From positions 19,581,006-19,645,005 of the forward strand of contig NC_083443.1 in the NCBI RefSeq assembly GCF_020745735.1: 64,000 nucleotides of DNA. Reading direction: 5' to 3'. The stretch is from Hemiscyllium ocellatum. Lineage: Eukaryota. Each line of letters starts with the position of its first letter. Positions within the stretch are counted from its first letter, which is position 1. The notes under the pieces were generated by a model, which did no database searches, was not told the origin of the DNA, and worked only from the letters and a program-made list of their open reading frames with translations. Position numbers and translations under genes: made by a program. Positions 1 through 64,000 of the stretch are shown one piece after another.

Positions 1-357
1 AAACTCCCATACTGTATATCAAAGTGCTGCTTGCAGAAGTCTCTCTAATTCAGAAAGTTTTAAGATGAATATGATGAACTCTGATTAATCAATGTTTTGG
101 CTAATTGTGTGTCCGTGACTATTTACATTTTCAACCCATCCATTCCTCCTGCCTGCTCTGTTATAGTTCTCTTTCTGCTGCTTATTTGAATTCTTTGCCT
201 CCTTCTCTGTACTTTATCTCCACCTTTCTATTTTCGGTATTTCTCTGTCTTTCTCTTCTCTCCATACCCCTATCTCAATCTTTCTAGGGATGGCTATATC
301 TTTCATCCTACTACATATTTCTCTCTGTCTTTCTGCATTTTTCTACCTCTCCCTCAG

Positions 358-378
358 TCTCTCTCTCTCTCTGTTAGT

Positions 379-411
<33 letters not shown>

Positions 412-416
412 GTCTC
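358..416. repeat. (CT)n/(CTGT)n microsatellite
   Basis: Directly visible dinucleotide and tetranucleotide runs. Confidence 0.9.
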
Positions 417-894
417 TTGCTCTGTCCCAGTGGAAATGAAGATTCCTGTGCTGTACCAATAAGCTGCAATGCTTCCCTACTGTAACACCCCTATCCTCCA
501 CCCCTCTCCAGGGATGTCCTTATCCCCAATTGTTCTGATTCCCCATGTCCCCTATCCACTATACCTGAGTCTTTAATGTCCCAATCCCCTCAATGTCCCA
601 AAGCCCCAATACTCTGATTCCCCCAGCGAGCCACTCCCACAATTCCTTGTCCTCAATCTCTGCAATGCCTTTCTATTCTTTCCATTGCCCCTCAATCCCC
701 ACATTCCCTTCTCACTCTCCCAGTGCTGTCCCCAGCCGCAGTGTTGGATTTGACAGAGATGTTTGGCAGGGCAGAGAGAAAAACTGCAGATCAATACCTG
801 AAAACTGTTTCCTCCTGATCTCAACATCTGTCAGAACCACATTTGAAAAATGCAAGTTTCAAATTCCCATGTTTTCCACAAAAGATTTCAGAAT

Positions 895-1512
895 TCAAAG
901 TTTGTGAGAAGATTTGTAGCTCGGGTGCCCGTTGTTGTGGTTCTGTTCGCCAAGCTGGGAATTTGTGTTGCAGACATTTCGTCCCCTGTCTAGGTGACAT
1001 CCTCAGTGCTTGGGAGCGCTTCTGTGATGTTCCCTCTGGCATTTATAGTGATTTGTATCTGCCACTTCTGGTTGTCAGTTCCAGCTGTCTGCTGCAGTGG
1101 CCGGTATATTGGGTCCAGGTCGATGTGCTTATTGATTGAATTTGTGGATGAATGCCATGCCTCTAGGAATTCCCTGGCTGTTCTCTGTTTGGCTCGTCCT
1201 ATAATAGTAGTGTTGTGCCAGTCGAATTCATGTTGCTTGTCATCTGCGTGTGTGGCTACTAAGGGTAGTTGGTCGTGTCGTTTCGTGGCTAGTTGGTGTT
1301 CATGGATGTGGATCGTTAGCTGTCTTCCTGTTTGTCCTATGTAGTATTTTGTGCAGTCTTTGCATGGGATTTTGTACACTACATTGGTTTTGCTCATGCT
1401 GGGTATCGGGTCCTTCGTCCTGGTGAGTTGTTGTCTGAGAGTGGCTGTTGGTTTGTGTGCTGTTATGAGTCCTAGTGGTCGCAGTATTCTGGCTGTTAGT
1501 AGTCAAACTGAC
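895..1512 (-). mobile_element. Penelope-like element 3' portion (GIY-YIG endonuclease, hammerhead motif, tail), ending just past a fold-back apex
   Basis: ORF 990..1397(-) encodes VVYKIPCKDC..YIGQTGR..HEH..REFLEAWH..INK. Hammerhead motif at 970-1009(-). Same family and same apex as 17349-18540. Confidence 0.88.
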
Positions 1513-2150
1513 ACCCTTATACCCTCATTGCACCCTCACACTCCTCACTCTCCCTCACACCCTCACCCCTCCCTCAAACCCCTCACAAATCCCTCAGACC
1601 CTCACCCCTCCCTCAAACACCTCACACATCCCTCACACCTTCACCCATCCCTCGCACCCTCACCCAACCCTCACACCCTCATCCCTCCTTCACACCCCTC
1701 ACCACTCCCTCACACTCTCACCCCTCCCACATACCCACACCCCTCCCACTCATCCTTATCCCTCTCTCACACCCTCATCCCTCCCTTACAACCTTCACCC
1801 CTCCCTCACACCCCTCACACATCTCTCAGACCCTCACCTCTCCCTCAAACCCCTCACACATCCATCACACCCTCACCCCTCCCTCACACCCTCACCACTC
1901 CCTCACACTCTCACCCTTCCTCACATCCCTCACTCTTCCTTCACACCCTCACCCATTCATTGCACCCTCACTGCTCCCCCACACCCCTCACACCCTCACA
2001 CATCCCTCACACCCTCACCCATTTCTCACACCCTCACTGCTCCCTCACCCCCTTATCCCTCCCTCACACCCCTCACACATCCCTCACACCCTTGCCCCAC
2101 CCACACACCCTCACCCATTCCTCACACCCTCATTCCTTTCTCACACCCGT
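1513..2150. repeat. Degenerate C/A/T-rich tandem tract built from CCCTCA/CACAC units
   Basis: About 640 bp almost devoid of G on the + strand, with recurring CACACCCTCA units. Confidence 0.9.
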
Positions 2151-2434
2151 CACTTCTGCAGTTTTTTGTCTCTTCCTTCATTCCCAGTCACATCTCCCTG
2201 ACAGTCCTCCAAACCCACCCCTGCTTCGTCCCCTAAATGGTTTGTTGCAGTTATACAACAGCAAAGTCCCTTTAAAAGTGTCACTCTGTGTGAGAGTTTA
2301 TTAATGACCCCCTAGTCACTGTGGAATGATCCAATGATTCTGGAGCTGTCTGCCTTTTGTGTTGAGAGAAACACTGAAAACAGCGAGATGTGAAGGAAAG
2401 ACAGCATGGCACTTAATAGACCTCATAATACAAC

Positions 2435-2619
2435 TGAAAATGTGTTGCTGGTTAAAGCACAGCAGGTTAGGCAGCATCCAAGGAATAGGAAATTCGACGT
2501 TTCGGGCATAAGCCCTTCATCATTTTTCCTATTCCTTGGATGCTGCCTAACCTGCTGTGCTTTAACCAGCAACACATTTTCAACTGTGATCTCCAGCATC
2601 TGCAGACCTCATTTTTTAC
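2435..2619. mobile_element. Short fold-back Penelope terminal-repeat insertion (family A) with hammerhead motif on the - strand
   Basis: Inverted arms 2435-2492 and 2525-2582. TGATGAagggcttatgcccGAAACGTC on the - strand. 14-bp TSD CCTCATAATACAAC at 2421-2434 and 2620-2633. Confidence 0.85.
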
Positions 2620-5164
2620 CCTCATAATACAACACTGAGTTCAACAACTTCAGGGCAATGAACACTGTCCTCCATTTTGATTACAACATGTACACCCAAC
2701 CGTGTCTTGCTGCATGGGTCTCCTTTCAGCAGAAGTGACCAAGCTTCTACTCTTCATACCTATCATTAACATCTATTCTGCATCTGTATAACTCCTTTGC
2801 TACCATCAGCACTCGCTTTGCCTTTTGGTCTGGCACCTTTGCTGTCATTTCCACTTGACCTGCCTCTTCCTCATTAACAGCACTAAAACCATTATCTTGC
2901 AGATCCCTTTGCTTCCACAGAAGAGTAATATGAAATTTTAAAGACTATCGCTGTCTCTCTCTCTCTCTCTCTCTCTATAGTTGCTGCCAGACTTGCCAAA
3001 TTTCTCCCGCAGTTTCTGCTTCTATCTAAGCAGTCAAGAGAGATGGAAATGAAGATTGAGGAGCAAGGAGTAGAAAAAGCACTGAGGCAACACCATTCCC
3101 AATCTATACCTTCATTAATGATTCCCATGTATACTGTTTTAATCAGACACAGTCCACTCACTAACTGCATTACAAAAACTGACCCTGTTCCAAAGGGGTA
3201 GAACTTCATTTCATTCCCTTGCAATAAGATGCTGAACATCAGAATGAAGAATAGATCTATGTTAATATTAGAAGAAAGAATCTTCTAAATGAACATTTTG
3301 AAATGTTGTTGAAGATGGAAAATGTGTCTGTTGAAATTCAGCCTAAAAATTGAATCAATTATAGAGCTCACCAATTTTTATTCATTTTAAGGGAAAGTAC
3401 ACATCAGGGCTAACACATTTATTGCTGTAGCAGATATTTCACAGGAAACTGCATGGGGGAGAGATACCACCAACTAATTTCATAGGGACTTACTTAACAA
3501 TACATCTTGCTGTAAGAAAAAATCATATTCTAGATCATATTCAAGTCCCACTGGAAGCTGCATGCATTTCAATGTGTTTATTTGCTTCTCAGTTAAAAGG
3601 ACAGTGAAATGTCGCAGGCTGTGACAGCAGGTCTTTAGAGAATGTACACAGGACCTTTTAGCAGTTTGTAAAAGCCACAGATGCTTGGTTATGAATTCAA
3701 AGAAGAGTTTAATCTCTTGAGTTTTATTTTCACATTGCATAATTATCCTTAACAGCAATAGATTTAAAATATCCTTTGTCTGCGTCTACTTATCTAAAAT
3801 CAGGAGGAGGTGTTTCTATGAAGAAGGCCAGTTACATTTATATAGTGCCCACAGGACATGCCAAAGCACTTTACAAGCAAAGAAGTGCAAAGTCGTGACT
3901 GGAGTGATGTTAGAAATGTGACATCCAATTGGCACATAGCAAGATCCCACATCCTCCAATGTGATAACAACCAGATATTCTGAGTTCTTAAATAAAGCAA
4001 AGAATACATTGAACAACAGTGAGAATCAAATAATTTTGGCAAACTCGTTTGAAAGAGTCAGAGAAAGTGCTACACTTTCAAACTAAAGAAAAATTATGTA
4101 AAATAAAATGCAAAACTGGAAATTCTGGAAACAAAAACAGAAATTGCTGGAGGAGCTCAGCAGGTCTGGCAGCATCTGCGGAGAGAGAAAGTAGAGTCAA
4201 CGTTTCAACTCCAGTCACCCTTAAGCAAAGAAACAATTAGGTATTTTGTTCACACTCTGCTTTACACAGAGGAATTGATTCTCCAACAGTTCAAGAAGGC
4301 TGCCCTGCATCACCTTTCCCAGGACAATTAGGGATGGACAATAAATGCTGGATGCCCACATCCCATCAATTAATAAAAAAATCATTAACTTGTACAGTCT
4401 CCGTGCAACACCTCCGAAGGGTCCAGTTGCAAACCAATCAACACTCGCTTCCTATTCAGTATAAATGTTGCTTTCTGTTCTAGTTAGTATTTCTTTTGTA
4501 TTGTCCTAATGACTGCAAACTTTGACAAAATGTGTTTTTTACTCAACAATAATTCCATTTTCTCAATGGAATAGATTATGCATGAAAGTCTTTAGTTGTA
4601 GAATGACATTGTTACAGAAAAGAATACAACGTGGACTGTGTCTTCAAAATACCTTAGGATTGTTATAAATTAGCGAATAAAAAGAAAAGGCTGATTTATG
4701 AAGGGATGGAAACCATTAATCATGTTAATATGAAGAATGAGTATACTTCATAAGCATATTGGGGATACCAGCTGTCCTGCATATTACAGGTCAGTGCTGC
4801 ACTTCTGCACACATTTCCAGTCCTCATGTGTGCCTTATTCTGTTTCATCAAAACCATCTGTTGGGATTTGAGTCCTCATGTCAGCTCCATTTTGCCACAT
4901 CTCTGAGATGTCTGTATTAATTGCATGAAATCAGCACATATCATCTCACAGCAACCAGCCTTCATCTATTTAAACCACACATGGGAATGGCAATAAATTT
5001 CATGCTGAACCAAACACAATAAAAGCTAGGGCAAAGTGAAAAGATCATGCAAACAAAATGCAATAAACCGCTGTTGGTGCGAATCAGAAAATAAAATGAC
5101 CAGTCAGCAATAATGTAGAGGACACATGCATTAACCCATGCTGCTGGGAGCAGACCTGATAGCT

Positions 5165-5780
5165 GGTTTTTTTATGGGATGATAGAGTCACTGGCTAGGC
5201 CAGCATTTAAAGCCCATATCAAGTTGACCTAGTGAAGGTTGTAGTGAGGTGCTGCAGAGTGTATGATGTCCGATACATTCACAGTGTTGCTTGGGTGTAA
5301 TAGCAGGATCTTAAGCCAGCGATACGGAAGGAAAAGCGATATATTTCCAAGTCAAGATGGTGTGTGGCTTAAAGGGGAACTTGCAAAGAGTGGTATTCCC
5401 ACGTCTCTGCCACCTATAACTTTCTAGGTGATAACGGTGTGGATTTGGAAAGGGCTGTCAAAGTAAGTTGTTGGAGTGCGTCTTGTAGTTTGTGTTCACT
5501 ACAACAACTGTGTGTCAGTGATGAAGGGAGTGAATGTTAAAGGTGGATGGGATGCCAACCAAATGGTCTGCTGTATCCTGAATGGTTTAATACTTTCTGG
5601 GAGCTGCATTCATCCCCAGGTAAGTGGGGAGCAGTCCATCACACTCCTGACTTGTCCTTCTTTGGTGGTGGATAGCTTTGGGAAGTTAGTAGGGGAAGGT
5701 TAGTCAATTCTGAATTCTGAGCCTCTGACCTGCTCTTGTAGCCACAGTATTTTATACTGCTGCAGTTGAGTTTTCTTGTC
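5165..5780 (-). mobile_element. Decayed LINE 3' fragment sharing its tail with the SINEs at 6612 and 12988
   Basis: GGCTAGGCCAGCATTT..GCCCAT tail motif and downstream sequence recur at about 24870-25200, 57570-57990 and 61080-61420. Confidence 0.55.
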
Positions 5781-6611
5781 TCTGTACAGATGCTGCCGAA
5801 AAATTGGCCAATAGTTAAAACTCAAGCTGGTGATAACTCAGATGAATGTTTATGTTGCACTCATAAGCCTCTGACTGAAAACACACACTTATGTTAATTG
5901 TCTAACAATCAGGAAAGTCTTTCAGATGCCAACAGACATTTACAAGTGACAGCAGCAGTTTATTGCATTTCTGACATTTAGACTTGTGATGTGGACATTC
6001 CAATATGTCACGGACATGCACTGAGAAATGATTCAGTTAGATTGATAATCCGTAATCTGTTCATGTTTGCTGTTGCTGAAAAATCAGCTCTTCTCCAGAG
6101 AAACACATTCTAAAGTCGCCACCGTACCAACCCGCAATAACCCGGGGAAAGCAAATAAGCAAAACAAGAATGCAAAATTCTGAGCAGTTTGTGTCAGACA
6201 TGTTGTTGGAGTGGGTCTGACTCTCTCGGCGTGATTCAATCTATACACATATTCAGTGCCACTTTAACTAGTGCCAATTTTACAGCAGCAACGATTCTGC
6301 AGTTGGGCGATGGTGTTGTTTGGATGACATTTGCCTCCATTCCATAATCAGCTGAATATCCTCCAACGTATTCACTAACCAAGAGATCAAATTGACTCCT
6401 GCTGCTCTTCACACCTACACACAGATTCATACAAGCAATGGAGAAGGCGCACAATGAGAAAACAGGTAATCGGCTGTAGATAGTGGCTGCGACCTTTACT
6501 TTAATGCAGGGCTGCTGAAGGTGTTTTTGTTTCACATGAACCAAAGGCCCATCTACCCTCTCAGATAGACCTGAATGATCCCATCACACCATTAGAAGAA
6601 TAGTATGGGAG

Positions 6612-6970
6612 GTTTTTTTTCTATATTCATCCCAAGGGATGAGGGTACCATCAGCTAGGCAGCATTTATTGCCAATCCCTAATTAACCAGAGGGCAGTTC
6701 AGAGCCAATCATGTTGCTGTGGGTCTGGAGTCACATTTAGGCAGACTGGGTAAGGATGGCAGTTTCCTTCCCTCAAGTGCATTAGTGAACCAGATGGGTT
6801 TTTCCAGCAATCAACAATGACTTCATGGTCGTCATTCGATTCTTAATTCCAGGTTTCTTTTTTTTTATTGAATTCAAATTCCAACATCTGCCGAACTCAG
6901 GTCCCCAGAACATTCGCTGGGGCTCTGGATGAACTGTCCAGCAATAATAAGACTAGGCCATCACCTCGCC
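6612..6970 (-). mobile_element. tRNA-derived SINE inserted in an older Deu-domain-like SINE
   Basis: Collinear with a second copy at 12988-13327, with a tRNA-like head at the right end on the - strand. The flanks (about 6545-6611 and 6971-7120) resemble the SINE at 43575-44075. Confidence 0.65.
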
Positions 6971-8489
6971 CTAAACAAATCACCTTGTGATTTATTTCTC
7001 TGCTGTTGGAGCTGGCTGTGCACAAATTGGTTGATGAATTTCCCACAGTACACTGTTAATGACTCTTCAAAAAAAGGCACTCGATTAGCATCGACCATCC
7101 TTTGGCACTCTGGAGTTGTGAGAGTTGAGATGGAGCCAGACTTTAGAAAATGGGAGGGCCTATCAGAGCCCAGGCAGATCCTGTGGAGGGGAATTGATGC
7201 AGGTGAGAACGGGGTGTTGAGATTAATAGGACAGGAGAAGGGAAAACACAGAATTCGGAATATCTTGGGTTCGGAGCAGGCTTTCCACGTGTCACAAGGG
7301 TTCAGTTCCTCCTCTTTCTCAGGAATTAGTAAAGCTGAAGCAAGGGTAGGCATTAAGAATGATGATCCTGAAGGTAATTTGCAAAGCTGAGCTCCAAGCA
7401 TTTCTTTCCTTTTGTGACAATTATTCTTGATCATTTTTTAATTCTACAAGGATTAATCCTTGCATTTCTCTGAAAAGCAACAAGTTAATGTCCTGATTCT
7501 TTCCTTCTCCTAGTTTATTTTTAATATGCTCCGTCCTAATCAGGTTGCTAAATTAATTCCAACCAGTGCCAATTTTATTTCAGTATTGTAATCACTGAGC
7601 ATCATTTATCTGGGGAAGGGATGCCCTCTCATTGTCATTACAAAACTGTGATCATCATATTGGCTTCTTTCTTAAATCTGTAATTAGGAGTTGGCATAAA
7701 TCAATCACAACAGATCAACATGAAGACTTCTACTGGGACAGACGAGGTCACTTTTCCAGGTCAATTCTGCTTTTTCATAGTATTACATGTTTTTTTTTAA
7801 ATTCCCAATTTCTTCCTGATTTGTCTCCCTGAAGAAATTGCAAGCCTCCGTAAAAATACCAATGGAAGTAAAGTTAAAGGATATCCCTACCATTTGTAGT
7901 TCAGGGTTGGAAAATCAAGCCATAAGCCCTTGATCAGTACACATACTTTCTATTATTTATTAATTTTGTTGCTACATACTCAGAATATTCTGCACCATAT
8001 TCTTAACGATGGCAATTGTGTTAAATTAGTTATGTTGTTGTTGTCCCAATTCAGAGAAATTATTGGATCTAGCATTAGTGCAGAGCTTCTTTTCCCAGTT
8101 TCCACTGTTTCCCTCTCTCACATCAACACTTTGTGGAGGGACAAATTTTCAACTTGCTACTGACTGATTTAAATGGATAGGAAATGTGGCCATTCCCATA
8201 ATGTCCTCTGCACTGGTAATATCAGTTTTATATTGAATAATAAGTTGAGAATGACCCCACGTTGATATTTTCTCACCAACTTGCTCAAAGATGTTATTAC
8301 ATACTTGGCCTCTTGGCTCAGAGATAGGGATAATACCACTGTACCACAAGAGACTGATTGTCTCATGTCTTCCTGCATTATGTAGTGTGCTAATTTACAT
8401 TCATTGCCAATGGAAACCAGATTATCTTTTCCGAATATCAAGTAAAATGCAAAAATGGATAGTCAGTTGTTCAGAACTATTCCCAGTGA

Positions 8490-8980
8490 TGAAGAGAGGT
8501 TTAAGGTGCAGAGTAGGTTTACCAGAATTACAGGCTATGAGCTATCGGAGAGAGTAGAAAAACTCAGTTGGTTTTCTCTGGAGCAGCAGAGGCTAGGGGA
8601 TGACTTGATAAAAGTCTATAAAATTATGAGATGTATGGCTAGGGTTGACAGTCAGAATCTTTAGCCCCGAGTTGAAATATCTAATACTAGAGGGCATGCA
8701 ATTAAGGTGAGAGGGGGAAAGTTCAAAGGAGATGTGAGGGGCAAGTTTATTTTACACAGCAAGTGGTAGGGGTCTGGAATGTGCTGCCAGGGGTGATGAT
8801 GGAGGTAAATAGGATAGGGGCCTTTAAGTGGCTTTTAGTTAAGCACATGAATATGGAAGGAATGGAGGGAAATGGATGAAGGACAGACAGAAGGGATTAG
8901 TTTAATTTAGCATCATGTTCAGTACAACATCACAGGCCGAAGGGGCCGTTCCTGTGCTGTACTGTTCTATATTCTATGAT
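8490..8980 (+). mobile_element. CR1/HER1-type LINE 3' fragment
   Basis: RT C-terminal FSLEQQRLGDDLIKVYKIMR and a 3' tail GGCCGAAGG..CCTGTGCTGTACTGTTCTAT. Confidence 0.85.
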
Positions 8981-9582
8981 GGAAGGTGATTAGCCAAGAA
9001 ACAGGCCCTGCTTTAACCCATCGCCCAGTGGGACAACTTATATCCATGTGGCAGCCCATCCCAAACTTCCCAAAGTCATGTTAACAGGTTGGATTACTGC
9101 AGCTCCCACATCAGGGGAAGCCAAGCAATTATCACGTTGAGTCAGACGTAGCTCAAAACAAAGTTGTTACCATTGCAAAAGTCTGCAGGATGAAAGATCA
9201 AAATTGCTGTTTTCTTTGACCTAGCAATGTAATTGAACAGTGAGTCTAAAGCAAGTGTAAATTGTAAATCCTGTTTCTTTGGCACATCGGCATTTCTGTT
9301 GATGAAGAAATGCGTGTTACCTGCAGATTTAACTACAAGGGAGCTACTGCAGAAAGAAAACTCTGGACTTAGACAAAAGCAATTACGATTTGATTTGCCC
9401 ACGGGGACCAGAACGCAGTTCACAGAAATCCCATCCTGTGAGTGATTTGAGAATGTGAGATGATTTAATTCTCACTTCACATCACAGTGCCGGTAGATTT
9501 AACTTGGAACCATTATGGTTTACTTTATATCTGTGTTAGCGTCAAACCAAAGTCCTTGAAAATCTTTCTCGAGGTCATATGG

Positions 9583-9927
9583 AAGGAGAAAGTGAGGACT
9601 GCAGATGCTGGAGGTCAGAGTTGAGAGGGTAATGCTTGAAAAGTACAGCAGGTCAGGCAGCATCCGAGGAATAGGAGAATCAACGTTCTGGGTATAAGCC
9701 CTTCATCAGGAATTCTGATGAAGGGCTTATACCCAGAACGTTGATTCTCCTATTCCTCGGATGCTGTCTGACCTGCTGTGCTTTTCCAGCACCACACTCT
9801 CAACTCAATGTCATATGGGAGAAAGTGAGGATTGCAGATGCTGGCGATCAGAGCTGAAAGTGTGTGAAGAAGGGCTCAGGCCCGAAACATCGACTCTCCT
9901 GTTCCTTAGATACTGCCTGACCTGCTG
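9583..9927. mobile_element. Two adjacent family-A Penelope terminal-repeat insertions (9583-9803 fold-back; 9819-9927 rearranged)
   Basis: 92-bp inverted arms at 9618-9709 and 9715-9806, centred on CTTCATCAG gaatt CTGATGAAG. The target sequence is present three times (9568, 9804, 9928). Confidence 0.85.
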
Positions 9928-10458
9928 CTCAATGTCATATGGACTTTGTTGAAAGGTCGTTGACCTGAAACATTATCTTATTTCTCTCTTTCTGTCTGTC
10001 TCTCTGAGACATTTATTTTCAGAATCCAAAGAACAAAAAGAATGATGATGCCCATTCTTATCAAACTCCAAATAGTGTGCAGCCAACAATCAATAGGATT
10101 CATGTAAAACTGTATTAGAGATTAGTGCGCACCAGAAAAGAAATGTTAATGTTAAGAATATATTAAAAATATTCAAAATGGTGTTCAACAATAAAGAAAC
10201 ACCACAAAAAGATTGAGACTCATTAAAGGGGTAGGGATGGTAATGTGATGCTAATCCCCACTTCTCACAATATCAGATCAGAGACCCAGTTGAGTACAAT
10301 GCAACACAATGCAGTCAGACAGTGTGAAGGACGTTAATAGCCTGTGTTCAAACTGTGTGAATGACTCATTCATTAAACTTTGAGTGGTATTGAAGGGTGG
10401 GGGGGGGTCTCCTGTCATTTGACTGGAGTATTGCAGCTGGAAGGGGATCTCTGACTTG

Positions 10459-10785
10459 GGGGGGCGGCACAGTGACTCAGTGGTAAGCGCTGCTACCTCA
10501 CAGCACCAGGGACCCAGGGTCAAATCCTGCCTTGGACGACTGTCTGTGTGGAGTTTGCATGTTTTCCCAGTATCTACATGGGTTTCCTCCAGGTGCTCTG
10601 GTTTCCTCCCACAATCCAAAGATGTGCGGTCAGGTGAATTGGCCATGCTAAATTGCCCATCGTGTAGGTTATTAGTCAGGGATGAATGTAAGGGAATGGG
10701 TCTGGGTGGGTTACTCTTCAAAGGGTTGGTGTGGACTTGTAGGTCTGAAGGGCTTGTTTCCACACTGTAGGGAATCTAATTAATT
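10459..10785 (+). mobile_element. HE1-type V-SINE
   Basis: tRNA-like head GGCGGCACAGTGACTCAGTGG, V-domain CTGTGTGGAGTTTGCATGTT..., CR1-like tail with (AATCT) end. Confidence 0.88.
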
Positions 10786-11361
10786 TTAAAAAAAGACTCT
10801 TTCATTCGCAGCCAGTTCAGGTCTTTACGGCTAACAGACCTAAACGCTAGCTTTACTTCAGTGCTGAATACGTGGGATGCCAACGCCCCATTATACCCAG
10901 TAGTTAATCAACCACGGCTGCTAAAGTCAAATTCTCAATTTCATCTCATTTTCTGTGCGCAAATAATTTCCTGGAGTAAGGATCTTACAGTGTTTCCAAT
11001 TCATTATCATTTTTATTTTCCTCATCCTTCAGGTTTTTGGGTCCTCAAATTTCACAAAGGGCGGAATCCAAGGCACCTGAGACCTGGGTGAACATCAGGA
11101 CCAACAATCCATCTCCTCAACCAACAAGATTTACACAGTGAGATGGCACCAAAGCAAGATAGAGAAGAAAATGAGGTGAATTAGACTCAAACCAGAGCAG
11201 GGAGAGATATTAAAAGTAGTAAATAAATATTGGATCAAGAGAAGTTGACGAGGGATCAAAAGGAAAAGTAAGAAGTAATTTTTACAGTTATTTTATCATT
11301 CAGAAAGAAATCTCTACAAGCAATTTACAACCTGTATAAGTGAGTCTCTACACACATCTAA

Positions 11362-11597
11362 ATAAAAACTGAAAGAACTGCAGATGCTGTAAATCAGAAT
11401 CAAAAATAGAAGCTGCTGGAAATACTCAACAAGTCTGGCAGCATCTGTGGACAGAAATCAGAGTTAACATTATGGATTGAGTGACCCTTCCTCAGAACTG
11501 CTCTGAGAAATGTTAACCCAAAACGTTAACTCTGATTTCTCTCCACAGATGCTGCCAGACCTGCTCAGCTTTTCCAGCAATTTCCACTTTTGTCTCG
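11362..11597. mobile_element. Older fold-back Penelope-type terminal repeat (family D)
   Basis: Inverted arms TCTGGCAGCATCTGTGG..GAGTTAAC and GTTAACTC..CCACAGATGCTGCCAGA, with a decayed CTGAnGA..GAAACGTT motif. Related pieces lie at about 4120-4222, 21280-21375, 24600-24730, 35712-36050 and 53830-53990. Confidence 0.65.
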
Positions 11598-12066
11598 ACA
11601 TTTATCACCTCCCATACAAGTGTTCTAAAGATCTTAACCACCAGTAGTACATTTTTTTTGAGTTCAATGTTGTTTGCTTGGGAAAGTGAGCAATATCTTG
11701 AAACTAACAAGAAATTTGTCAGTATTTTATGAGGCCAACACCAGAGTGGAGCGAATCAATGTGAAATTTGTGGCGATTTGTCACTCCAGTAATATCTCTT
11801 CCTCACAGCAATTTGCAGGGTTATTTACACATGGATAACAATTCATATAATAAATTCATTGTAATTTTCCTAGTACATTCTGGCCTTATTTTAACAATTA
11901 CTGTGGTCAGTACTCTGTATTGTTTGTTTCACTCGAGAACAGGAACATAAAGACAGGATGAGTTTTAATATATTAAACACCATTCTCTTCTGATACCATC
12001 TCTACGCTTAGAGACTGCTCATTTTACCAACCCAATGTAAAATACTTGAAAGTTTGAAAGATCTTT

Positions 12067-12376
12067 GGGCGGCACGGTGGCACAGTGGTTAGTACTGCTG
12101 CCTCACAGCGCCAGGGACCTGGGTTCAATTCCCGCCTCAGGCGACTGTGTGGAGTTTGCACGTTCTCCCCGTGTCTGCGTGGGTTTCCTCCGGGTGCTCC
12201 GGTTTCCTCCCACAGTCCAAAGATGTGCGGGTCAGGTGAATTGGCCATGCTAAATTGCCCGTAGTGTTAGGTAAGGGGTATATGTAGGGGTATGGGTGGG
12301 TTGCGCTTCGGCGGGTCGGTGTGGACTTGTTGGGCCAAACGGCCTGTTTCCACACTGTAAGTAACCTAATCTAATC
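12067..12376 (+). mobile_element. HE1-type V-SINE, young full-length copy
   Basis: A box TGGCACAGTGG, B box GGTTCAATTCC, V-domain, CpG-rich tail and (CTAAT)n end. Nearly identical to 25844-26156. Confidence 0.92.
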
Positions 12377-12987
12377 CTGAGGTAACAGCACCTCCAGCAC
12401 ATGTTGAGAAATAGAGGCTAAAATTTTGATCTGTGAATATCTTATGAAACCAAGGGACAGTATGGAATTGCATAGAGTTATTAATTATTTTATTTGTTTT
12501 ATTTCCTCTAATTTGGGTCCTGGGATTATACTTTTTTACAATCCCTCATTTAGCAAAATTGTTAAACAGAGCTATCAATGTCGCGTCTCTGACCTACGAG
12601 TGCAAATCTTTTCTGATTTCCTCCTGAGCTTCAGGATTGACAATTCCAACATCCTTCTGCCTCCTCCCAATTCCGTCTGCTGCATTCAAGGTTGGTTGCA
12701 CTTCAACAATACTCTAAAGCTGGATAAAGCCATCTGGTGGTGATAAAGACCACATCCTCAACGAACAGGTCTGACATTTTCAATAAACATTTGAAATGAG
12801 CTTCAGTGGGTCACCTGACAATTGCTGTCAAAGAGGTCACAAACCTTCAGATGGTGTTGGAACTATAACTAGTGGAAAATTTAACGAACTTCAAACAAAA
12901 GGTAGATCAGAATGGAGGGACAACATTCAAATGTAGGTACGCGTAGTAAGAGAGGTGTACAGTCGACACGTGTGAGGTAAGGAAGAA

Positions 12988-13327
12988 ATTTTTTAAAATC
13001 GATGAACAGGATGTGGGGAACACTGGCTAGGCCAACATTTATTGCCCATCCCTAACTGCGCAGAGAGCAGTTAAGAGTCAACCACATTGCTGTGGGTCTG
13101 AAGTCATATGTGGGCCAGACCAGGTAAGGATGGGAGTTTCCTTCCCTAAAGGACATCAGTGAACCAGATGGATTGTCTCCCAACCATATTAGAAGTCATT
13201 AGACTCTTAATTCTAGATTTTTAAAATTGGGTTCACGTTCCACCATCTGTCATGGCAGGATTCAAACCCGAGCCCCCAGAACATTACCTGGCTCTCTAGA
13301 TTAATAGTCTATCTCCATGCCATCCCA
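12988..13327 (-). mobile_element. tRNA-derived SINE (same family as 6612-6970)
   Basis: B box GGTTTGAATCC on the - strand near 13258-13269. Collinear with 6612-6970. Confidence 0.7.
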
Positions 13328-13481
13328 CAAGACAATGTGTATGAAATGTTTCTGAATGCCGAATGTGAGGATGCAGCTGAAGTTATTACTAAAAAGGTCT
13401 GACATCATAGAAGAACATGTAGTTAAAAAAAAACTATCTGCATATTATAACATGTTAAAATATTTTCTATATAAAACATTG

Positions 13482-16400
13482 GATGGAATTTTATGGGATA
13501 TGGAGAGATGTGTGGCAAATTGTACAAGGAGCCCATCACTGTGACAGGAGCATCTTGGTCCATTTTTTATGCTTTTAACAAGTGAAGCAGCAAGTTTCCT
13601 CCAGAGGCAGCAGTGAGTTGCCAATTAAGGGGGATTATTGTTTGTTAAATGCCCAACGCACCTCACTGTTAAACTTGTCAAACAAGTTAGATGTCGGGAA
13701 AACCCAACACGGAAACCAGAGTAGGTACATGGCGAACTTTGCTTGTTGCCTACCCTTCCAAGGCATATTCCAAAATAATTACCATGGTAACACTCCAACA
13801 CACTGGCAGGGCACTCTGGGAGCACGGGTTTCCATTGCAGGACACATCAATAACTGGTATTGGAAGACTGTAGCAGGGACACATTGTATACATGGTCAGA
13901 GACCCAGCTCATGGATTTGACCAGGCTGCATCTCAGCTTCTTGCTTGCTCTGTTAGTGCCCTCTCACTCACACCACCCATGCTTTACATTGCCTTGCTCA
14001 TTACTTTGCCAATTAGCACAGCCACACACACCTAGGCAGCATGTCTTGCTGTACAGCTGTCCTCAGTCACGTGGGCGTGCATCTTTCTGAACAGCAGTGT
14101 GTTATGTCAATCTCACATCTGTAACATGCACTGACAACTTACACAGTTGTGTCTCAATGTCTTAGGGAGGTATCCCTCACCCAAGTCCACATAGGCACCA
14201 ATCCGTCAGCTGTTGTTGGAGGATCAGGGTCCTAGATGTCTCTGCAGCACCCATTATTCTCTGTACACCTTGTTCCTTGTGTTTCCAGATGATGTAGCAA
14301 GCTCTCAGCTCCTCCTCCATCCATGGGACATGCCGTGTGGCCATGAATGTATTTTTCCCACAGGATCAAGGACATTTGGGGTGACCCAGGTAGATAAGCA
14401 TCCAGACGTAAGACAATGACACTTACAAAAGTGTGAAAATACAATATACTACTTTGACACCCATGACATCAATGTGCCCTCAATAAATTTCCTTCTTCCT
14501 CTCCCTCCCATTATGTACTACAGGGTTCTCCAGCTGAGGTGATGCCAAACCATTGGCAGTCCCCGGTGTGGGCTGGGGATGGGGGGGAGGGGTGTCCAAA
14601 CTGGGCCTCAGGCCAGATTCCAGTTAATCCTCCATCCTCCCCAATGTAAACGTCCAAACATCGGAAAAAGGCAACAAGTTGGAGTTGGAGGGCTCGGCCA
14701 TCTCTGGAGTGTCCTGAGAGGGATGGTTCCTCCTCCAGCTCGGTGCCCTTTGGCACTGCCCTGCCTCCTACTGAGGAAGGGGCGCCTAGAGTTTGCACCA
14801 GGTTCCCCATCCACCTGCCACCATTCCCTGGTCCTGAGGACCAGTAGCTAAGGTGTCGAAATGTAGGTGCACCTCTGCACCAGACCCTGTGGTTGCTGGA
14901 CCTGTGTCTCCATGGCACTGCCAACCTGTTCATGGAGACAGCCAGTGCACTACTGGCCAATGAGGGGCATTGCATACCAGATGCCTGTCTGCTGCTCCTG
15001 CTCATCCCTGTGCGTGTGGATGAAGTCCCTCATTGCCAATCCCTCTCCTGCCTGGGGCTGGGCAGGTGCCTGGTCTCCAACAGTGTTACGAATGCCAGGG
15101 GCCTGGGGAGTTTGTTCCTCACCCAGCCTCACTTGCACAGTGAGCTCCTCACCAGACTGTTCTCCCAAACTGTCTCAGCCTGACTGAGCTGCCTGTACCT
15201 AATCTGGTAGCGGGTATAGGAGACAGCCTTGTTATTGATAACTCGAAGCTCAACTCTCTCATCCTCAGATGTGGAGGAGATGGTTTCTGGGGAGAGGTAG
15301 TGGAGATATTGGCAATACATGCAAGAAACAAAAGATAAAAGATAACACAGCAAGTAATTAGAAATGGCATGCAATCAGTGAGACTGACAGTAAGGTTACT
15401 GGGTGATTGAGAGCAACGGCGCTGACTCTGTTGGTGGGACATAGACGTCTCACAGGACCAGCCCTGGAAGCCTCCAGTGAGGGACAGGTGTCTACTGACA
15501 CCAATGATAGAATGATAAATGCTGCTCGCCTCCATTCTTTCAGCCCACACACATAAAATGTAAAGCAGATTTATTAGATATGATACAATTCGATTCCCTA
15601 CAATGTGGAAATAGGCCATTCGGCCCATCAAGTCTACACCGACCTTCCAAAGAGTAACCCAACTCCCTACATTTATCCTTGACTCATGCACCTAACATTA
15701 TGGGCAATTGAGAATGGCCAATTCACCTGATCTGCACATCTTTGGATTGAGGGAGGAAACTGGAGCACCCAGAAGAAACCCACGCAGACACGGGGAGAAT
15801 GTGCAATCTCCACACAGACAGTCACCCAAGGCTGGAATTGAACCCAGGTTCCTGGTGCTGTGAGGCAGCAGGGCTAACCACAGAGCCACCATACCACCCT
15901 ATTTTTTATCTTATTAACTTCTACTTTATTAGTATTTTTTCATTTCAATCTACATTGTCTTTTTGTTTTACATTTTTAGGTGTTTAACAATCCTTATTTC
16001 AATTTAATTCAGTGATTTCGCTGTGACTGTTCGTACTTCTGTGAGTCAGCAAACACAGCTTTCTCTCCCTGTATGGGGTGAGGAGTCTATTGGCGGGCTC
16101 ACTCTGCCCCTGGTTTTTGCTGTTTTCTCCCGGAATGAGAGAAAAGGAGGGATTGAGTCAGTTAGAAGGAGGTGTTGGTGTAGGTGGGAGAAAGAGGGTG
16201 AGGTGCCCTGTAGAGTGAGGAAACAGCACAGAGGGCCTGCAGAGTTAGCGATGTCGGGGGTTGGTGTGGGTGACAGTGAGTGAGGGAAGACAGTGAATGC
16301 ATCAGTGAGAGTGGCACAGCATGAGTCTTGGTAGCTGATGGGTGCAATAGCAGTGATAGAGTGAGTCTGAGGTAGCCTAGAGAGATAGGGAGAGAGAGAG

Positions 16401-16923
16401 AGAGAGAGAAAGCGAGGGAGAGCGACACTGAACTTTGCAGAGCAGTAAGGGTCATTACTTTTCTAATGATACTATTGACTAGTCCTCTGCATCCTGGAGT
16501 TGGCATTAACTCAGACCAAGGTGGCAGAGTCTGATGGCATGCGCTCCCCCAGGAAGAGTACACCCCTCCTTTGCAATTACCCAGTTCACTAGGAATTTCA
16601 GGCTCGTGATGCCATCTTCCCATTCTCCAACATCTTGGATTCTGTCCGATAACAAACAGGGTGATTTCAAACTGAGTGCCTTTGTGCACAGTGACCTTTT
16701 AAAGATGGCACGGCCACAGGTAATTTCTAGGATATCCGTTGAGTGTTGAGTTGTTCCGAGAATAAGGTGTTTTAAAGATGGGATTAGAATCTGAAGACAG
16801 GATAGGTAGTTAATGAGGTGAGTTTGGTAAAATATTTGAGAAAACTCATGACCTCACAATGGGAATCCTTCTAAAAACCCAGATGCATCTGGGACTCGTC
16901 TGAAAAAACATAAGACTCAGCCC
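13482..16923 (-). mobile_element. Decayed PIF/Harbinger-like DNA transposon remnant with a fossil Myb/SANT-like gene
   Basis: The - strand near 16430-16540 gives, across frameshifts, PPWSE..NANSRMQRTSQQYH*KSNDL, resembling the trihelix W..RT..QC.KK.NDL. Degenerate terminal inverted ends GGATGGAATTTTATG and CATAAGACTCAGCCC. Locally GC-richer. No transposase core recognised. Confidence 0.45.
15570..15899 (-). mobile_element. HE1-type V-SINE
   Basis: Reverse complement of the 12067-type head, V-domain and tail. Confidence 0.88.
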
Positions 16924-17405
16924 ATGGTTAAATTTATGATAGATTTGTGAAAAAGGGGAGAACTGGAAAGTTTAACAAAGTCATCAACAAACTGGTCAAA
17001 TAACAGTTCTGATTTGTCTAACAAATGATCATATTCAAATCAAATCATTCCTTGAAAAAGATGCATGGAGGGATGTTTTTTACAAGGGGACGTTGAATAG
17101 ATTTAGACCTGCACTCATTGGAACTTGGAAGCAGGAGAGGAGACCTTACTGAAACATGGAGGATAAAGATTGCCTCCCACACTAGGGCCAGAGAGCATCA
17201 TATCAGAATAAGGACTGACCTATGTAAGACAGAAATAAGAAGGACTTTCTCCTCTCAGATGGTGATGAACCTGAGGAAATCTTTACCAGGAAGAGCTGTG
17301 AAAACTGGGTTGTTCAAAGTTTATTTAAGACTGAGATAGATATGTTTCGGTTGTGGTTCTGTTCACCGAGCTGGGAATTTGTGTTGCAGACATTTCGTCC
17401 CCTGT

Positions 17406-17825
17406 CTAGGTGACATCCTCAGTGCTTGGGAGCCTCCTGTGAAGCGCTTCTGTGATGTTTCCTTCAGCATTTATAGTGATTTGTATCTGCCACTTCCGGT
17501 TGTCAGTTCCAGCTGTCTGCTGCAGTGGCCGGTATATTGGGTCCAGATCGATGTGCTTATTGATTGAATCTGTGGATGAATACCATGCCTCTAGGAATTC
17601 CCTGGCTGTTCTCTGTTTGACCTGTCCTATAATACTAGTGTTTTCCCAGTCAAACTCATGTTGCTTGTCATCTGAGTGTGTGGCTACTAAGGATAGCTGG
17701 TCGTGTCGTTTTGTGGCTAGTTGGTGTTCATGGATGCGGATCGTTAGCTGTCTTCCTGTTTGTCCTATGTAGTGTTTTGCGCAGCCCTTGCATGGGATTT
17801 TGTACACTACATTGGTTTTGCTCAT
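17406..17825 (-). CDS. Penelope GIY-YIG endonuclease frame, left arm (139 aa from an internal Met; expression unknown)
   Basis: Mirror copy of 18038-18445 with a 4-aa insertion near the C-terminus, uninterrupted. Confidence 0.55.
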   Translation of the reverse strand: MSKTNVVYKIPCKGCAKHYIGQTGRQLTIRIHEHQLATKRHDQLSLVATHSDDKQHEFDWENTSIIGQVKQRTAREFLEAWYSSTDSINKHIDLDPIYRPLQQTAGTDNRKWQIQITINAEGNITEALHRRLPSTEDVT

Positions 17826-18037
17826 GCTGGGTATCGGGTCCTTCGTCCTGGTGAGTTGTTGTCTGAGAGTGGCTGTTGGTTTGTGTGCTGTTATGAGTCC
17901 TAGTGGTCGCAGTAGTCTGGCTGTTAGTAGTCGAACTGACGGCCAGACTACTGCGACCACTAGGACTCATAACAGCACACAAACCAACAGCCACTCTCAG
18001 ACAACAACTCACCAGGACGAAGGACCCGATACCCAGC

Positions 18038-18445
18038 ATGAGCAAAACCAATGTAGTGTACAAAATCCCATGCAAGGGCTGCACAAAACACTACATAGGA
18101 CAAACAGGAAGACAGCTAACGATCCGCATCCACGAACACCAACTAGCCACGAAACGACACGACCAGCTATCCTTAGTAGCCACACACTCAGATGACAAGC
18201 AACATGAGTTCGACTGGGCCAACACTACTATTATAGGACAAGCCAAACAGAGAACAGCCAAGGAATTCCTAGAGGCATGGCACTCATCCACAGATTCAAT
18301 CAATAAGCACATCAACCTGGACCCAATATATCGGCCACTGCAGCAGACAGCTGAAACTGACAACCGGAAGTGGCAGATACAAATCACTATAAATGCCGGA
18401 GGAAACATCACAGAAGCGCTCCCAAGCACTGAGGATGTCACCTAG
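18038..18445 (+). CDS. Penelope GIY-YIG endonuclease frame, right arm (135 aa from an internal Met; expression unknown)
   Basis: MSKTNVVYKIPCKGCTKHYIGQTGRQLTIRIHEHQ...KEFLEAWH...INKH, uninterrupted. Confidence 0.55.
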   Translation: MSKTNVVYKIPCKGCTKHYIGQTGRQLTIRIHEHQLATKRHDQLSLVATHSDDKQHEFDWANTTIIGQAKQRTAKEFLEAWHSSTDSINKHINLDPIYRPLQQTAETDNRKWQIQITINAGGNITEALPSTEDVT

Positions 18446-18465
18446 ACAGGGGACGAAATGTCTGC
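18426..18465 (+). ncRNA. Minimal type I hammerhead ribozyme motif (mirror copy at 17386-17425 on the - strand)
   Basis: GCA CTGAGGA t GTCaCCT agac AGGgGAC GAAA TGTC TGC: core boxes, stem II and a 3-bp stem I are present, and stem III reads ATGT instead of ACGT. Confidence 0.7.
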
Positions 18466-18721
18466 AACACAAATTCCCAGCTCGGTGAACAGAACCACAA
18501 CAACGAGCACCCGAGCTACAAATCTTCTCACAAACTTTGAAGACATATTTCTAATCAGTAAGGAAATCAGAAGTTGTAGGGATAAAACAGGAACATGGAG
18601 TTAGGGATTATCAGGTCGGTCATGATTACATTGAACGGTGAAACAGATTGGATGGGCCAAATAGCCTCTTTATCCTCCTACATGTTAAGGTAGTAACCAT
18701 AGATCCTAGCTGTGTTCAAGA

Positions 18722-18857
18722 AGGCAAAAGCGAGATTAGAAACGAGAGTGTGGTGCTGGAAAAGCACAGCAGATCAAGAGCTTTTGCCCAAAACATCGAC
18801 TCTCCTGCTCCTCAGATGCTGCCTGACCTGCTAAGCTTTGCCAGCACCACACTCTCG
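18722..18857. mobile_element. Short family-A fold-back insertion
   Basis: Inverted ends GAGAGTGTGGTGCTGG and CCAGCACCACACTCTC. 13-bp TSD GCTGTGTTCAAGA at 18709-18721 and 18858-18870. Confidence 0.8.
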
Positions 18858-19143
18858 GCTGTGTTCAAGAGCGACCGAGCTACCACATCAACTAATGCAA
18901 TCACAACGTGTCCAAAAGATTATGTCATATATACATTCCTCTATAAGGTGAAAGCGTAAAATGCCCATTTTGAAAGGCGCTGACATGATGGGGGCTCACA
19001 TTTTCCAAACAGCTAGCAGTAAAATTTTAAATTGAAACATTATATGTTGGAAATACTGAGCAGGTCAGGGACCATCTGTGGAAAGGCAGAGATTAAATGT
19101 ATAAAACATCCTTGAAATGTCACAGGTCGGAAATACTTGCACT

Positions 19144-20340
19144 GGGCTCAATTTTCCCACTGTTTTGGCAAAGTATTTTTCTCAAGCGATATTCAAGATG
19201 GCCAGTCTGCCATGGACTGTCTTGACTTTTCTCAAGTAATCCTCCAATCTTCATCTCATTAATTATACATTCTGCCTTTTCGCAGCCTGTCTTGTGGCAG
19301 AGGTAAGGGGCAGGTGCTGGTCTTTACCAGGATCCCACGTTGCTATCCCAAAAGGAATGGATCAGAAGTTGAAGTTAGCTCCTCAGTTTTCCCACAGGGA
19401 CCTGTAGATGTCAGTGGTGGGAAGGAGGGGGAGGATGAGGGCAGTGCATTTTCCTGCGGATTGACAAAGATGGGCATGGACCAAGTTAGAGGCCAGGGTC
19501 AGCGGAGTGTCCCGGGTAAAATACAATGTACAGCAGCATGGGGAGAAGGTTAACAGCCTTACTACACTCTATAAGAGGGACGTGTCACCACCTTCTCTCT
19601 GTTACTTCACACTCATCATCCAAGAACATTGAGGAGATGAGGCTGAAGAATCAAAATCGGATTGAGCGTTGGCTTGATGAATCCTCTCCACTACCCTCAC
19701 CCAGCCCATACTCCCAAACTGCTGATCCTTGCTCATCTCTACAATGAATACTCACTCAAAGGGGACAGCTCAGCACCTCTCTTGCTCATGCAGCAGCAGT
19801 AACTGATCTTCCATCACACTTATTATCTCCCTTTGTCTCTCACTGCAACACAAGGTGGCCCAGCCTCTGAACTCATGCCTCCACACCACTCTGACTGACA
19901 GACCTTTAACCCCCAGACTGGATCTGACCTGAAGGGCTTGCATTGGAGTCAGACAAACCACATGCCTGACAGTCACAGCACCCTCTGTCTGCGCATAGTT
20001 CCCCTCAACAGCACCAAGGACTGATCTTCACTGACTTTCAGAAATGGCCATTTGATTGAAGTACATGCAGTGTGTTGGTTAGATAAGCTGCTAACGCTTT
20101 CTGCAGGTACAACATTGACATAGCACAGTGCTGCACAGCAATACAGCACTTCCTTCACTATTCAGTATACAACACACTGCCTGCTTTTCCCTTTGTGTTA
20201 GAAACCAATGTCTGCTATAGATGTCAGTGCGAGTGAGTGAGAGTTAGGAAAATGAGCTAACAGCCGTGAGATGCATGGGACGCATGTGTGGCTCCTGCAC
20301 ACAAAGTGACCTGTCAGAAGCATGCAAAGCTTAAGTGTTT
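19144..20340 (+). mobile_element. Second decayed Harbinger-like remnant (Myb/SANT-like fragment)
   Basis: About 19473-19562 translates AWTKLEARVSGVSRVKYNVQQHGRRLTAL, trihelix-like. Starts with a TIR-like GGGCTCAATTTTCCC. The right boundary is uncertain. Confidence 0.4.
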
Positions 20341-20344
20341 CTCA

Positions 20345-20875
20345 GCTACAAAGTGAAGGACCTATGAGCTGGTCTGATAGTAACCTTATTTGAGGAAACA
20401 TGCACTGGCATTGAAGGCAGTTCATTAGATTGATCCCAGAGATGAGGGGTTTGTCATATGAAGAGAGATTGAACAGTTTAGTCCTTTATTCTGTGGAATT
20501 TAGTAGAATGAGGGGAGATCACATTGAGATATTCAAGATGGTCAAAGGTGGGGATAAAATAGACGTGGAGTGAATGCTCCCTCTTGTGGGACATTCTCAG
20601 ATAAGAGGTCAATGTCTTAGGATGAGAGGCAACAAATTTAAAACAGAGTTGAGGAGAAACTACTTCTCCCAATGGGGTGTGAATCTGTGGAATTTGCTGC
20701 CCCAAAGTGCAGTGGATGCTGGGACGGTAGTAAATTTAAGGAGGAGTTAGCCAGATTTTTAACTGATAATGGGTTGAAGGATATGGAGAGAAAGCAGGAA
20801 GATGGGGGTGAGAAGCATATCAGCCATGTTTGAATGGGCCGAATGGCATAATTCTGCTCCTATATCTTATGAAAT
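20345..20875 (+). mobile_element. CR1-type LINE 3' fragment
   Basis: Decayed RT C-terminus (GAATTTAGTAGAATGAGGGGAGATCACATTGA) and 3' tail GAATGGGCCGAATGGC. Confidence 0.8.
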
Positions 20876-22139
20876 CCAAGTGGTGAGGCTGATAATTTGG
20901 GGATACCCACAACCATGACCAAGGAGGAAGAAGATGCTGACAGTGGGGCATGAAAGTGGTGACATTGGAGTTGGATAAAGACCTGGAAAAACAAGTGGCG
21001 AGCTCTGACAGCAGGTACCCGCTCTGACTTCCATCTCGGAAACTGACGCTATCTAGTTTCTTGGGGAAGGAGAAGAAAGTTAGGAGCTGTGTAGAAATGA
21101 GGTGAGATGAGCTCATACTGAGATGCAAATGCTTGGGAACCATTCATTAGCGAGATTCAGAGCTTGTTGTTTAAACCCTAAAGGGGAAATCAGAATTCTT
21201 TTCGATAATACCAAGAATCTGATTTTTCTGTTTTGCTGCATCTTCCCAACTTTCTTGCCAATGCCCACGCTGCCCATGGCACTGGAACATTCTGCCTCTC
21301 CACAGATGCTGCCTGACTGATTATTTCTGTTTTTAGTGCAGATTTTCATCATCCACAATATTTTGCTTTTGTCTTGATTTAAAATTCTTTGAGTCGAATG
21401 AAAAGTTGATGGTCAGAAAATACAGCACACAAAATCACAGCCTTGAGAACCTTCCAACATTGTTAACTGAAAGCATTTCCTTAACATTCATGATCGAAAC
21501 ATTTAACAATCGCTATTTCTGAACCTCACCAGCTCTGTTGGTCACAGAACAAAACGCTGTGGAGACCTGACAATTCGCCCTAATCCAGCCATTCAAAATT
21601 ATGCACAGGGTAATGGTATGAAAACTAACCTGAAACTGTTCTCTCACCACCTGAAATAGGATTAGTGACAGTATCCAAAAGCTCACAATACCTAAACAAC
21701 TGGTCGTCAATGGGTTCTTATTTCAAGATGAAACTTGTACTTACTCCTCAAGGGGATACCATTCCCCGTAACTGAAATTTAACTTGTTAAAACAGGTTTA
21801 GGATGTCTATTCTTTGGGGAATATAATCAGTGGGCACTATCGAATGGGAGTTATATCATCAACTCAGGACTGAGATGTATTATCATTTTTCTTTGGAAAT
21901 AATATCAACCTGAGTTTCTTACCATAAGCTCAATTTTAGGATGAAGGCATGGATGAATCATCTGGAAGACTGCAGAGTTTTCATTCACTTGATTCAGCTC
22001 TTCAAAAGACTGTGACTCACCTAGGAAGTTCTGTACAGACAGTGCAGCGTTCTCTGGAGGAGATTCTGTAAGGACTGCAGAAACTATCTCCATAGATGGT
22101 ACAAATCTTTCTGTACAAGAAGGCAATACGTGGTAAAGA

Positions 22140-22950
22140 TAGAGTCACAAAGTCATAGAATTGTATGGCTGTAAAACAGACCCTTCAGTCCAACTCGTTC
22201 ATGCTGACCAGACATCCCAATTTCATCTTGTCCTAGTTGCCAGCATTTGCCTCATATCCCTCCAAACCCTTCCTATTAAAATACCCATCCAGATGCCTTC
22301 TAAATGCTGTCATTGTACCAGCCTCCACCACTTCCTCTGGCAGCTGATTCCATAAACGCAGCACCTCTGTGTGCAAATGTTGCCCCTAGGTCTCTTTTAA
22401 ATCTTTTCCCTCTCACCTTAAACCTATGCCTTCTAGGTTTGGACTTGTCCACCTTGGGGAAAAGACTTTGTCTATTTATCTTATCCATATCCCTCAAGCC
22501 CTCCAACCCTGGCAACATCCTTGTAAATCTTTTGTGTACCCTTTAGAGTTTAACAACATCTGTTCTATGGCAGGGAGACCAAAATTGAATACAATATTCA
22601 AAAGTGGCCCAACCAATGTACTGTACAGTTGCAACATGACCTCCCACCTTCAGTGAGAAAGTGAGTACTGCAGATGCTAGAGATTAGTCAAGAGTGTGGT
22701 GCTGGAAAAGCATAGCATGTCAGGCAGTATTCGAGGAGCAGGAAAATCGGCATTTCATCAAGGGTTTTTACCCGAAATATTGATTTGCCTGCTCCTCGGA
22801 TGCTGCCTGACCTGCTGTGCTTTTCCACCACCACCACACTCTTCAGTCCCAATTTCTATACTCGATGCACTGACCAACAGAGGCAAGCATACCAACAGCC
22901 TTCTTCACCATCCTGTCTACCTGGGATTCCACTTACAAGGAACTATGTAC
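22140..22950 (-). mobile_element. CR1/HER1-type LINE 3' fragment with a nested family-A fold-back (about 22655-22840)
   Basis: Collinear with the 3' end of the long LINE at 31042. The nested insert has inverted arms and a short CTTCAGT duplication. Confidence 0.82.
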
Positions 22951-23579
22951 ACCTCTGAAACCTAGATGAGAACAAAGAATCTTCTGGACTCCCAATTCCA
23001 AAGTGGGAGAAGTTCCTATTATAGATGGATGCCTCTCCTGCATGAGCAGAACTTGCTGCTCCCTGTGAGCCCGTGAACTTTACTTGAGACTGCTTCAGGG
23101 TCAAACTGCTCATTGCCTGTTGAATGATCATTGTGAACCTTTCGTTTTGAGCACAACTTCTGTCGCTATTGCTGCATCCAGCAGAGACCTAAGATTGTTC
23201 CTTAGCAGAGGCAGTGCTGTTTGTTCAAGATTCTCACTTGTAGGACTTCACAGCCCTTTGGCAGCACAGTCAGGGTGTAGTCAGGTAGGAGCTGATCTGC
23301 AGAAGGCTAACATGCTGGCTGTTTGCAGGAGACCTTCCTTTCCACCTTCAATTATATCCTCAATTTTTCTAGAGTTTGCTGAAGAATTTCTTTCCTCATG
23401 ATTCCAAAGAGTCTTCTCAGGATTTTTACCTCATTGAGTGCTCATTGATGCCTCATAGTCATTCCAAGGTTGTTTGGAAAACATCATTTATACAGGATGT
23501 GTGTCTCCAATTTTATCGCCATGTTTTAGTGTGGGTTTAATGGATCTTCACACATGCTCAGGCTAAATTCCCAACTACT

Positions 23580-24240
23580 TCATAGAATCATACAGTACAG
23601 AAGAGGCTCTTCAGCCCATTAAGTCTGTAATGCTGAAAATATGCTACAATCCTACACTCACCCACTTTTCCACACTAGCCCATAACCTTGGATATTATGA
23701 CACTTCAACTGCTCCACAAAGTAGGTTTTAAAAGTTGTGAGGTTTTTCCCCCTCAATTACCCTCCCAGGCAGTACACATCAGACCCCTCCCACCCCACCT
23801 TCTGGGTGAAAAATGTATTTTCTCAAATCCCCTCTAAACCTCCTGCCTTTCACTTTATGCCCCCTTGTTATTGACCCTTTGACGAAGGGGAACAACTGCT
23901 TTTTATTGAACCTGTCCATTCATCTTATACACCCCTTGTCAGGTTCCCCACAACCTCTCTCCTCCAAAGCAAACAACCCAAGTTTATCCATCCTCTCTCC
24001 ACCGCTAAAATGCTCTATCCTAGGCAACGGTCTGGTGAATCTCGTCCACACCTCCTCCAGAGCAGTCACATCCTTCCTATTGTAGTGGCGACCAGCTCTG
24101 TACACACTACACCAGCTGTGACAGAACCAACGTTCTTTACAGCTCCAACATAACCTCCCTGCTCTTACAATCTATGCCTTGACGAATAACATTCATCATC
24201 TTGTATGCATTCCTAACCTATCCTGTCACCTTCAGAGATC
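23580..24240 (-). mobile_element. CR1-type LINE 3' fragment
   Basis: KDVTALEEVWTRFTRPLP..ERMDKLGLFALE on the - strand, with a (CATAGAAT) tail at the left end. Confidence 0.8.
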
Positions 24241-25207
24241 TGAAACTTGTCTTTACTGCTGGGAGCAAAATTATTAAGATATGATTCCTGAGGTTACACC
24301 ATGGCTTCCCTCAAAGTTTATCCCTCAATATTTATCAAAACTTATCATTGCACAAGTCACAAATGAGAAACCAGAAATTTTAATAATTAAATACCAAACA
24401 ACTCACTTGATATCCGCTTGTTCTCTCCCACACTCTCTCATAAAGTCCCCCAATTTCCAAACCTCTGCCAAGTCCTAATTAAATAAGACATAAATTAACA
24501 TTTCAGCAAGCAAATAAGAGATTGTAATGTTGTTGGCTCAGCCAGCCTGACAAAACATATGTTGGTAAATGTATAATAAACTCACCGAGAAACACAATAA
24601 AGGCAAAAATAGTGAGGATGCTGAGAATCCGAAACAAGCATAGAGAATGCTGGAGAAGTTCAGCAGGTCTGGCAGCATCTGTGAAAAGAGAAACAGAGTT
24701 CAAATGTGGTCTATGACTCCTTTACAGAATGGAATTGGACAGGAAGTGAAGGATTTAAAAGTTTTGCTTAAGGCCAAACAAGCTAATACCCTCCATGAAC
24801 CACAGAAGCACAGTAAGGAACAGGCAATGGAAATACTGGCAGACAGTGATTTATATCCACTTGCAGAGTGTGGGTATCACTGGCTGGGTCAGCATTTATT
24901 GCCAGCCTCTAGTTGCCCCTGGGAAGGTGGTAGTGAGCTGCACTCTTGAACCACTGCAATCCACCTGCTGTGAGTTAACCCACACTGCCACTGGGAAGTG
25001 ATTTCCAGGATTTTGACCCAGTGACAGTGAAGGAATGGCAAATATATTTCCAAGTCAGGATGGTGAGTGGCTTAGAAAGGAACTTGAAGGTGGTGGCATT
25101 TCCATGCAACAGTTGCCCTTGTCCTTCTAAATTGAAGTAGTCATGGCTTCAGTAGGTGCTGTCTGGGGATCTTTGGTGAATTTCTGCAATACATCTTGTA
25201 GATAGAA

Positions 25208-25549
25208 ATGATGTGGAGGTGCTGAGGTGGACAAAGTTAAAAATCACACAACACTAGGTTATAATCCAACAGGTTTATTTGGGAGCACTAGCTTTCGGGG
25301 TGCTGCTCCTTCATCAGGTATCAAATGGGGCAGGATCATAAGACACAGAATTTATAGCAAAAGATCACAGTGTCATACAATTAAAATGATATATCGTTTT
25401 AATTGCATGGCACTGTGATCTCTTGCTATAAATTCTGTGTCTTATGATCCTGCCCCACTAGTTACATGATGAAAGAGCAGTGCTCTGAAAGCTAGTATCT
25501 CCAAATAAACCTGTTGGTCTATAACCTAGTGTTGTATGATTTTTAACTT
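25208..25549. mobile_element. Spacer-less 316-bp fold-back of a third Penelope-type terminal repeat (family C) with hammerhead motifs on both strands
   Basis: Arms 25234-25391 and 25392-25549 are centred on GATATATC. CTGATGAaggagcagcaccccGAAAGCTA on the - strand, with a mirror copy near 25465-25495. Confidence 0.8.
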
Positions 25550-25843
25550 CGCAGACGATACACACTGCCACTATTGAGCATGAATAATGGAGGGATTGGG
25601 TGCTTGTGGGTGTAGTGCTATTCAAGTATGAATAAATATACTTGAATTTTATTAAATAAAATAAACACATGCATTTATATAGCATCTTTCAGAACCTTTA
25701 ACATTAAAGGAATTTCACATTATCTCTTAATAGTAAACAACAACTGGGCAAGAATGAACACTTCATTGTTTACAATGCCTGCTAGGAGGAGTTATAAAGT
25801 GTGAGTATCTGAACAATATTAATGATAAACAGTTTTCGCTGCA

Positions 25844-26156
25844 TGGGCGGCACGGTGGCACAGTGGTTAGCACTGCTGCCTCACAGCGCCTGAGACCCAG
25901 GTTCAATTCCCGACTCAGGCGACTGACTGTGTGGAGTTTGCACATTCTCCCTGTGTCTGCGTGGGTTTCCTCCGGGTGCTCCGGTTTCCTCCCACAATCC
26001 AAAGTTGTGCAGGTCAGGTGAATTGGCCATGCTAAATTGCCTGTAGTGTTAGGTAAGGGGTAAATGTAGGGGTATGGGTGGGTTGCGCTTCGGCGGGTCG
26101 GTGTGGACTTGTTGGGCCAAAGGGCCTGTTTCCACACTGTAAGTAATCTAATCTAA
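25844..26156 (+). mobile_element. HE1-type V-SINE, young full-length copy
   Basis: Near-identical to 12067-12376. Confidence 0.92.
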
Positions 26157-26169
26157 AAAATACTATGAA

Positions 26170-27915
26170 CCATTTTGGCCCTATTGGAGGCAGTACAGAG
26201 ACGGTTCACTTGGTTAATTCCAGGAGTGGAGGGATTTCTTATGAGGAAAGGCTGAGTAGCTTAGGCCTGTATTCACTGGAGTTCAGAACAATAAGATGTG
26301 ACTTCATGGAAACATATAAGGTTCTTAGGAAGCTTGACAAGCTGAATGTGGAGAGGTTGCTTCCCCTTGCTAGAGAATCTAGGATCAAATAGAATAATCT
26401 CACACTAAAGGGTCACCATTAAAAACACAATTGAGGAGGAATTTCTTCTCTCAGAATGTAATGAAGCTATAGAATCTCTAACCACAGATTTTCAGGGCTG
26501 GGTCATTATGAATATTCACGACTGAGATAGATTTTGAATCAGTGAGGGAATCATAGGTGTGAGGAAAAGGATTGAAAATGGAGTTGAGGATTATCAGATC
26601 AAACAGCACTTCATTGAATGATTCAGCCAACTTAATAAGCTAAATGACCTACTTCTACTCTGACATCTTATGGTCTAGTAAGTAATGAAAAAAAAGAACG
26701 TTAATGGTCTGCTAACAATTTCTGCACACTAAAATTTTGATTGCACTTCCATTGGGAAAGGTTCCGAACTCAAAGCATAATATTGGAAAACTATTTTGTT
26801 TTAAGTTTCATGAATAATGAGGAGTAGGATTGAATTCTGGGTTTCAGAGAAAAAAATGCAACATTTCCTGAAAGAATTATATAATGACAAAGAACTGAAA
26901 TAACCATTGAAAGTAAGCACGCAGGTGCAGCAAGCAGCGAAGAAGGCTAATGGCATTTTGGCCTTCATAGCTACAGCATTCAGTTCAGGAGCAGGGATGT
27001 CTGCTGCAATTGTACAGGGCTTTGGGGAGACCATGCATGCAGTATTGTGTGAAGTTTTGGTCTCCTTATCTGAGGAAGGACGTTCTAGCTACGGAGAGAG
27101 TGCAAATGAAAGTTTGTCAGACTGATTGCTGGGATGGGTGGATTGATGTATGAAGAGAGACTGGATTGGTTAGGACTATATTTGCTGAAGTTTAGAGGAA
27201 GGGTGTGGGATTTCATAGAAACCTATAAACTTTTCATGGGACTAGACTGGCTAAATGCAGGAATGCTGTTACTGATGATTGGGGGGGGACCAGAACCAAT
27301 TTTAATCTAAGGATATGGGGTAAGCCATTTAGGTCACTGAGATAAGGAGAAATTTCTTCACTCAGTCAGTGGGGAGCCTGCAGAACTCTCTGCTACAGAA
27401 AGCAGTTGAGGCCAAAACATTGGATGCTTTCATTGAGGAATTAGAACATAGAACATAGAAAAATACACCGCAGTACAGGCCCTTCGGCCCTCGATGTTGC
27501 GCCGATCCAAGCCCACCTAACCTACACTAGCCCACTTTCCTCTATATGCCTATCCAATGCCCGTTTAAATGCCCATAAAGAGGGAGAGTCCACCACTGTT
27601 ACTGGCAGGGCATTCCATGAAGTCACAACTCGCTGAGTAAAGAATCTACCCCTAACATCATTCCTATACCTACCACCCCTTAATTTAAAGCTATGCCCCC
27701 TTGTAATAGCTGACTCCATACGTGGAAAAAGGTTCTCATGGTCAACCCTATCTAAACACCTAATTGGAATTGGATACAGTTCCTAGGGCTAAAGGGACCA
27801 AAGGATGTGGGGAAAAAATAGAAACATTGTCCTGAGTTGGATGATCACATTGAATGGCAGAACCAGGCTTGAAGGGCTGAATGGCCTACAACTACTCTTA
27901 TTTTTCATGATTCTA
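26170..27915 (+). mobile_element. Cluster of CR1-type 3' fragments (about 26170-26680 and 26900-27915), with a younger antisense CR1 3' end nested at about 27443-27763
   Basis: SYEERLSSLGLYSLEFR and QVQQAAKKANGILAFI on the + strand. TRGHSFKLRGGRY..RFFTQRVV..WNALP on the - strand. Confidence 0.8.
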
Positions 27916-28464
27916 ACAGAGAGAGCCATTGGGTTGGCTGTGATTGTGTGAGCTCTCTGAACGAGCTCTACGATTAGACCACTATTATTGACAACAATGT
28001 GTCCATTAGCTTCAGAATGGGATAAAAAGGAAGCTCATACAGATACCATTACACTTCACAAGTCAACCTCACTATCAAATCAGCTCTGAAATGACAGCCC
28101 ATTATTCAAAGCAATTTAATTTTCTCTTCAGATAAAGGGATTAAATGTGAAAAAAATGGATGAATTGCTGTTGTTACTTTATAAGAGGAAAGAGGGCCTT
28201 ATAATCACAATTATAATTTATAGAAGACCTTATGACTGTTTGAAAATTTATGTAATTATTTGTCATCAAATATTTATTGTATCCAGAAGTGCATTAGTGC
28301 TTGCTTCTTCATTAATACAATTTTGTTCTGCTTATTTATGGCATACAATTAACTGTTGGATGAAATATGGCAAGACTTTTAGTTTCACTTTGCTATAGGA
28401 GCCAGGGGAAGGAGCGAGTAGGGGAAAGCACACAACGATCAGCTTTCAGATTTTGTCAGGACAA

Positions 28465-28669
28465 TGATTTGGAGATGCTGGTGTTGGACTGGGGTGTACA
28501 AAGCTAAAACTCACACAACGCCAGGTTATAGCCCAATAGGTTTAATTGGAAGCACTAGCTTTCGGACCGCTGCTCCTTCATCACCACCTGATAAAGGAGC
28601 AGCGCTCCGAGAGCTAGTGCTTCCAATTAAACCTGTTGGACTTTAACCTGGTGTTGTGTGATTTTCAGC
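28465..28669. mobile_element. Family-C fold-back insertion with hammerhead motifs
   Basis: Inverted arms around TCCTTCATCA ccacc TGATAAAGGA. Degenerate 13-bp TSD TTTGTCAGGACAA (28452-28464) and TTTATCAGGCCAA (28670-28682). Confidence 0.8.
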
Positions 28670-29309
28670 TTTATCAGGCCAAAATTTGCAACTTGCGAAA
28701 TCAAGTGCAATACTATTTCTCCTCACAATAGGATTTCATAGCACGCAGACCTGATACAGTTACATTTCTATCACAAACAGCTTCAATGCCCCCCTTGATG
28801 CTGCATTCGCTGACCTCAAACAGTGCAACAGGTTGGGTAGAACTGGCCAAGGATTTCCTGAATCTGGGCAAGGGAAATTGGCTGAGATTTTCACCCTGGT
28901 TACAATATGAAGGAAAATGCTTTATGAGAAATACATGACAGCCACGCCGTCTTTCACAGTGGGATTACCTGATGGCATTCCCTGCCAAGGCTCACATACA
29001 GAAATGACAATTTGGGCAAGATTCCAGGGGGCCACTGATACTGACAATTCTATGTCATTGTAGTACAAACACCTTGAGTCACAGAAGGCGGTGACAGAAG
29101 TTGAATAAAAGAAAATGAAGGAGCAGTTGGAAATTAACAAGTCACTGCCAATTCCCCATTTAAATCAGAATGCTTCACAACGATTTGATTTTTGACACAA
29201 GCAAGCAAATGAAGAGAGGTGTTTAATTTACAGAGTTTTGGAAGAGCACAGGAGTTGAAAAAACAGCTTAGAATAGTTTAAAGGAAATCACCAATGAAAA
29301 TCATGTCGG

Positions 29310-30505
29310 TAATGGGCAGCATGGTTTTGTGCGGGGAAGGTCATGTCTTACAAACCTAATAGAATTCTTTGAGGAGGTGACAAAGTTAATTGATGGAGGA
29401 AGGGCAGTGGATGTTATATACGTGGACTTTAATAAGGCATTTGTTAAGGTTCCCCATGGTAAGCTGACGGAGAAGGTGAAGTCACATTCAGATCCAGGAT
29501 GTTCTAGCTAGATGGATAGAGAATTGGCTTGGCAAAAGGAGACAGAGAGTATTGTGGAAGGGAGTTTCTCAAAATGGAGAACTGAGACCAGTGCAGTTCC
29601 ACAGGGATCCGTGCTGGGACCACTGTTGTACAAGTTTGCAGATGACGGTAAGATTGTTGGAGTAGCAGATAGTGAAGGGGACTGTCAGAGAATACAGCAG
29701 ATTATAGATAGATTGGAGAGATGGGCAGAGAAATGGCAGATGGAGTTCAATCCAGGCAAATTTGAGTGATACATTTTGGAAGATCCAATCCAAAAGTGAA
29801 CTGTACAGTAAATGGAAAAGTCCTGGGGAAAATTGACGTGCAGGTATTCAGGTCCATTGTTCCCTGAACAATGTGGCAATGCAGGTCAGTGAAGTGGTCA
29901 CGAAAACAAATGTCATGCTTTCCTTCATTGGACGGGGTATTGAGTACAAGAGTTGGCACGTCATGTCACAGTTGTGTAAGACTTTGGTTCAGCCGCATTT
30001 GGAATACTGAGTACAGTTCTAGTCGCCACCTTACCAAAAGGATATGGATGCTTTGGAAAGGATGCAGAGGAGATTCACCAGGATGTTGCCTGGTATGGAG
30101 GGTGCTGGCTATGAAGGGAGGTTGAATAGATTAGGATTATTTTCATTAGAAAGAGGGAGGTTGAGAGGTCTTGATTGAGGTCTACAAACTCATGAGAGAT
30201 ATAGACAAGGTGGATAGCAAGAAGCTTTTTCCCAGAGTGAGAGGGGAAAGGTTTAGGGGAGATATGCGTGGAAAGTTCTTTATGCAGAGGATGGTGGGGG
30301 CCAAGCATTGCCAGCAGAGGTGGTAGAGACAGGGACAATAGTGTCATTTAAGATGTATCTAGACAGATACATAATGGAAAGGAGCAAAGGGATACAGATC
30401 TTTAGAAAATAGGCGACAGATTTAGATAGAGGATCTGGATCAACACAGGCTTGGAGGGCTGAAGGACCTGTTCCTATGCTGTCATTTTCTTTGTTCTTTG
30501 TTGTT
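29310..30505 (+). mobile_element. CR1-type LINE RT fragment, 5'-truncated and decayed
   Basis: [44 protein letters not shown] and WAEKWQMEFN motifs with frameshifts. Confidence 0.92.
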
Positions 30506-31041
30506 TTCTTCCAACTTCTCCCTGTTTATATTCAATATTTCCTTAGAAAGAAAACTTCTAAACTGCAGGAGGATTATTTGAATTCTCAAAAAAGACTCAT
30601 TAGTATTTTGGATGGTTTATGATGTCAATATTTTACTAATTTAAAGTAATACTTTGACAGTATTTTGGGATCAGTCATAGTTCTCAAAAACCTTAAGTTC
30701 TCATTCAATTTCAGTGCCAGGCATCCATATAAGGAACCCATACAATCATATAAAAGCAGGTCAGTTAAAATGTGATACAGCAAAAGTACAAAAAATTGAA
30801 ACCTCCCAAATAGAATTGTTCAGATCAGAATGCAGCATCAAGACACATTGTATAGTTCTGTCTGTAACATACATACACTTGGCACTAGTGACAGCTTCCT
30901 CTCTTTGCTGTATCCAGCATCAACAGATTTCCTTCAACATACTTAATAGGCATCAAGACTTGACTGCCAGAATGTACTTTAGTTTTACAATATATATTAC
31001 ATACTTGCTCTAATCACATAGTGGACTCTATTCAAAACAAA

Positions 31042-34000
31042 TAGAGTCAGAGAGATGTACAGCACGGAAACAGACCCTTCGGTCCAACACGTCCATGCTA
31101 ACCAGATATCCCAACTCAATCTAGTCCCACCTGCCAGCACCTGGCCCATATCCCTGCAAACCCTTCCTATTCATATACCCATCCAAGTGCCTTTTAAATG
31201 TTACAATTGTACCAGCCTCCTCCACCTCCTCTAATAGCTCATTCCATACACATGCTACCCTCTGTGTGAAAAAGTTGCCCCTTAGGTCTCTTTTATATCT
31301 TTCCCCTCTCATCCTAAACCTATGCCCCTCTAGTTCTGGACTCCCCCAACCCATGGAAAAGACTTTGTCTATTTATCCTATCCATGCCCCTCATAATTTT
31401 GTAAACCTGCATAAGGTCACCCCTTAGCCTCCAACACTCCAGGGAAAACAGCCCCAGCCTGTTCAGCCTCTCCCTACAGCTCCAATCCTCCAACCCTGGC
31501 AACATCCTTGTAAAGCTTTTCTGAACCCTTTCAAGTTTCACAACATCTTTCCGATTGGAAGGAGACCAGAATTGCACGCAATATTCCAACAGTGGCCAAA
31601 CCAATGTCCTGTACAGCCGTAACATGACCTCCCAACTCCTGTACTCAATACTCTGACCAATAAAGGAAAGCATACCAAACGCCTTCTTCACTATCCTATC
31701 TACATGCAACTCCACTTTCAAGGAGCTATGAACCTGAACTCCAAGATCACTTCATTCAGCAACACTCCCTAGGACCTCACCATTAAGTGTATACATCCTG
31801 CCAAGATTTGTTTTCCCAAAATGCAGCACCTCGCATTTATCTGAATTAAACTCCATTTGCTACTTCTCAGCCCATTGGCCCATCTGATCAAGATCCTGCT
31901 GTAATCTGACATAATCTTCATCACAGTCCACTACAGCTCCAATTTTGGTGTCATCTGCAAACTTACTAACTGCTTGCATCCAAATCATTTATATACATGA
32001 TGAAAAGTAGAGGACCTAGCACTGATCCTTGTGGCACTCCACTGGTCACAGGTCTCCAGTTTGGAAAAAAACCCTCCACCACTACTCTCCATCTTCTACA
32101 TTTGAGCCATTTCTGTATCCAATTGGCTAGATCTCCCTGTATTCCATGAGATCTAACCTTGCTAACCAGTATTCCATGGGAAACATTGTCGAACGCCTTA
32201 CTGAAATACATCTACTGCTCTGCCCTCATCAATCCTTTCTGTTCCTTCTTCAAAAAACTCAATCAAGTTTGTGAGACATTATTTCCCAAACTCAAAGCCA
32301 TGTTGACTATCTCTAATCAGTCCTTGCTTTTCCAAATACATGTACATCCTGTCCCTCAGGATTCCTTCCAACAACTTGCCCACCACTGATGTCAGGCTCA
32401 CTGGTCTATAGTTCCCTGGTTTATCCTTATCGCCTTTCTTAAATAGTGGCGCCACATTAGCCAACCTCCAGTCTTTCGGCACCTCACCTGTGACTATCGA
32501 TGATACAAATATCTCAGCATGAGGCTCAGCAATCACTTCCCTAGCTTCCTACAGAGTTCTCGGGTACACCTGATCAGGTCCTGGGGATTTATCCACATTC
32601 GTGCATTTCAAGACATCCAGCACTTCCTCCTCTGTAATATGGACATTTTTCAAGATGTCACCATCTATTTCCCTACAGTCTATATCTTCCATTTCCTTTT
32701 CCACAAAAAATACTGATGCAAAATATTCATTTAGTATCTCCCCTATTTTCTGTGGATCCACACAAAGGCCGCCTTGCTGATCTTTGAGGGGCCCTATTCT
32801 CTCCCTAGTTACCCTTTTGTCCTTAATATATTTGTAAAACCCTTTGGATTCTCCTTAATTCTATTTGCCAAAGCTATCTCATGTCCCCGTTTTGCCCTCC
32901 TAATTTCCCTCTTAAGTATACTCCTACTGCCTTTTGTACTCTTCTAAGGATTCACTCGATCTATCCTGTCTATACCTGACATATGTTTCCTTCTTTTTCT
33001 TAACCAAACCCTCAATTTCTTTAGTCATCCAGCATTCCCTATACCTACCAGCCTTTTCTTTCACCCTAACTTTCTCTGGACTCTCATTATCTCATTCTGA
33101 AGGCTTACCATTTTCCAGACATTCCTTTACCTGCGAACATCTGCCTCCAATCAGCTTTTGAAAATTCTTGCCTATTACCATCAAAATTGGCCTTTCTCCA
33201 GTTTAGAACTTCAACTTTTAGATCTGGTCTATCCTTTCCCATCACTATTTTAAAACGAATAGAATTATGGTCACTGGCCCCAAAATGCTTCCGCACTGAC
33301 ACCTCAGTCACCTGCATGTCTTATTACCCAAGGGTAGGTCAAGCTTTGTACCTTCTCTAGTAGGTACATCCACATACTGAATCAGAAAATTTTCTTGTAC
33401 ACACTTAACAAATTCCTCTCCATCTAAACCCTTAAGACTATGTAGTCCCAGTCTATGTTTGGAAAGTTAAAATCCCCTACCATAACCACCCTATTAATCT
33501 TACGGATAGCTGAGATCTTCTTACAAATTTATTTCTCAATTTCCCTCTGACTATTAGGGGGTGTATAATACAATCCCAATAAGATGATCATCAGTTCCAC
33601 CCAAATAACTTCCCTGGATGTATTTCCGGGAATATCCTCCCTCTGTACAGCTGTAATGCTATCCCTTATCAAAAATGTCACTCCCCCTCCTCTCTTGCCT
33701 CCCTTTCTATCCTTCCTGTAGCATTTGTATCCTGGAACATTGAACTGCAAATCCTATCCATCCCTGAGCCATGTTTCCATAATTGCTATGATATCCCAGT
33801 CCCATGTTCCTAACCATGTCCTGAGTTTATCTGCCTTCCCTGTTAGGCCCCTTGCATTGAAATAAATGCAGTTTAATTTATTCGTCCTACCTTGTCCCTG
33901 CCTGCCCTGACTGTTTGACTCATTTCTGTTCTCAACTGTACCAGCCTCAGATTGATCTCTTTCCTCACTGTCTCCCTGGGTCCCACCCCTCCAACTTGCT

Positions 34001-35540
34001 AGTTTAAATCCTCCCGAGCAGCTCTAGCAAATTTCTCTGCCAGTATATTAGTCCCCTTCCAATTTAGGTGCAATCTGTCCTTCTTGTACAGGTCACTTAT
34101 ACCCCAAAAGAGGTTCCAATGATCCAAAAATGTGAATCCTTCTCCCATACACCAGCTCCTCAGCCATGCATTCATCTGCTCTATCCTCCTATTCCTACCC
34201 TCACTAGCTCATAGCGCCGGGAGTAATCCAGATATTACTACTCTCAAGAATCTCCTTTTTTAAATTCCTGCCTAAGTCTCTGTCATCTCCCTTCAGAATT
34301 TCAACCTTTTCCCTTCTTATGTGTTTGGTTCCAATGTGGACAATGACCTCTTGTTGGCCCCTCTCCCCCGTGAGAACATGCTGCACCCTCTCTGAGACAC
34401 CCTTGATCCTGGCACCAGGGAAGCAACATACCATTTTGATTTCTCGCTGCTGACCACAGAAACGTCTGTCTGTACCTTGGACTAGAGAGTCTCCTAACAC
34501 AATTGATCTCTTGGAATCCAACATACCCTTCATTGCATTACAGCCAGCCTCAATACCAGAAACTTGGCTGTTCATGCTACGTTCCCCTGAGAATCCATCA
34601 CCCCCTATATTTTCCAAAACAGCATACTTGTTTGAAATGGGGATAGCCACAGAAGATACCTGCACTAGCTGCCTACCTCTCTTACTTTTCCTGGAGTTAA
34701 CCCATCTATGTGACTCTATCTGCGACTTTTCGTCCTTCCTATAACTGTCATTCATCACATACAATTTCTGTTGCAAATTCTTTATTGCCTCTAAATGTTT
34801 CTCCAACCGATCTATTCAATCTGATAGGATTTGCAACCAACAGCATTTATTGCAGATATAATTCACAGTAATCCATAAACTCTCCTTAAATTTCCACATC
34901 TGACAAGAAGTGCATATCACTCTACGAAAGGCCATTTTTGCTCCTTCATAATCTACAGACCCAGAAAATAATACCATCTTATTCCTCTACAAAACACTGC
35001 TCCAGGTTAAATTAATACTTATGGCTTATATTTTAAGGTTAATCAAGAGACATATCACAAAAAACATATAATCAAGAAAGAACCCACTCTACTCACTACT
35101 GCAGAACTTCTGTAGGCCATACTTAAAATTATTCACTTATCTGATTCTGTGCTGTGACCCAAATAGTTCCTCCAAGATCAGTTGTGAATTTCATTGTTTT
35201 TTAATTTTCGCAGATGCACTCTGATGTCCAGTGATACATGAATTCAAACATCAAAGGCAGTAACTGTACAGGTTCACTGTGGTGTCAGTTTCTTTCTCTC
35301 TCTCTCTCTCTCCTGTGCTGACCTCACTAAGTGCTTCCTTTGTCTGTTCTTCTCCCTTTTAAAAATGCTGTGTTTTGACTTTTTTTTCCAAAGTTCCAAA
35401 ACAATGCAACAGCATATAAAACAGTAATTGCTGCTCCTGGAATTCACAGAAATCACCTCCAACACCTAAAATACCTCAAAAAAGGAGCAACGGTTACAGC
35501 CAGAAATTTTTCCCGTCCTCCATCTTGGATTACCCAGAAT
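31042..35540 (-). mobile_element. Near full-length (about 4.5 kb) CR1/HER1-type LINE, inactivated. ORF1 has a Zn-finger and SGNH-esterase domain, ORF2 has APE endonuclease and RT
   Basis: ORF1 ATG at 34935 (MAFRRVICTSCQMW...), with IVLGDSLV, VCCFPGARI and VIVHIGT. ORF2 fragments include [56 protein letters not shown] and LEYCVQFWSP. Multiple stops and frameshifts. Confidence 0.93.
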
Positions 35541-36394
35541 ATGTTTTCCACAGACAGTCATTAAGAACTTCTTTTGAAAGTGCCCAGGAAAATGTTCAGT
35601 GTTCTGATCATCATTGTCAGAATTTGCTGGTAAGAACTGTAATGTTTAGAAATCAACAATTGACTAGGATGTTATGGTTGTGAAGACTGCTCACATGACA
35701 CCGATATGATAAAAAAACAGAAATTGCTGGAAAAGCTCAACAGATCTGGCAACATCCTGGAGAGATAGTAGAGTCAATGTTTCACATCCAGTGACTCTTC
35801 GTCAGAACGTATATTTTGAGTCTGCAACAACTTCTTCAGAACAGAAAGGTGTTAGAAACCAAATATTTTGTCAAAAGTATAACGTACAAAAAAGAATCTG
35901 TTTTCTATCCCCTTTCAGTTCCAAAGAAAAGTCATTTAAGACTTGAAAAATTAACTCTGTTTCTCTCTCCACACATGCTGCCAGACCTACTGAGTTTCTC
36001 CAGCATTCTCTGTATTTGTTTCAAATTTCCAGTCTCTGCAGTATTTTGCAAATCAAAATGTCAATGTGTTCATTTAATTAGCAAGGGAGGTTTACTCATC
36101 TGATTGATTTAGTGTTTGAGACCAGTGCTGTAATAATAATCCTAACCTGAAAACGAATTGATTCTTTCCCAGGTTTTTTTTTGCAAAGTGGCTCTTTTGT
36201 TCCCTTAGTTGGGGACCACTGTGAGAGCACAATCACCACAATCAACCTTAGTGTTTCAAAGAAGCCAGCAATAGCATCTCGAGGCATCAAGGAATGGGCA
36301 ACTGTAAGGTTTTTCCAGCATCACCTATATCCTGGGAACAACAAAAATCAAAAACAAAGACTAAATAATTACTGTAAATTCAAACTGTACACCA

Positions 36395-36690
36395 GTACAG
36401 TGGCTCAGTGGTTAGCACTGCTGCCTCATAGCGTTAGGAACCTGGATTTGATTCCAGTCTCAGGTGACTGTCTGTGTGGAGGTTACTTGTTCTCCCATGT
36501 CTGCGTGCGTTTCCTCCAAATGCTCCAATTTCCTCCCATAGTCCATAGATATGCAGGTTAGGTGGATTGGCCATGCTAACTTGCCCTGTAAGGTCCAGGG
36601 ATTTGCAGGCTAGGTGGAATAGCTGTGGGAAATGCAGGTGTAGAGTAGAGGGGTGAGGTTGGGTTAGATGCTCTTCAGTCCGACCAGTCT
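36395..36690 (+). mobile_element. Older V-SINE copy
   Basis: GTGGCTCAGTGGTTAGCACTGCTGCCTC head and V-domain. Confidence 0.8.
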
Positions 36691-36699
36691 TCCTCCTCT

Positions 36700-37330
36700 C
36701 ACCTTAAAAATATGCCTCTAGTTTTGAAGCCCCCACCCTAGGGAAAAGACCCCAATTATTCACCTTGTCCATGCCCCTCATGGTTCTATAAACCTCAATA
36801 GAGGCACCCCCCAACTTCCTATACTCCAGCGAAAAGCGTCCAAGCCTTTCCAGTCCATCCCAAACCCCCTGTTCCTGGCAACATCCTGGCAAGTTTTTTT
36901 CTGAGCCCTCTCCAGCTTAATAATATCCTTCCCATAACAGGGAGACCACAACTGGACACTCCAGAGGAGGCCTCACCAACGTCCTCAGGCCTGAAGGGTT
37001 ACATCCGAAATGCTGACTTCTCCACCTCCTGCTGCTGCCTGACTTGCTGTGTTCTTCCAGCCTCCTGCTTGTCTACTTTGGATTCCAGCATCTGCAGTTT
37101 TTTTGGTCTCTTCTTAACCACCCTATCTACCTGTAATGCAAATTTCAAAGAATTAAATACCTGTGCCCCTAGATTTCTCTGTTCTATAACACTATGCAAG
37201 GCCCTCCTATTAATTGTATAAGCCTTGTCTTTGTTTTTATTCCCAAAATTTAATACCGCCCGCACTTATCCAAATTAAACTCCATCTGCCAATCCTCAGC
37301 CCCATTGACCCAATTGATTAAGATCTCTTT
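36700..37330 (-). mobile_element. CR1-type fragment with a short Penelope-type terminal repeat nested at about 36985-37105
   Basis: LERLGRFSLEYRKL..IEVYR on the - strand. The nested piece reads CTGAAGGGTTACATCCGAAATG..CCAGCATCTGCAG. Confidence 0.7.
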
Positions 37331-37333
37331 GGG

Positions 37334-37790
37334 GTTTAGTGGCTAGCTGGTGTTTGTGGATGCAGATTGCCAGTTGTCTGCCACTGCACAGTGTTATGTG
37401 CAGTTTTTGCATGAATCTTGCAAATTATGTTAGCCACTAAACACCACGACTAGCTGCCCCTAGTAGCCACACAAACAGATGACAAGGGCCACATATTTGA
37501 CTGGGACAACACAACGATCATAGGACAAGCCAACCATAGGACAGTCATAGAATTTCTAGAAGCATGGCACTCATCCACAGACTCAATCAACAAACACATT
37601 GACCTTGACCCCATATAGCAGCCACTATACCGAACAACCAGAACTGCAGCCAAAAACAGAAATGCATCCAAATAAATTCCAGAAAACACAATACTGTAGG
37701 AAGCTCCAAAACACTGAAGATGTCACCTAGACAGGGGACGAAACGCCTGCAAATCAACTTCCCAGCTCAGCGAACATACCCACAACTATG
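37334..37790 (+). mobile_element. Penelope-like 3' fragment with a 5' inverted segment and hammerhead motif
   Basis: 37431-37790 is homologous to 18145-18500 (EFLEAWHSSTDSINKHIDLDP). 37334-37430 is upstream endonuclease sequence in reverse orientation. CTGAAGA..GAAACGCC at about 37713-37748. Confidence 0.8.
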
Positions 37791-37889
37791 ACGCAATACC
37801 CAGTTTCGATCCATTTGGCAAGTTCTCCCTGAATCCAGTGTGATCCAGTTTTATTCGTTAGTCTACCATGCAGAACCTGGTCAAAGTAG

Positions 37890-38480
37890 CTTGGTAACCA
37901 CTTTTCAGTATACATCAGACACATGGACCATGTTCAGCAGACACCTTACACCCCTGGAGAATTATAACCGGCACTGCCTTCATAAGATCCTGCAAATACT
38001 AACAGAATAGGCATACCAACGTGAGCATCTTCTCCCAGGTCAGTTTCCCCACAGAGTCAATGATCAGACACAACCAGCTGCGATGGGTGGGCCACATTGC
38101 CCACATGCCTGACCCCAGACTCACTACAGCAAGTGCTCTATTCTGATCTCCACAAAGGCAAGTGATGACTAGGAGGGCAGAAGAAATACTACAAGGACAC
38201 CATGACAGCATCGCCAGTGGTATGTGGGAGTTGCTTGCACTGGACAAGTGTCCGTGAAAGTACCAGCCATTTCAAGCATCACCAAGTGGAGCCAGTGGAG
38301 GACAAGCACAAGATTGCACAGAATCCAGAGCATTCCAACCAACCGTCTTTCAAATACAGCCTCATCTGTGGCTCCAGGAGTATGGTCACCTGGAGTTCAC
38401 AACACTCTGGACAGCTCAGCAACTGCCTGCTAACTTTGAGGAATTCAAACCATTCACTGTCACCCATCTTGCACTAAAGC
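37890..38480 (+). mobile_element. Decayed RTE-clade LINE 3' fragment
   Basis: About 38070-38150 translates NQLRWVGHIAHMPDPRL..QVLYSDL, matching the RTE/BovB C-terminal LRW.GH..RM...RLP motif. Confidence 0.65.
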
Positions 38481-38608
38481 CAAAGACCAATTTTATTGCC
38501 AGCAAAATGAAGAACTTGTATTTATCATAGAATCATAGAATCCTTATAGTTTGGAAGCTGGCCACTTGGCCCAACAAGTTCACACTGACTCTCTGAAGAG
38601 TAACACAC

Positions 38609-39244
38609 GCGTTGCGGTCTCCTCTACATTGGGGAGATTGGGCGCCTCCTAGCAGAGAGCTTTAGGGAATATCTCCGAGACACCCGCACCAATCAACCAC
38701 ACCGTCCCGTGGCCCAACATTTCAACTCCCCCTCCCACTCTGCCGAGGACATGGAGGTCCTGGGCCTCCTTCACCGCCGCTCCCTCACCACCAGACTCCT
38801 GGAGGAAGAATGCCTCATCTTCCGCCTCGGAACACTTCAACCTCAGGGCATCAATGTGGACTTCAACAGCTTCCTCATTTCCCCTTCCCCCACCTCATCC
38901 TAGTTTCAAACTTCCAGCTCAGCACTGTCACCATGGCTTGTCCGGACTTGGCCAACCTGCCTCGCTCCTTTTCCACCTATCCACTCCACCCTCTCCTCCC
39001 TGACCTATCACCTTCATCTCCTCCCCCACTCACCCATTGTACTCTATGCTACTTTCTCCCCACCCCTACTCTCCCCTAGCTTATCTCTCCATGCTTCCAG
39101 CTCACTGCCTTTATTCCTGATGAAGGGCTTTTGCCCGAAATGTCGATTTCACTGCTCGTTGGATGCTGCCTGAACTGCTGTGCTCTTCCAGCACCACTGA
39201 TCCAGAATCTGGTTTCCAGCATCTGCAGTCACTGTTTTTACCTC
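38609..39244 (+). mobile_element. Penelope-like element of a second endonuclease type (source of family-A ends), 5'-truncated, inserted in an antisense V-SINE (about 38527-39378)
   Basis: RCGLLYIGE..VAQHFNSPSHS..EEECLIFRLGTLQPQGINVDF. Pyrimidine-rich 3' region and hammerhead motif CTGATGAagggcttttgcccGAAATGTC at 39117-39144. 9-bp TSD GTAACACAC at 38600-38608 and 39245-39253. Confidence 0.88.
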
Positions 39245-40098
39245 GTAACACACCCAGGCCCACTCCTCTACCCTATTACTCTAACATTTACCCCTGACTA
39301 GTCTATCTAACCTACACATCTCTGAACACTGTGGGCAATTTAGCATGGCCAATTCACCTAACCTGCACATCTTTAGATTTATACAGCAACTTGCATGATC
39401 TTAGACTATCCCAAAGCTTCACAAACATTCAAACACCCTCAAACATAAAAGTTGTTGAATAGGTGATAAATGCAGAGAGAATATGAATTGGAGCAAGCCC
39501 TCACACACAGCAATGGGGTATTCTATGAGTAGGATTTCATTCATGACCTTCCTGTCCCATTCCTCGCTGAAAAATGCAAAGGTTCTGTGAAATTTTAATT
39601 AAACATAAGACAGACTATCTTCCTGCGGACAAATAGCATGGTGCTGGAATCGCAGAGTGAGCTATTTCCTGACGTTAACAGCACAAACCATCGAAGAATG
39701 TGAAAGTACCATGTTCTTCGCCCAGCCGAAGCTGAACACTGCAGTTGCTGACGTGTGTGCTCTGGGGGGTAAAACGTGCAGGCGCTGAATTCGACTACCT
39801 TAAAAAAAACCCAGAAATTCTACAAACAGTGAAGAGTGTAGTGCATCGGAATAACAAATTAAAAGATGGTTAAAGTTTGTTAACTACTACTGAAAATGAA
39901 AAGCAGTGAAAGAGGAGCGTTCACTCACAGCAATCAGAGCTTAGGTGATATTTTTAAACTCTCAATTCGGCTTGAAAATCGAGACTGCTGCTCATCATTT
40001 GATGTCTAACTTGAGTTGTCCTGATTTTTGGCTCCATGTTATCATTGCCAGTTGAAATGTGAGAGCAGAGAGAGAGAAGGAGTCAGAGAAAGTTGCAT

Positions 40099-40190
40099 AC
40101 GTCATTCATCGCCAATTTCCTCGTCAGAATAGTGAGCAGTGGGGGCAAAGGGCTGGATGGTGCAGTATTGACAACCCCCTATATAAGGAG
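40099..40190 (+). promoter_or_regulatory. Core promoter of gene A (TATA box, CCAAT, CRE half-sites)
   Basis: TATATAA 40180-40186, CCAAT 40112-40116, ACGTCA 40099-40104 and CGTCA 40122-40126, all directly upstream of the ATG. Confidence 0.7.
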
Positions 40191-40241
40191 CAGGAGGTAC
40201 AGTCGTTGCACAGTGTTGCAGACACGACTGACAGCAGCAAG

Positions 40242-41249
40242 ATGAACTACAGCTGGGACTCTGTGGGTATGTCCCCCCATCGGAAGGTGTACACAGACCT
40301 TCAGGCTCGGACCCTGAGCTACTCCGTCCCTTCACTGCGAGCCCAGAACTGGTCCCGGACCAGCGTCCGCGCCGGCAAGGGGACGAGTGGCCGCGGCTTC
40401 AGTTCGGCAGCTCACCGGTCCTCGGAGATGGTGGAGTTCGCGGGTGAAGGCAAGGCGCGGGCCGCCAACGAGAAGGAGCAGATGCAGGGGCTGAACGACC
40501 GCTTCGCCGGCTACATCGACAAGGTCCGCCAGCTGGAGCAGCACAACAAGGCGTTGGAGGCAGAGATCACCGAGCTGAGGCAGAGGCAGACCACCTCCAG
40601 CCGCCTGGCCGGCGTCTATGAGCCGGAGATCAGGGAACTCCGCCTGCTCGTCCTGGACACGGAGAAGCAAAAGGGGCAGGTCTTGCTGGAGAGGGAGCGC
40701 CTGGGGGAAGACCTGCAGCAGCTCCAGGCCAAGCTGGAGGAGGAGACGCGGGTTCGGGACGAGCTCCAGGCGAGCATCGACCTGTGCAGGAAAGAGACGG
40801 GCACCTCTCACCTGGTGAAGCTGGAGCTGGAGAAGAAAGCCCAGGCGCTGGCGGATGAGATCGAGTTCCTGAAGAGCAACCACGAGGAAGAGGTGGCCGA
40901 TCTCTTCTCTCAGATCCAAGCCTCCCAGGTCGGGCTGGAGATGAAGGATTTCCTGAAGCCGGACCTCACTGGGGCCCTGAGAGAGATCCGGGCGCAGCTG
41001 CAGGGCTACGCCAGTGTCAACCTGCAGCAGGCGGAGCAGTGGTTCCGCTCCAAGGTGGCTCAACTTAACCAAGCTGCAGAAATGAACAATGAGGCCATCC
41101 AGGCGACCAGGCAAGAGATTAATGAGTACCGCAAGCAGCTCCAAACCAAGAGCATTGAGCTAGAGACGGTCAGGGGCACCAAAGAATCCCTGGAAAAGCA
41201 GCTCAGCGACATCGAGGAGAGGCACGATGCAGAACTAGTCCACTACCAG
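40242..41249 (+). CDS. NEFM-like: Neurofilament medium-like gene A, coding exon 1 (head plus most of the rod). Full CDS join(40242..41249,41339..41463,44808..46503), 942 aa
   Basis: ATG at 40242 in context AAGATGA, 62 nt after TATATAA. Translation MNYSWDSVGMSPHRKV...RAQNWSR...NEKEQMQGLNDRFAGYIDKVRQLE (IF coil 1A) and DFLKPDLTGALREIRAQL (NF-M-like linker). Ends CAG|GTAAGG at phase 0. Exact orthology to canonical NEFM is not established. Confidence 0.93.
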
Positions 41250-41338
41250 GTAAGGAGCACTGCCAGTTCAGCCCCGCTCTGCCTTCCCCTTGTCAGCTCT
41301 GAAAGTACAGGGTTTTTTTTTGTTTTTTTTAAAAACAG

Positions 41339-41463
41339 GATACCATTCAACAACTGGAAAACGAGCTGAGAAACACCAAGTGGGAGATGAGTCTCCACCT
41401 GAGGGAATATGAAGATTTGCTGAATGTCAAAATGGCTTTGGATGTGGAGATCGCCTCCTACAG
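41339..41463 (+). CDS. NEFM-like: Neurofilament medium-like gene A, exon 2 (coil 2B)
   Basis: Poly-T tract and CAG acceptor, then a 125-nt exon encoding [42 protein letters not shown], then AG|GTAAGG donor. Size and phase match the NEFM/INA second exon. Confidence 0.95.
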
Positions 41464-43574
41464 GTAAGGCGGTTGATAACATGCAGCATCACCTTCTCTG
41501 GAACTCAACAGAGTTGGGACCTTCAGGACGTCACACACTGCGTGGTCGCAGAATTCAAAGGGTGACTATTAAAATCTTAGAAGATCAAACATTTTTTTTC
41601 TATGAAAAAGTGCATGGTAAGCTGTCTCAAGGGTTAAATTCTTTGTGTCGGTGACTGAGTACCTCTGCTGGCCCCACTCAATTCGTTCAAGGATGTTATT
41701 GCACGCATCTGGACGAGGTTGGAATAAAGCCACAGCCTCCTGGCTTAAAGGGAGGACACTACCACTGCACCATTGCTGTGCATGATCAGACTGACATTAA
41801 CACTGCAAAGTTCACTCACGGCAGTGGGCTCGACACGTGTAAAGCAGTAAAGAATGAATATTTTCAGGGCTGATTGTTGATCGGTCTGGCCAGGAAAACT
41901 GAACAACTCGTTTTCCCGGTAAATGTCTAAATTTTTTGGACATGAATCCCACTAAAATAATGGGAATTATGAAAAGGCGTTAAAACTGCCGTGATCCTGA
42001 GAGGGAAAACAAACTCGAGAGCAAAACTGTACATCATTCAAGTCAAATACCTTTAATACCCCTCAACAAATCAGTAGAGAACCAAGCTGTGAGAATATTT
42101 CACTTGGGTAGTCCTGCACCAAAAATCACAGCAAGATCTTTTGTACCGAGAACCATGTCGATGAAGACTCACACAGGTTTGTAATTATGAAATATCCCGC
42201 ACGCAGATTATTCCCATAACAGCGTCTCTATTGATAGTCTCAAAGTCACAAAGGACAGTGAGCGCTGAAGGGGTTAAAGGGGATGTCAAGATGTTTGCAT
42301 CTCAGTCAATTAATCATTCCAACTTTGATGACCCGGGCGTTGTAAGGGACAGGCAGATTGCAAATGTCTTGCTAGGCAAGGCTGTCTGAAAGTAAATGAT
42401 AATCAAAGGAAAACAATATAGTATCAGAAAGTGCTGGGGGAACTCAGCAAGTCTTTCTGTGAGTAGCTGGAGAGAGAGAAACTGATCGTAAGCTGATAGT
42501 ATAAAGGAGCGCCTTGTTTCTTCACTGTAACCTTGACAGGTGACTGTGAGCTGTGCAGGGGAAAACACGATGCGGTGCTGGGATGCTGCAGTTTGGGAGG
42601 GGGAGGGGAGGACCTGGCTGAGAGCAGAATAGCAGCAAACTGTGGTTAGCGCTAGCGCGCCTTCTACTGGCGACGCTGTGCAGTGTTCTATAGCCCAGTC
42701 TGCACCAATTTGACAAGATCAGTCCCTCAGAAACATAGTGGGGCGAGGGAAGATAACATTTTCTTTAAACATTCACTTCCAATCCTCACAGTTCGGCTTC
42801 CACGGAAAGAATCAGGGAAGTGATTGGGAGAAGTAGGTGAAATCTTTTGATGCATTTTAGATTTACTTCAGTTGTGTTAGATCACAAACCTTTTCTTCAA
42901 ATTCAAGAAGTTTTATAATTCTTCTAATAAATGTCAAAGTGAGATTGAATTTTCTTAATTTCTCTACTGCAACTCTCATCAAAAATATAACAAGAATAAA
43001 AGCCACATTACTCAGGGTGTTCTACATTTTTGCAGGTATGTGTGAGTCGTGTCCATTGTCAATGGAGGTTATTTGATCAATTCACAATATAGTCCAACTA
43101 AGAAAACCCTCTAGTAATTAATAGGAAATGCAGAAGAATTTAGCAGGTCTGGCTACATGTATGATTTTGACTCTAATATGATTCTCCTTTGCAATTAAAA
43201 CAAATTGGATTACAATCATCTGCAATTAAACCACTTGTGTTTTATGTTGTATTCAGTATCAAAATGTACAGATATCTGAAGGAAGTCCATCAGGTTACTA
43301 TGTTACATTAATTCATTCACATTTTAAAATAAAGTGTTTCAAGATCAGTGCAACAGGGCTTTCTGAAATAAATGAGTTAACATAATGTGATTTTAAAATA
43401 TCTTAATCTGGAGCTGACTGCAGCTGGAGAACATCTATCTGGACTCTGGTAGGCTTGGATTTTTCTACGATTTTTCACTTTCAATCAAATAGTTTGTGTT
43501 TGCCCTTCAGACCCTCTAATCTTCAGTCAACAAGATCTGGATTTATCTGCACTTCACTCCCACACCCCCTCTAA

Positions 43575-44075
43575 AAAGACTTGCATTTATATAGCATTCT
43601 TCACAATCGCAAAAGCACTTGACACCAAATTTAAATGCTCTTTTGAGCATTGTTGCTAATGGTGCACTAATGGTGCTAATGGTGTACTATTGTTAGAATT
43701 CAGCAAACTCCCACAAATAACAGTGTGATCCGTCTTCTCAAGGGTACTGAAGGATGGGCAATATACAATGACCTTGCCAGAAACATGCATGTCCCAAGAA
43801 CAAAGAAGAAGAAAACAGATTTTTAGGGTGGTGTTGTGGAGCAAATGCCAGGCAATTCACCGAGTTAACTCTTCTCCATGTAGTGCCAGGGGCTCTTTTA
43901 TGTTCACCTGAGAGAGCAAACATGGCGGCAGTTTAATGCATCATCTGAAAAACAGTATCTCTGTCTTGGTGCCGTGCTAAATTGTTAGCTCTGATATTTG
44001 ATTTTGGTTGGTGAGGCAGGACCTGAATCCATAACATTGGGACTTAGAGGCAAGAACACTACCAACTGGGAATAG
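43575..44075 (-). mobile_element. Old Deu-domain-like tRNA-SINE in gene A intron 2
   Basis: The - strand reads TTTCAGATGATGCATTAAAC..CTCTCAGGTGAACATAAAAGAGCCCCTGGCACT, resembling the Deu domain (recalled by eye). The tail ends TATATAAATGCAAGTCTTTT. Confidence 0.5.
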
Positions 44076-44119
44076 AAGTGATAGACTTTTACATTTCAGA
44101 TTTGAGTTGATTATTCCTC

Positions 44120-44450
44120 ACAGAACCCCACAGCATGGAAGCAGGCCATTCAGCCCATCAAGTCCACACTGACTTGCTGAGCATCCCACCCAGACTCACC
44201 TCATTCCTGTAGCCCTGCATTTCCCATGGTTATTCCACTTAACCTACGCATCCCTGCGCACTACAAACAATTTAGCATGGCCAATCCACCTAACCTGCAT
44301 ACCTTTGTAGGAGGAAACCAGAGCTCCCCTGAGGAAACCCATGCAGACACAGGGAGAATGTGCAAACTCAAGGCAGAAAATTGCCCAAGGGTAGAATTGA
44401 ACCCAGGTTCCTGGCACTATGAGGCAGCAGTGCTAACCACTGAGCCATCC
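44120..44450 (-). mobile_element. V-SINE in gene A intron 2
   Basis: Reverse complement of the V-SINE head, V-domain and tail. Confidence 0.82.
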
Positions 44451-44807
44451 ATGTTACACACAGTGATATTGTTGAGGGGAATCTCAATGTATTGTGCAAA
44501 GGCCTAATGCTTTTATAAAATTAGGATAAGGAAAAGGAGACCGAGCCACTCCATATTACTTTCCTTCATGGATACTGACCAAGTGCAGCAGGGACAAGAG
44601 TCATGGGGCAGATCACTAGCTCGACTTGATGGTGCTTAGTGTGAAGGATGTAATACTAACTTGGTAAAAGTGAGAGAAAAGGAAATCATTTATTCATACC
44701 AAACTGTCCACTGCACCATTAGCATCATCAAGCATTGTTTAATTTGTGCACTCAGTAGTGTCATTCATCTTATAAGCACATAACGATGTTCCCTTTTCTC
44801 TAATCAG

Positions 44808-46503
44808 GAAACTGCTTGAAGGTGAAGAGACGAGATTCGGCTCAATTACAGGTAGCTACACTCCTCCTTCATATGCGTACAGACAAGTCCAACCCATGAC
44901 ACATTCAGTTTATGTCACGACAAAGGGCAAGGGCACCCCCACAAAGGCTGCCCCTCAATACAAATTTGTGGAAGAAATTATAAGTGAAACGACAAAGGAG
45001 GTTGACATAGCTGAGCTGGAAGACACCATCCAAACAGTTATCTCTGACGATGGTTCCGGTGAAAAATTTGACGAGGATGACCAAACCAAGCAGGAAGATG
45101 AAGAAGACAAAGATGAAGCAACAACAGCCGAAGCTTCAGATGAAGAGGAGGCTGAGAGGGAGAGCGAAACAAAAGAAGAGCGTGCAGAGGAAGAAGCTAT
45201 AGAGGGCAAAGAAGCTGAAGAGGATGGAACAATGACAACAGAAGAATCTGAAGAGAAAGAAAGTGCTGAAGCAAAAGAGAGTAATGGAGAAGAGACAACA
45301 GAAATAAAAGGTAAAGATGAATCTACAAAAACAAAAGAAACGGAAGGGCAAGATGCTGCTGAAATGAAAGATAATGTTGAAGAAGAAACTGCAGATTCTA
45401 GAGAAGAGGAAGAGAATACAGAAGCAAATGAACCTGAAGAACCAGAAACTACAGAAACAAAAGGCAAGGCTGGGCAGCAAGAAGTTAAAGACATTGCAGA
45501 GGAAAAAGCTCCTGAAAGAAAACAGGGCAAAGAAGACAGCACAGAGAGAAAAGAGTCTGCAACACAAGCAATAGCAGAAACGAAAACAGATGCTGAACAG
45601 GAAAAAACTGCTGGTGCAAAAGAGAAAGCCGAAAATGAGAAGCAAGCAGCTATTGAGAAAGATCAGACTGAACCAAGCGATGCTACAGACAAAAGAAATG
45701 GCAAGGAAAAGGAGGAAGACCATGTGACTCAGCAAAAGGAGGAGTCAAAAGGAACAAGCACAAATCAAAAAGATGAGCCCCACCCTGTGGCTGAAGAAAT
45801 TGCAGAAGAAAGTAAAGATACAAAGAAACCAGAGCTAGAGTCAGATAAAGTAAAAGAAAAGGCAAAAACAGATGCAAAAGAAGCTGCTTTTCAGGAATTA
45901 GCAAAAGAAAGTGAAAAGCAGACAGTTAAAGTTGAGAAAGTGCAAGCAAGTGAAGTAACAAAGGTGTCAGAAACTTCAGAGCAAACAAAAAAGTCTATCG
46001 AACAACCAAAGGAAGAAAAAGTCAAAGACAAAACAACTGATGTCCCTAAGAAGGAGGAGAAAGAAACAAGCAAAGACAACACTGTAACATTGGAAGAAAC
46101 ACAAACTGACAAAGATAGCGGCAAAAAACAGTCTAGCAAGGAAACTGAAGAAAAAATGGTGAAAACCTCAGAAGCAGAGAAAGTGCAAGAAAAAGTTACA
46201 AGTGATACTTCTGAAAGCAAGAGCACACAATCAATAGACAGAACAGCAGAGGCCATCATAAATGGCTTGGATATCAAAATAGATAAAGAAGATATAGAAG
46301 TTGAAACTGACAAGAAAACTACAAAAGTCTCAACACAGGTTGTGCAGAAAATTGCAGAGGAAACTATTAAAAGCACAGAAGAGATTGTGAAAATCACAAT
46401 GACCAGCACAATGAAAAAAGAAGTGATTGATGAAACAAAAAAGGAAGAAAAATCCATGTCAGCTTCATCATATACTCAAAGTGAAGCCAAAGGAAGTATA
46501 TGA
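44808..46503 (+). CDS. NEFM-like: Neurofilament medium-like gene A, exon 3 (rod end plus long Glu/Lys-rich tail)
   Basis: CCCTTTTCTCTAATCAG|G acceptor completes YR|KLLEGEETRF. NF-M-like YKFVEEIISET motif, acidic tail, INGLD motif near the C-terminus, TGA at 46501-46503. Confidence 0.93.
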
Positions 46504-46914
46504 GTGCCAGAAATAGCGATAGATCAGACAGTTTAAAAATGCATGTTACACAGTAAAGGTCTGGCACTTCAGCAATTTAAGAACATAGAAATGAAATGTA
46601 TGTTTCTGCAATAGGAAGTATGGGATTTTCTCAGGGGAATAATTTCAATTTTAATTTGTTGCTGCATGAATAATTGCACAATTAAACATTGCCATTGCCA
46701 TGGGGTGCTTACAAATATCTTTGACTTTGAGAAATAGTTTTGATGTCAATGGAATCAATACAACAGAAAAAGCCTTAATTTTCCTGTTGATTTTAATATA
46801 TTTAAATACATGCGCATTGCGTTTTAAAATTCAGACATTTTTGAGTCCTCAATGACACTTGTAATTGCTACGAGCATAATCGACTAACAAGGAGCAATCG
46901 ATATACCATTCACA

Positions 46915-46920
46915 AATAAA
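46915..46920 (+). terminator. Probable polyadenylation signal of gene A
   Basis: AATAAA about 410 nt after the stop codon, followed by a T/GT-rich tract (TTTATTTATTTTGGGATGTTTTGTCTG). Confidence 0.55.
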
Positions 46921-48919
46921 TGCACTTTGTCAAAGAATCTGTGTCAATACAAATTTATTTATTTTGGGATGTTTTGTCTGCTTAGAAAAACTTGGGACTT
47001 ACATTGTACATCTAAAACATTTTCCAAAGTATGACACAGCCAGCCAATATTTTTTTAAGTGTAGCCAATGCTAAAGCAAAAACAGCAGACAATTTGCTCA
47101 CAGCAAACTCTCTTAGACTCAATGTGAGTGATTCTTCCTCCTCCTCCTCCATAATACTGAGATTCTGCAGATCACAAACATTTGGACATCAAAATGATGC
47201 CTAATGCATTCCTAATTTCAAAATATATTTGCTTAGCTCAAGTACCATTAAACACCAACAATCAGCCTAAAAAAAAGACTCAGAAGATAAGAAGCAATTG
47301 AATGATATAGAATGAAGCTAGTTTCCACCAGAGACATAAAGTCACATGGTCATACAACATGAAAACAGACCCTTTGGTCCAACTGTTCCATACTGAACAT
47401 AATCGCAAACTAAACCAGTCCCACCTGACTGCTCCTGACCCATATCCCTCCAAACCTTTCCTATTCATGTACTGATTTAACACATAATCTATTCCATTAG
47501 GAGTCTATTCATTTACTGAATCATTTGAAGAAAAGAACAGAGAAACAAAATGTGTCCCTTTAAACATTCGATTTTATTAAGGGAATTTACTTCTTTGGTC
47601 ACTGGCCACAATCCAACTTCAAATCCAACACCTGAAATTCCTTTGCAAAGAACAATTTGTCCATTTTTAAATTTACTTGCTGACTGTCAGATGAGACAGT
47701 AAACACTGCAACTTAAGGCACTTATTGAAAGAAAAGTGGGTTAGATGTCACCATAAAGACTTCATCCCCACTTGTCTGAAAATAAATTGTAAGATGCTAC
47801 TTTTGAGCAACTGTAGTTTAATTTCTGCCTTAATGACATAAAATTAGCAGAATAACTCCAGAGTGTGGTTCTAAGCTGAAGTCTAAGGAGAACGCTGTGA
47901 TTCCTCTCAGACTCGACAATACAGGAATATTGATTGTTCTCTGGCTGATGCCTTGGAGTCAAGGTTAATGCAACAACTTCCTACTCATCTGTGTTTGATG
48001 GACATTTTCTGAGCACTCAGAATATCCTGAAACCTCCAACACGAATGGCACATCAAACTGCCTGAAACTCAAATAATGACAGCTTGGGTGATAGTTATAT
48101 CCAAAGGGATCCCTCAGTGAGGCAGTCACCCAGAGAAAGTTGGGTCAGGAAGGAAGGGGGGATGGCCCATTCGGCATGGATGTGCAGGTTCATGAAAGGA
48201 GGCTGTTAGCTGTTAGCTATCAGACCTGCCACAAGAGAGGGTTCACTTTCATTTAGTGTAACACACAGGAGTAATGGAAAGGAGGTTTTCCGCTAATGGT
48301 TGGCATTGAAAATTCAGGTCAGAGCAAAGACATGAGCTGAGCCCTGAAATGCATCTGGTTCCTGCAATGGCCCTGCATACTGCACACATTCACTGGTTAG
48401 CACTGTAGTTATGAACAGAGGTATAAAGAAAAGAGGGCTCTCTAAAATATGAAAGCTGCTTTTACAGTCAGGTAGTGTAAAAACAGTCTTGTTCTGCTGG
48501 CTTCAAATCAAAGTACTCTCCCTGACATCTGTACATGGTGACCACCCAATACTTTGCAGCCAATATCCTAATTTGCACCAAGCCCCATATTCACTGGCTC
48601 ACACAAGCTCCTGGTTCAGCTGTTTTTCAAATTCTCACCCTGATCTTCAAACCCCTGTCCTTGAATCTTACTGTGTGGCTCATTGCTCAATCTTACTGAG
48701 CAATGCTTATGCAGCAGCTTGCATTTACCATGATAAAGATTACATATAAATTTAAGTTGTTGTTCAAGATGCACTAATCTGAGATATGCCAGCCAGAATA
48801 CTGTACAGTAGTGTGAAGCTGTATTTGATGAGATTTTGTCAGGCGCTTTGCCGCCAACACCCAGTGTGTGACTTTCCCATTACTGAAAGCAGCCCTGTAA
48901 TAAAGAGCAGGGCAGATGT

Positions 48920-49128
48920 CCAAGAGTGTGGTGCTGGAAAAGCACAGCAGGTCAGGCAGCATCGGAGAAGCAGGAGAGTCGACATTTCGAGCATAAGCTC
49001 TTCATCAGGAATGTCGATGTTTCAAGCATGAGCTCACCTGCTCCTTGGATGTTGCCTGACCGGCGGTGCTTTGTCAGCACCACACACTTCGAGTCTGATC
49101 TCCAGCATCTGCAGTCCTCACTTTCTCC
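48920..49128. mobile_element. Family-A fold-back insertion
   Basis: Inverted arms, a - strand CTGATGAagagcttatgctcGAAATGTC motif and the tail GATCTCCAGCATCTGCAGTCCTCACTTTCTCC. Imperfect TSD GGGCAGATGT / GGACAGATGT. Confidence 0.78.
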
Positions 49129-50479
49129 ACGGGACAGATGTGACAAAACACTGGTCTCCTCACCAGCCAGCCTTCCTGAATTTGCCAGATTCGGGGCCTT
49201 CAGCTCATGGTACAGAAGCATTGCAAAGCTTCCCTGCCCCTCAGAGCCACAAGAGCCCACTGTACAAACTGGGCTTCATTTAGCAATTGCCAGCTAAGTG
49301 CAAGTGAGGACAACATCTGATCACCATCAATCTCAGACAGCACACCTTAAGAAGATGCATATTTTATAGGTATAAACTTTAGTACATTTTTGAATGTGTG
49401 GACTTCGCCTTTAATTCTGAATTCATTACCGCCCAGGTTTTGTTTTCTCTCCGCTTTCCGTCAGTGCTTGCTGCACCATGACTCAGCAGTTTAAAGATGT
49501 TTGAACCCAATTTGTATTCCACAGCACCATCTACTGACAAGAACCCCAAGTATCATTCTCAGCATTTACTGTGATCACTGAACATGCACAACAGTTTTAA
49601 TAATAAATTACTGTTGCCAAACATTCCACATTCACAGTTATCTGATATCTGTAACAGAGTTGTCCGAGACACAAATAGAATGAGGAGACAGCATGACTGA
49701 CTTCACAAGTTGATCACTTAAGTGAGGTCTTTGCTGACAGAAACTAAGGGATGCTGGTGGCTGATTACCAGAAGGGCAGCATGATCTGAATGTAACTGAA
49801 CTGCAGCACTATGACCTTGACATAACCTAGTGACTAAACCAATGTCTGTCTTTCTCTGAATTCAAATATATGCAACATATCATTTGAGACAATGGCCCTG
49901 ATTTTAACTCAATCCTCTGGATTGACTGGGTTGACTGCCTCAAACACCCTTTAACCAATATTTTAAAGCCAGAGTGGGTTTACTTGGGCTTGTTCTGGCT
50001 GACTTTGGCATTGCATCTACCATCTTCTGTTATTACTTGTCCCAAATAGACAAAGTTATTGGCTCATTTTACCGTAACTACTGTTTTAGACTTTTTAATG
50101 TTCATATGAACATAATTGAAGTGAATGGTGTGACATTGGAACAAGCCAATAACTTTCGTCTATTTAGAATAAATGATAACAGAAATTGGCAGAGATACTG
50201 CCGAATTTAAAGTAGGGATAGCATTATCCAGAAATTATTTTGTGAGGACAAATTTTGTGCTAACAAACTAAAACGCTCAACCTTGTGATAAAGAAAAGCT
50301 TCATTTTATGCTACATGATATCCATTTTCCTGCATTCCTCAGAAACCTGGACAATTACCAAGGGGCTGTGGAAGAAACTTAATGCTAAGAATGCTGAATG
50401 TCCTCATGGGAAATAGAAATTGACTGTAAATTTTGTAGCCATGAACTTGTGTGGTAAGAATCTGGCTGTAGTGCCTCTG

Positions 50480-51113
50480 AGTCGAGAGTGTGGTGCTGGA
50501 AAAGCACAGCAGGTCAGGCAGCATCTGAGGAGCAGGAGTTTCAACGCTTTGGGCAAAAGCCCTTCATCAGGAATGAGGCTGTGGCCCGAGGAGGTAGTGA
50601 GATGAATGGGAGGGGGGCTGGGGCTGGAGGGAGGTAGCTGAGAGTGTGATAGGTAAATGAAGGTGGGGGTAATGGTGATAGGTTGGTAGGGGAGATTGAA
50701 TCGGATAGACGAGAAGGAAGATGGATAGGTGGGACAGGTCATGAGGGTGGTGCCGAGTTGGAAGGTTGAATCTGGGATAAGGTGGGGGGAGGGGAAATGA
50801 GAAAACTGGTGAAATCCACATTGATGCCCTGGAGTCGGAGGGTCCCGAGGTGGAAGATGAGGCATTCTTCGTCCAGGCATCAGGTGGTGAGGGAGTGGCG
50901 ATGGAGGAGGCCCAGGACCTGCTTGTCCTTGGTGGAGTGGGAGGGGAAGTTGAAGTGTTCGGCTACAGGGCAGTGTGGTCGGTTGGTGCAGTTGTCTCAG
51001 AGATGTTCTCTGAAGCAGTCTGTAAGTAGGCGCCCTTTCTCCCCCAGTGTAGAGGAGACCGCATCGGGAGTAACAGATACAGAAAATGACATGTGTGGAA
51101 GCGCAGGTAAAAC
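50480..51113 (-). mobile_element. Penelope-like element fragment (same type as 38609-39244)
   Basis: FTCASTHVIFCICYSRCGLLYTG and downstream GIY-YIG sequence on the - strand, followed by the family-A terminal repeat with a decayed hammerhead. Confidence 0.85.
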
Positions 51114-51725
51114 TCATTGGAACCAATTCTGGAAAACGTCCCTGTTCTCTTAAGAAACTGAACTCAGAGCAATCACCAGAAGCTTGGAATAAATTTCAAC
51201 ACAGTCAAAGTTTTGAGCAATAGCCTAAGGTTATCTTAGGCCTATACATTATAATGGATACTACAGACATGTAGATCCAGAGCTGTTCCCGACACAACAA
51301 GGGTAATGCACAGAATCACATTATTACAATGCAGAAGAAAGCTATTCAGCACACTATGTACGCACCATCTCTCTGAATGAGCTTCATGACTTAGAGTCAT
51401 CCTTACACTTTTGATCCATAATCCTATACATTACTTATAATTAAATAATCATCTTCAAAGTCCTTCTGAAAGATTCAATTGAACCTATCTCCATGTCACA
51501 ACTGGGCAGTGCATTCCAGACCAGAACCACATTTGTTTTCACATATATGATGATGTGGTCACTTTAAAGAGGTTATTTGGCCCTTGGTTTGTTTTTGAAG
51601 AGAGATCATCATGGCAGAGATGCTGCAGGGCCTAGTTTAACAATGCAAAGGGAGTGGCCAGTTCTCCCAGTTCTGGATTTTTCTAGTTTGCTTTTAGCTG
51701 TAGCAGTCACAAGGTATGAGAGTCC

Positions 51726-52324
51726 GTTGTTGTGGTTCTGTTCGCCGAGCTGGAAGTTTTTGCTGCAAACGTTTCGTTCCCTGGCTAGGGAACATCATCA
51801 GTGCGGTGGGAGCCTCGTGTGAAGCGCTGCTTTGATGTTTCTTCCGGTATTTATATTGGTTTGTTCTTGCCGCTTCCGGGTGTCAGTTTCAGCTGCAGTG
51901 ATTTGTATCTGGGGTCCAGGTCGGTGTGTCTGTTGATGGATGTTCTTGCCATTTCCGGGTGTCAGTTTCAGTTGTAGTGGTTTGTATATGGTGTCCAGGT
52001 CAATGTGTCTATTGACCTGGACACCATATACAAACCACTACAACTGAAACTGACACCCGGAAACGGCAAGAACATCCATCAACAGACACACCGACCTGGA
52101 CCCCAGATACAAATCACTGCAGCTGAAACTGACACCCGGAAGCGGCAAGAACAAACCAATATAAATACCGGAAGAAACATCAAAGCAGCGCTTCACACGA
52201 GGCTCCCACCGCACTGATGATGTTCCCTAGCCAGGGAACGAAACGTTTGCAGCAAAAACTTCCAGCTCGGCGAACAGAACCACAACAATGGATACCCGAG
52301 CTACAAATCTTCAATCAGATTTTA
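51726..52324. mobile_element. Young, near-perfect fold-back Penelope-like insertion (282-bp arms, 6-nt loop, 32-nt tail)
   Basis: Arms 51723-52004 and 52011-52292 with no indels and loop GTGTCT. Perfect 11-bp TSD TATGAGAGTCC at 51715-51725 and 52325-52335. Confidence 0.93.
52211..52250 (+). ncRNA. Intact minimal type I hammerhead ribozyme motif (mirror at 51765-51804 on the - strand)
   Basis: GCA CTGATGA t GTTCCCT agcc AGGGAAC GAAA CGTT TGC: all core boxes, 7-bp stem II, palindromic ACGT stem III and 3-bp stem I. Confidence 0.82.
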
Positions 52325-52769
52325 TATGAGAGTCCAGGGGAGTTCTAAGCTTCAGTAAAGAATTTCTCTGACTTTTTTCTGAAATCTCTCTTTGGATGTT
52401 GTTCCCTTCTGCCTGTTAGAATCTGTGTTTGAATATGCCTTTATGGGATGTTTGGAACAGTTAGTTAGCAATAGTTACTGTATCAGGTTGGTTAAGTTTT
52501 CTAATAGTTAAGTGATTTTAAATCCTGCTTTCTTTTGTTTGTGTTTTAAATGTAGTAAATAAATTCTGCTTTGCTGAAAGCGGAGTGATTTGACATGTTG
52601 CATCATACCTGGAACATTCACTCACATCTGCCTTTAAAGTAAGAAAATGTTAGTGTCTAGGCTACTTCTTAAAATATTTTATGGGGTTCTGGCCTGGTCC
52701 ATAACAAAAACATTAACTTATTTTGCAAATCACCTTAAATCCTTGTTCTCGAACAATTCTGAGAGAGAA

Positions 52770-54480
52770 CAGTTTCTCCATATCTACTCTGTCACATTTG
52801 AAAACTTTAACCTCCTCTTCCCTCCAAAGAAAAAGGTCCCAACTTCTCAAATCTATCCTCATGATTCATCTTTCTTCTAAATCTTTTCTGCACATTCTCT
52901 AATGCATTCACAAGCTTCTTTTAGACTGGTGCCCAGAACTATACACCATACTCGAACTGAGATCCAACTGGTTATAGAGTCATAGAGTCGTACAGCACTG
53001 AAACAGACCCTTTGGTCCAACCATACCAAAGATAATCCCAAACAAAACTCATCCCACCTGCCTGCTCCTGGCTCATTTCTCTCTATACCTTTCCTATTTC
53101 TGTATTTACCAAATGTTATTTAAATGTTGTAATTGTGCCCACATGCATCACTTCCTCAGGATGTTCATTCCACTCTCTGTGTAAAATATTTGCCCCTCAT
53201 GTCTTTTTTAAATCTCTCTCCTCTCACCTTAGAAATATGCCCCCAATCTTGAAATTCCCTATCCTAGGGAAAAGACAACTGCCATTAATCCATTCTATAC
53301 CCCTCATGATTTTATAAACTTCAACAAGGCCACCTCTCAATCTCCTATGCTTCAGTGAAAAATGTCCCAGCTCTCTTTATGATTCAAACCCTCCATACCC
53401 AGCTACATTCTGGTAAGTCTCTTCTAAACCCATTCCAGTTTAATATCCTTCCTATAGCTGGGTGACCAGAACTGGCCTGTCCTTTGCAAGTTCATCATAA
53501 TCTCCTTGCTCTATGCTCCTACTAATGAAGCCTAGGATACTGTTCACTTCATTGACTGCTATCTCTACCTGTCTGGCCACATTTAATAACTTTAATGGCA
53601 CATTTGACCAGAAGTATCACCTCACACCTTACAACATTGAACATCATCCGTAAGCTACCTACTCATTCCCACCGGTTTTTTAATATCCTTGTGAAGTTCT
53701 CAAATCTCATCCTTACTACAGCCCTTCTAAGTTTTCTATCAAATGCAAAGTTTGAAATTGCCCCTGCACATTAAGGTCTAGGTTATTTACGTATATAAGA
53801 ATAGCGGGGGAGCTAGTACTGACCCCTAGAGGCAAAAACAGAACACGGCAGAGAAACTCAGCAGATCTTGTAGCATCTGTGGAGAGAGAAACAGAATTAA
53901 TACGTCGAGTCCAAAGATGGCTTCTCATTCCAATGCTGCTGAGTTTCCCCAGCACTTCGTTTCCGGTTTCCAGCATCCACAGTATTTTACATTTATCGGA
54001 CTCCTGAGAAACTCAACTACAAACTTTCTTCAGCCCAATAAGTATCCATTACCCATTATTCACTGTTTCTTATCAGTCAGCAAATTTTGTACCCACGTGT
54101 CCTCTTTATTCCACGTGTTATATCATTTTTCACAAGTCTGTTTTGTGATACAGAATGAAACAACTTTTGGAAGCACAGGTACACAACACCAACAGCGCTA
54201 ACATCATTAACCCTCTCTGTTACCTCCTCACAGAACTCCAGCATGACCTGAGGGGTAATTGTTTTACACAGAGACTGGTTCATGCGTGGAATGAACTTCC
54301 AGAGGAAGAGGCAGATGCAGGTACAGTTACAATGTTTAAAATATATTTAGATAGGTAAATGAATAAGAAATGTTTGGAGGGATATGGGCCAAGTGCAGGC
54401 AGGAGGGACTAGTTTAGTTTGGGATTATGGTCAGCATGGACTGATCGGACCGAAGGCTCTGCTTCTCTGATATGACTCTA
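52770..54480. mobile_element. Cluster of nested CR1-type fragments (including about 52975-53475 on - and 54240-54480 on +)
   Basis: (ATAGAGTC) tails, DLRGNCFTQRLVHAWNELPEE and VYLCFQKLFHSV remnants. Confidence 0.7.
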
Positions 54481-54912
54481 CATTCATTAAACCTGCTTTC
54501 TCCTTAAGAAATACTTGCTGGCTCTCCCAATCAGATTTATGGTCTGTCCCTGTGATTATTAATTCTAACTCAAATTATTGCTTCTGAAAGTTTCCCAATA
54601 CCAAAGCGACACTGTGTCAGTAATTTCTGGGCTCATCCTTACAACCCTTTGTGAACAAGAGGGTAAATATCCTGGAAGGGTAATTCAGCATTTATAAAGT
54701 GGAGAATTATTTTCTGCAAAAGTATTTTTATTGAAAACCAAAAATATTGATGTTTTTCCTAATTGAATCACAATGTTACCAAAGCAAAGAAACTAAATTA
54801 TCGAGGCATTTAGTGTCGCCCTTTGAATTGCTGAGCAGAATTGGAGTGCAGCATTAATATTCCCCTTCAGTAAGCGAAGCATCGATTTTGCACAGTCACC
54901 AGCAGCTCTCCT

Positions 54913-54919
54913 TATATAA
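54913..54919 (+). promoter_or_regulatory. TATA box of gene B
   Basis: CTTATATAAGG, at nearly the same distance from the ATG as the gene A TATA box. Confidence 0.7.
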
Positions 54920-54951
54920 GGCAGTGGGCGACTGAGGTGTAGCTGTACTCT

Positions 54952-54971
54952 GGCGCTGTCCAACTGCTGAA
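54952..54971 (-). promoter_or_regulatory. RE1/NRSE-like motif in the 5' UTR of gene B
   Basis: Reverse complement reads TTCAGCAgttGGACAGCGCC versus canonical TTCAGCACCACGGACAGCGCC: perfect right half, left core present, 1 nt shorter. Confidence 0.45.
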
Positions 54972-54973
54972 AG

Positions 54974-55981
54974 ATGAATTCGAGCAGGCAGTCTGTGAGC
55001 AGCTCTCCTTTTAGGAGAGTGTACTCAATCTCCTCTCGGAGATCGAGTCGGAATCTGGGCTCTCAGATCCCAACATTCAGCTCCCAGGTGTGGCCCAGAG
55101 ACACTTCCCACAGACAGGGAGGTCTGGCGGCGAGCCGAGAGTCCAGGCTGCGGGGAAATGTTGGGATCGGCCTCGGATATGACCAAGTGCTGGGCGCCAA
55201 TGAGAAGGAGCTGCTGCAGGGGCTGAATGACCGCTTCGCCAGCTTCATCGACAAGGTCCGTCAGCTGGAACACAGCAACAAGGCTCTGGAGGCAGAGATC
55301 ACCGAGTTAAGGGCAAGCCAAACCTCCCAGTCTGACCTCGCTCATGTCTATGAGCCAGAAATGACCGAGCTCCGGAACCTCATCCAGGAAAGTGAGAGGC
55401 AGAAGCTGGGTTTCCACTTGGACCGGGATCACCTGGAGGAAGATCTCCGCCGGTTGCAGAGGAAATACGAGGAAGAGAGACAGGTCCGACAAGAGGCTGA
55501 AGCCACTCTCCAGGCTCTGAAGAAAGACACAGAGAGTGTGCTCCTGACTAAACTGGAGCTGGAGAAGAAAGCCCAGGCGCTGGCGGATGAGATCGAGTTC
55601 CTGAAGAGCAACCACGAGGAAGAGGTGGCCGATCTCTTCTCTCAGATCCAAGCCTCCCAGGTCGGGCTGGAGATGAAGGATTTCCTGAAGCCGGACCTGA
55701 CTGGGGCCCTGAGAGAGATCCGGGCGCAGCTGCAGGGCTACGCCAGTGTCAACCTGCAGCAGGCGGAGCAGTGGTTCACAGCGAGAGTCGCCAAGCTCAA
55801 TGATGCAGCAGCCAGCAACAGGGAGACTCTGCAGAAGACCCGGCAGGAGATCAGTGAGTACAACCGCCAGCTCCAGTCCAAGAACCTGCAGCTGGAGACA
55901 GTCAGAGGGAGGAAGGAGTCTTTGGAGAAACAGCTGGATGAGGTTGGAAGCAGACACCGCGCTGAATTAATGCGGTACCAG
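54974..55981 (+). CDS. NEFM-like: Neurofilament medium-like gene B, coding exon 1. Full CDS join(54974..55981,56074..56198,63002..63785), 638 aa
   Basis: ATG in AAGATGA context, 61 nt after TATATAA. Contains SPFRRV, SSQVWPR and NEKELLQGLNDRFASFIDKVRQLE. Ends CAG|GTGAGG. Same 1008-nt length as gene A exon 1 CDS. Confidence 0.92.
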
Positions 55982-56073
55982 GTGAGGGTGCCATAGGAAG
56001 CTAATGGACTCTGTCCCACTGCCTCCATTATTTAGTTATAATGTGTGTGTATAATTTGTTGTTTGTTTTCCAG

Positions 56074-56198
56074 GACACCGTTCAACAATTAGAGAACGAG
56101 CTGAGACACACCAAACAGGAGATGGCTCATCAACTCCGGGAGTATCAAGATCTGCTCAACGTCAAACTGGCCCTAGATGTGGAGATCACCTCCTACAG
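56074..56198 (+). CDS. NEFM-like: Neurofilament medium-like gene B, exon 2
   Basis: TTTGTTTTCCAG acceptor, then 125 nt encoding [42 protein letters not shown], then AG|GTGAGT donor. Confidence 0.95.
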
Positions 56199-56619
56199 GT
56201 GAGTTCACCGGGGTGGCTGGTGTTGTGGCTAACACTTCAAAAGCATTCGATTGCGGTCATCAAGCCCGTGCCGCTTAAAGATTTCTTTTTAAACATTTAG
56301 ACAATACTAATTGATGTAATCAAGTTCACGTGACTCTTCTAATGACATCGAGCTGATTAAACATTGTAGAAGTGTTTGAAATTAATGAAAGATTTAACAG
56401 AGTCCCGACCAATAGAGAGTCAGATTGCTAGATGTTGCTAAGCAGAATTTGTGAACTGAAAACTTTAAATTTTCCTTTCAGTTATTCCCCAGATCAATGT
56501 TGAAGAGAGTAATCTCCTTCCAAAAGAGTGTTAATTTATCATTAATAATTCCAAAGAAGGAAGTGTTTATGTCTTACTGTTCACATCCCTGGGGCATTTT
56601 CACAGCCAACAGGACAAGT

Positions 56620-57500
56620 TAGAACATATACATAGAACAGAGTTCATTACAGCGCAGTACAGGCCCTTCGGCCCTCAATGCTGCGCCGACCTGTCATACC
56701 AATCTGAAGCCCACCTAACCTACACTATTCCATGTATGTCCATACACTTGTCCAATGAGAACTTAAATGTCCTTCAAGTTGGCGAATTTACTACCGTTGT
56801 AGGCAAAGCATTCCATACCCTTACTACTCTCTGAGTAAAGAAACTACCTCTGACATCTGTCCTATACCTATCCTCCTCAATTTAAAGCTATGCCCCCTTG
56901 TGCTTGCCATCACCATACTTGGAAAAAGGCTCTCCCTGTCCACCCTATCTAACCCTCTGATTATCTTATATGTCTCTATTGAGTCTCCTCTCAACCTTCT
57001 TCTTTCTAATGAAAACAACCTCAAGTCCCTCAGCCTTTCCTCATAAGACCTTCCTTCCATACCAGGCAACATCCTAGTAAATCTCCTCTGCACCCTTTCC
57101 AAAGCTTCCACATTCTTCTTATAATGTGGTGACCAGAACTATACACAATACTCCAAGTGCAGCCGCACCAGAGTTTTGTACAGCTGCAACATAACCTCAT
57201 GGTTCCGGAACTCGATCCCTCTATTAATAAAAGCTAAAACACTGTACCTTCTTAACAACCCTGTCAACCTGGATGGCAACTTTCAAGGATCTGTGTACAT
57301 GGACACCGAGATCTCTCTGCTCATCCACACTACCAAGAATCTTACCATTAGCCCAGTATTTTGCATTCCGGTTACTCTGACCAAAGTGAATCACCTCACA
57401 CTTGTCCGCATTAAACTCCATTTGCCACCTCTCAGCCCAGCTCTGCAGCTTATCTATGTCTCTCTGTAACCTACAACATCCTTCATCACTATCCACAACT
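56620..57500 (-). mobile_element. CR1-type LINE 3' fragment in gene B intron 2
   Basis: LQRDIDKLQSWAERWQMEFNADKCEVIHFG and ALERVQRRFTRMLPGM..SYEERL on the - strand. Confidence 0.92.
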
Positions 57501-59042
57501 TAATGTATTATGGTTGTCACTGCTGTAATGTTGCTTGCCTGTATGAGTGCAAGTTTAACAACACTCAAGAAGTGTGACATCATCACAGGACAAAGCAGCC
57601 TGCTTGACTGACACCACATCCACAGACATTCACTCCTTCTATAACTGCCTCATCTACAAACTGCACTGCAGAAATTCACCAAGGTTCTGTACACAGCATC
57701 TTCCACACCCATGCCCACTGCCATCTAGCAGGACAAGGGCAGCGGATACATGAAAATGCTACTACCTGCAAGTTCCCCTCCAAGCAACTCACCACCCTGA
57801 CTTGGAGATGTATCATAGTTCTTTCAATATCACTGGGTCAAAATCCTGGGATTCTTTCCCATTGGTATTATGGGTCTACCTACAAAGAAAGGACAACAGT
57901 GATTCAAGAAGACAGCTTGCCACCACCTTCCCAGGGGCAACTAGTGACAGGGAATAAATGCTGACCCACATTCCATGGATTAATTTTTAAAAAGGCAGTT
58001 AACCTATGCATAGCAATATCCAATTAATGTCAATGATACAAATAATGAAAACATCAGTTAGATGAGGAATAGATATTACCCAGGACACCTCTGGCTGTGA
58101 AATGGTTAAAGCCCCAATCTTTCTAAAATAGCTGCATGGTTACCTTTTTACTTTATTTGAACAGTTCCAATGTATCACAGTAACACACCAGCAAACAATC
58201 AGGTCGCGATCATATATTTTATCTGCCTTACCAATAAAAACCTATTTGCATTTGTTCTGGTGCAGTGCTGTGCTGCTGCAGTCATCCTGCAGTGGGCAGG
58301 CACATCCAGCAATACACCAGACTGGTATGGGCAATGACTCCTTCCTTTTTTGCTAATTTCATTGAAACAGGAGTAGGTCATTCAGGAGCAGTCAATTACA
58401 TCATGGCTGTTCTATATTCTAATCCCATCCATCTGCCTTTGATCAAGAATTCCTTAATAATCTTGCCTCTTTATCTCAGTTTCGCACTTTCATTTGACCT
58501 TCAAGCCTCTTTGTAGAAGAAAGTTCTGGACCCACATGAACTTTGCACACCCACATGAAAGAAGCCTTTGTTATTTCTAGATTAACATATTTAGGGTCTG
58601 AAAATTGGCCTGAAATGCTGACCTTCTGTTCTCTTCACAGATACTGCTATGATGGACTATTTTTTGATTCAAGTTTCTGATTACCAATATCTGCAACACT
58701 TTATAGTTGAGAATTTAATTTTCCATTAGCCATTTTAGTAGTAGCCACTAATATCCATACATAAGTTTTCACAGTGAAAAGTCAGCTGACTATACCAATT
58801 GTCAGGACAAAACAGACACTATAATTGGCCCAAGCATGTCTGCATGAGGTTATATCTCCTACTTTCCAGAATCAAGGGAATTTCAAAACATTGACGCCAA
58901 TGCTTCTACTAGCCAATGAGCAACCTCTTTTAAGATGAAATCCATCCGGACCCCAAGAGTTGTCAGCCTACAATTCCATCAGTTGCTCAGCACTACCTCT
59001 CTCATGTCTGTAATTTCACTAAGTTCCTCTCTCCTTTCCATA

Positions 59043-59228
59043 GAGGAAAAAGTGAGGACTGCAGATGCTGGCGATCAGAGCTGAAAATGTGTTGCTGGAA
59101 AAGCGCAGCAGGTCAGGCAGCATCCAAGGAACAGGAATCCTGATGAAGGGCTTATGCCCGAAATGTCGAATTTCCTGTTCCTTGGATGCTGCCTGACCTG
59201 CTGCGCTTTTCCAGCAACACATTTTCAG
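59043..59228. mobile_element. Family-A fold-back insertion in gene B intron 2, with a sense-strand hammerhead motif in the loop
   Basis: About 60-bp inverted arms. CTGATGAagggcttatgcccGAAATGTC at 59140-59167. 16-bp TSD CTCTCTCCTTTCCATA at 59027-59042 and 59229-59244. Confidence 0.88.
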
Positions 59229-59849
59229 CTCTCTCCTTTCCATATTCAAGTTCAAACCTGAGCTTTAAGCAGGGTATTCCAGTTGGGCTTCTCACATCCA
59301 TCACTTCTCTACTGGAAAACACTTGTACTTTATGGAGACATTGCATGAATACAAATGGGAGAACTATCCATGATTCTGCTACAATTACCATCTAGCATCC
59401 TACATGAACAGCAATCAGATTGTCTGAGATATAGAAGGACCTTTAGCATCTGTGAATCCCATGGAAATCACAACATGACAAAAGAAGTTTATGGAGGCCT
59501 AGTTCTGCATTGCACCTTAAATGATGATAGTGTATCATTCCCAGTTACTTCAAAACATTTGCCTGCAAAATTTATATCCACTGCTGTTTCAGTAGACAAT
59601 GTCTAAAGACAAGTGGAATCCAAAATAACAGCATTTTTTGTTGCAGAGCATTTAAACGGTAATGATTGGATCTAAACGCTTGCAACTGTATGAAGAGAAT
59701 CTCCAATACAACTATTGTGATGAATCCCATCTCACACACTTGCCTTTTTGATTTTTTTTAAGGGGAAACACAGAAAACTACTGACCCTGTCACCCCACCT
59801 CCCTTCAGTACAGTCTGTCCAAACTTTCCCCATAAGAAAACCCACTCAT

Positions 59850-61960
59850 TCCAGGTATCAATCCTCCAAAGCAATTACATCCTTCTTTAAATAAGAAAAC
59901 CAAACATGTACACTGTATTCTAAATATGGTCTCACCAATCCCCTAGCAGAAACTAAAGCAAAACATTCTTTCTTTTTATGTTCAATTCCTCTTGTAATAC
60001 AGGATAGCATCCTATTACCTTTCTTGAGTACATGATGTGCTTGCAAGTTAATGGTTTGTGACTCATACTAGAAAACCTAAATCCTTCTGCAGTGGTTTTC
60101 CATTTAAGTAACATTCTACATTTTTAACCTTCTTGTTAATTTGAACACCTTCACATTTTCGCACATTGTACTCCATCTGTCAGATTGGTGCACACTCATT
60201 CAACCTCTCCATATCTGTGACTTCTTTATGTCTTTCTCATTACATACATTCTTACATATCTTCATATCATTTGCAAATTTAATGACAATGCTTTGGATTC
60301 CCGCATCTAAATCAATGATGTAAATTATAACAAGTTGAGGCCTCAGTACAGACCCTGGTGGGATTCATTGTCACATCTTGCCAATCAGATAAAAGTGCAT
60401 TTATGCATACCAGCTGTTTTCTGGCAGCTAGCCAATCTTCTGTCCACACTAATATGTTACTCTCTATGCCAGGAGCGTTCATTCCTCGCAATAGCCTTTC
60501 ACGTGATATCTTATCAAGTGTCATCCAGATATCCATGTATTTCAGGCTTCCCTTTATCCACAGCACATGTTACTCCTTGAAAGAACTCCAATAGATTGGT
60601 TAAATATGATTATCCTTTGCTGAAACCATGTTGATTCTTCCCAATTAACTTGTGTTTTTCTAAATGCACAATCATAATCTCTTTAATAATCAAGTCTAAC
60701 TCACTCTGCTCAGTAGACATCAAGCTAACTGGCTGATAATTTCCTGTTTCCTGCCTCCCTTTTGAATTGAGAGGTTATTTGTCCAACTTTCTGGTCCAAT
60801 GAACCTTTCCTGAATCAAGAGAATTTCAGAACATTAACACCAACACTTCTACTACCCAATGAGCAAACTCTTTTTAGAGCCAGGAATGAAATCCATCCAG
60901 ACCCAGAGAGTTGTCAGCCCACAATTCCATCAGTTGCTCAGCATCAATTCTCTCATGTCTGTAATTTTGCTAAGTTCCTCTCTCCCTTGCATAGACAAAT
61001 TTAAATCTATTACTGGAATGATTTTATATCCTCTATAGTGAAGACCAAAGTATTTATTCATTTCATCTGCCTTTTTTAAATTCACTCATGGGATGTAGGA
61101 AGTGCTGGCTGGGCCAGCATTTATTGCCCGTCCCTAATTGACCTTGAGAAGGCGGTGGTAAGTTGTCTTCTTGAACTGCTGCAGTCCATGTACTGTAAGT
61201 AGACCCACAATGCCATTTGGGAGAGAATTCCAAAATTTCGACCTAGTGACAGTGAAGGAATCAAGTCAGGGTGATGAGTGTCTTGGAGGGGAGTTTGCAG
61301 GTCATGGTATTCCCATATATGTGCTGCTGTTTCCAGATGAAAATTGGCATGGGCTTGGAAGGTGCATCTATGACTCTTGGGTGAATTTTGGAAATGCATC
61401 ATGTAGATAGTACACAACATGCACTGCAGAAATTTGCCAAAGATCCTTAGGCAGCACCTTCCAAAATGAGATTGCCTTATTATATACTAATAACTCTCCA
61501 TTCTCACTCAATGGAGGACTAACACTTACTTTACTTACTCTGTTTCTTTGAAAATATCTGTAGTAACCTTTGCTATCCATTTTTTACATTCCTAGCTAGC
61601 TTCCTTACATATACTAATTCTTCCTGCTGATTAACTTTTCAGTCATTTTCTGCTATTCTTTAGATTCGGACAAATCATCTGACCTGCCATTCATCTTTGT
61701 GCAGTAATATGTTTTTATCTTGAGTTCACAGCTTTCACTAATGACTTTAGCTAATAATAGATCGTAAGTCCTACCTTTAGACTTTTTCCTTTATTAGTAG
61801 GATACACTTATTGAGTATTTTGAAATATCCCCTTACATGTCTGTCTCTGCATCTTCATTGATCTATTTCTTAGCCTAGTATGCTAACTCACTTCAGCTAG
61901 CTCACTTTCCACATACATGCCTTTATTTAGATTTGAAAAATTAGCCCTGGACCCAGTCAT
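59850..61960 (-). mobile_element. Old, heavily decayed CR1-type ORF2 remnant with a nested LINE tail (about 61080-61420)
   Basis: KKGNRMLSCITRGIE..LVRPYLEYSVHVW and LVWTEDWLAARKQLVCIN..SDWQDVT on the - strand. Confidence 0.7.
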
Positions 61961-63001
61961 CTTCCTGGATCTAAAATTGAACAAGCCAGTGTGTAAGACA
62001 TTGGAGAAGAACAACCTTGATGCAATGAAGGAACGGATCAGGGTACTGGCAACAGTGAAAGAGATCTAGGCAAGAAAACAAACAGTTCCCTTAAAAGGAA
62101 ATATCTTTTTCATTGATTTGATCTCAGCTCAGCAATGAACACAACCGCATCTTGGATTAGACCTCTGAATCAAAGGATCAATATGTAGCGCACATATCTG
62201 ACTGGAGCAAGTAAAGTTACTTCCAGTGCAGTTAGGCCACAGGAAATATCAATGGATTCCACTGACGCATTTAGTAAATGCTGGAAACAATGAGAACAGA
62301 CGCTGAAAATATAATGCACTCTTGAAATAAGACAATAATTGGATCATTGAAATGAAAGATAGGTCATAATTGTTACTTGGGTATTGAGAAATCTTCGGAT
62401 CAGTTGGAATAAAATTCTCTCACTCAACTGGTATCTTGAGAAAGTGGTGCAAAAGGGATAAACACATTTGATGAGGGTGAAATTGATCACCAGTGACAAT
62501 GAGTATTGGGCTGGTAAGGAATCAGCAGCCTTTTAAACACCGAAGCAGTTTTTCCAAAGTATTACCAGGACTTTAGTGAACAGAGAAGTGATATTGGGAT
62601 TAGAAAAGTGAGTCCAAAAAAAGTTTGAACTCTTATTCTATGCACCTCAGTGGAAAGAATAGATGTGATGAGTAAATTAGTTGTTAATTTGCTACACATC
62701 CATTTTGTCCTCTGAATAAAGACCAGTTTCATTTTTTTTTGTCTTCCCTAATCAATAATTTCAATAGCATCCAATGTAATACATTTATATTATCTTACTT
62801 TGCAACACTTGTAGAAATTCATTTAGAAATAATTTTGTTAATCTTACTTTAAAGAAATGTCTATTTGGGAAATTTATCTTGGCTTTTAATCATTTTTTAA
62901 TGAAATGACAGATAAAATTTGCTTCTTTTATAGTATCTATTGTTCTCTGTTTCCGTGGGACAATCTTAAAATTGAGACTAATCATACTTTTCTTTGTTAA
63001 G

Positions 63002-63785
63002 GAAACTCTTGGAAGGTGAGGAGGCAAGATTTGGTTCAGATACTGATCACTTCAGTCTGTTATCCTCGACATGCAAGGAACCTCAAAGTATGACACAATT
63101 GTTTCATGTCTCAACTAAGACAAAGGCTACCCCTGAGTTCAGGTTTGTAGAAGAGATTGTAAGTGAGACGGCAAAGGAAATTGACCTGGCAGAGCTTGAA
63201 GATGCTTATATGAAAATGAAACCTGGCCAACTCTACGATGAAGGATTTGAGGAAAATAAATCAACGACAGAAGAGGAGGAAGAAGAAAGTGAAGAGGGGT
63301 TATCAGCTCCAGACATAGGTGTGGGAAGAACCACTGATACAAAAGACAAGGCAGGAGAACTATCAAAAGGACTTAAAGAAACGTCAACCACTGAAGCAAA
63401 CGATGGAGAGAAAGGGGTTGAGGCCAAAGAAGGAGAAGAAGGTACTGAAGCCAAAAAGAAGGAAGAAGTAAAGGATGTTGTTCAGGCAAAAGAAAAATCC
63501 AGTGAAGGAGAGACTGTTCAGGCAAAAGCGGAAGCTGTGAAAGGAGCAGCTGCTATAGCCGAAGAGGAAGACATTGGGGAGCAAGGTGTTGGATCAAAAC
63601 CAAGTGAAATGGAAGGAAAAGCTGGTGAGACAAAGGAAGAGGCTGCGGAGGAAAGAACCATGAAGGCTGGTGGTAATAAAGAAACACAACTTCAGGAACA
63701 GACAAAAGGCCAAAAAGCTTTGAAGACAAAAGAAAAAGAAAGTAAGAAAGATGATGAAAAGGAAAGCAAAGAAAATAAAAAATGA
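63002..63785 (+). CDS. NEFM-like: Neurofilament medium-like gene B, exon 3 (rod end plus shorter acidic tail)
   Basis: CTAAT branch-like motif, pyrimidine tract and AAG|G acceptor complete YR|KLLEGEEARF. Contains FRFVEEIVSET motif and a Glu/Lys-rich tail. TGA at 63783-63785. Confidence 0.9.
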
Positions 63786-64000
63786 ATTACATTCTTTAAG
63801 AGAAAGATATTTAAAGAATTTCTGTAAATGAAGGAAGAAAATGAAACCAATCATCCAGTCCACTGATCCAAAAAAACTCTGAAGTCATTATGAATGGTTT
63901 GATCATAAATTGAATGAAATAAATTGAAACTGAAGGAAAATTCAAACAGCCTTCCTGGCAAATAATGTTGAAAGTCTGATGTAATGATGGTGACAAAAGA

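Follow-up and report, generated by a model that had tools for sequence, protein, structure and literature searches.

A fold-back joint shared by two truncated Penelope-like copies, probably by-products of an abundant autonomous family

In the window analyzed here (the whole 64,000-nt stretch of Hemiscyllium ocellatum DNA), the 3' region of a Penelope-like element lies at two loci ~16 kb apart (16.4 kb), once as a single arm (copy 1) and once as a fold-back palindrome (copy 2), and other fold-backs are found further along (Table 1). Copy 2 comprises a GIY-YIG end, a hammerhead-like motif, and a 40-nt tail confined to one arm, and copy 1 contains the linker end, the GIY-YIG region, a hammerhead-like motif, and the 40-nt tail (894-933). 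An earlier note on this DNA had placed the palindrome at 17349-18540 and the separate copy at 895-1512, with the same apex in both; these structures are present, with the coordinates off by one base.

Table 1. Features of the two Penelope-like copies and of the other fold-backs in the window
Feature	Position	Strand	Remarks
Copy 1 arm	894-1500	-	Antisense on the forward strand; 3' ~0.6 kb of the Penelope-like element
Apex remnant, copy 1	1501-1512	.	Loop AGTCAA + ACTGAC (first 6 nt of the missing opposite arm)
Minisatellite	1513-2225	.	Period 19-20 nt, CCCTCAC-rich; beside the inner end of copy 1
Candidate left TSD, copy 2	17338-17348	+	AGATATGTTTC; 9/11 positions match 18541-18551
Copy 2	17350-18541		Head-to-head repeat of the terminal ~0.6 kb of the Penelope-like element
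Left arm, copy 2	17350-17928	-	Antisense on the forward strand; tail-less; ancestral 12 nt kept at 17434-17445
Filler AGTC, 4 nt	17929-17932	.	Turn of copy 2; unlike the native continuation of either arm
Right arm, copy 2	17933-18541	+	Sense; native from the GAA codon of ...ISE/LTARLL; without the 12 nt
Hammerhead-like core	18429-18462		Right arm of copy 2
40-nt tail	18502-18541		Right arm of copy 2
Candidate right TSD, copy 2	18541-18551	+	AGACATATTTC
Fold-back	~37334-37786		Apex differs from that of copy 2
Fold-back palindrome, 52-kb	51723-52292		99% arms, 6-nt loop, TSD 11/11, tail on one arm

The complementary arms of copy 2 (17350-17928 and 17935-18541) are separated by 6 nt, and their complementarity is 96% across 486 nt and 100% in the outer 84 nt. 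Between the left and right arms, 20 sites differ and there is a 12-nt indel; as the earlier note had it, the 12 nt are missing from the two tail-bearing arms (i.e., copy 1 and the right arm) and kept in the tail-less one. The ORFs of the copy 2 arms and of copy 1 end in ...EALPSTEDVT and ...EALHRRLPSTEDVT, again as described there, that of the right arm ending at 18445. The inner end of the left arm is ACTAAC and that of the right arm ACTGAC, and the left arm stops at its outer end 1-3 nt from the usual tail-less terminus of the family (loose ends at 18502, 136 contigs). Each outer junction is covered by zero-difference contigs, and extension of the palindrome into the flanks was looked for and not found. 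The 9/11 match between the candidate TSDs was equaled by 124 of 2,000 shuffles (p ~0.06) and is suggestive only.

In copy 1, which lacks the 12 nt, the frame stays open for 135 aa from M; sequence identity with the right arm of copy 2 is 95.6%. Its layout corresponds roughly to the left arm, the loop, and the initial 6 nt of the right arm. This collinearity with the tail-less arm bears out the observation that the apex reading follows the tail-bearing arm in copy 1 and the tail-less arm in copy 2. The apex remnant abuts the minisatellite directly, and a search for a TSD around copy 1 found none.

The coding sequence in the arms corresponds to the C-terminal part of RT + GIY-YIG proteins, with 7,375 homologues. 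Because none of the three arm ORFs had a Pfam match at E up to 0.01, domain identity was drawn from long homologues (P0043, P0045, and P0079), in which RVT_1 lies upstream and GIY-YIG covers the aligned part. On this protein similarity, copies 1 and 2 are classified as derived fragments of an EN+ Penelope-like element (Penelope/Poseidon type). No RT-coding piece was detected anywhere in the 64-kb window, in agreement with the earlier description of the copies as RT-less, and both loci are 5'-truncated at the linker preceding GIY-YIG and are therefore non-autonomous fragments. Read depth is 1-6 in the flanks and up to ~9,300 in the arms, where it declines 3'-to-5', as is typical of 5'-truncated retroelements; the parent family, which is autonomous, numbers thousands of copies. 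The hammerhead-like motif of copy 2 reads CUGAGGA...GACGAAAUGUC and that of the 52-kb palindrome CUGAUGA...GAACGAAAC, and Rfam returned no hammerhead match in the whole window at the gathering score or in 18300-18600 at E up to 10.

Penelope-like elements typically have a 5'-truncated copy next to them in inverted orientation, and a tail of 30-40 bp that is restricted to one end (PMC8557442, PMC3846280). An RT start site lies on either side of the tail, and cleavage and extension by the enzyme affect both strands (PMC11167929); palindromic inverted junctions have been interpreted as self-priming (PMC3846280). In the family studied here, 3' termini fall at 18502 in 136 contigs versus 18541 in 289, and the outer ends of copy 2 are these two usual termini, 40 nt apart. 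The arms of the 52-kb palindrome likewise have one canonical 3' end class each (18502-type and 18541-type). Given two alternative 3' termini family-wide, the tail is an optional start-site product that labels no arm, and the inversion of the apex relative to the tail, which had been offered as evidence of a flip, loses its force.

The window contains exactly two occurrences of the 22-nt apex (1491-1512 and 17919-17940), against 0.01 matches in shuffled sequence with up to 3 mismatches allowed, and the apex of the 52-kb palindrome is again unlike it. The 22-nt apex is an imperfect palindrome (GGCTGTTAGT / AGTCGA / ACTGACGGCC), central within the integrated element in copy 2 and not at the terminus of a molecule. 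Nearly all parent-family copies run straight through this point, the native sequence continuing at 17933 in 2,122 and 2,132 reads (~2,100 per run) and in 44 and 22 contigs. The native read-through encodes ATLPYI(K/R)(N/S)IS, in agreement with proteins P0001, P0002, and P0011, and shark proteins continue beyond the apex point as ...PYIKNIS/ELTARLL; the native letters just before 17933, as taken from loose read ends, are ...CATCTCT or ...CATTTCT. The apex is a genuine fold-back joint that is absent from the autonomous consensus. A comparison of the N-terminus of the apex read-through with protein databases matched only three native Chiloscyllium punctatum proteins and no apex ORF, a metagenome scan for the apex gave 0 matches, and a back-calculation from bin depths, too imprecise to support a count, would put the reads bridging the apex at a few hundred at most.

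More specifically, the joint is compound, in that both arms are cut within 5 nt of one coordinate and a 4-nt filler, AGTC, is added. Since this combination is found at two loci with unrelated flanks, the joint was most likely copied rather than made twice, in line with the earlier argument that independent inversions would not share it. A role of the 6-bp apex stub as a stable self-primer hairpin is not supported, as 36-nt strands ending in the stub are predicted to fold no better than shuffles (z +0.09 to -0.79).

The 40-nt tail and the absence of the 12 nt are common to copy 1 and the right arm, with the left arm opposite on both, and copy 1 agrees with the left arm in the apex reading and in an A at column 34. 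HRRL is retained in the outgroup and the proteins, which makes the 12-nt deletion the derived state; the deletion is a ~10% allele among family reads, a figure that allows for reads being placed on the best-fitting arm. It is the sole marker truly at odds with the apex reading, and template switching or a local repair copy accounts for it as well as a flip does. Substitutions among the three arms form a near-star tree (20-28 differences per pair) with no excess sharing seen between copy 1 and the right arm, and five minority states common to all three arms indicate their shared ancestry. Sites at which the left arm differs from the right are concentrated in the middle third (P ~0.02). Arm-arm gene conversion was considered for this clustering and rejected, because copy 1 shows equal unevenness against either arm, which makes the pattern uninformative on exchange.

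We consider copies 1 and 2, both of them old, to be more likely than not ordinary fold-back by-products of a very abundant autonomous Penelope/Poseidon-type retrotransposon and not a separate palindromic mobile element. For how the cDNA turned and how the joint came to be copied, we infer the following course of events. Copy 2 would be one old head-to-head insertion, in which reverse transcription began at one of the canonical 3' start sites, the growing cDNA folded back near the E codon of ...ISE/LTARLL with addition of the 4-nt filler, and closure of the product left one arm ending at the tail terminus and its partner at the tail-less one. Copy 1 would be a one-armed member of the same sub-lineage whose last 12-22 nt came from an apex-bearing template, so that the joint would be identical by descent.

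Two routes to copy 1, which we weigh about equally, can be envisaged. An apex-bearing transcript may have been reverse-transcribed in trans, with synthesis ending 6 nt beyond the turn (route a), or a break at the inner end of an ordinary neighboring copy, beside the minisatellite, may have been repaired from the left arm, 16 kb off in direct orientation, with synthesis running 12 nt past the homology before end-joining (route b). The 12-nt deletion would under route b be part of copy 1's own body. Neither route would require a flip of the center, the tail being chosen anew at each priming; indeed, copy 1 and the left arm lie on the same strand with the same apex reading, so no inversion is needed if the left arm was the primed one. 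Against the by-product reading, copy 1 shares its deletion with the right arm and its apex with the left, for which route a needs recombination or a flip; self-copied arms are born identical, so the 12-nt difference between them needs a later event or two templates; and two apex loci within 16 kb are unlikely for dispersed retrotransposition unless there are hundreds of copies. Hundreds of apex-bearing copies, if present, would favor a mobile palindromic family.

That the palindrome is itself a heritable, RT-less, non-autonomous Penelope derivative, mobilized in trans and existing as flip and flop isomers produced by transcription or copying of either strand or by arm recombination, appears unlikely to us, although several observations speak for it. 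Two loci whose flanks are unrelated and whose exact 3' ends are independent have the non-native compound joint in common. Copy 1 is not derivable from the present copy 2, since its tail is on the ACTAAC arm, and copying by way of RNA would have required a third template bearing the apex, if not more. In addition, copy 1 goes with the right arm in the derived deletion and the tail but with the left in the apex. The symmetric structure gives both strands an identical 3' end, and both would thus end in the same recognizable 3' region and could be copied; pLTR sequences suffice for trans-mobilization (PMC3846280), and the proximity of the two loci would be unremarkable among hundreds of copies. 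However, the known loci are two only, within the 64-kb window, nearly all family reads continue natively at the apex, the three apex words sampled are listed in no indexed run, though this is no evidence that the apex is absent, and no apex read-through ORF appears among shark proteins. The tail is not an arm marker (PMC11167929; family termini), and the outer ends of copy 2 are both canonical, whereas a palindromic RNA copied with 5' truncation would hit the tail-less terminus only by coincidence. The near-star tree without extra sharing between copy 1 and the right arm also argues against such an element, as does the want of any sign of arm-arm exchange, the uneven differences being alike in all three pairs. 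The fuller proposal, in which a fold-back Penelope 3' fragment turned into a heritable RT-less palindrome that is copied off either strand and has flip/flop centers at many loci, we hold to be quite unlikely.

It is very unlikely that the joint arose twice at a hot spot where local sequence steers the cDNA turn and templates the same filler. The heptamer GACTACT does occur at the turn and again 15 nt deeper in the arm, and on the right-to-left strand the filler and first arm bases make up GACTACT, which pairs with AGTAGTC in the predicted fold. Among the read joints of a related species is another inverted one, its antisense side stopping at 17924 and thus 4 nt away from the apex, and a short inverted repeat of natural origin marks the turn of the young 52-kb palindrome. 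Yet two breakpoints, a 4-nt filler, and the G-to-A asymmetry (ACTAAC versus ACTGAC) would all have to be repeated, both events would have to hit one ~10% sub-lineage and lie within 16 kb, and read depth shows no drop that would indicate frequent termination, most copies running on. An assembly artefact at the center of copy 2 (two separate copies chimerically joined, or a fold-back read) is highly improbable. A 66-nt probe over the center, sampled as three words, is listed in no indexed run, those of the source organism included, and no listed contig spans the center; however, just three words were sampled and short-read assemblies frequently lose palindrome centers. The 20 differing sites and 12-nt indel between the arms do not fit a self-folded read, both outer junctions are confirmed by contigs, and the filler and stub recur at copy 1. 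Finally, the spacing of 16.4 kb and the direct orientation of copy 1 and the left arm would suit a local segmental duplication of one ancestral palindrome with later loss of one arm, an explanation that is extremely improbable: a check of the flanks within +-4 kb found dispersed repeats only and no homology, the outer end of copy 1 is the exact tail terminus that is missing from the collinear left arm, and copy 1 lacks the 12 nt present there.

The locus bears on how Penelope-like elements build tandem and inverted structures (PMC8557442, PMC11167929). That both fold-back arms end at canonical start sites fits ends set by the priming/cleavage sites of the element and not by random truncation. 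In addition, the turn of a fold-back can bear a short filler and an asymmetric mismatch, and a fold-back joint can be copied to another place. If many loci with both orientations did exist, they would represent the first palindromic non-autonomous Penelope derivative and a natural case of strand-symmetric retrotransposition.

Flip/flop terminal hairpins are known from parvovirus-type linear replicons. Copy 2 resembles them in being an imperfect palindrome whose unpaired center can, with respect to the remainder, be read either way round. It differs in that its apex lies inside an integrated retroelement fragment rather than at the end of a replicon, in having neither a nicking or hairpin-transfer function nor a pool of molecules representing the two orientations, and in that no stability is predicted for the stub hairpin. 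Animal retrozymes and hammerhead mini-elements (bioRxiv 10.64898/2026.07.22.740005; PMC4209133) are similarly RT-less, derived from Penelope 3' ends, and dependent on an autonomous family, but they are, as far as those accounts describe them, multi-copy tandem or short units, in contrast to two known loci with 0.6 kb of coding sequence kept.

The closest likeness is to head-to-head EN+ Penelope insertions (Evgen'ev & Arkhipova 2005; Arkhipova 2006; PMC3846280; PMC8557442), with which copy 2 shares inverted 5'-truncated 3' ends, a short palindromic junction, a tail on one arm only, a very abundant parent family, a GIY-YIG end with a hammerhead-like motif in the 3' region, and a ~11-bp TSD (clear in the 52-kb copy; 9/11 in copy 2). 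Unlike those insertions as described, the same junction is also found here as a 12-nt stub at a second, nearby locus, of which the published descriptions make no mention (PMC3846280; PMC8557442). The report on the Anolis Poseidon element PAc (PMC11167929), which leaves aside how two ends join in a fold-back, describes two alternative RT start sites and two-strand cleavage/extension; comparably, the family 3' ends studied here, known from sequence alone, form two classes 40 nt apart (18502 and 18541). As the evidence stands, the locus is a well-characterized example of known Penelope behavior.

We analyzed two neighboring loci, a fold-back in which two arms meet head to head (copy 2) and a single arm ending in a remnant of the same turning point (copy 1); both are 5'-truncated copies that retain the 3' end of a Penelope-like element, in a bamboo-shark-like genome. 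The right-arm frame of copy 2, searched against the full protein library, returned 7,375 homologues, the closest of which are "uncharacterized proteins" of Chiloscyllium punctatum (82-89% identical), and the long homologues carry a reverse-transcriptase (RT) domain upstream and a weak GIY-YIG match over the part aligned with the arm. No RT-coding piece was found in the window. The hammerhead-like motif was unrecognised by Rfam and is therefore termed a motif only. The earlier note's description of the copies, the 40-nt terminal extension (tail), the 12-nt difference, and the 22-nt turning point (apex) proved accurate within one base. The outer junctions of copy 2 were confirmed, and independent reads gave no confirmation of its centre.

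Coordinates and properties of the Penelope-like fold-backs and associated features in the window
Feature	Coordinates	Orientation	Properties
Copy 2	17350-18541		inverted repeat, ~0.6 kb per arm, 6 nt separating the arms
Left arm, copy 2	17350-17928	antisense	40-nt extension absent; 12 additional nt at 17434-17445
Right arm, copy 2	17935-18541	sense (+)	codes for ...LTARLLRPLGLITAHKPTATLRQQLTRTKDPIPSMSKTNVVYKIPCKGCTKHYIGQTGR..., terminating ...EALPSTEDVT; then a hammerhead-like CUGAGGA...GACGAAAUGUC motif and the 40-nt extension
Copy 1	894-1512	antisense on +	third arm copy; extension present, 12 nt absent
Minisatellite	1513-2225		CCCTCAC-rich, 19-20-nt period, immediately adjoining copy 1 at its inner end
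Older, asymmetric head-to-head Penelope fragment	37334-37786		short antisense piece (~135-221, arm coordinates) plus sense piece (~210-567)
Young Penelope fold-back, related (~75% identical) family	51715-52335		arms 51723-52004 and 52011-52292, 99% complementary; 6-nt loop GTGTCT on a natural TCAA..TTGA inverted repeat; 79-nt internal tandem duplication in both arms; tail in right arm only; perfect 11-bp target duplication TATGAGAGTCC; canonical CUGAUGA...GAAAC core

Raw Illumina reads of a related species (two runs) and contigs from two species were placed on 17100-18800. Raw-read depth was 1-6 in the flanks and up to about 9,300 in the arms; within the arms it dropped steadily away from the 3' end and was about 5,000 close to the apex coordinate. 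These depths indicate thousands of copies in the parent family, most of them native past the apex; those bearing the apex must be a small minority.

Close homologues read ...PYI(K/R)(N/S)ISELTARLLRPLGL... across the apex coordinate. In 2,122 and 2,132 reads, and likewise in 44 and 22 contigs, the match to the right arm persists as far as 17933 and gives way to letters coding ATLPYI..IS, so the native homology of the right arm reaches 17933 (the GAA codon). The left arm's native homology extends to 17928, and the four letters between these limits, AGTC (the filler), are foreign to both arms. This native run-on places the apex outside the family consensus and removes the possibility, named in the earlier note as contrary to its proposal, that the apex is ordinary element sequence. 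The joint is compound, with both arms cut no more than 5 nt from the same coordinate, a 4-nt filler, and inner ends that read ACTAAC versus ACTGAC. Copy 1, whose inner end repeats the 22 letters at the centre of copy 2, carries the whole joint, including the ACTGAC of the arm that it lacks. Since two independent origins of such a joint are very unlikely, we conclude that it was copied.

The flanks of the two loci show no homology within ±4 kb, the palindrome does not extend into the flanks of copy 2, and the tail ends of both loci terminate at the same base. Given the unrelated flanks and the shared tail terminus, a segmental duplication is excluded, and the local duplication considered in the earlier note does not account for the pair. 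Nor can copy 1 have been retro-copied from copy 2 in its present form: the ACTAAC arm is tailed in copy 1, whereas in copy 2 that arm, the left one, has no tail. The loci lie 16.4 kb apart, a spacing that is very improbable for a few dispersed copies in a multi-gigabase genome and that points either to a local process or to apex-bearing copies in the hundreds. The left arm has direct orientation relative to copy 1 and the same apex reading, and no target duplication was found at copy 1. Penelope-like elements reportedly favour microsatellite targets (PMC8557442); alternatively, the minisatellite immediately beyond the apex letters of copy 1 may mark a fragile site where this copy was broken.

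The earlier note had used the tail and the 12-nt deletion as markers for orienting the apex. In contigs of the source species, homology is lost at 18502 (n = 136) and 18541 (n = 289), so the 3' ends of the family usually lie at one of two positions separated by 40 nt. These correspond to the outer ends of copy 2 (18501 for the left arm and 18541 for the right), and the palindrome at 51723-52292 has the same pattern, with one arm tailed and the other ending ...CCACAACAACGG. Both palindromes match published Penelope-like elements, in which the enzyme nicks and extends both strands and the tail, lying between two RT start sites, is optional and present at one end only (PMC11167929, PMC8557442, PMC3846280). 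An optional tail with two start sites is no arm label across generations.

The 12 nt are kept (HRRL) in the outgroup palindrome and in the proteins, and the deletion is thus derived. When reads were assigned to the best-fitting arm, about 9,000 went to the left arm and had no listed deletion, and the 12 nt were present in 397 of 1,415 right-arm reads; these arm-placed reads put the deletion frequency at about 10% in the family. The deletion is a true derived character that copy 1 has in common with the right arm, and no other such character conflicts with the apex. Over 566 columns, copy 1 differs from the left and right arms at 28 and 26 positions, respectively, and the two arms differ from each other at 20. 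With substitutions polarised by the majority letter in the reads, five minority states are common to all three arms, making them one sub-lineage; three are common to the left and right arms only, the A of ACTAAC is common to copy 1 and the left arm, and copy 1 and the right arm have none in common except the 12-nt indel. The tree of the three arms is nearly star-shaped. Differences cluster in the middle third in all three pairs, so this clustering is no evidence of arm-arm exchange.

Two routes for copying the joint fit the data. An apex-bearing transcript could have been mobilised in trans, with synthesis halting a few bases past the turn; the discordant indel would then need recombination or a flip. 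Under DNA repair, a broken ordinary neighbor copy would have primed on the left arm, copied 12 nt past the point where homology ends, and been closed by end-joining. This second route needs no flip to account for the closeness and orientation of the loci, the lack of a target duplication, or the discordant indel. The earlier note's proposal of a heritable palindromic element with flip/flop isomers is supported only insofar as the joint was copied once; such a family is hypothetical, and a flip is unnecessary.

As for the turn itself, the symmetric arms and 6-nt gap of copy 2 and of the 52-kb palindrome would fit self-priming of cDNA, a mechanism already put forward for the palindromic inverted junctions seen in Penelope elements (PMC3846280). 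On the minus strand of copy 2 (17929-17950), which runs from right to left arm, the filler and first arm bases form GACTACT, and the same heptamer recurs 15 nt further into the arm. This repeat hints at a templated switch at the turn, and an initial turn-back that was aborted may have left the filler as a templated insertion. The apex stub hairpin was not stable by folding prediction. In addition, other inverted joints close to this element coordinate occur in contigs of organism B, a related species: one links 17924 to 18208 through the filler CACT, and another links 17619 to 17933, the two sides being separated by 8 native letters. cDNA may frequently end or switch near 17924/17933.

In organism B, a 609-nt contig follows the left flank over 17100-17344 (12 differences in 245) and then has ~176 nt unlike the palindrome. 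It may represent an empty site at the copy 2 locus, in which case copy 2 would be about as old as the species split. Separately, a very high-copy short repeat at 18732-18863, 2430-2587, and 9618-9806 (raw-read depth ~7,500) forms hairpin-like inverted pairs, with an opposite-strand joint at 18776/18799 in hundreds of reads; this repeat is probably of SINE type and likewise present in fold-back form.

Head-to-head Penelope palindromes within the window have three different apices, and the breakpoint of the older, asymmetric fragment is unlike those of the two symmetric ones. The architecture of copy 2 is that of known Penelope fold-back insertions.

Follow-up and report, generated by a model that had tools for sequence, protein, structure and literature searches.

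A 228-bp exonic island of probable recurrent gene conversion between two neurofilament-like paralogs of orectolobiform sharks

The window analysed here, a 64-kb stretch of the Hemiscyllium ocellatum genome, contains two tandem intermediate-filament genes, designated A and B, that are strongly diverged outside a short internal piece of exon 1 and nearly identical within it. The question raised by this locus is how so small a piece of two otherwise dissimilar paralogs came to be almost the same, and by what process it has stayed so. The initial annotation of the region had proposed recent or recurrent interlocus gene conversion, and this proposal was followed by alignment of the two genes and by comparison with other cartilaginous fishes.

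A and B are three-exon type IV intermediate-filament genes of 942 and 638 aa, respectively, which lie approximately 14.7 kb apart on the same strand. Their exons were assigned as follows.

Gene A exon 1, 40242–41249, + strand: head and rod to mid coil 2, with a GT donor at 41250 and a PF00038 match (E 6e-76)
Gene A exon 2, 41339–41463, + strand: 125 nt, with AG acceptor and GT donor and the frame kept
Gene A exon 3, 44808–46503, + strand: rod end (KLLEGEE) and an E/K-rich tail of 557 aa whose C-terminal block is conserved
Gene B exon 1, 54974–55981, + strand: PF00038 match (E 9e-72), identical over all 336 aa to an annotated H. ocellatum protein (P0280)
Gene B exon 2, 56074–56198, + strand: 125 nt, with splice sites
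Gene B exon 3, 63002–63785, + strand: rod end and a 253-aa E/K-rich tail

The Chiloscyllium punctatum ortholog of gene A (P0001, 954 aa) was colinear with it at 93% identity, and the Chiloscyllium orthologs of gene B (P0173 and P0281) had the same length as gene B, 638 aa. Both tails contained 21% E and 15% K, and the C-terminal block of gene A was common to the A-type orthologs of chimaera, rays and sharks.

The features that identify both genes as type IV are a rod domain recognised by PF00038 and by alignment to vimentin, a long exon 1 running from the head into coil 2 and followed by two late introns, and a long acidic and lysine-rich tail. A long first exon with only two late introns is typical of NEFM and INA. 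Among the named representatives compared, which included no verified NEFH, the closest relatives by score were NEFM, at 52–55% identity. Canonical NEFM resembles A and B in having three exons and two introns, each placed late in the rod, and a long E/K-rich tail that starts with a KFVEEI-type motif; it differs from them in its PF04732 head, its KSP repeats and its own clade. A Pfam search gave no match to the PF04732 head domain in either A or B, and the tails of both genes contained zero KSP motifs. In the tree A and B fell outside canonical NEFM, in a clade with 99% support that also contained unnamed long-tailed genes from coelacanth and ray-finned fishes. A canonical NEFM was present elsewhere in sharks (P0177, P0174). 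A canonical NEFM identity for A and B was ruled out by the absent head domain, the absent repeats and the sister-clade placement. The sequence comparisons instead assign both genes to an NF-M-like lineage forming the sister group of canonical NEFM.

Alignment of the H. ocellatum genes matched 224 of 225 bases between 40821–41045 and 55553–55777. The lone mismatch, C40967 against G55699, gives CTC in one copy and CTG in the other, both encoding Leu, and the 225-nt tract begins 579 nt from the ATG in both genes (ATGs at 40242 and 54974). This agrees with the initial annotation, which had described a near-identical 225-bp tract with a single synonymous difference and an equal ATG offset, and which had also quoted the dissimilar peptides outside the tract correctly. 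The near-identity extends 3 nt further in the 5' direction, to 40818 and 55550, giving a full tract of 228 nt with 226 matches. The second mismatch, G40820 against A55552, is private to copy A. The two copies, and a second stretch of raised identity within exon 1, were located as follows.

Putative conversion tract, copy A, 40818–41045, + strand: 228 nt, private differences G40820 and C40967, compared across three species
Putative conversion tract, copy B, 55550–55777, + strand: 228 nt, at an offset of 14,732 nt from copy A
Second raised-identity stretch, start of coil 1A, 40457–40595, + strand: 83% identical to 55189–55327

Exons 1 and 2 without the tract were 60.7% identical between A and B, with 357 differences in 908 nt. 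When the sites that differ between A and B were permuted 20,000 times the longest run with at most one mismatch never exceeded 45 nt, and the analytic chance of obtaining 225 nt with at most one difference in these exons was approximately 2e-47. Alignment to solved vimentin fragments placed the tract over the last third of coil 1B, the linker L12 and the first ~30 residues of coil 2, so that the earlier assignment to the end of coil 1B and L12 was right but incomplete, having left out the start of coil 2. The accompanying statement that this part of the rod is normally more variable than the rod ends found no support in the family alignment, in which the tract region was not unusually variable at the protein level in NF-M-type proteins. 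Identity between A and B in the coil 1A-start stretch was 80–90% in H. ocellatum, 96–100% in the whale shark and 89–93% in chimaera, and shark A and chimaera A were 100% identical over 45 nt at this position. These values suggest that the coil 1A-start stretch mostly reflects deep conservation, and not a young tract in H. ocellatum.

The DNA of both copies was compared in three orectolobiforms, H. ocellatum, C. punctatum and Rhincodon typus, one of the assemblies being short-read. Within each genome the A and B tracts differed at 1/225, 4/225 and 1/225 sites, respectively, while orthologous tracts differed at 11–27 of 225 sites between the three species. The tract contained 32 variable sites, of which 26 had A equal to B in every species, none was concordant by paralog and six were private. 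Sites just outside the tract (40801–40817 and 41046–41063) were paralog-concordant in all three species; the tract edges were drawn where concordance by species gives way to concordance by paralog, which in each of the three is at 40817/40818 and 41045/41046. Within-genome dS was 0.020 in the tract against a saturated value of at least 1.5 in the flanks; because the synonymous sites are themselves homogenised, protein-level selection alone is no explanation. Between species the dS of the tract was 0.38–0.46, with 0.31–0.59 for the flanks of orthologs, and dN/dS was 0.13–0.16 in the tract and 0.17–0.19 in the flanks.

Maximum likelihood analysis of the flanks grouped the sequences by paralog with 100% support, and the tract tree grouped them by species. 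In AU tests the paralog tree was rejected for the tract (delta lnL 119.6, p 1.5e-5) and the species tree was rejected for the flanks (delta lnL 498.8, p 2.8e-5). The comparison of tract and flank trees called for in the initial annotation thus gave grouping of paralogs within species only in the tract, for these three orectolobiforms. Both copies of H. ocellatum carried at least five substitutions that arose in that lineage, and both copies of C. punctatum carried at least two that arose there; each lineage was therefore homogenised after the Hemiscyllium–Chiloscyllium split. Four of five H. ocellatum-derived changes common to both copies were AT to GC, as GC-biased conversion might produce, but the flanks of gene A were also high in GC3. 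Donor-diagnostic sites were divided between 13 A-like and nine B-like, and the tract tree was unstable among outgroups. The A/B pair of Callorhinchus had the same gene arrangement, with a tract only 72% identical and a dS of 1.7. In Carcharodon the identity of the A and B proteins was 87% in the tract and 69–76% beside it, which hints at a tract that may be older or shorter in this shark. A protein search of fragment length gave no additional shark exon-1 candidates.

The tract is very probably an island of recurrent interlocus gene conversion, or concerted evolution, between A and B, and the comparison of the three species shows at least three separate homogenisation events. The original choice between recent and recurrent conversion is sharpened to the latter by the near-identity of the same 228-nt tract in all three species together with neutral divergence between them. 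The duplication of A and B would have preceded the chimaera–elasmobranch split, and a 228-bp piece of exon 1 would have become common to both genes in the orectolobiform lineage. Non-allelic gene conversion, in which a break is repaired from the adjacent copy, would then repeatedly overwrite one copy, so that a new substitution would be either lost or spread to both genes. The latest such event in H. ocellatum probably falls within roughly the last 10–20% of the time since the split from Chiloscyllium. The edges would be fixed if pairing needs a length and similarity that only the island has. At 228 bp the island would be about the length of one minimal efficient processing segment (MEPS), and the flanks are only 60–68% identical, so that a heteroduplex could not extend outward. 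Homology thresholds and the mechanism of gene conversion have been reviewed (PMC3924818, PMC3966225), and approximately 92% global similarity has been reported as needed for gene conversion (PMC3966225). The founding transfer would have taken place between sequences only ~70–75% identical, which is unlikely under the usual ~92% rule (PMC3966225) and counts against conversion. Selection on the chimeric protein could yield the same picture of the edges as the homology island.

A third gene of the cluster, C, lies outside the 64-kb window, and nearly the whole rod is common to B and C in several sharks. Within species the B and C rods were 93–100% identical, with heads and tails only 27–57% identical, and in Heptranchias B and C were 92–100% identical over ~600 nt, ending at the exon-1 boundary. 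A search with the head of gene C as query found only Carcharodon. The pattern in the rods of B and C indicates that conversion in the shark cluster also extends beyond the A/B tract.

Paralog-shared repeats are a classic site of polishing errors, but an artefact of assembly or polishing, with one copy overwritten by reads of the other, is extremely improbable here. The tract is present with species-specific letters in the assemblies of C. punctatum and R. typus. For C. punctatum, two independent assemblies, an old one from short reads and a new one, give identical exon-1 proteins, and the read sets of two H. ocellatum samples other than the likely source of the window contained 0.90–1.00 of the sampled 31-mers from both stretches. 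Mis-mapped reads from a 60%-identical paralog would also not create identity. A history with only one conversion, dating from the orectolobiform ancestor, and slow divergence ever since would account for the common edges by its founding event. Such a history is very unlikely given the 26 of 32 variable sites that are shared by both copies within species and differ between species, the presence among these shared sites of changes derived after the Hemiscyllium–Chiloscyllium split, and a within-genome dS (0.02) approximately 20 times below that between species. The tract might alternatively have been conserved at the nucleotide level since the duplication, with no copying, for instance through an RNA element within it or a regulatory sequence in the exon. 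The perfect 45-nt match of shark A to chimaera A at the neighbouring coil 1A start means that nucleotide constraint of this kind exists in these genes; as an account of the tract it is hardly credible, since the tract diverges between species at a neutral rate (dS ~0.4) and in chimaera the A tract is only 72% identical to the B tract. No Rfam family scored above noise in the tract, and its predicted RNA fold was no better than shuffles (z = -1.03).

A less remote alternative, although still a doubtful one, is that conversion supplies variation while selection maintains the island and its edges, identity of the central rod module being an advantage for the co-polymerisation of A, B and probably C as co-expressed subunits. 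The identical edges in three species, the span of the tract across the end of 1B, L12 and the start of coil 2, and the whole rods of B and C kept identical while heads and tails diverge are all consistent with this, as is the persistence of an island of only about MEPS length between flanks far below the usual homology threshold. No result obtained here, however, requires selection for identity; the dN/dS of the tract is similar to that of the flanks, and the chimaera pair functions without homogenisation. The purpose suggested by the initial annotation, of keeping co-assembly surfaces compatible, is hypothetical and is not needed to explain the pattern. A stronger and rather improbable form of the idea is that A, B and C follow a rule of 'shared rod, different ends', in which selection keeps conversion active for an identical central rod module in co-expressed subunits, the 228-bp island being held just above the minimal recombination length and being no passive remnant. 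If this were true, the whole rod would be common to B and C, A would have the 1B–L12–coil 2 junction in common with them, and heads and tails would be free to specialise.

Recurrent interlocus gene conversion without such a requirement remains the preferred reading. Tandem paralogs that undergo gene conversion include the human gamma-globins HBG1/HBG2, the red/green opsins and CYP21A2/CYP21A1P. The shark genes resemble these systems in consisting of tandem same-strand copies with a sharp tract that is near-identical at synonymous sites, and in the disagreement of tract and flank trees, with paralogs grouping within species. Unlike in the HBG1/HBG2-type cases, the shark flanks are 60–68% identical with saturated dS, far below ~92% (PMC3966225). 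The shark island also differs from these cases in being 228 bp, about one MEPS, with edges that coincide in three species belonging to two families. Paired receptors such as Siglec-11/16 show domain-restricted concerted evolution, in which one protein module is likewise repeatedly homogenised while the rest of each gene diverges. In such receptors homogenisation takes in an entire exon or domain, whose shared ligand is obvious, whereas the shark tract lies inside a single exon and covers a linker together with part of each of two coiled-coil segments. Gene conversion has also been reported in clusters of keratin and keratin-associated genes (PMC5540548, PMC2528016). These are likewise intermediate-filament-related tandem clusters undergoing conversion, but of type I/II keratins or KRTAPs in mammals. 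A literature search gave no report of such conversion that concerned type IV neuronal filament genes or cartilaginous fishes.

The locus is a clear case in nature of the small size and isolation at which concerted evolution of a homology island can continue: within paralogs older than the chimaera–shark split, and saturated at silent sites outside the island, 228 bp appear to have undergone repeated homogenisation in two shark families without a shift of the edges. The case is relevant to the rules on minimal homology in ectopic recombination. In practical terms, trees or ortholog calls made from the tract part of the rod will be wrong, and short-read assemblies and annotations of the A-B-C cluster are prone to error. 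For filament biology, the comparison draws attention to an NF-M-like cluster of cartilaginous fishes in which the rods are kept alike and the heads and tails are different.

Genes A and B, two neurofilament-like paralogs, were found to lie in tandem on the same strand with an identical three-exon layout, and both copies of the tract fall inside exon 1.

Gene A: exons 40242–41249, 41339–41463 and 44808–46503, plus strand, 942 aa
Gene B: exons 54974–55981, 56074–56198 and 63002–63785, plus strand, 638 aa

An annotated H. ocellatum protein was 100% identical to gene A across 240 aa, and exon 1 of gene B agreed with the annotated H. ocellatum B protein over that exon; these matches identify the window as epaulette shark DNA. 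Gene A appears to be split in two in the public annotation (window 40242–46503): P0264, a 369-aa model of exons 1 and 2, begins at the second Met, and the tail is a 535-aa ORF of its own. The 942-aa three-exon model is colinear with the 954-aa ortholog of C. punctatum. The annotated B model, P0280 (671 aa), departs from the tail exon near its end and joins an exon ~22 kb downstream. The interval between A and B contains a near-perfect inverted repeat (51723–52292; 282-nt arms, 99% complementarity, 6-nt spacer). Upstream of A (36688–36845) and of B (53213–53371), at unequal distances from the ATG, are two short direct repeats with 83% and 72% identity; they are probably dispersed repeat fragments, though conceivably a common regulatory piece.

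Alignment of 40621–41245 against 55353–55977 bore out the 224 of 225 identical nucleotides described in the initial annotation for 40821–41045 and 55553–55777, and gave an identity block with sharp boundaries. The single mismatch, C40967 versus G55699, was silent as described (CTC and CTG, both Leu). The true start of the block lies 3 bases upstream, at 40818 and 55550, where G40820 versus A55552 forms a second mismatch, giving a full tract identity of 226/228. A repeat search of 35000–64000 linked A and B through just two matches, the tract itself and a weaker one at the start of coil 1A. Across exons 1 and 2 minus the tract, 357 of the 908 aligned positions differed (60.7% identity). When the differing sites were permuted 20,000 times, no stretch carrying one mismatch or fewer was longer than 45 nt; calculated analytically, a run like the one seen has a probability of ~2e-47.

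Both first exons matched the intermediate-filament rod family PF00038 (E values of 6e-76 and 9e-72), with no match to the NF-M head family PF04732 in either. The tails of A and B are alike in composition (21% Glu, 15% Lys), with no KSP repeats in either. The top-scoring named relatives were NF-M chains (52–55% identity). The rod-domain tree placed the cartilaginous-fish genes with long-tailed, unnamed coelacanth and ray-finned fish genes at 99% support, as the sister of canonical NEFM, which is present separately in sharks on another chromosome. In an alignment to solved vimentin fragments, the encoded segment begins ~33 residues before the end of coil 1B, crosses linker L12 and runs ~30 residues into coil 2. 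This region had been described as normally more variable than the rod ends; the family alignment showed instead that it is well conserved at the protein level.

The epaulette shark belongs to the order Orectolobiformes. Both genes were compared at the DNA level with those of three further species, whose first exons are located as follows.

Whale shark (R. typus), locus L001: A 10001–11044; B ~24367–25368
Brownbanded bamboo shark (C. punctatum), older assembly, locus L004: A 21478–22512; B 37014–37835
Elephant shark (chimaera), locus L002: A 10001–11077; B 22279–23313

The A and B tracts differed at 1/225 positions in H. ocellatum, 4/225 in C. punctatum and 1/225 in R. typus, while orthologous tracts differed at 11–12 sites between Hemiscyllium and Chiloscyllium and at 23–27 sites between Rhincodon and either of these. 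Among the 32 variable sites of these six sequences, 26 were the same in A and B within each species, 6 were private to one copy and none followed the paralog. Directly outside, at 40801–40817 and 41046–41063, the pattern was reversed, with the A copies agreeing mutually and the B copies likewise; since this flip occurs in each of the three species, the edges are equal in all. Synonymous divergence followed the same division.

Synonymous divergence (dS) of the tract and its flanks
Tract, A versus B within a genome: 0.020
Flanks, A versus B within a genome: 1.5 or more (saturated)
Tract, between species: 0.38–0.46
Flanks, orthologs between species: 0.31–0.59

Maximum-likelihood trees, a comparison proposed in the initial annotation, united the flanks of each paralog across species (100% support) and, for the tract, united the two copies of each species. 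The AU test rejected the paralog tree for the tract (delta lnL 119.6, p 1.5e-5) and the species tree for the flanks (delta lnL 498.8, p 2.8e-5). The chimaera has an equivalent tandem pair, so the duplication is older than the chimaera-elasmobranch split; its tract is not homogenised (72% identity, dS 1.7, like its flanks), and the island is therefore younger than that split. Carcharodon A and B proteins (P0152 versus P0162 and P0164) were 87% identical in the tract and 69–76% beside it, with the left 20 residues still type-specific; lamniforms may therefore have a conversion tract that is older or shorter.

Polarised against whale shark, at least 5 substitutions derived in H. ocellatum and at least 2 derived in C. 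punctatum were found in both copies, indicating that each species was homogenised after the two had separated. At least one extra event falls either on the branch to whale shark or on the stem shared by all three species, for a total of at least three. H. ocellatum has 1–2 unshared differences versus 5–7 shared derived ones, and its last homogenisation would date to about the most recent tenth to fifth of the period after it parted from Chiloscyllium. The signal for the direction of the founding transfer was split: at sites separating A-type from B-type outgroups, 13 were A-like and 9 B-like, and the opening ~40 bases of the tract looked clearly A-like.

A pattern of this kind is the textbook mark of non-allelic gene conversion between adjacent paralogs. 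The identity is real and its initial attribution to interlocus conversion was correct; the process can now be specified as recurrent, and the edges are the same in two shark families. A single ancient event is contradicted by the lineage-specific changes common to both copies. An assembly artefact is very unlikely: assemblies of other species contain the tract too, each with letters of its own, exon-1 proteins from two independent C. punctatum assemblies are identical, and 0.90–1.00 of sampled 31-mers from both stretches occurred in reads of two H. ocellatum samples, neither of them the probable source. Constraint on the nucleotide sequence itself is contradicted by neutral between-species dS, by the absence of Rfam matches above noise and by a predicted fold that is nothing out of the ordinary (z = -1.03). 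Selection for identity, suggested earlier as preserving co-assembly, is possible but not needed; between-species dN/dS of the tract (0.13–0.16) resembled that of the flanks (0.17–0.19).

Efficient recombination requires ~200 bp of uninterrupted identity in yeast and mouse cells and more in humans, where converting paralogs usually have a global similarity of ~92% (PMC3924818, PMC3966225). It is the setting that stands out here: the A/B island spans 228 bp between flanks only 60–68% identical. Our preferred reading of recurrent conversion is that the island is self-limiting: as the sole pairing site between A and B, it would be covered by every event and none would extend past it, so that the edges stay fixed. 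The founding transfer would have taken place between sequences ~70–75% identical.

The start of coil 1A (equivalent to 40455–40570, L001) was 96–100% identical between whale shark A and B, with identical runs of 54, 18 and 38 nt, versus 80–90% in H. ocellatum, and may represent a further conversion tract confined to whale shark. Within this coil 1A segment, shark A and chimaera A share every base of 40479–40523 (45 nt), a very deep nucleotide conservation. The head of whale shark B exon 1 (L001:24367–24450) contains an in-frame stop and lacks an ATG at the homologous start; the remainder is open and under purifying selection, and the public model begins 3.8 kb upstream. An error in the assembly, an alternative first exon or the onset of decay could each account for this.

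A third cluster member, gene C, lies downstream of B beyond the window (proteins P0166, P0162, P0161 and P0163; loci L003 and L005). The C. punctatum C rod equals its own B rod bar one residue, with species-specific residues common to both, while its head and tail are 27% and 46% identical to B of the sister species C. plagiosum. B and C rods were 86–98% identical within Carcharodon, Heptranchias and Pristiophorus (86–100% including Chiloscyllium), and same-type rods between species only 76–88%, with heads and tails recognisably orthologous. Heptranchias B and C DNA was 92–100% identical across ~600 nt, stopping exactly at the 3' end of exon 1 and falling to 38–72% in the intron. An additional intermediate-filament exon-1-like sequence lies ~15 kb downstream of Heptranchias gene C (L005:25306–26348), and the cluster may hold four genes in that species. 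The B/C rod pattern indicates that conversion is pervasive in the cluster, of which the A/B island is the smallest and most sharply bounded case. A literature search found no prior report of such conversion, either for type IV filament genes or for cartilaginous fishes. Mechanistically the case is of a known kind; it is notable for the small, isolated island and the age of the paralogs.
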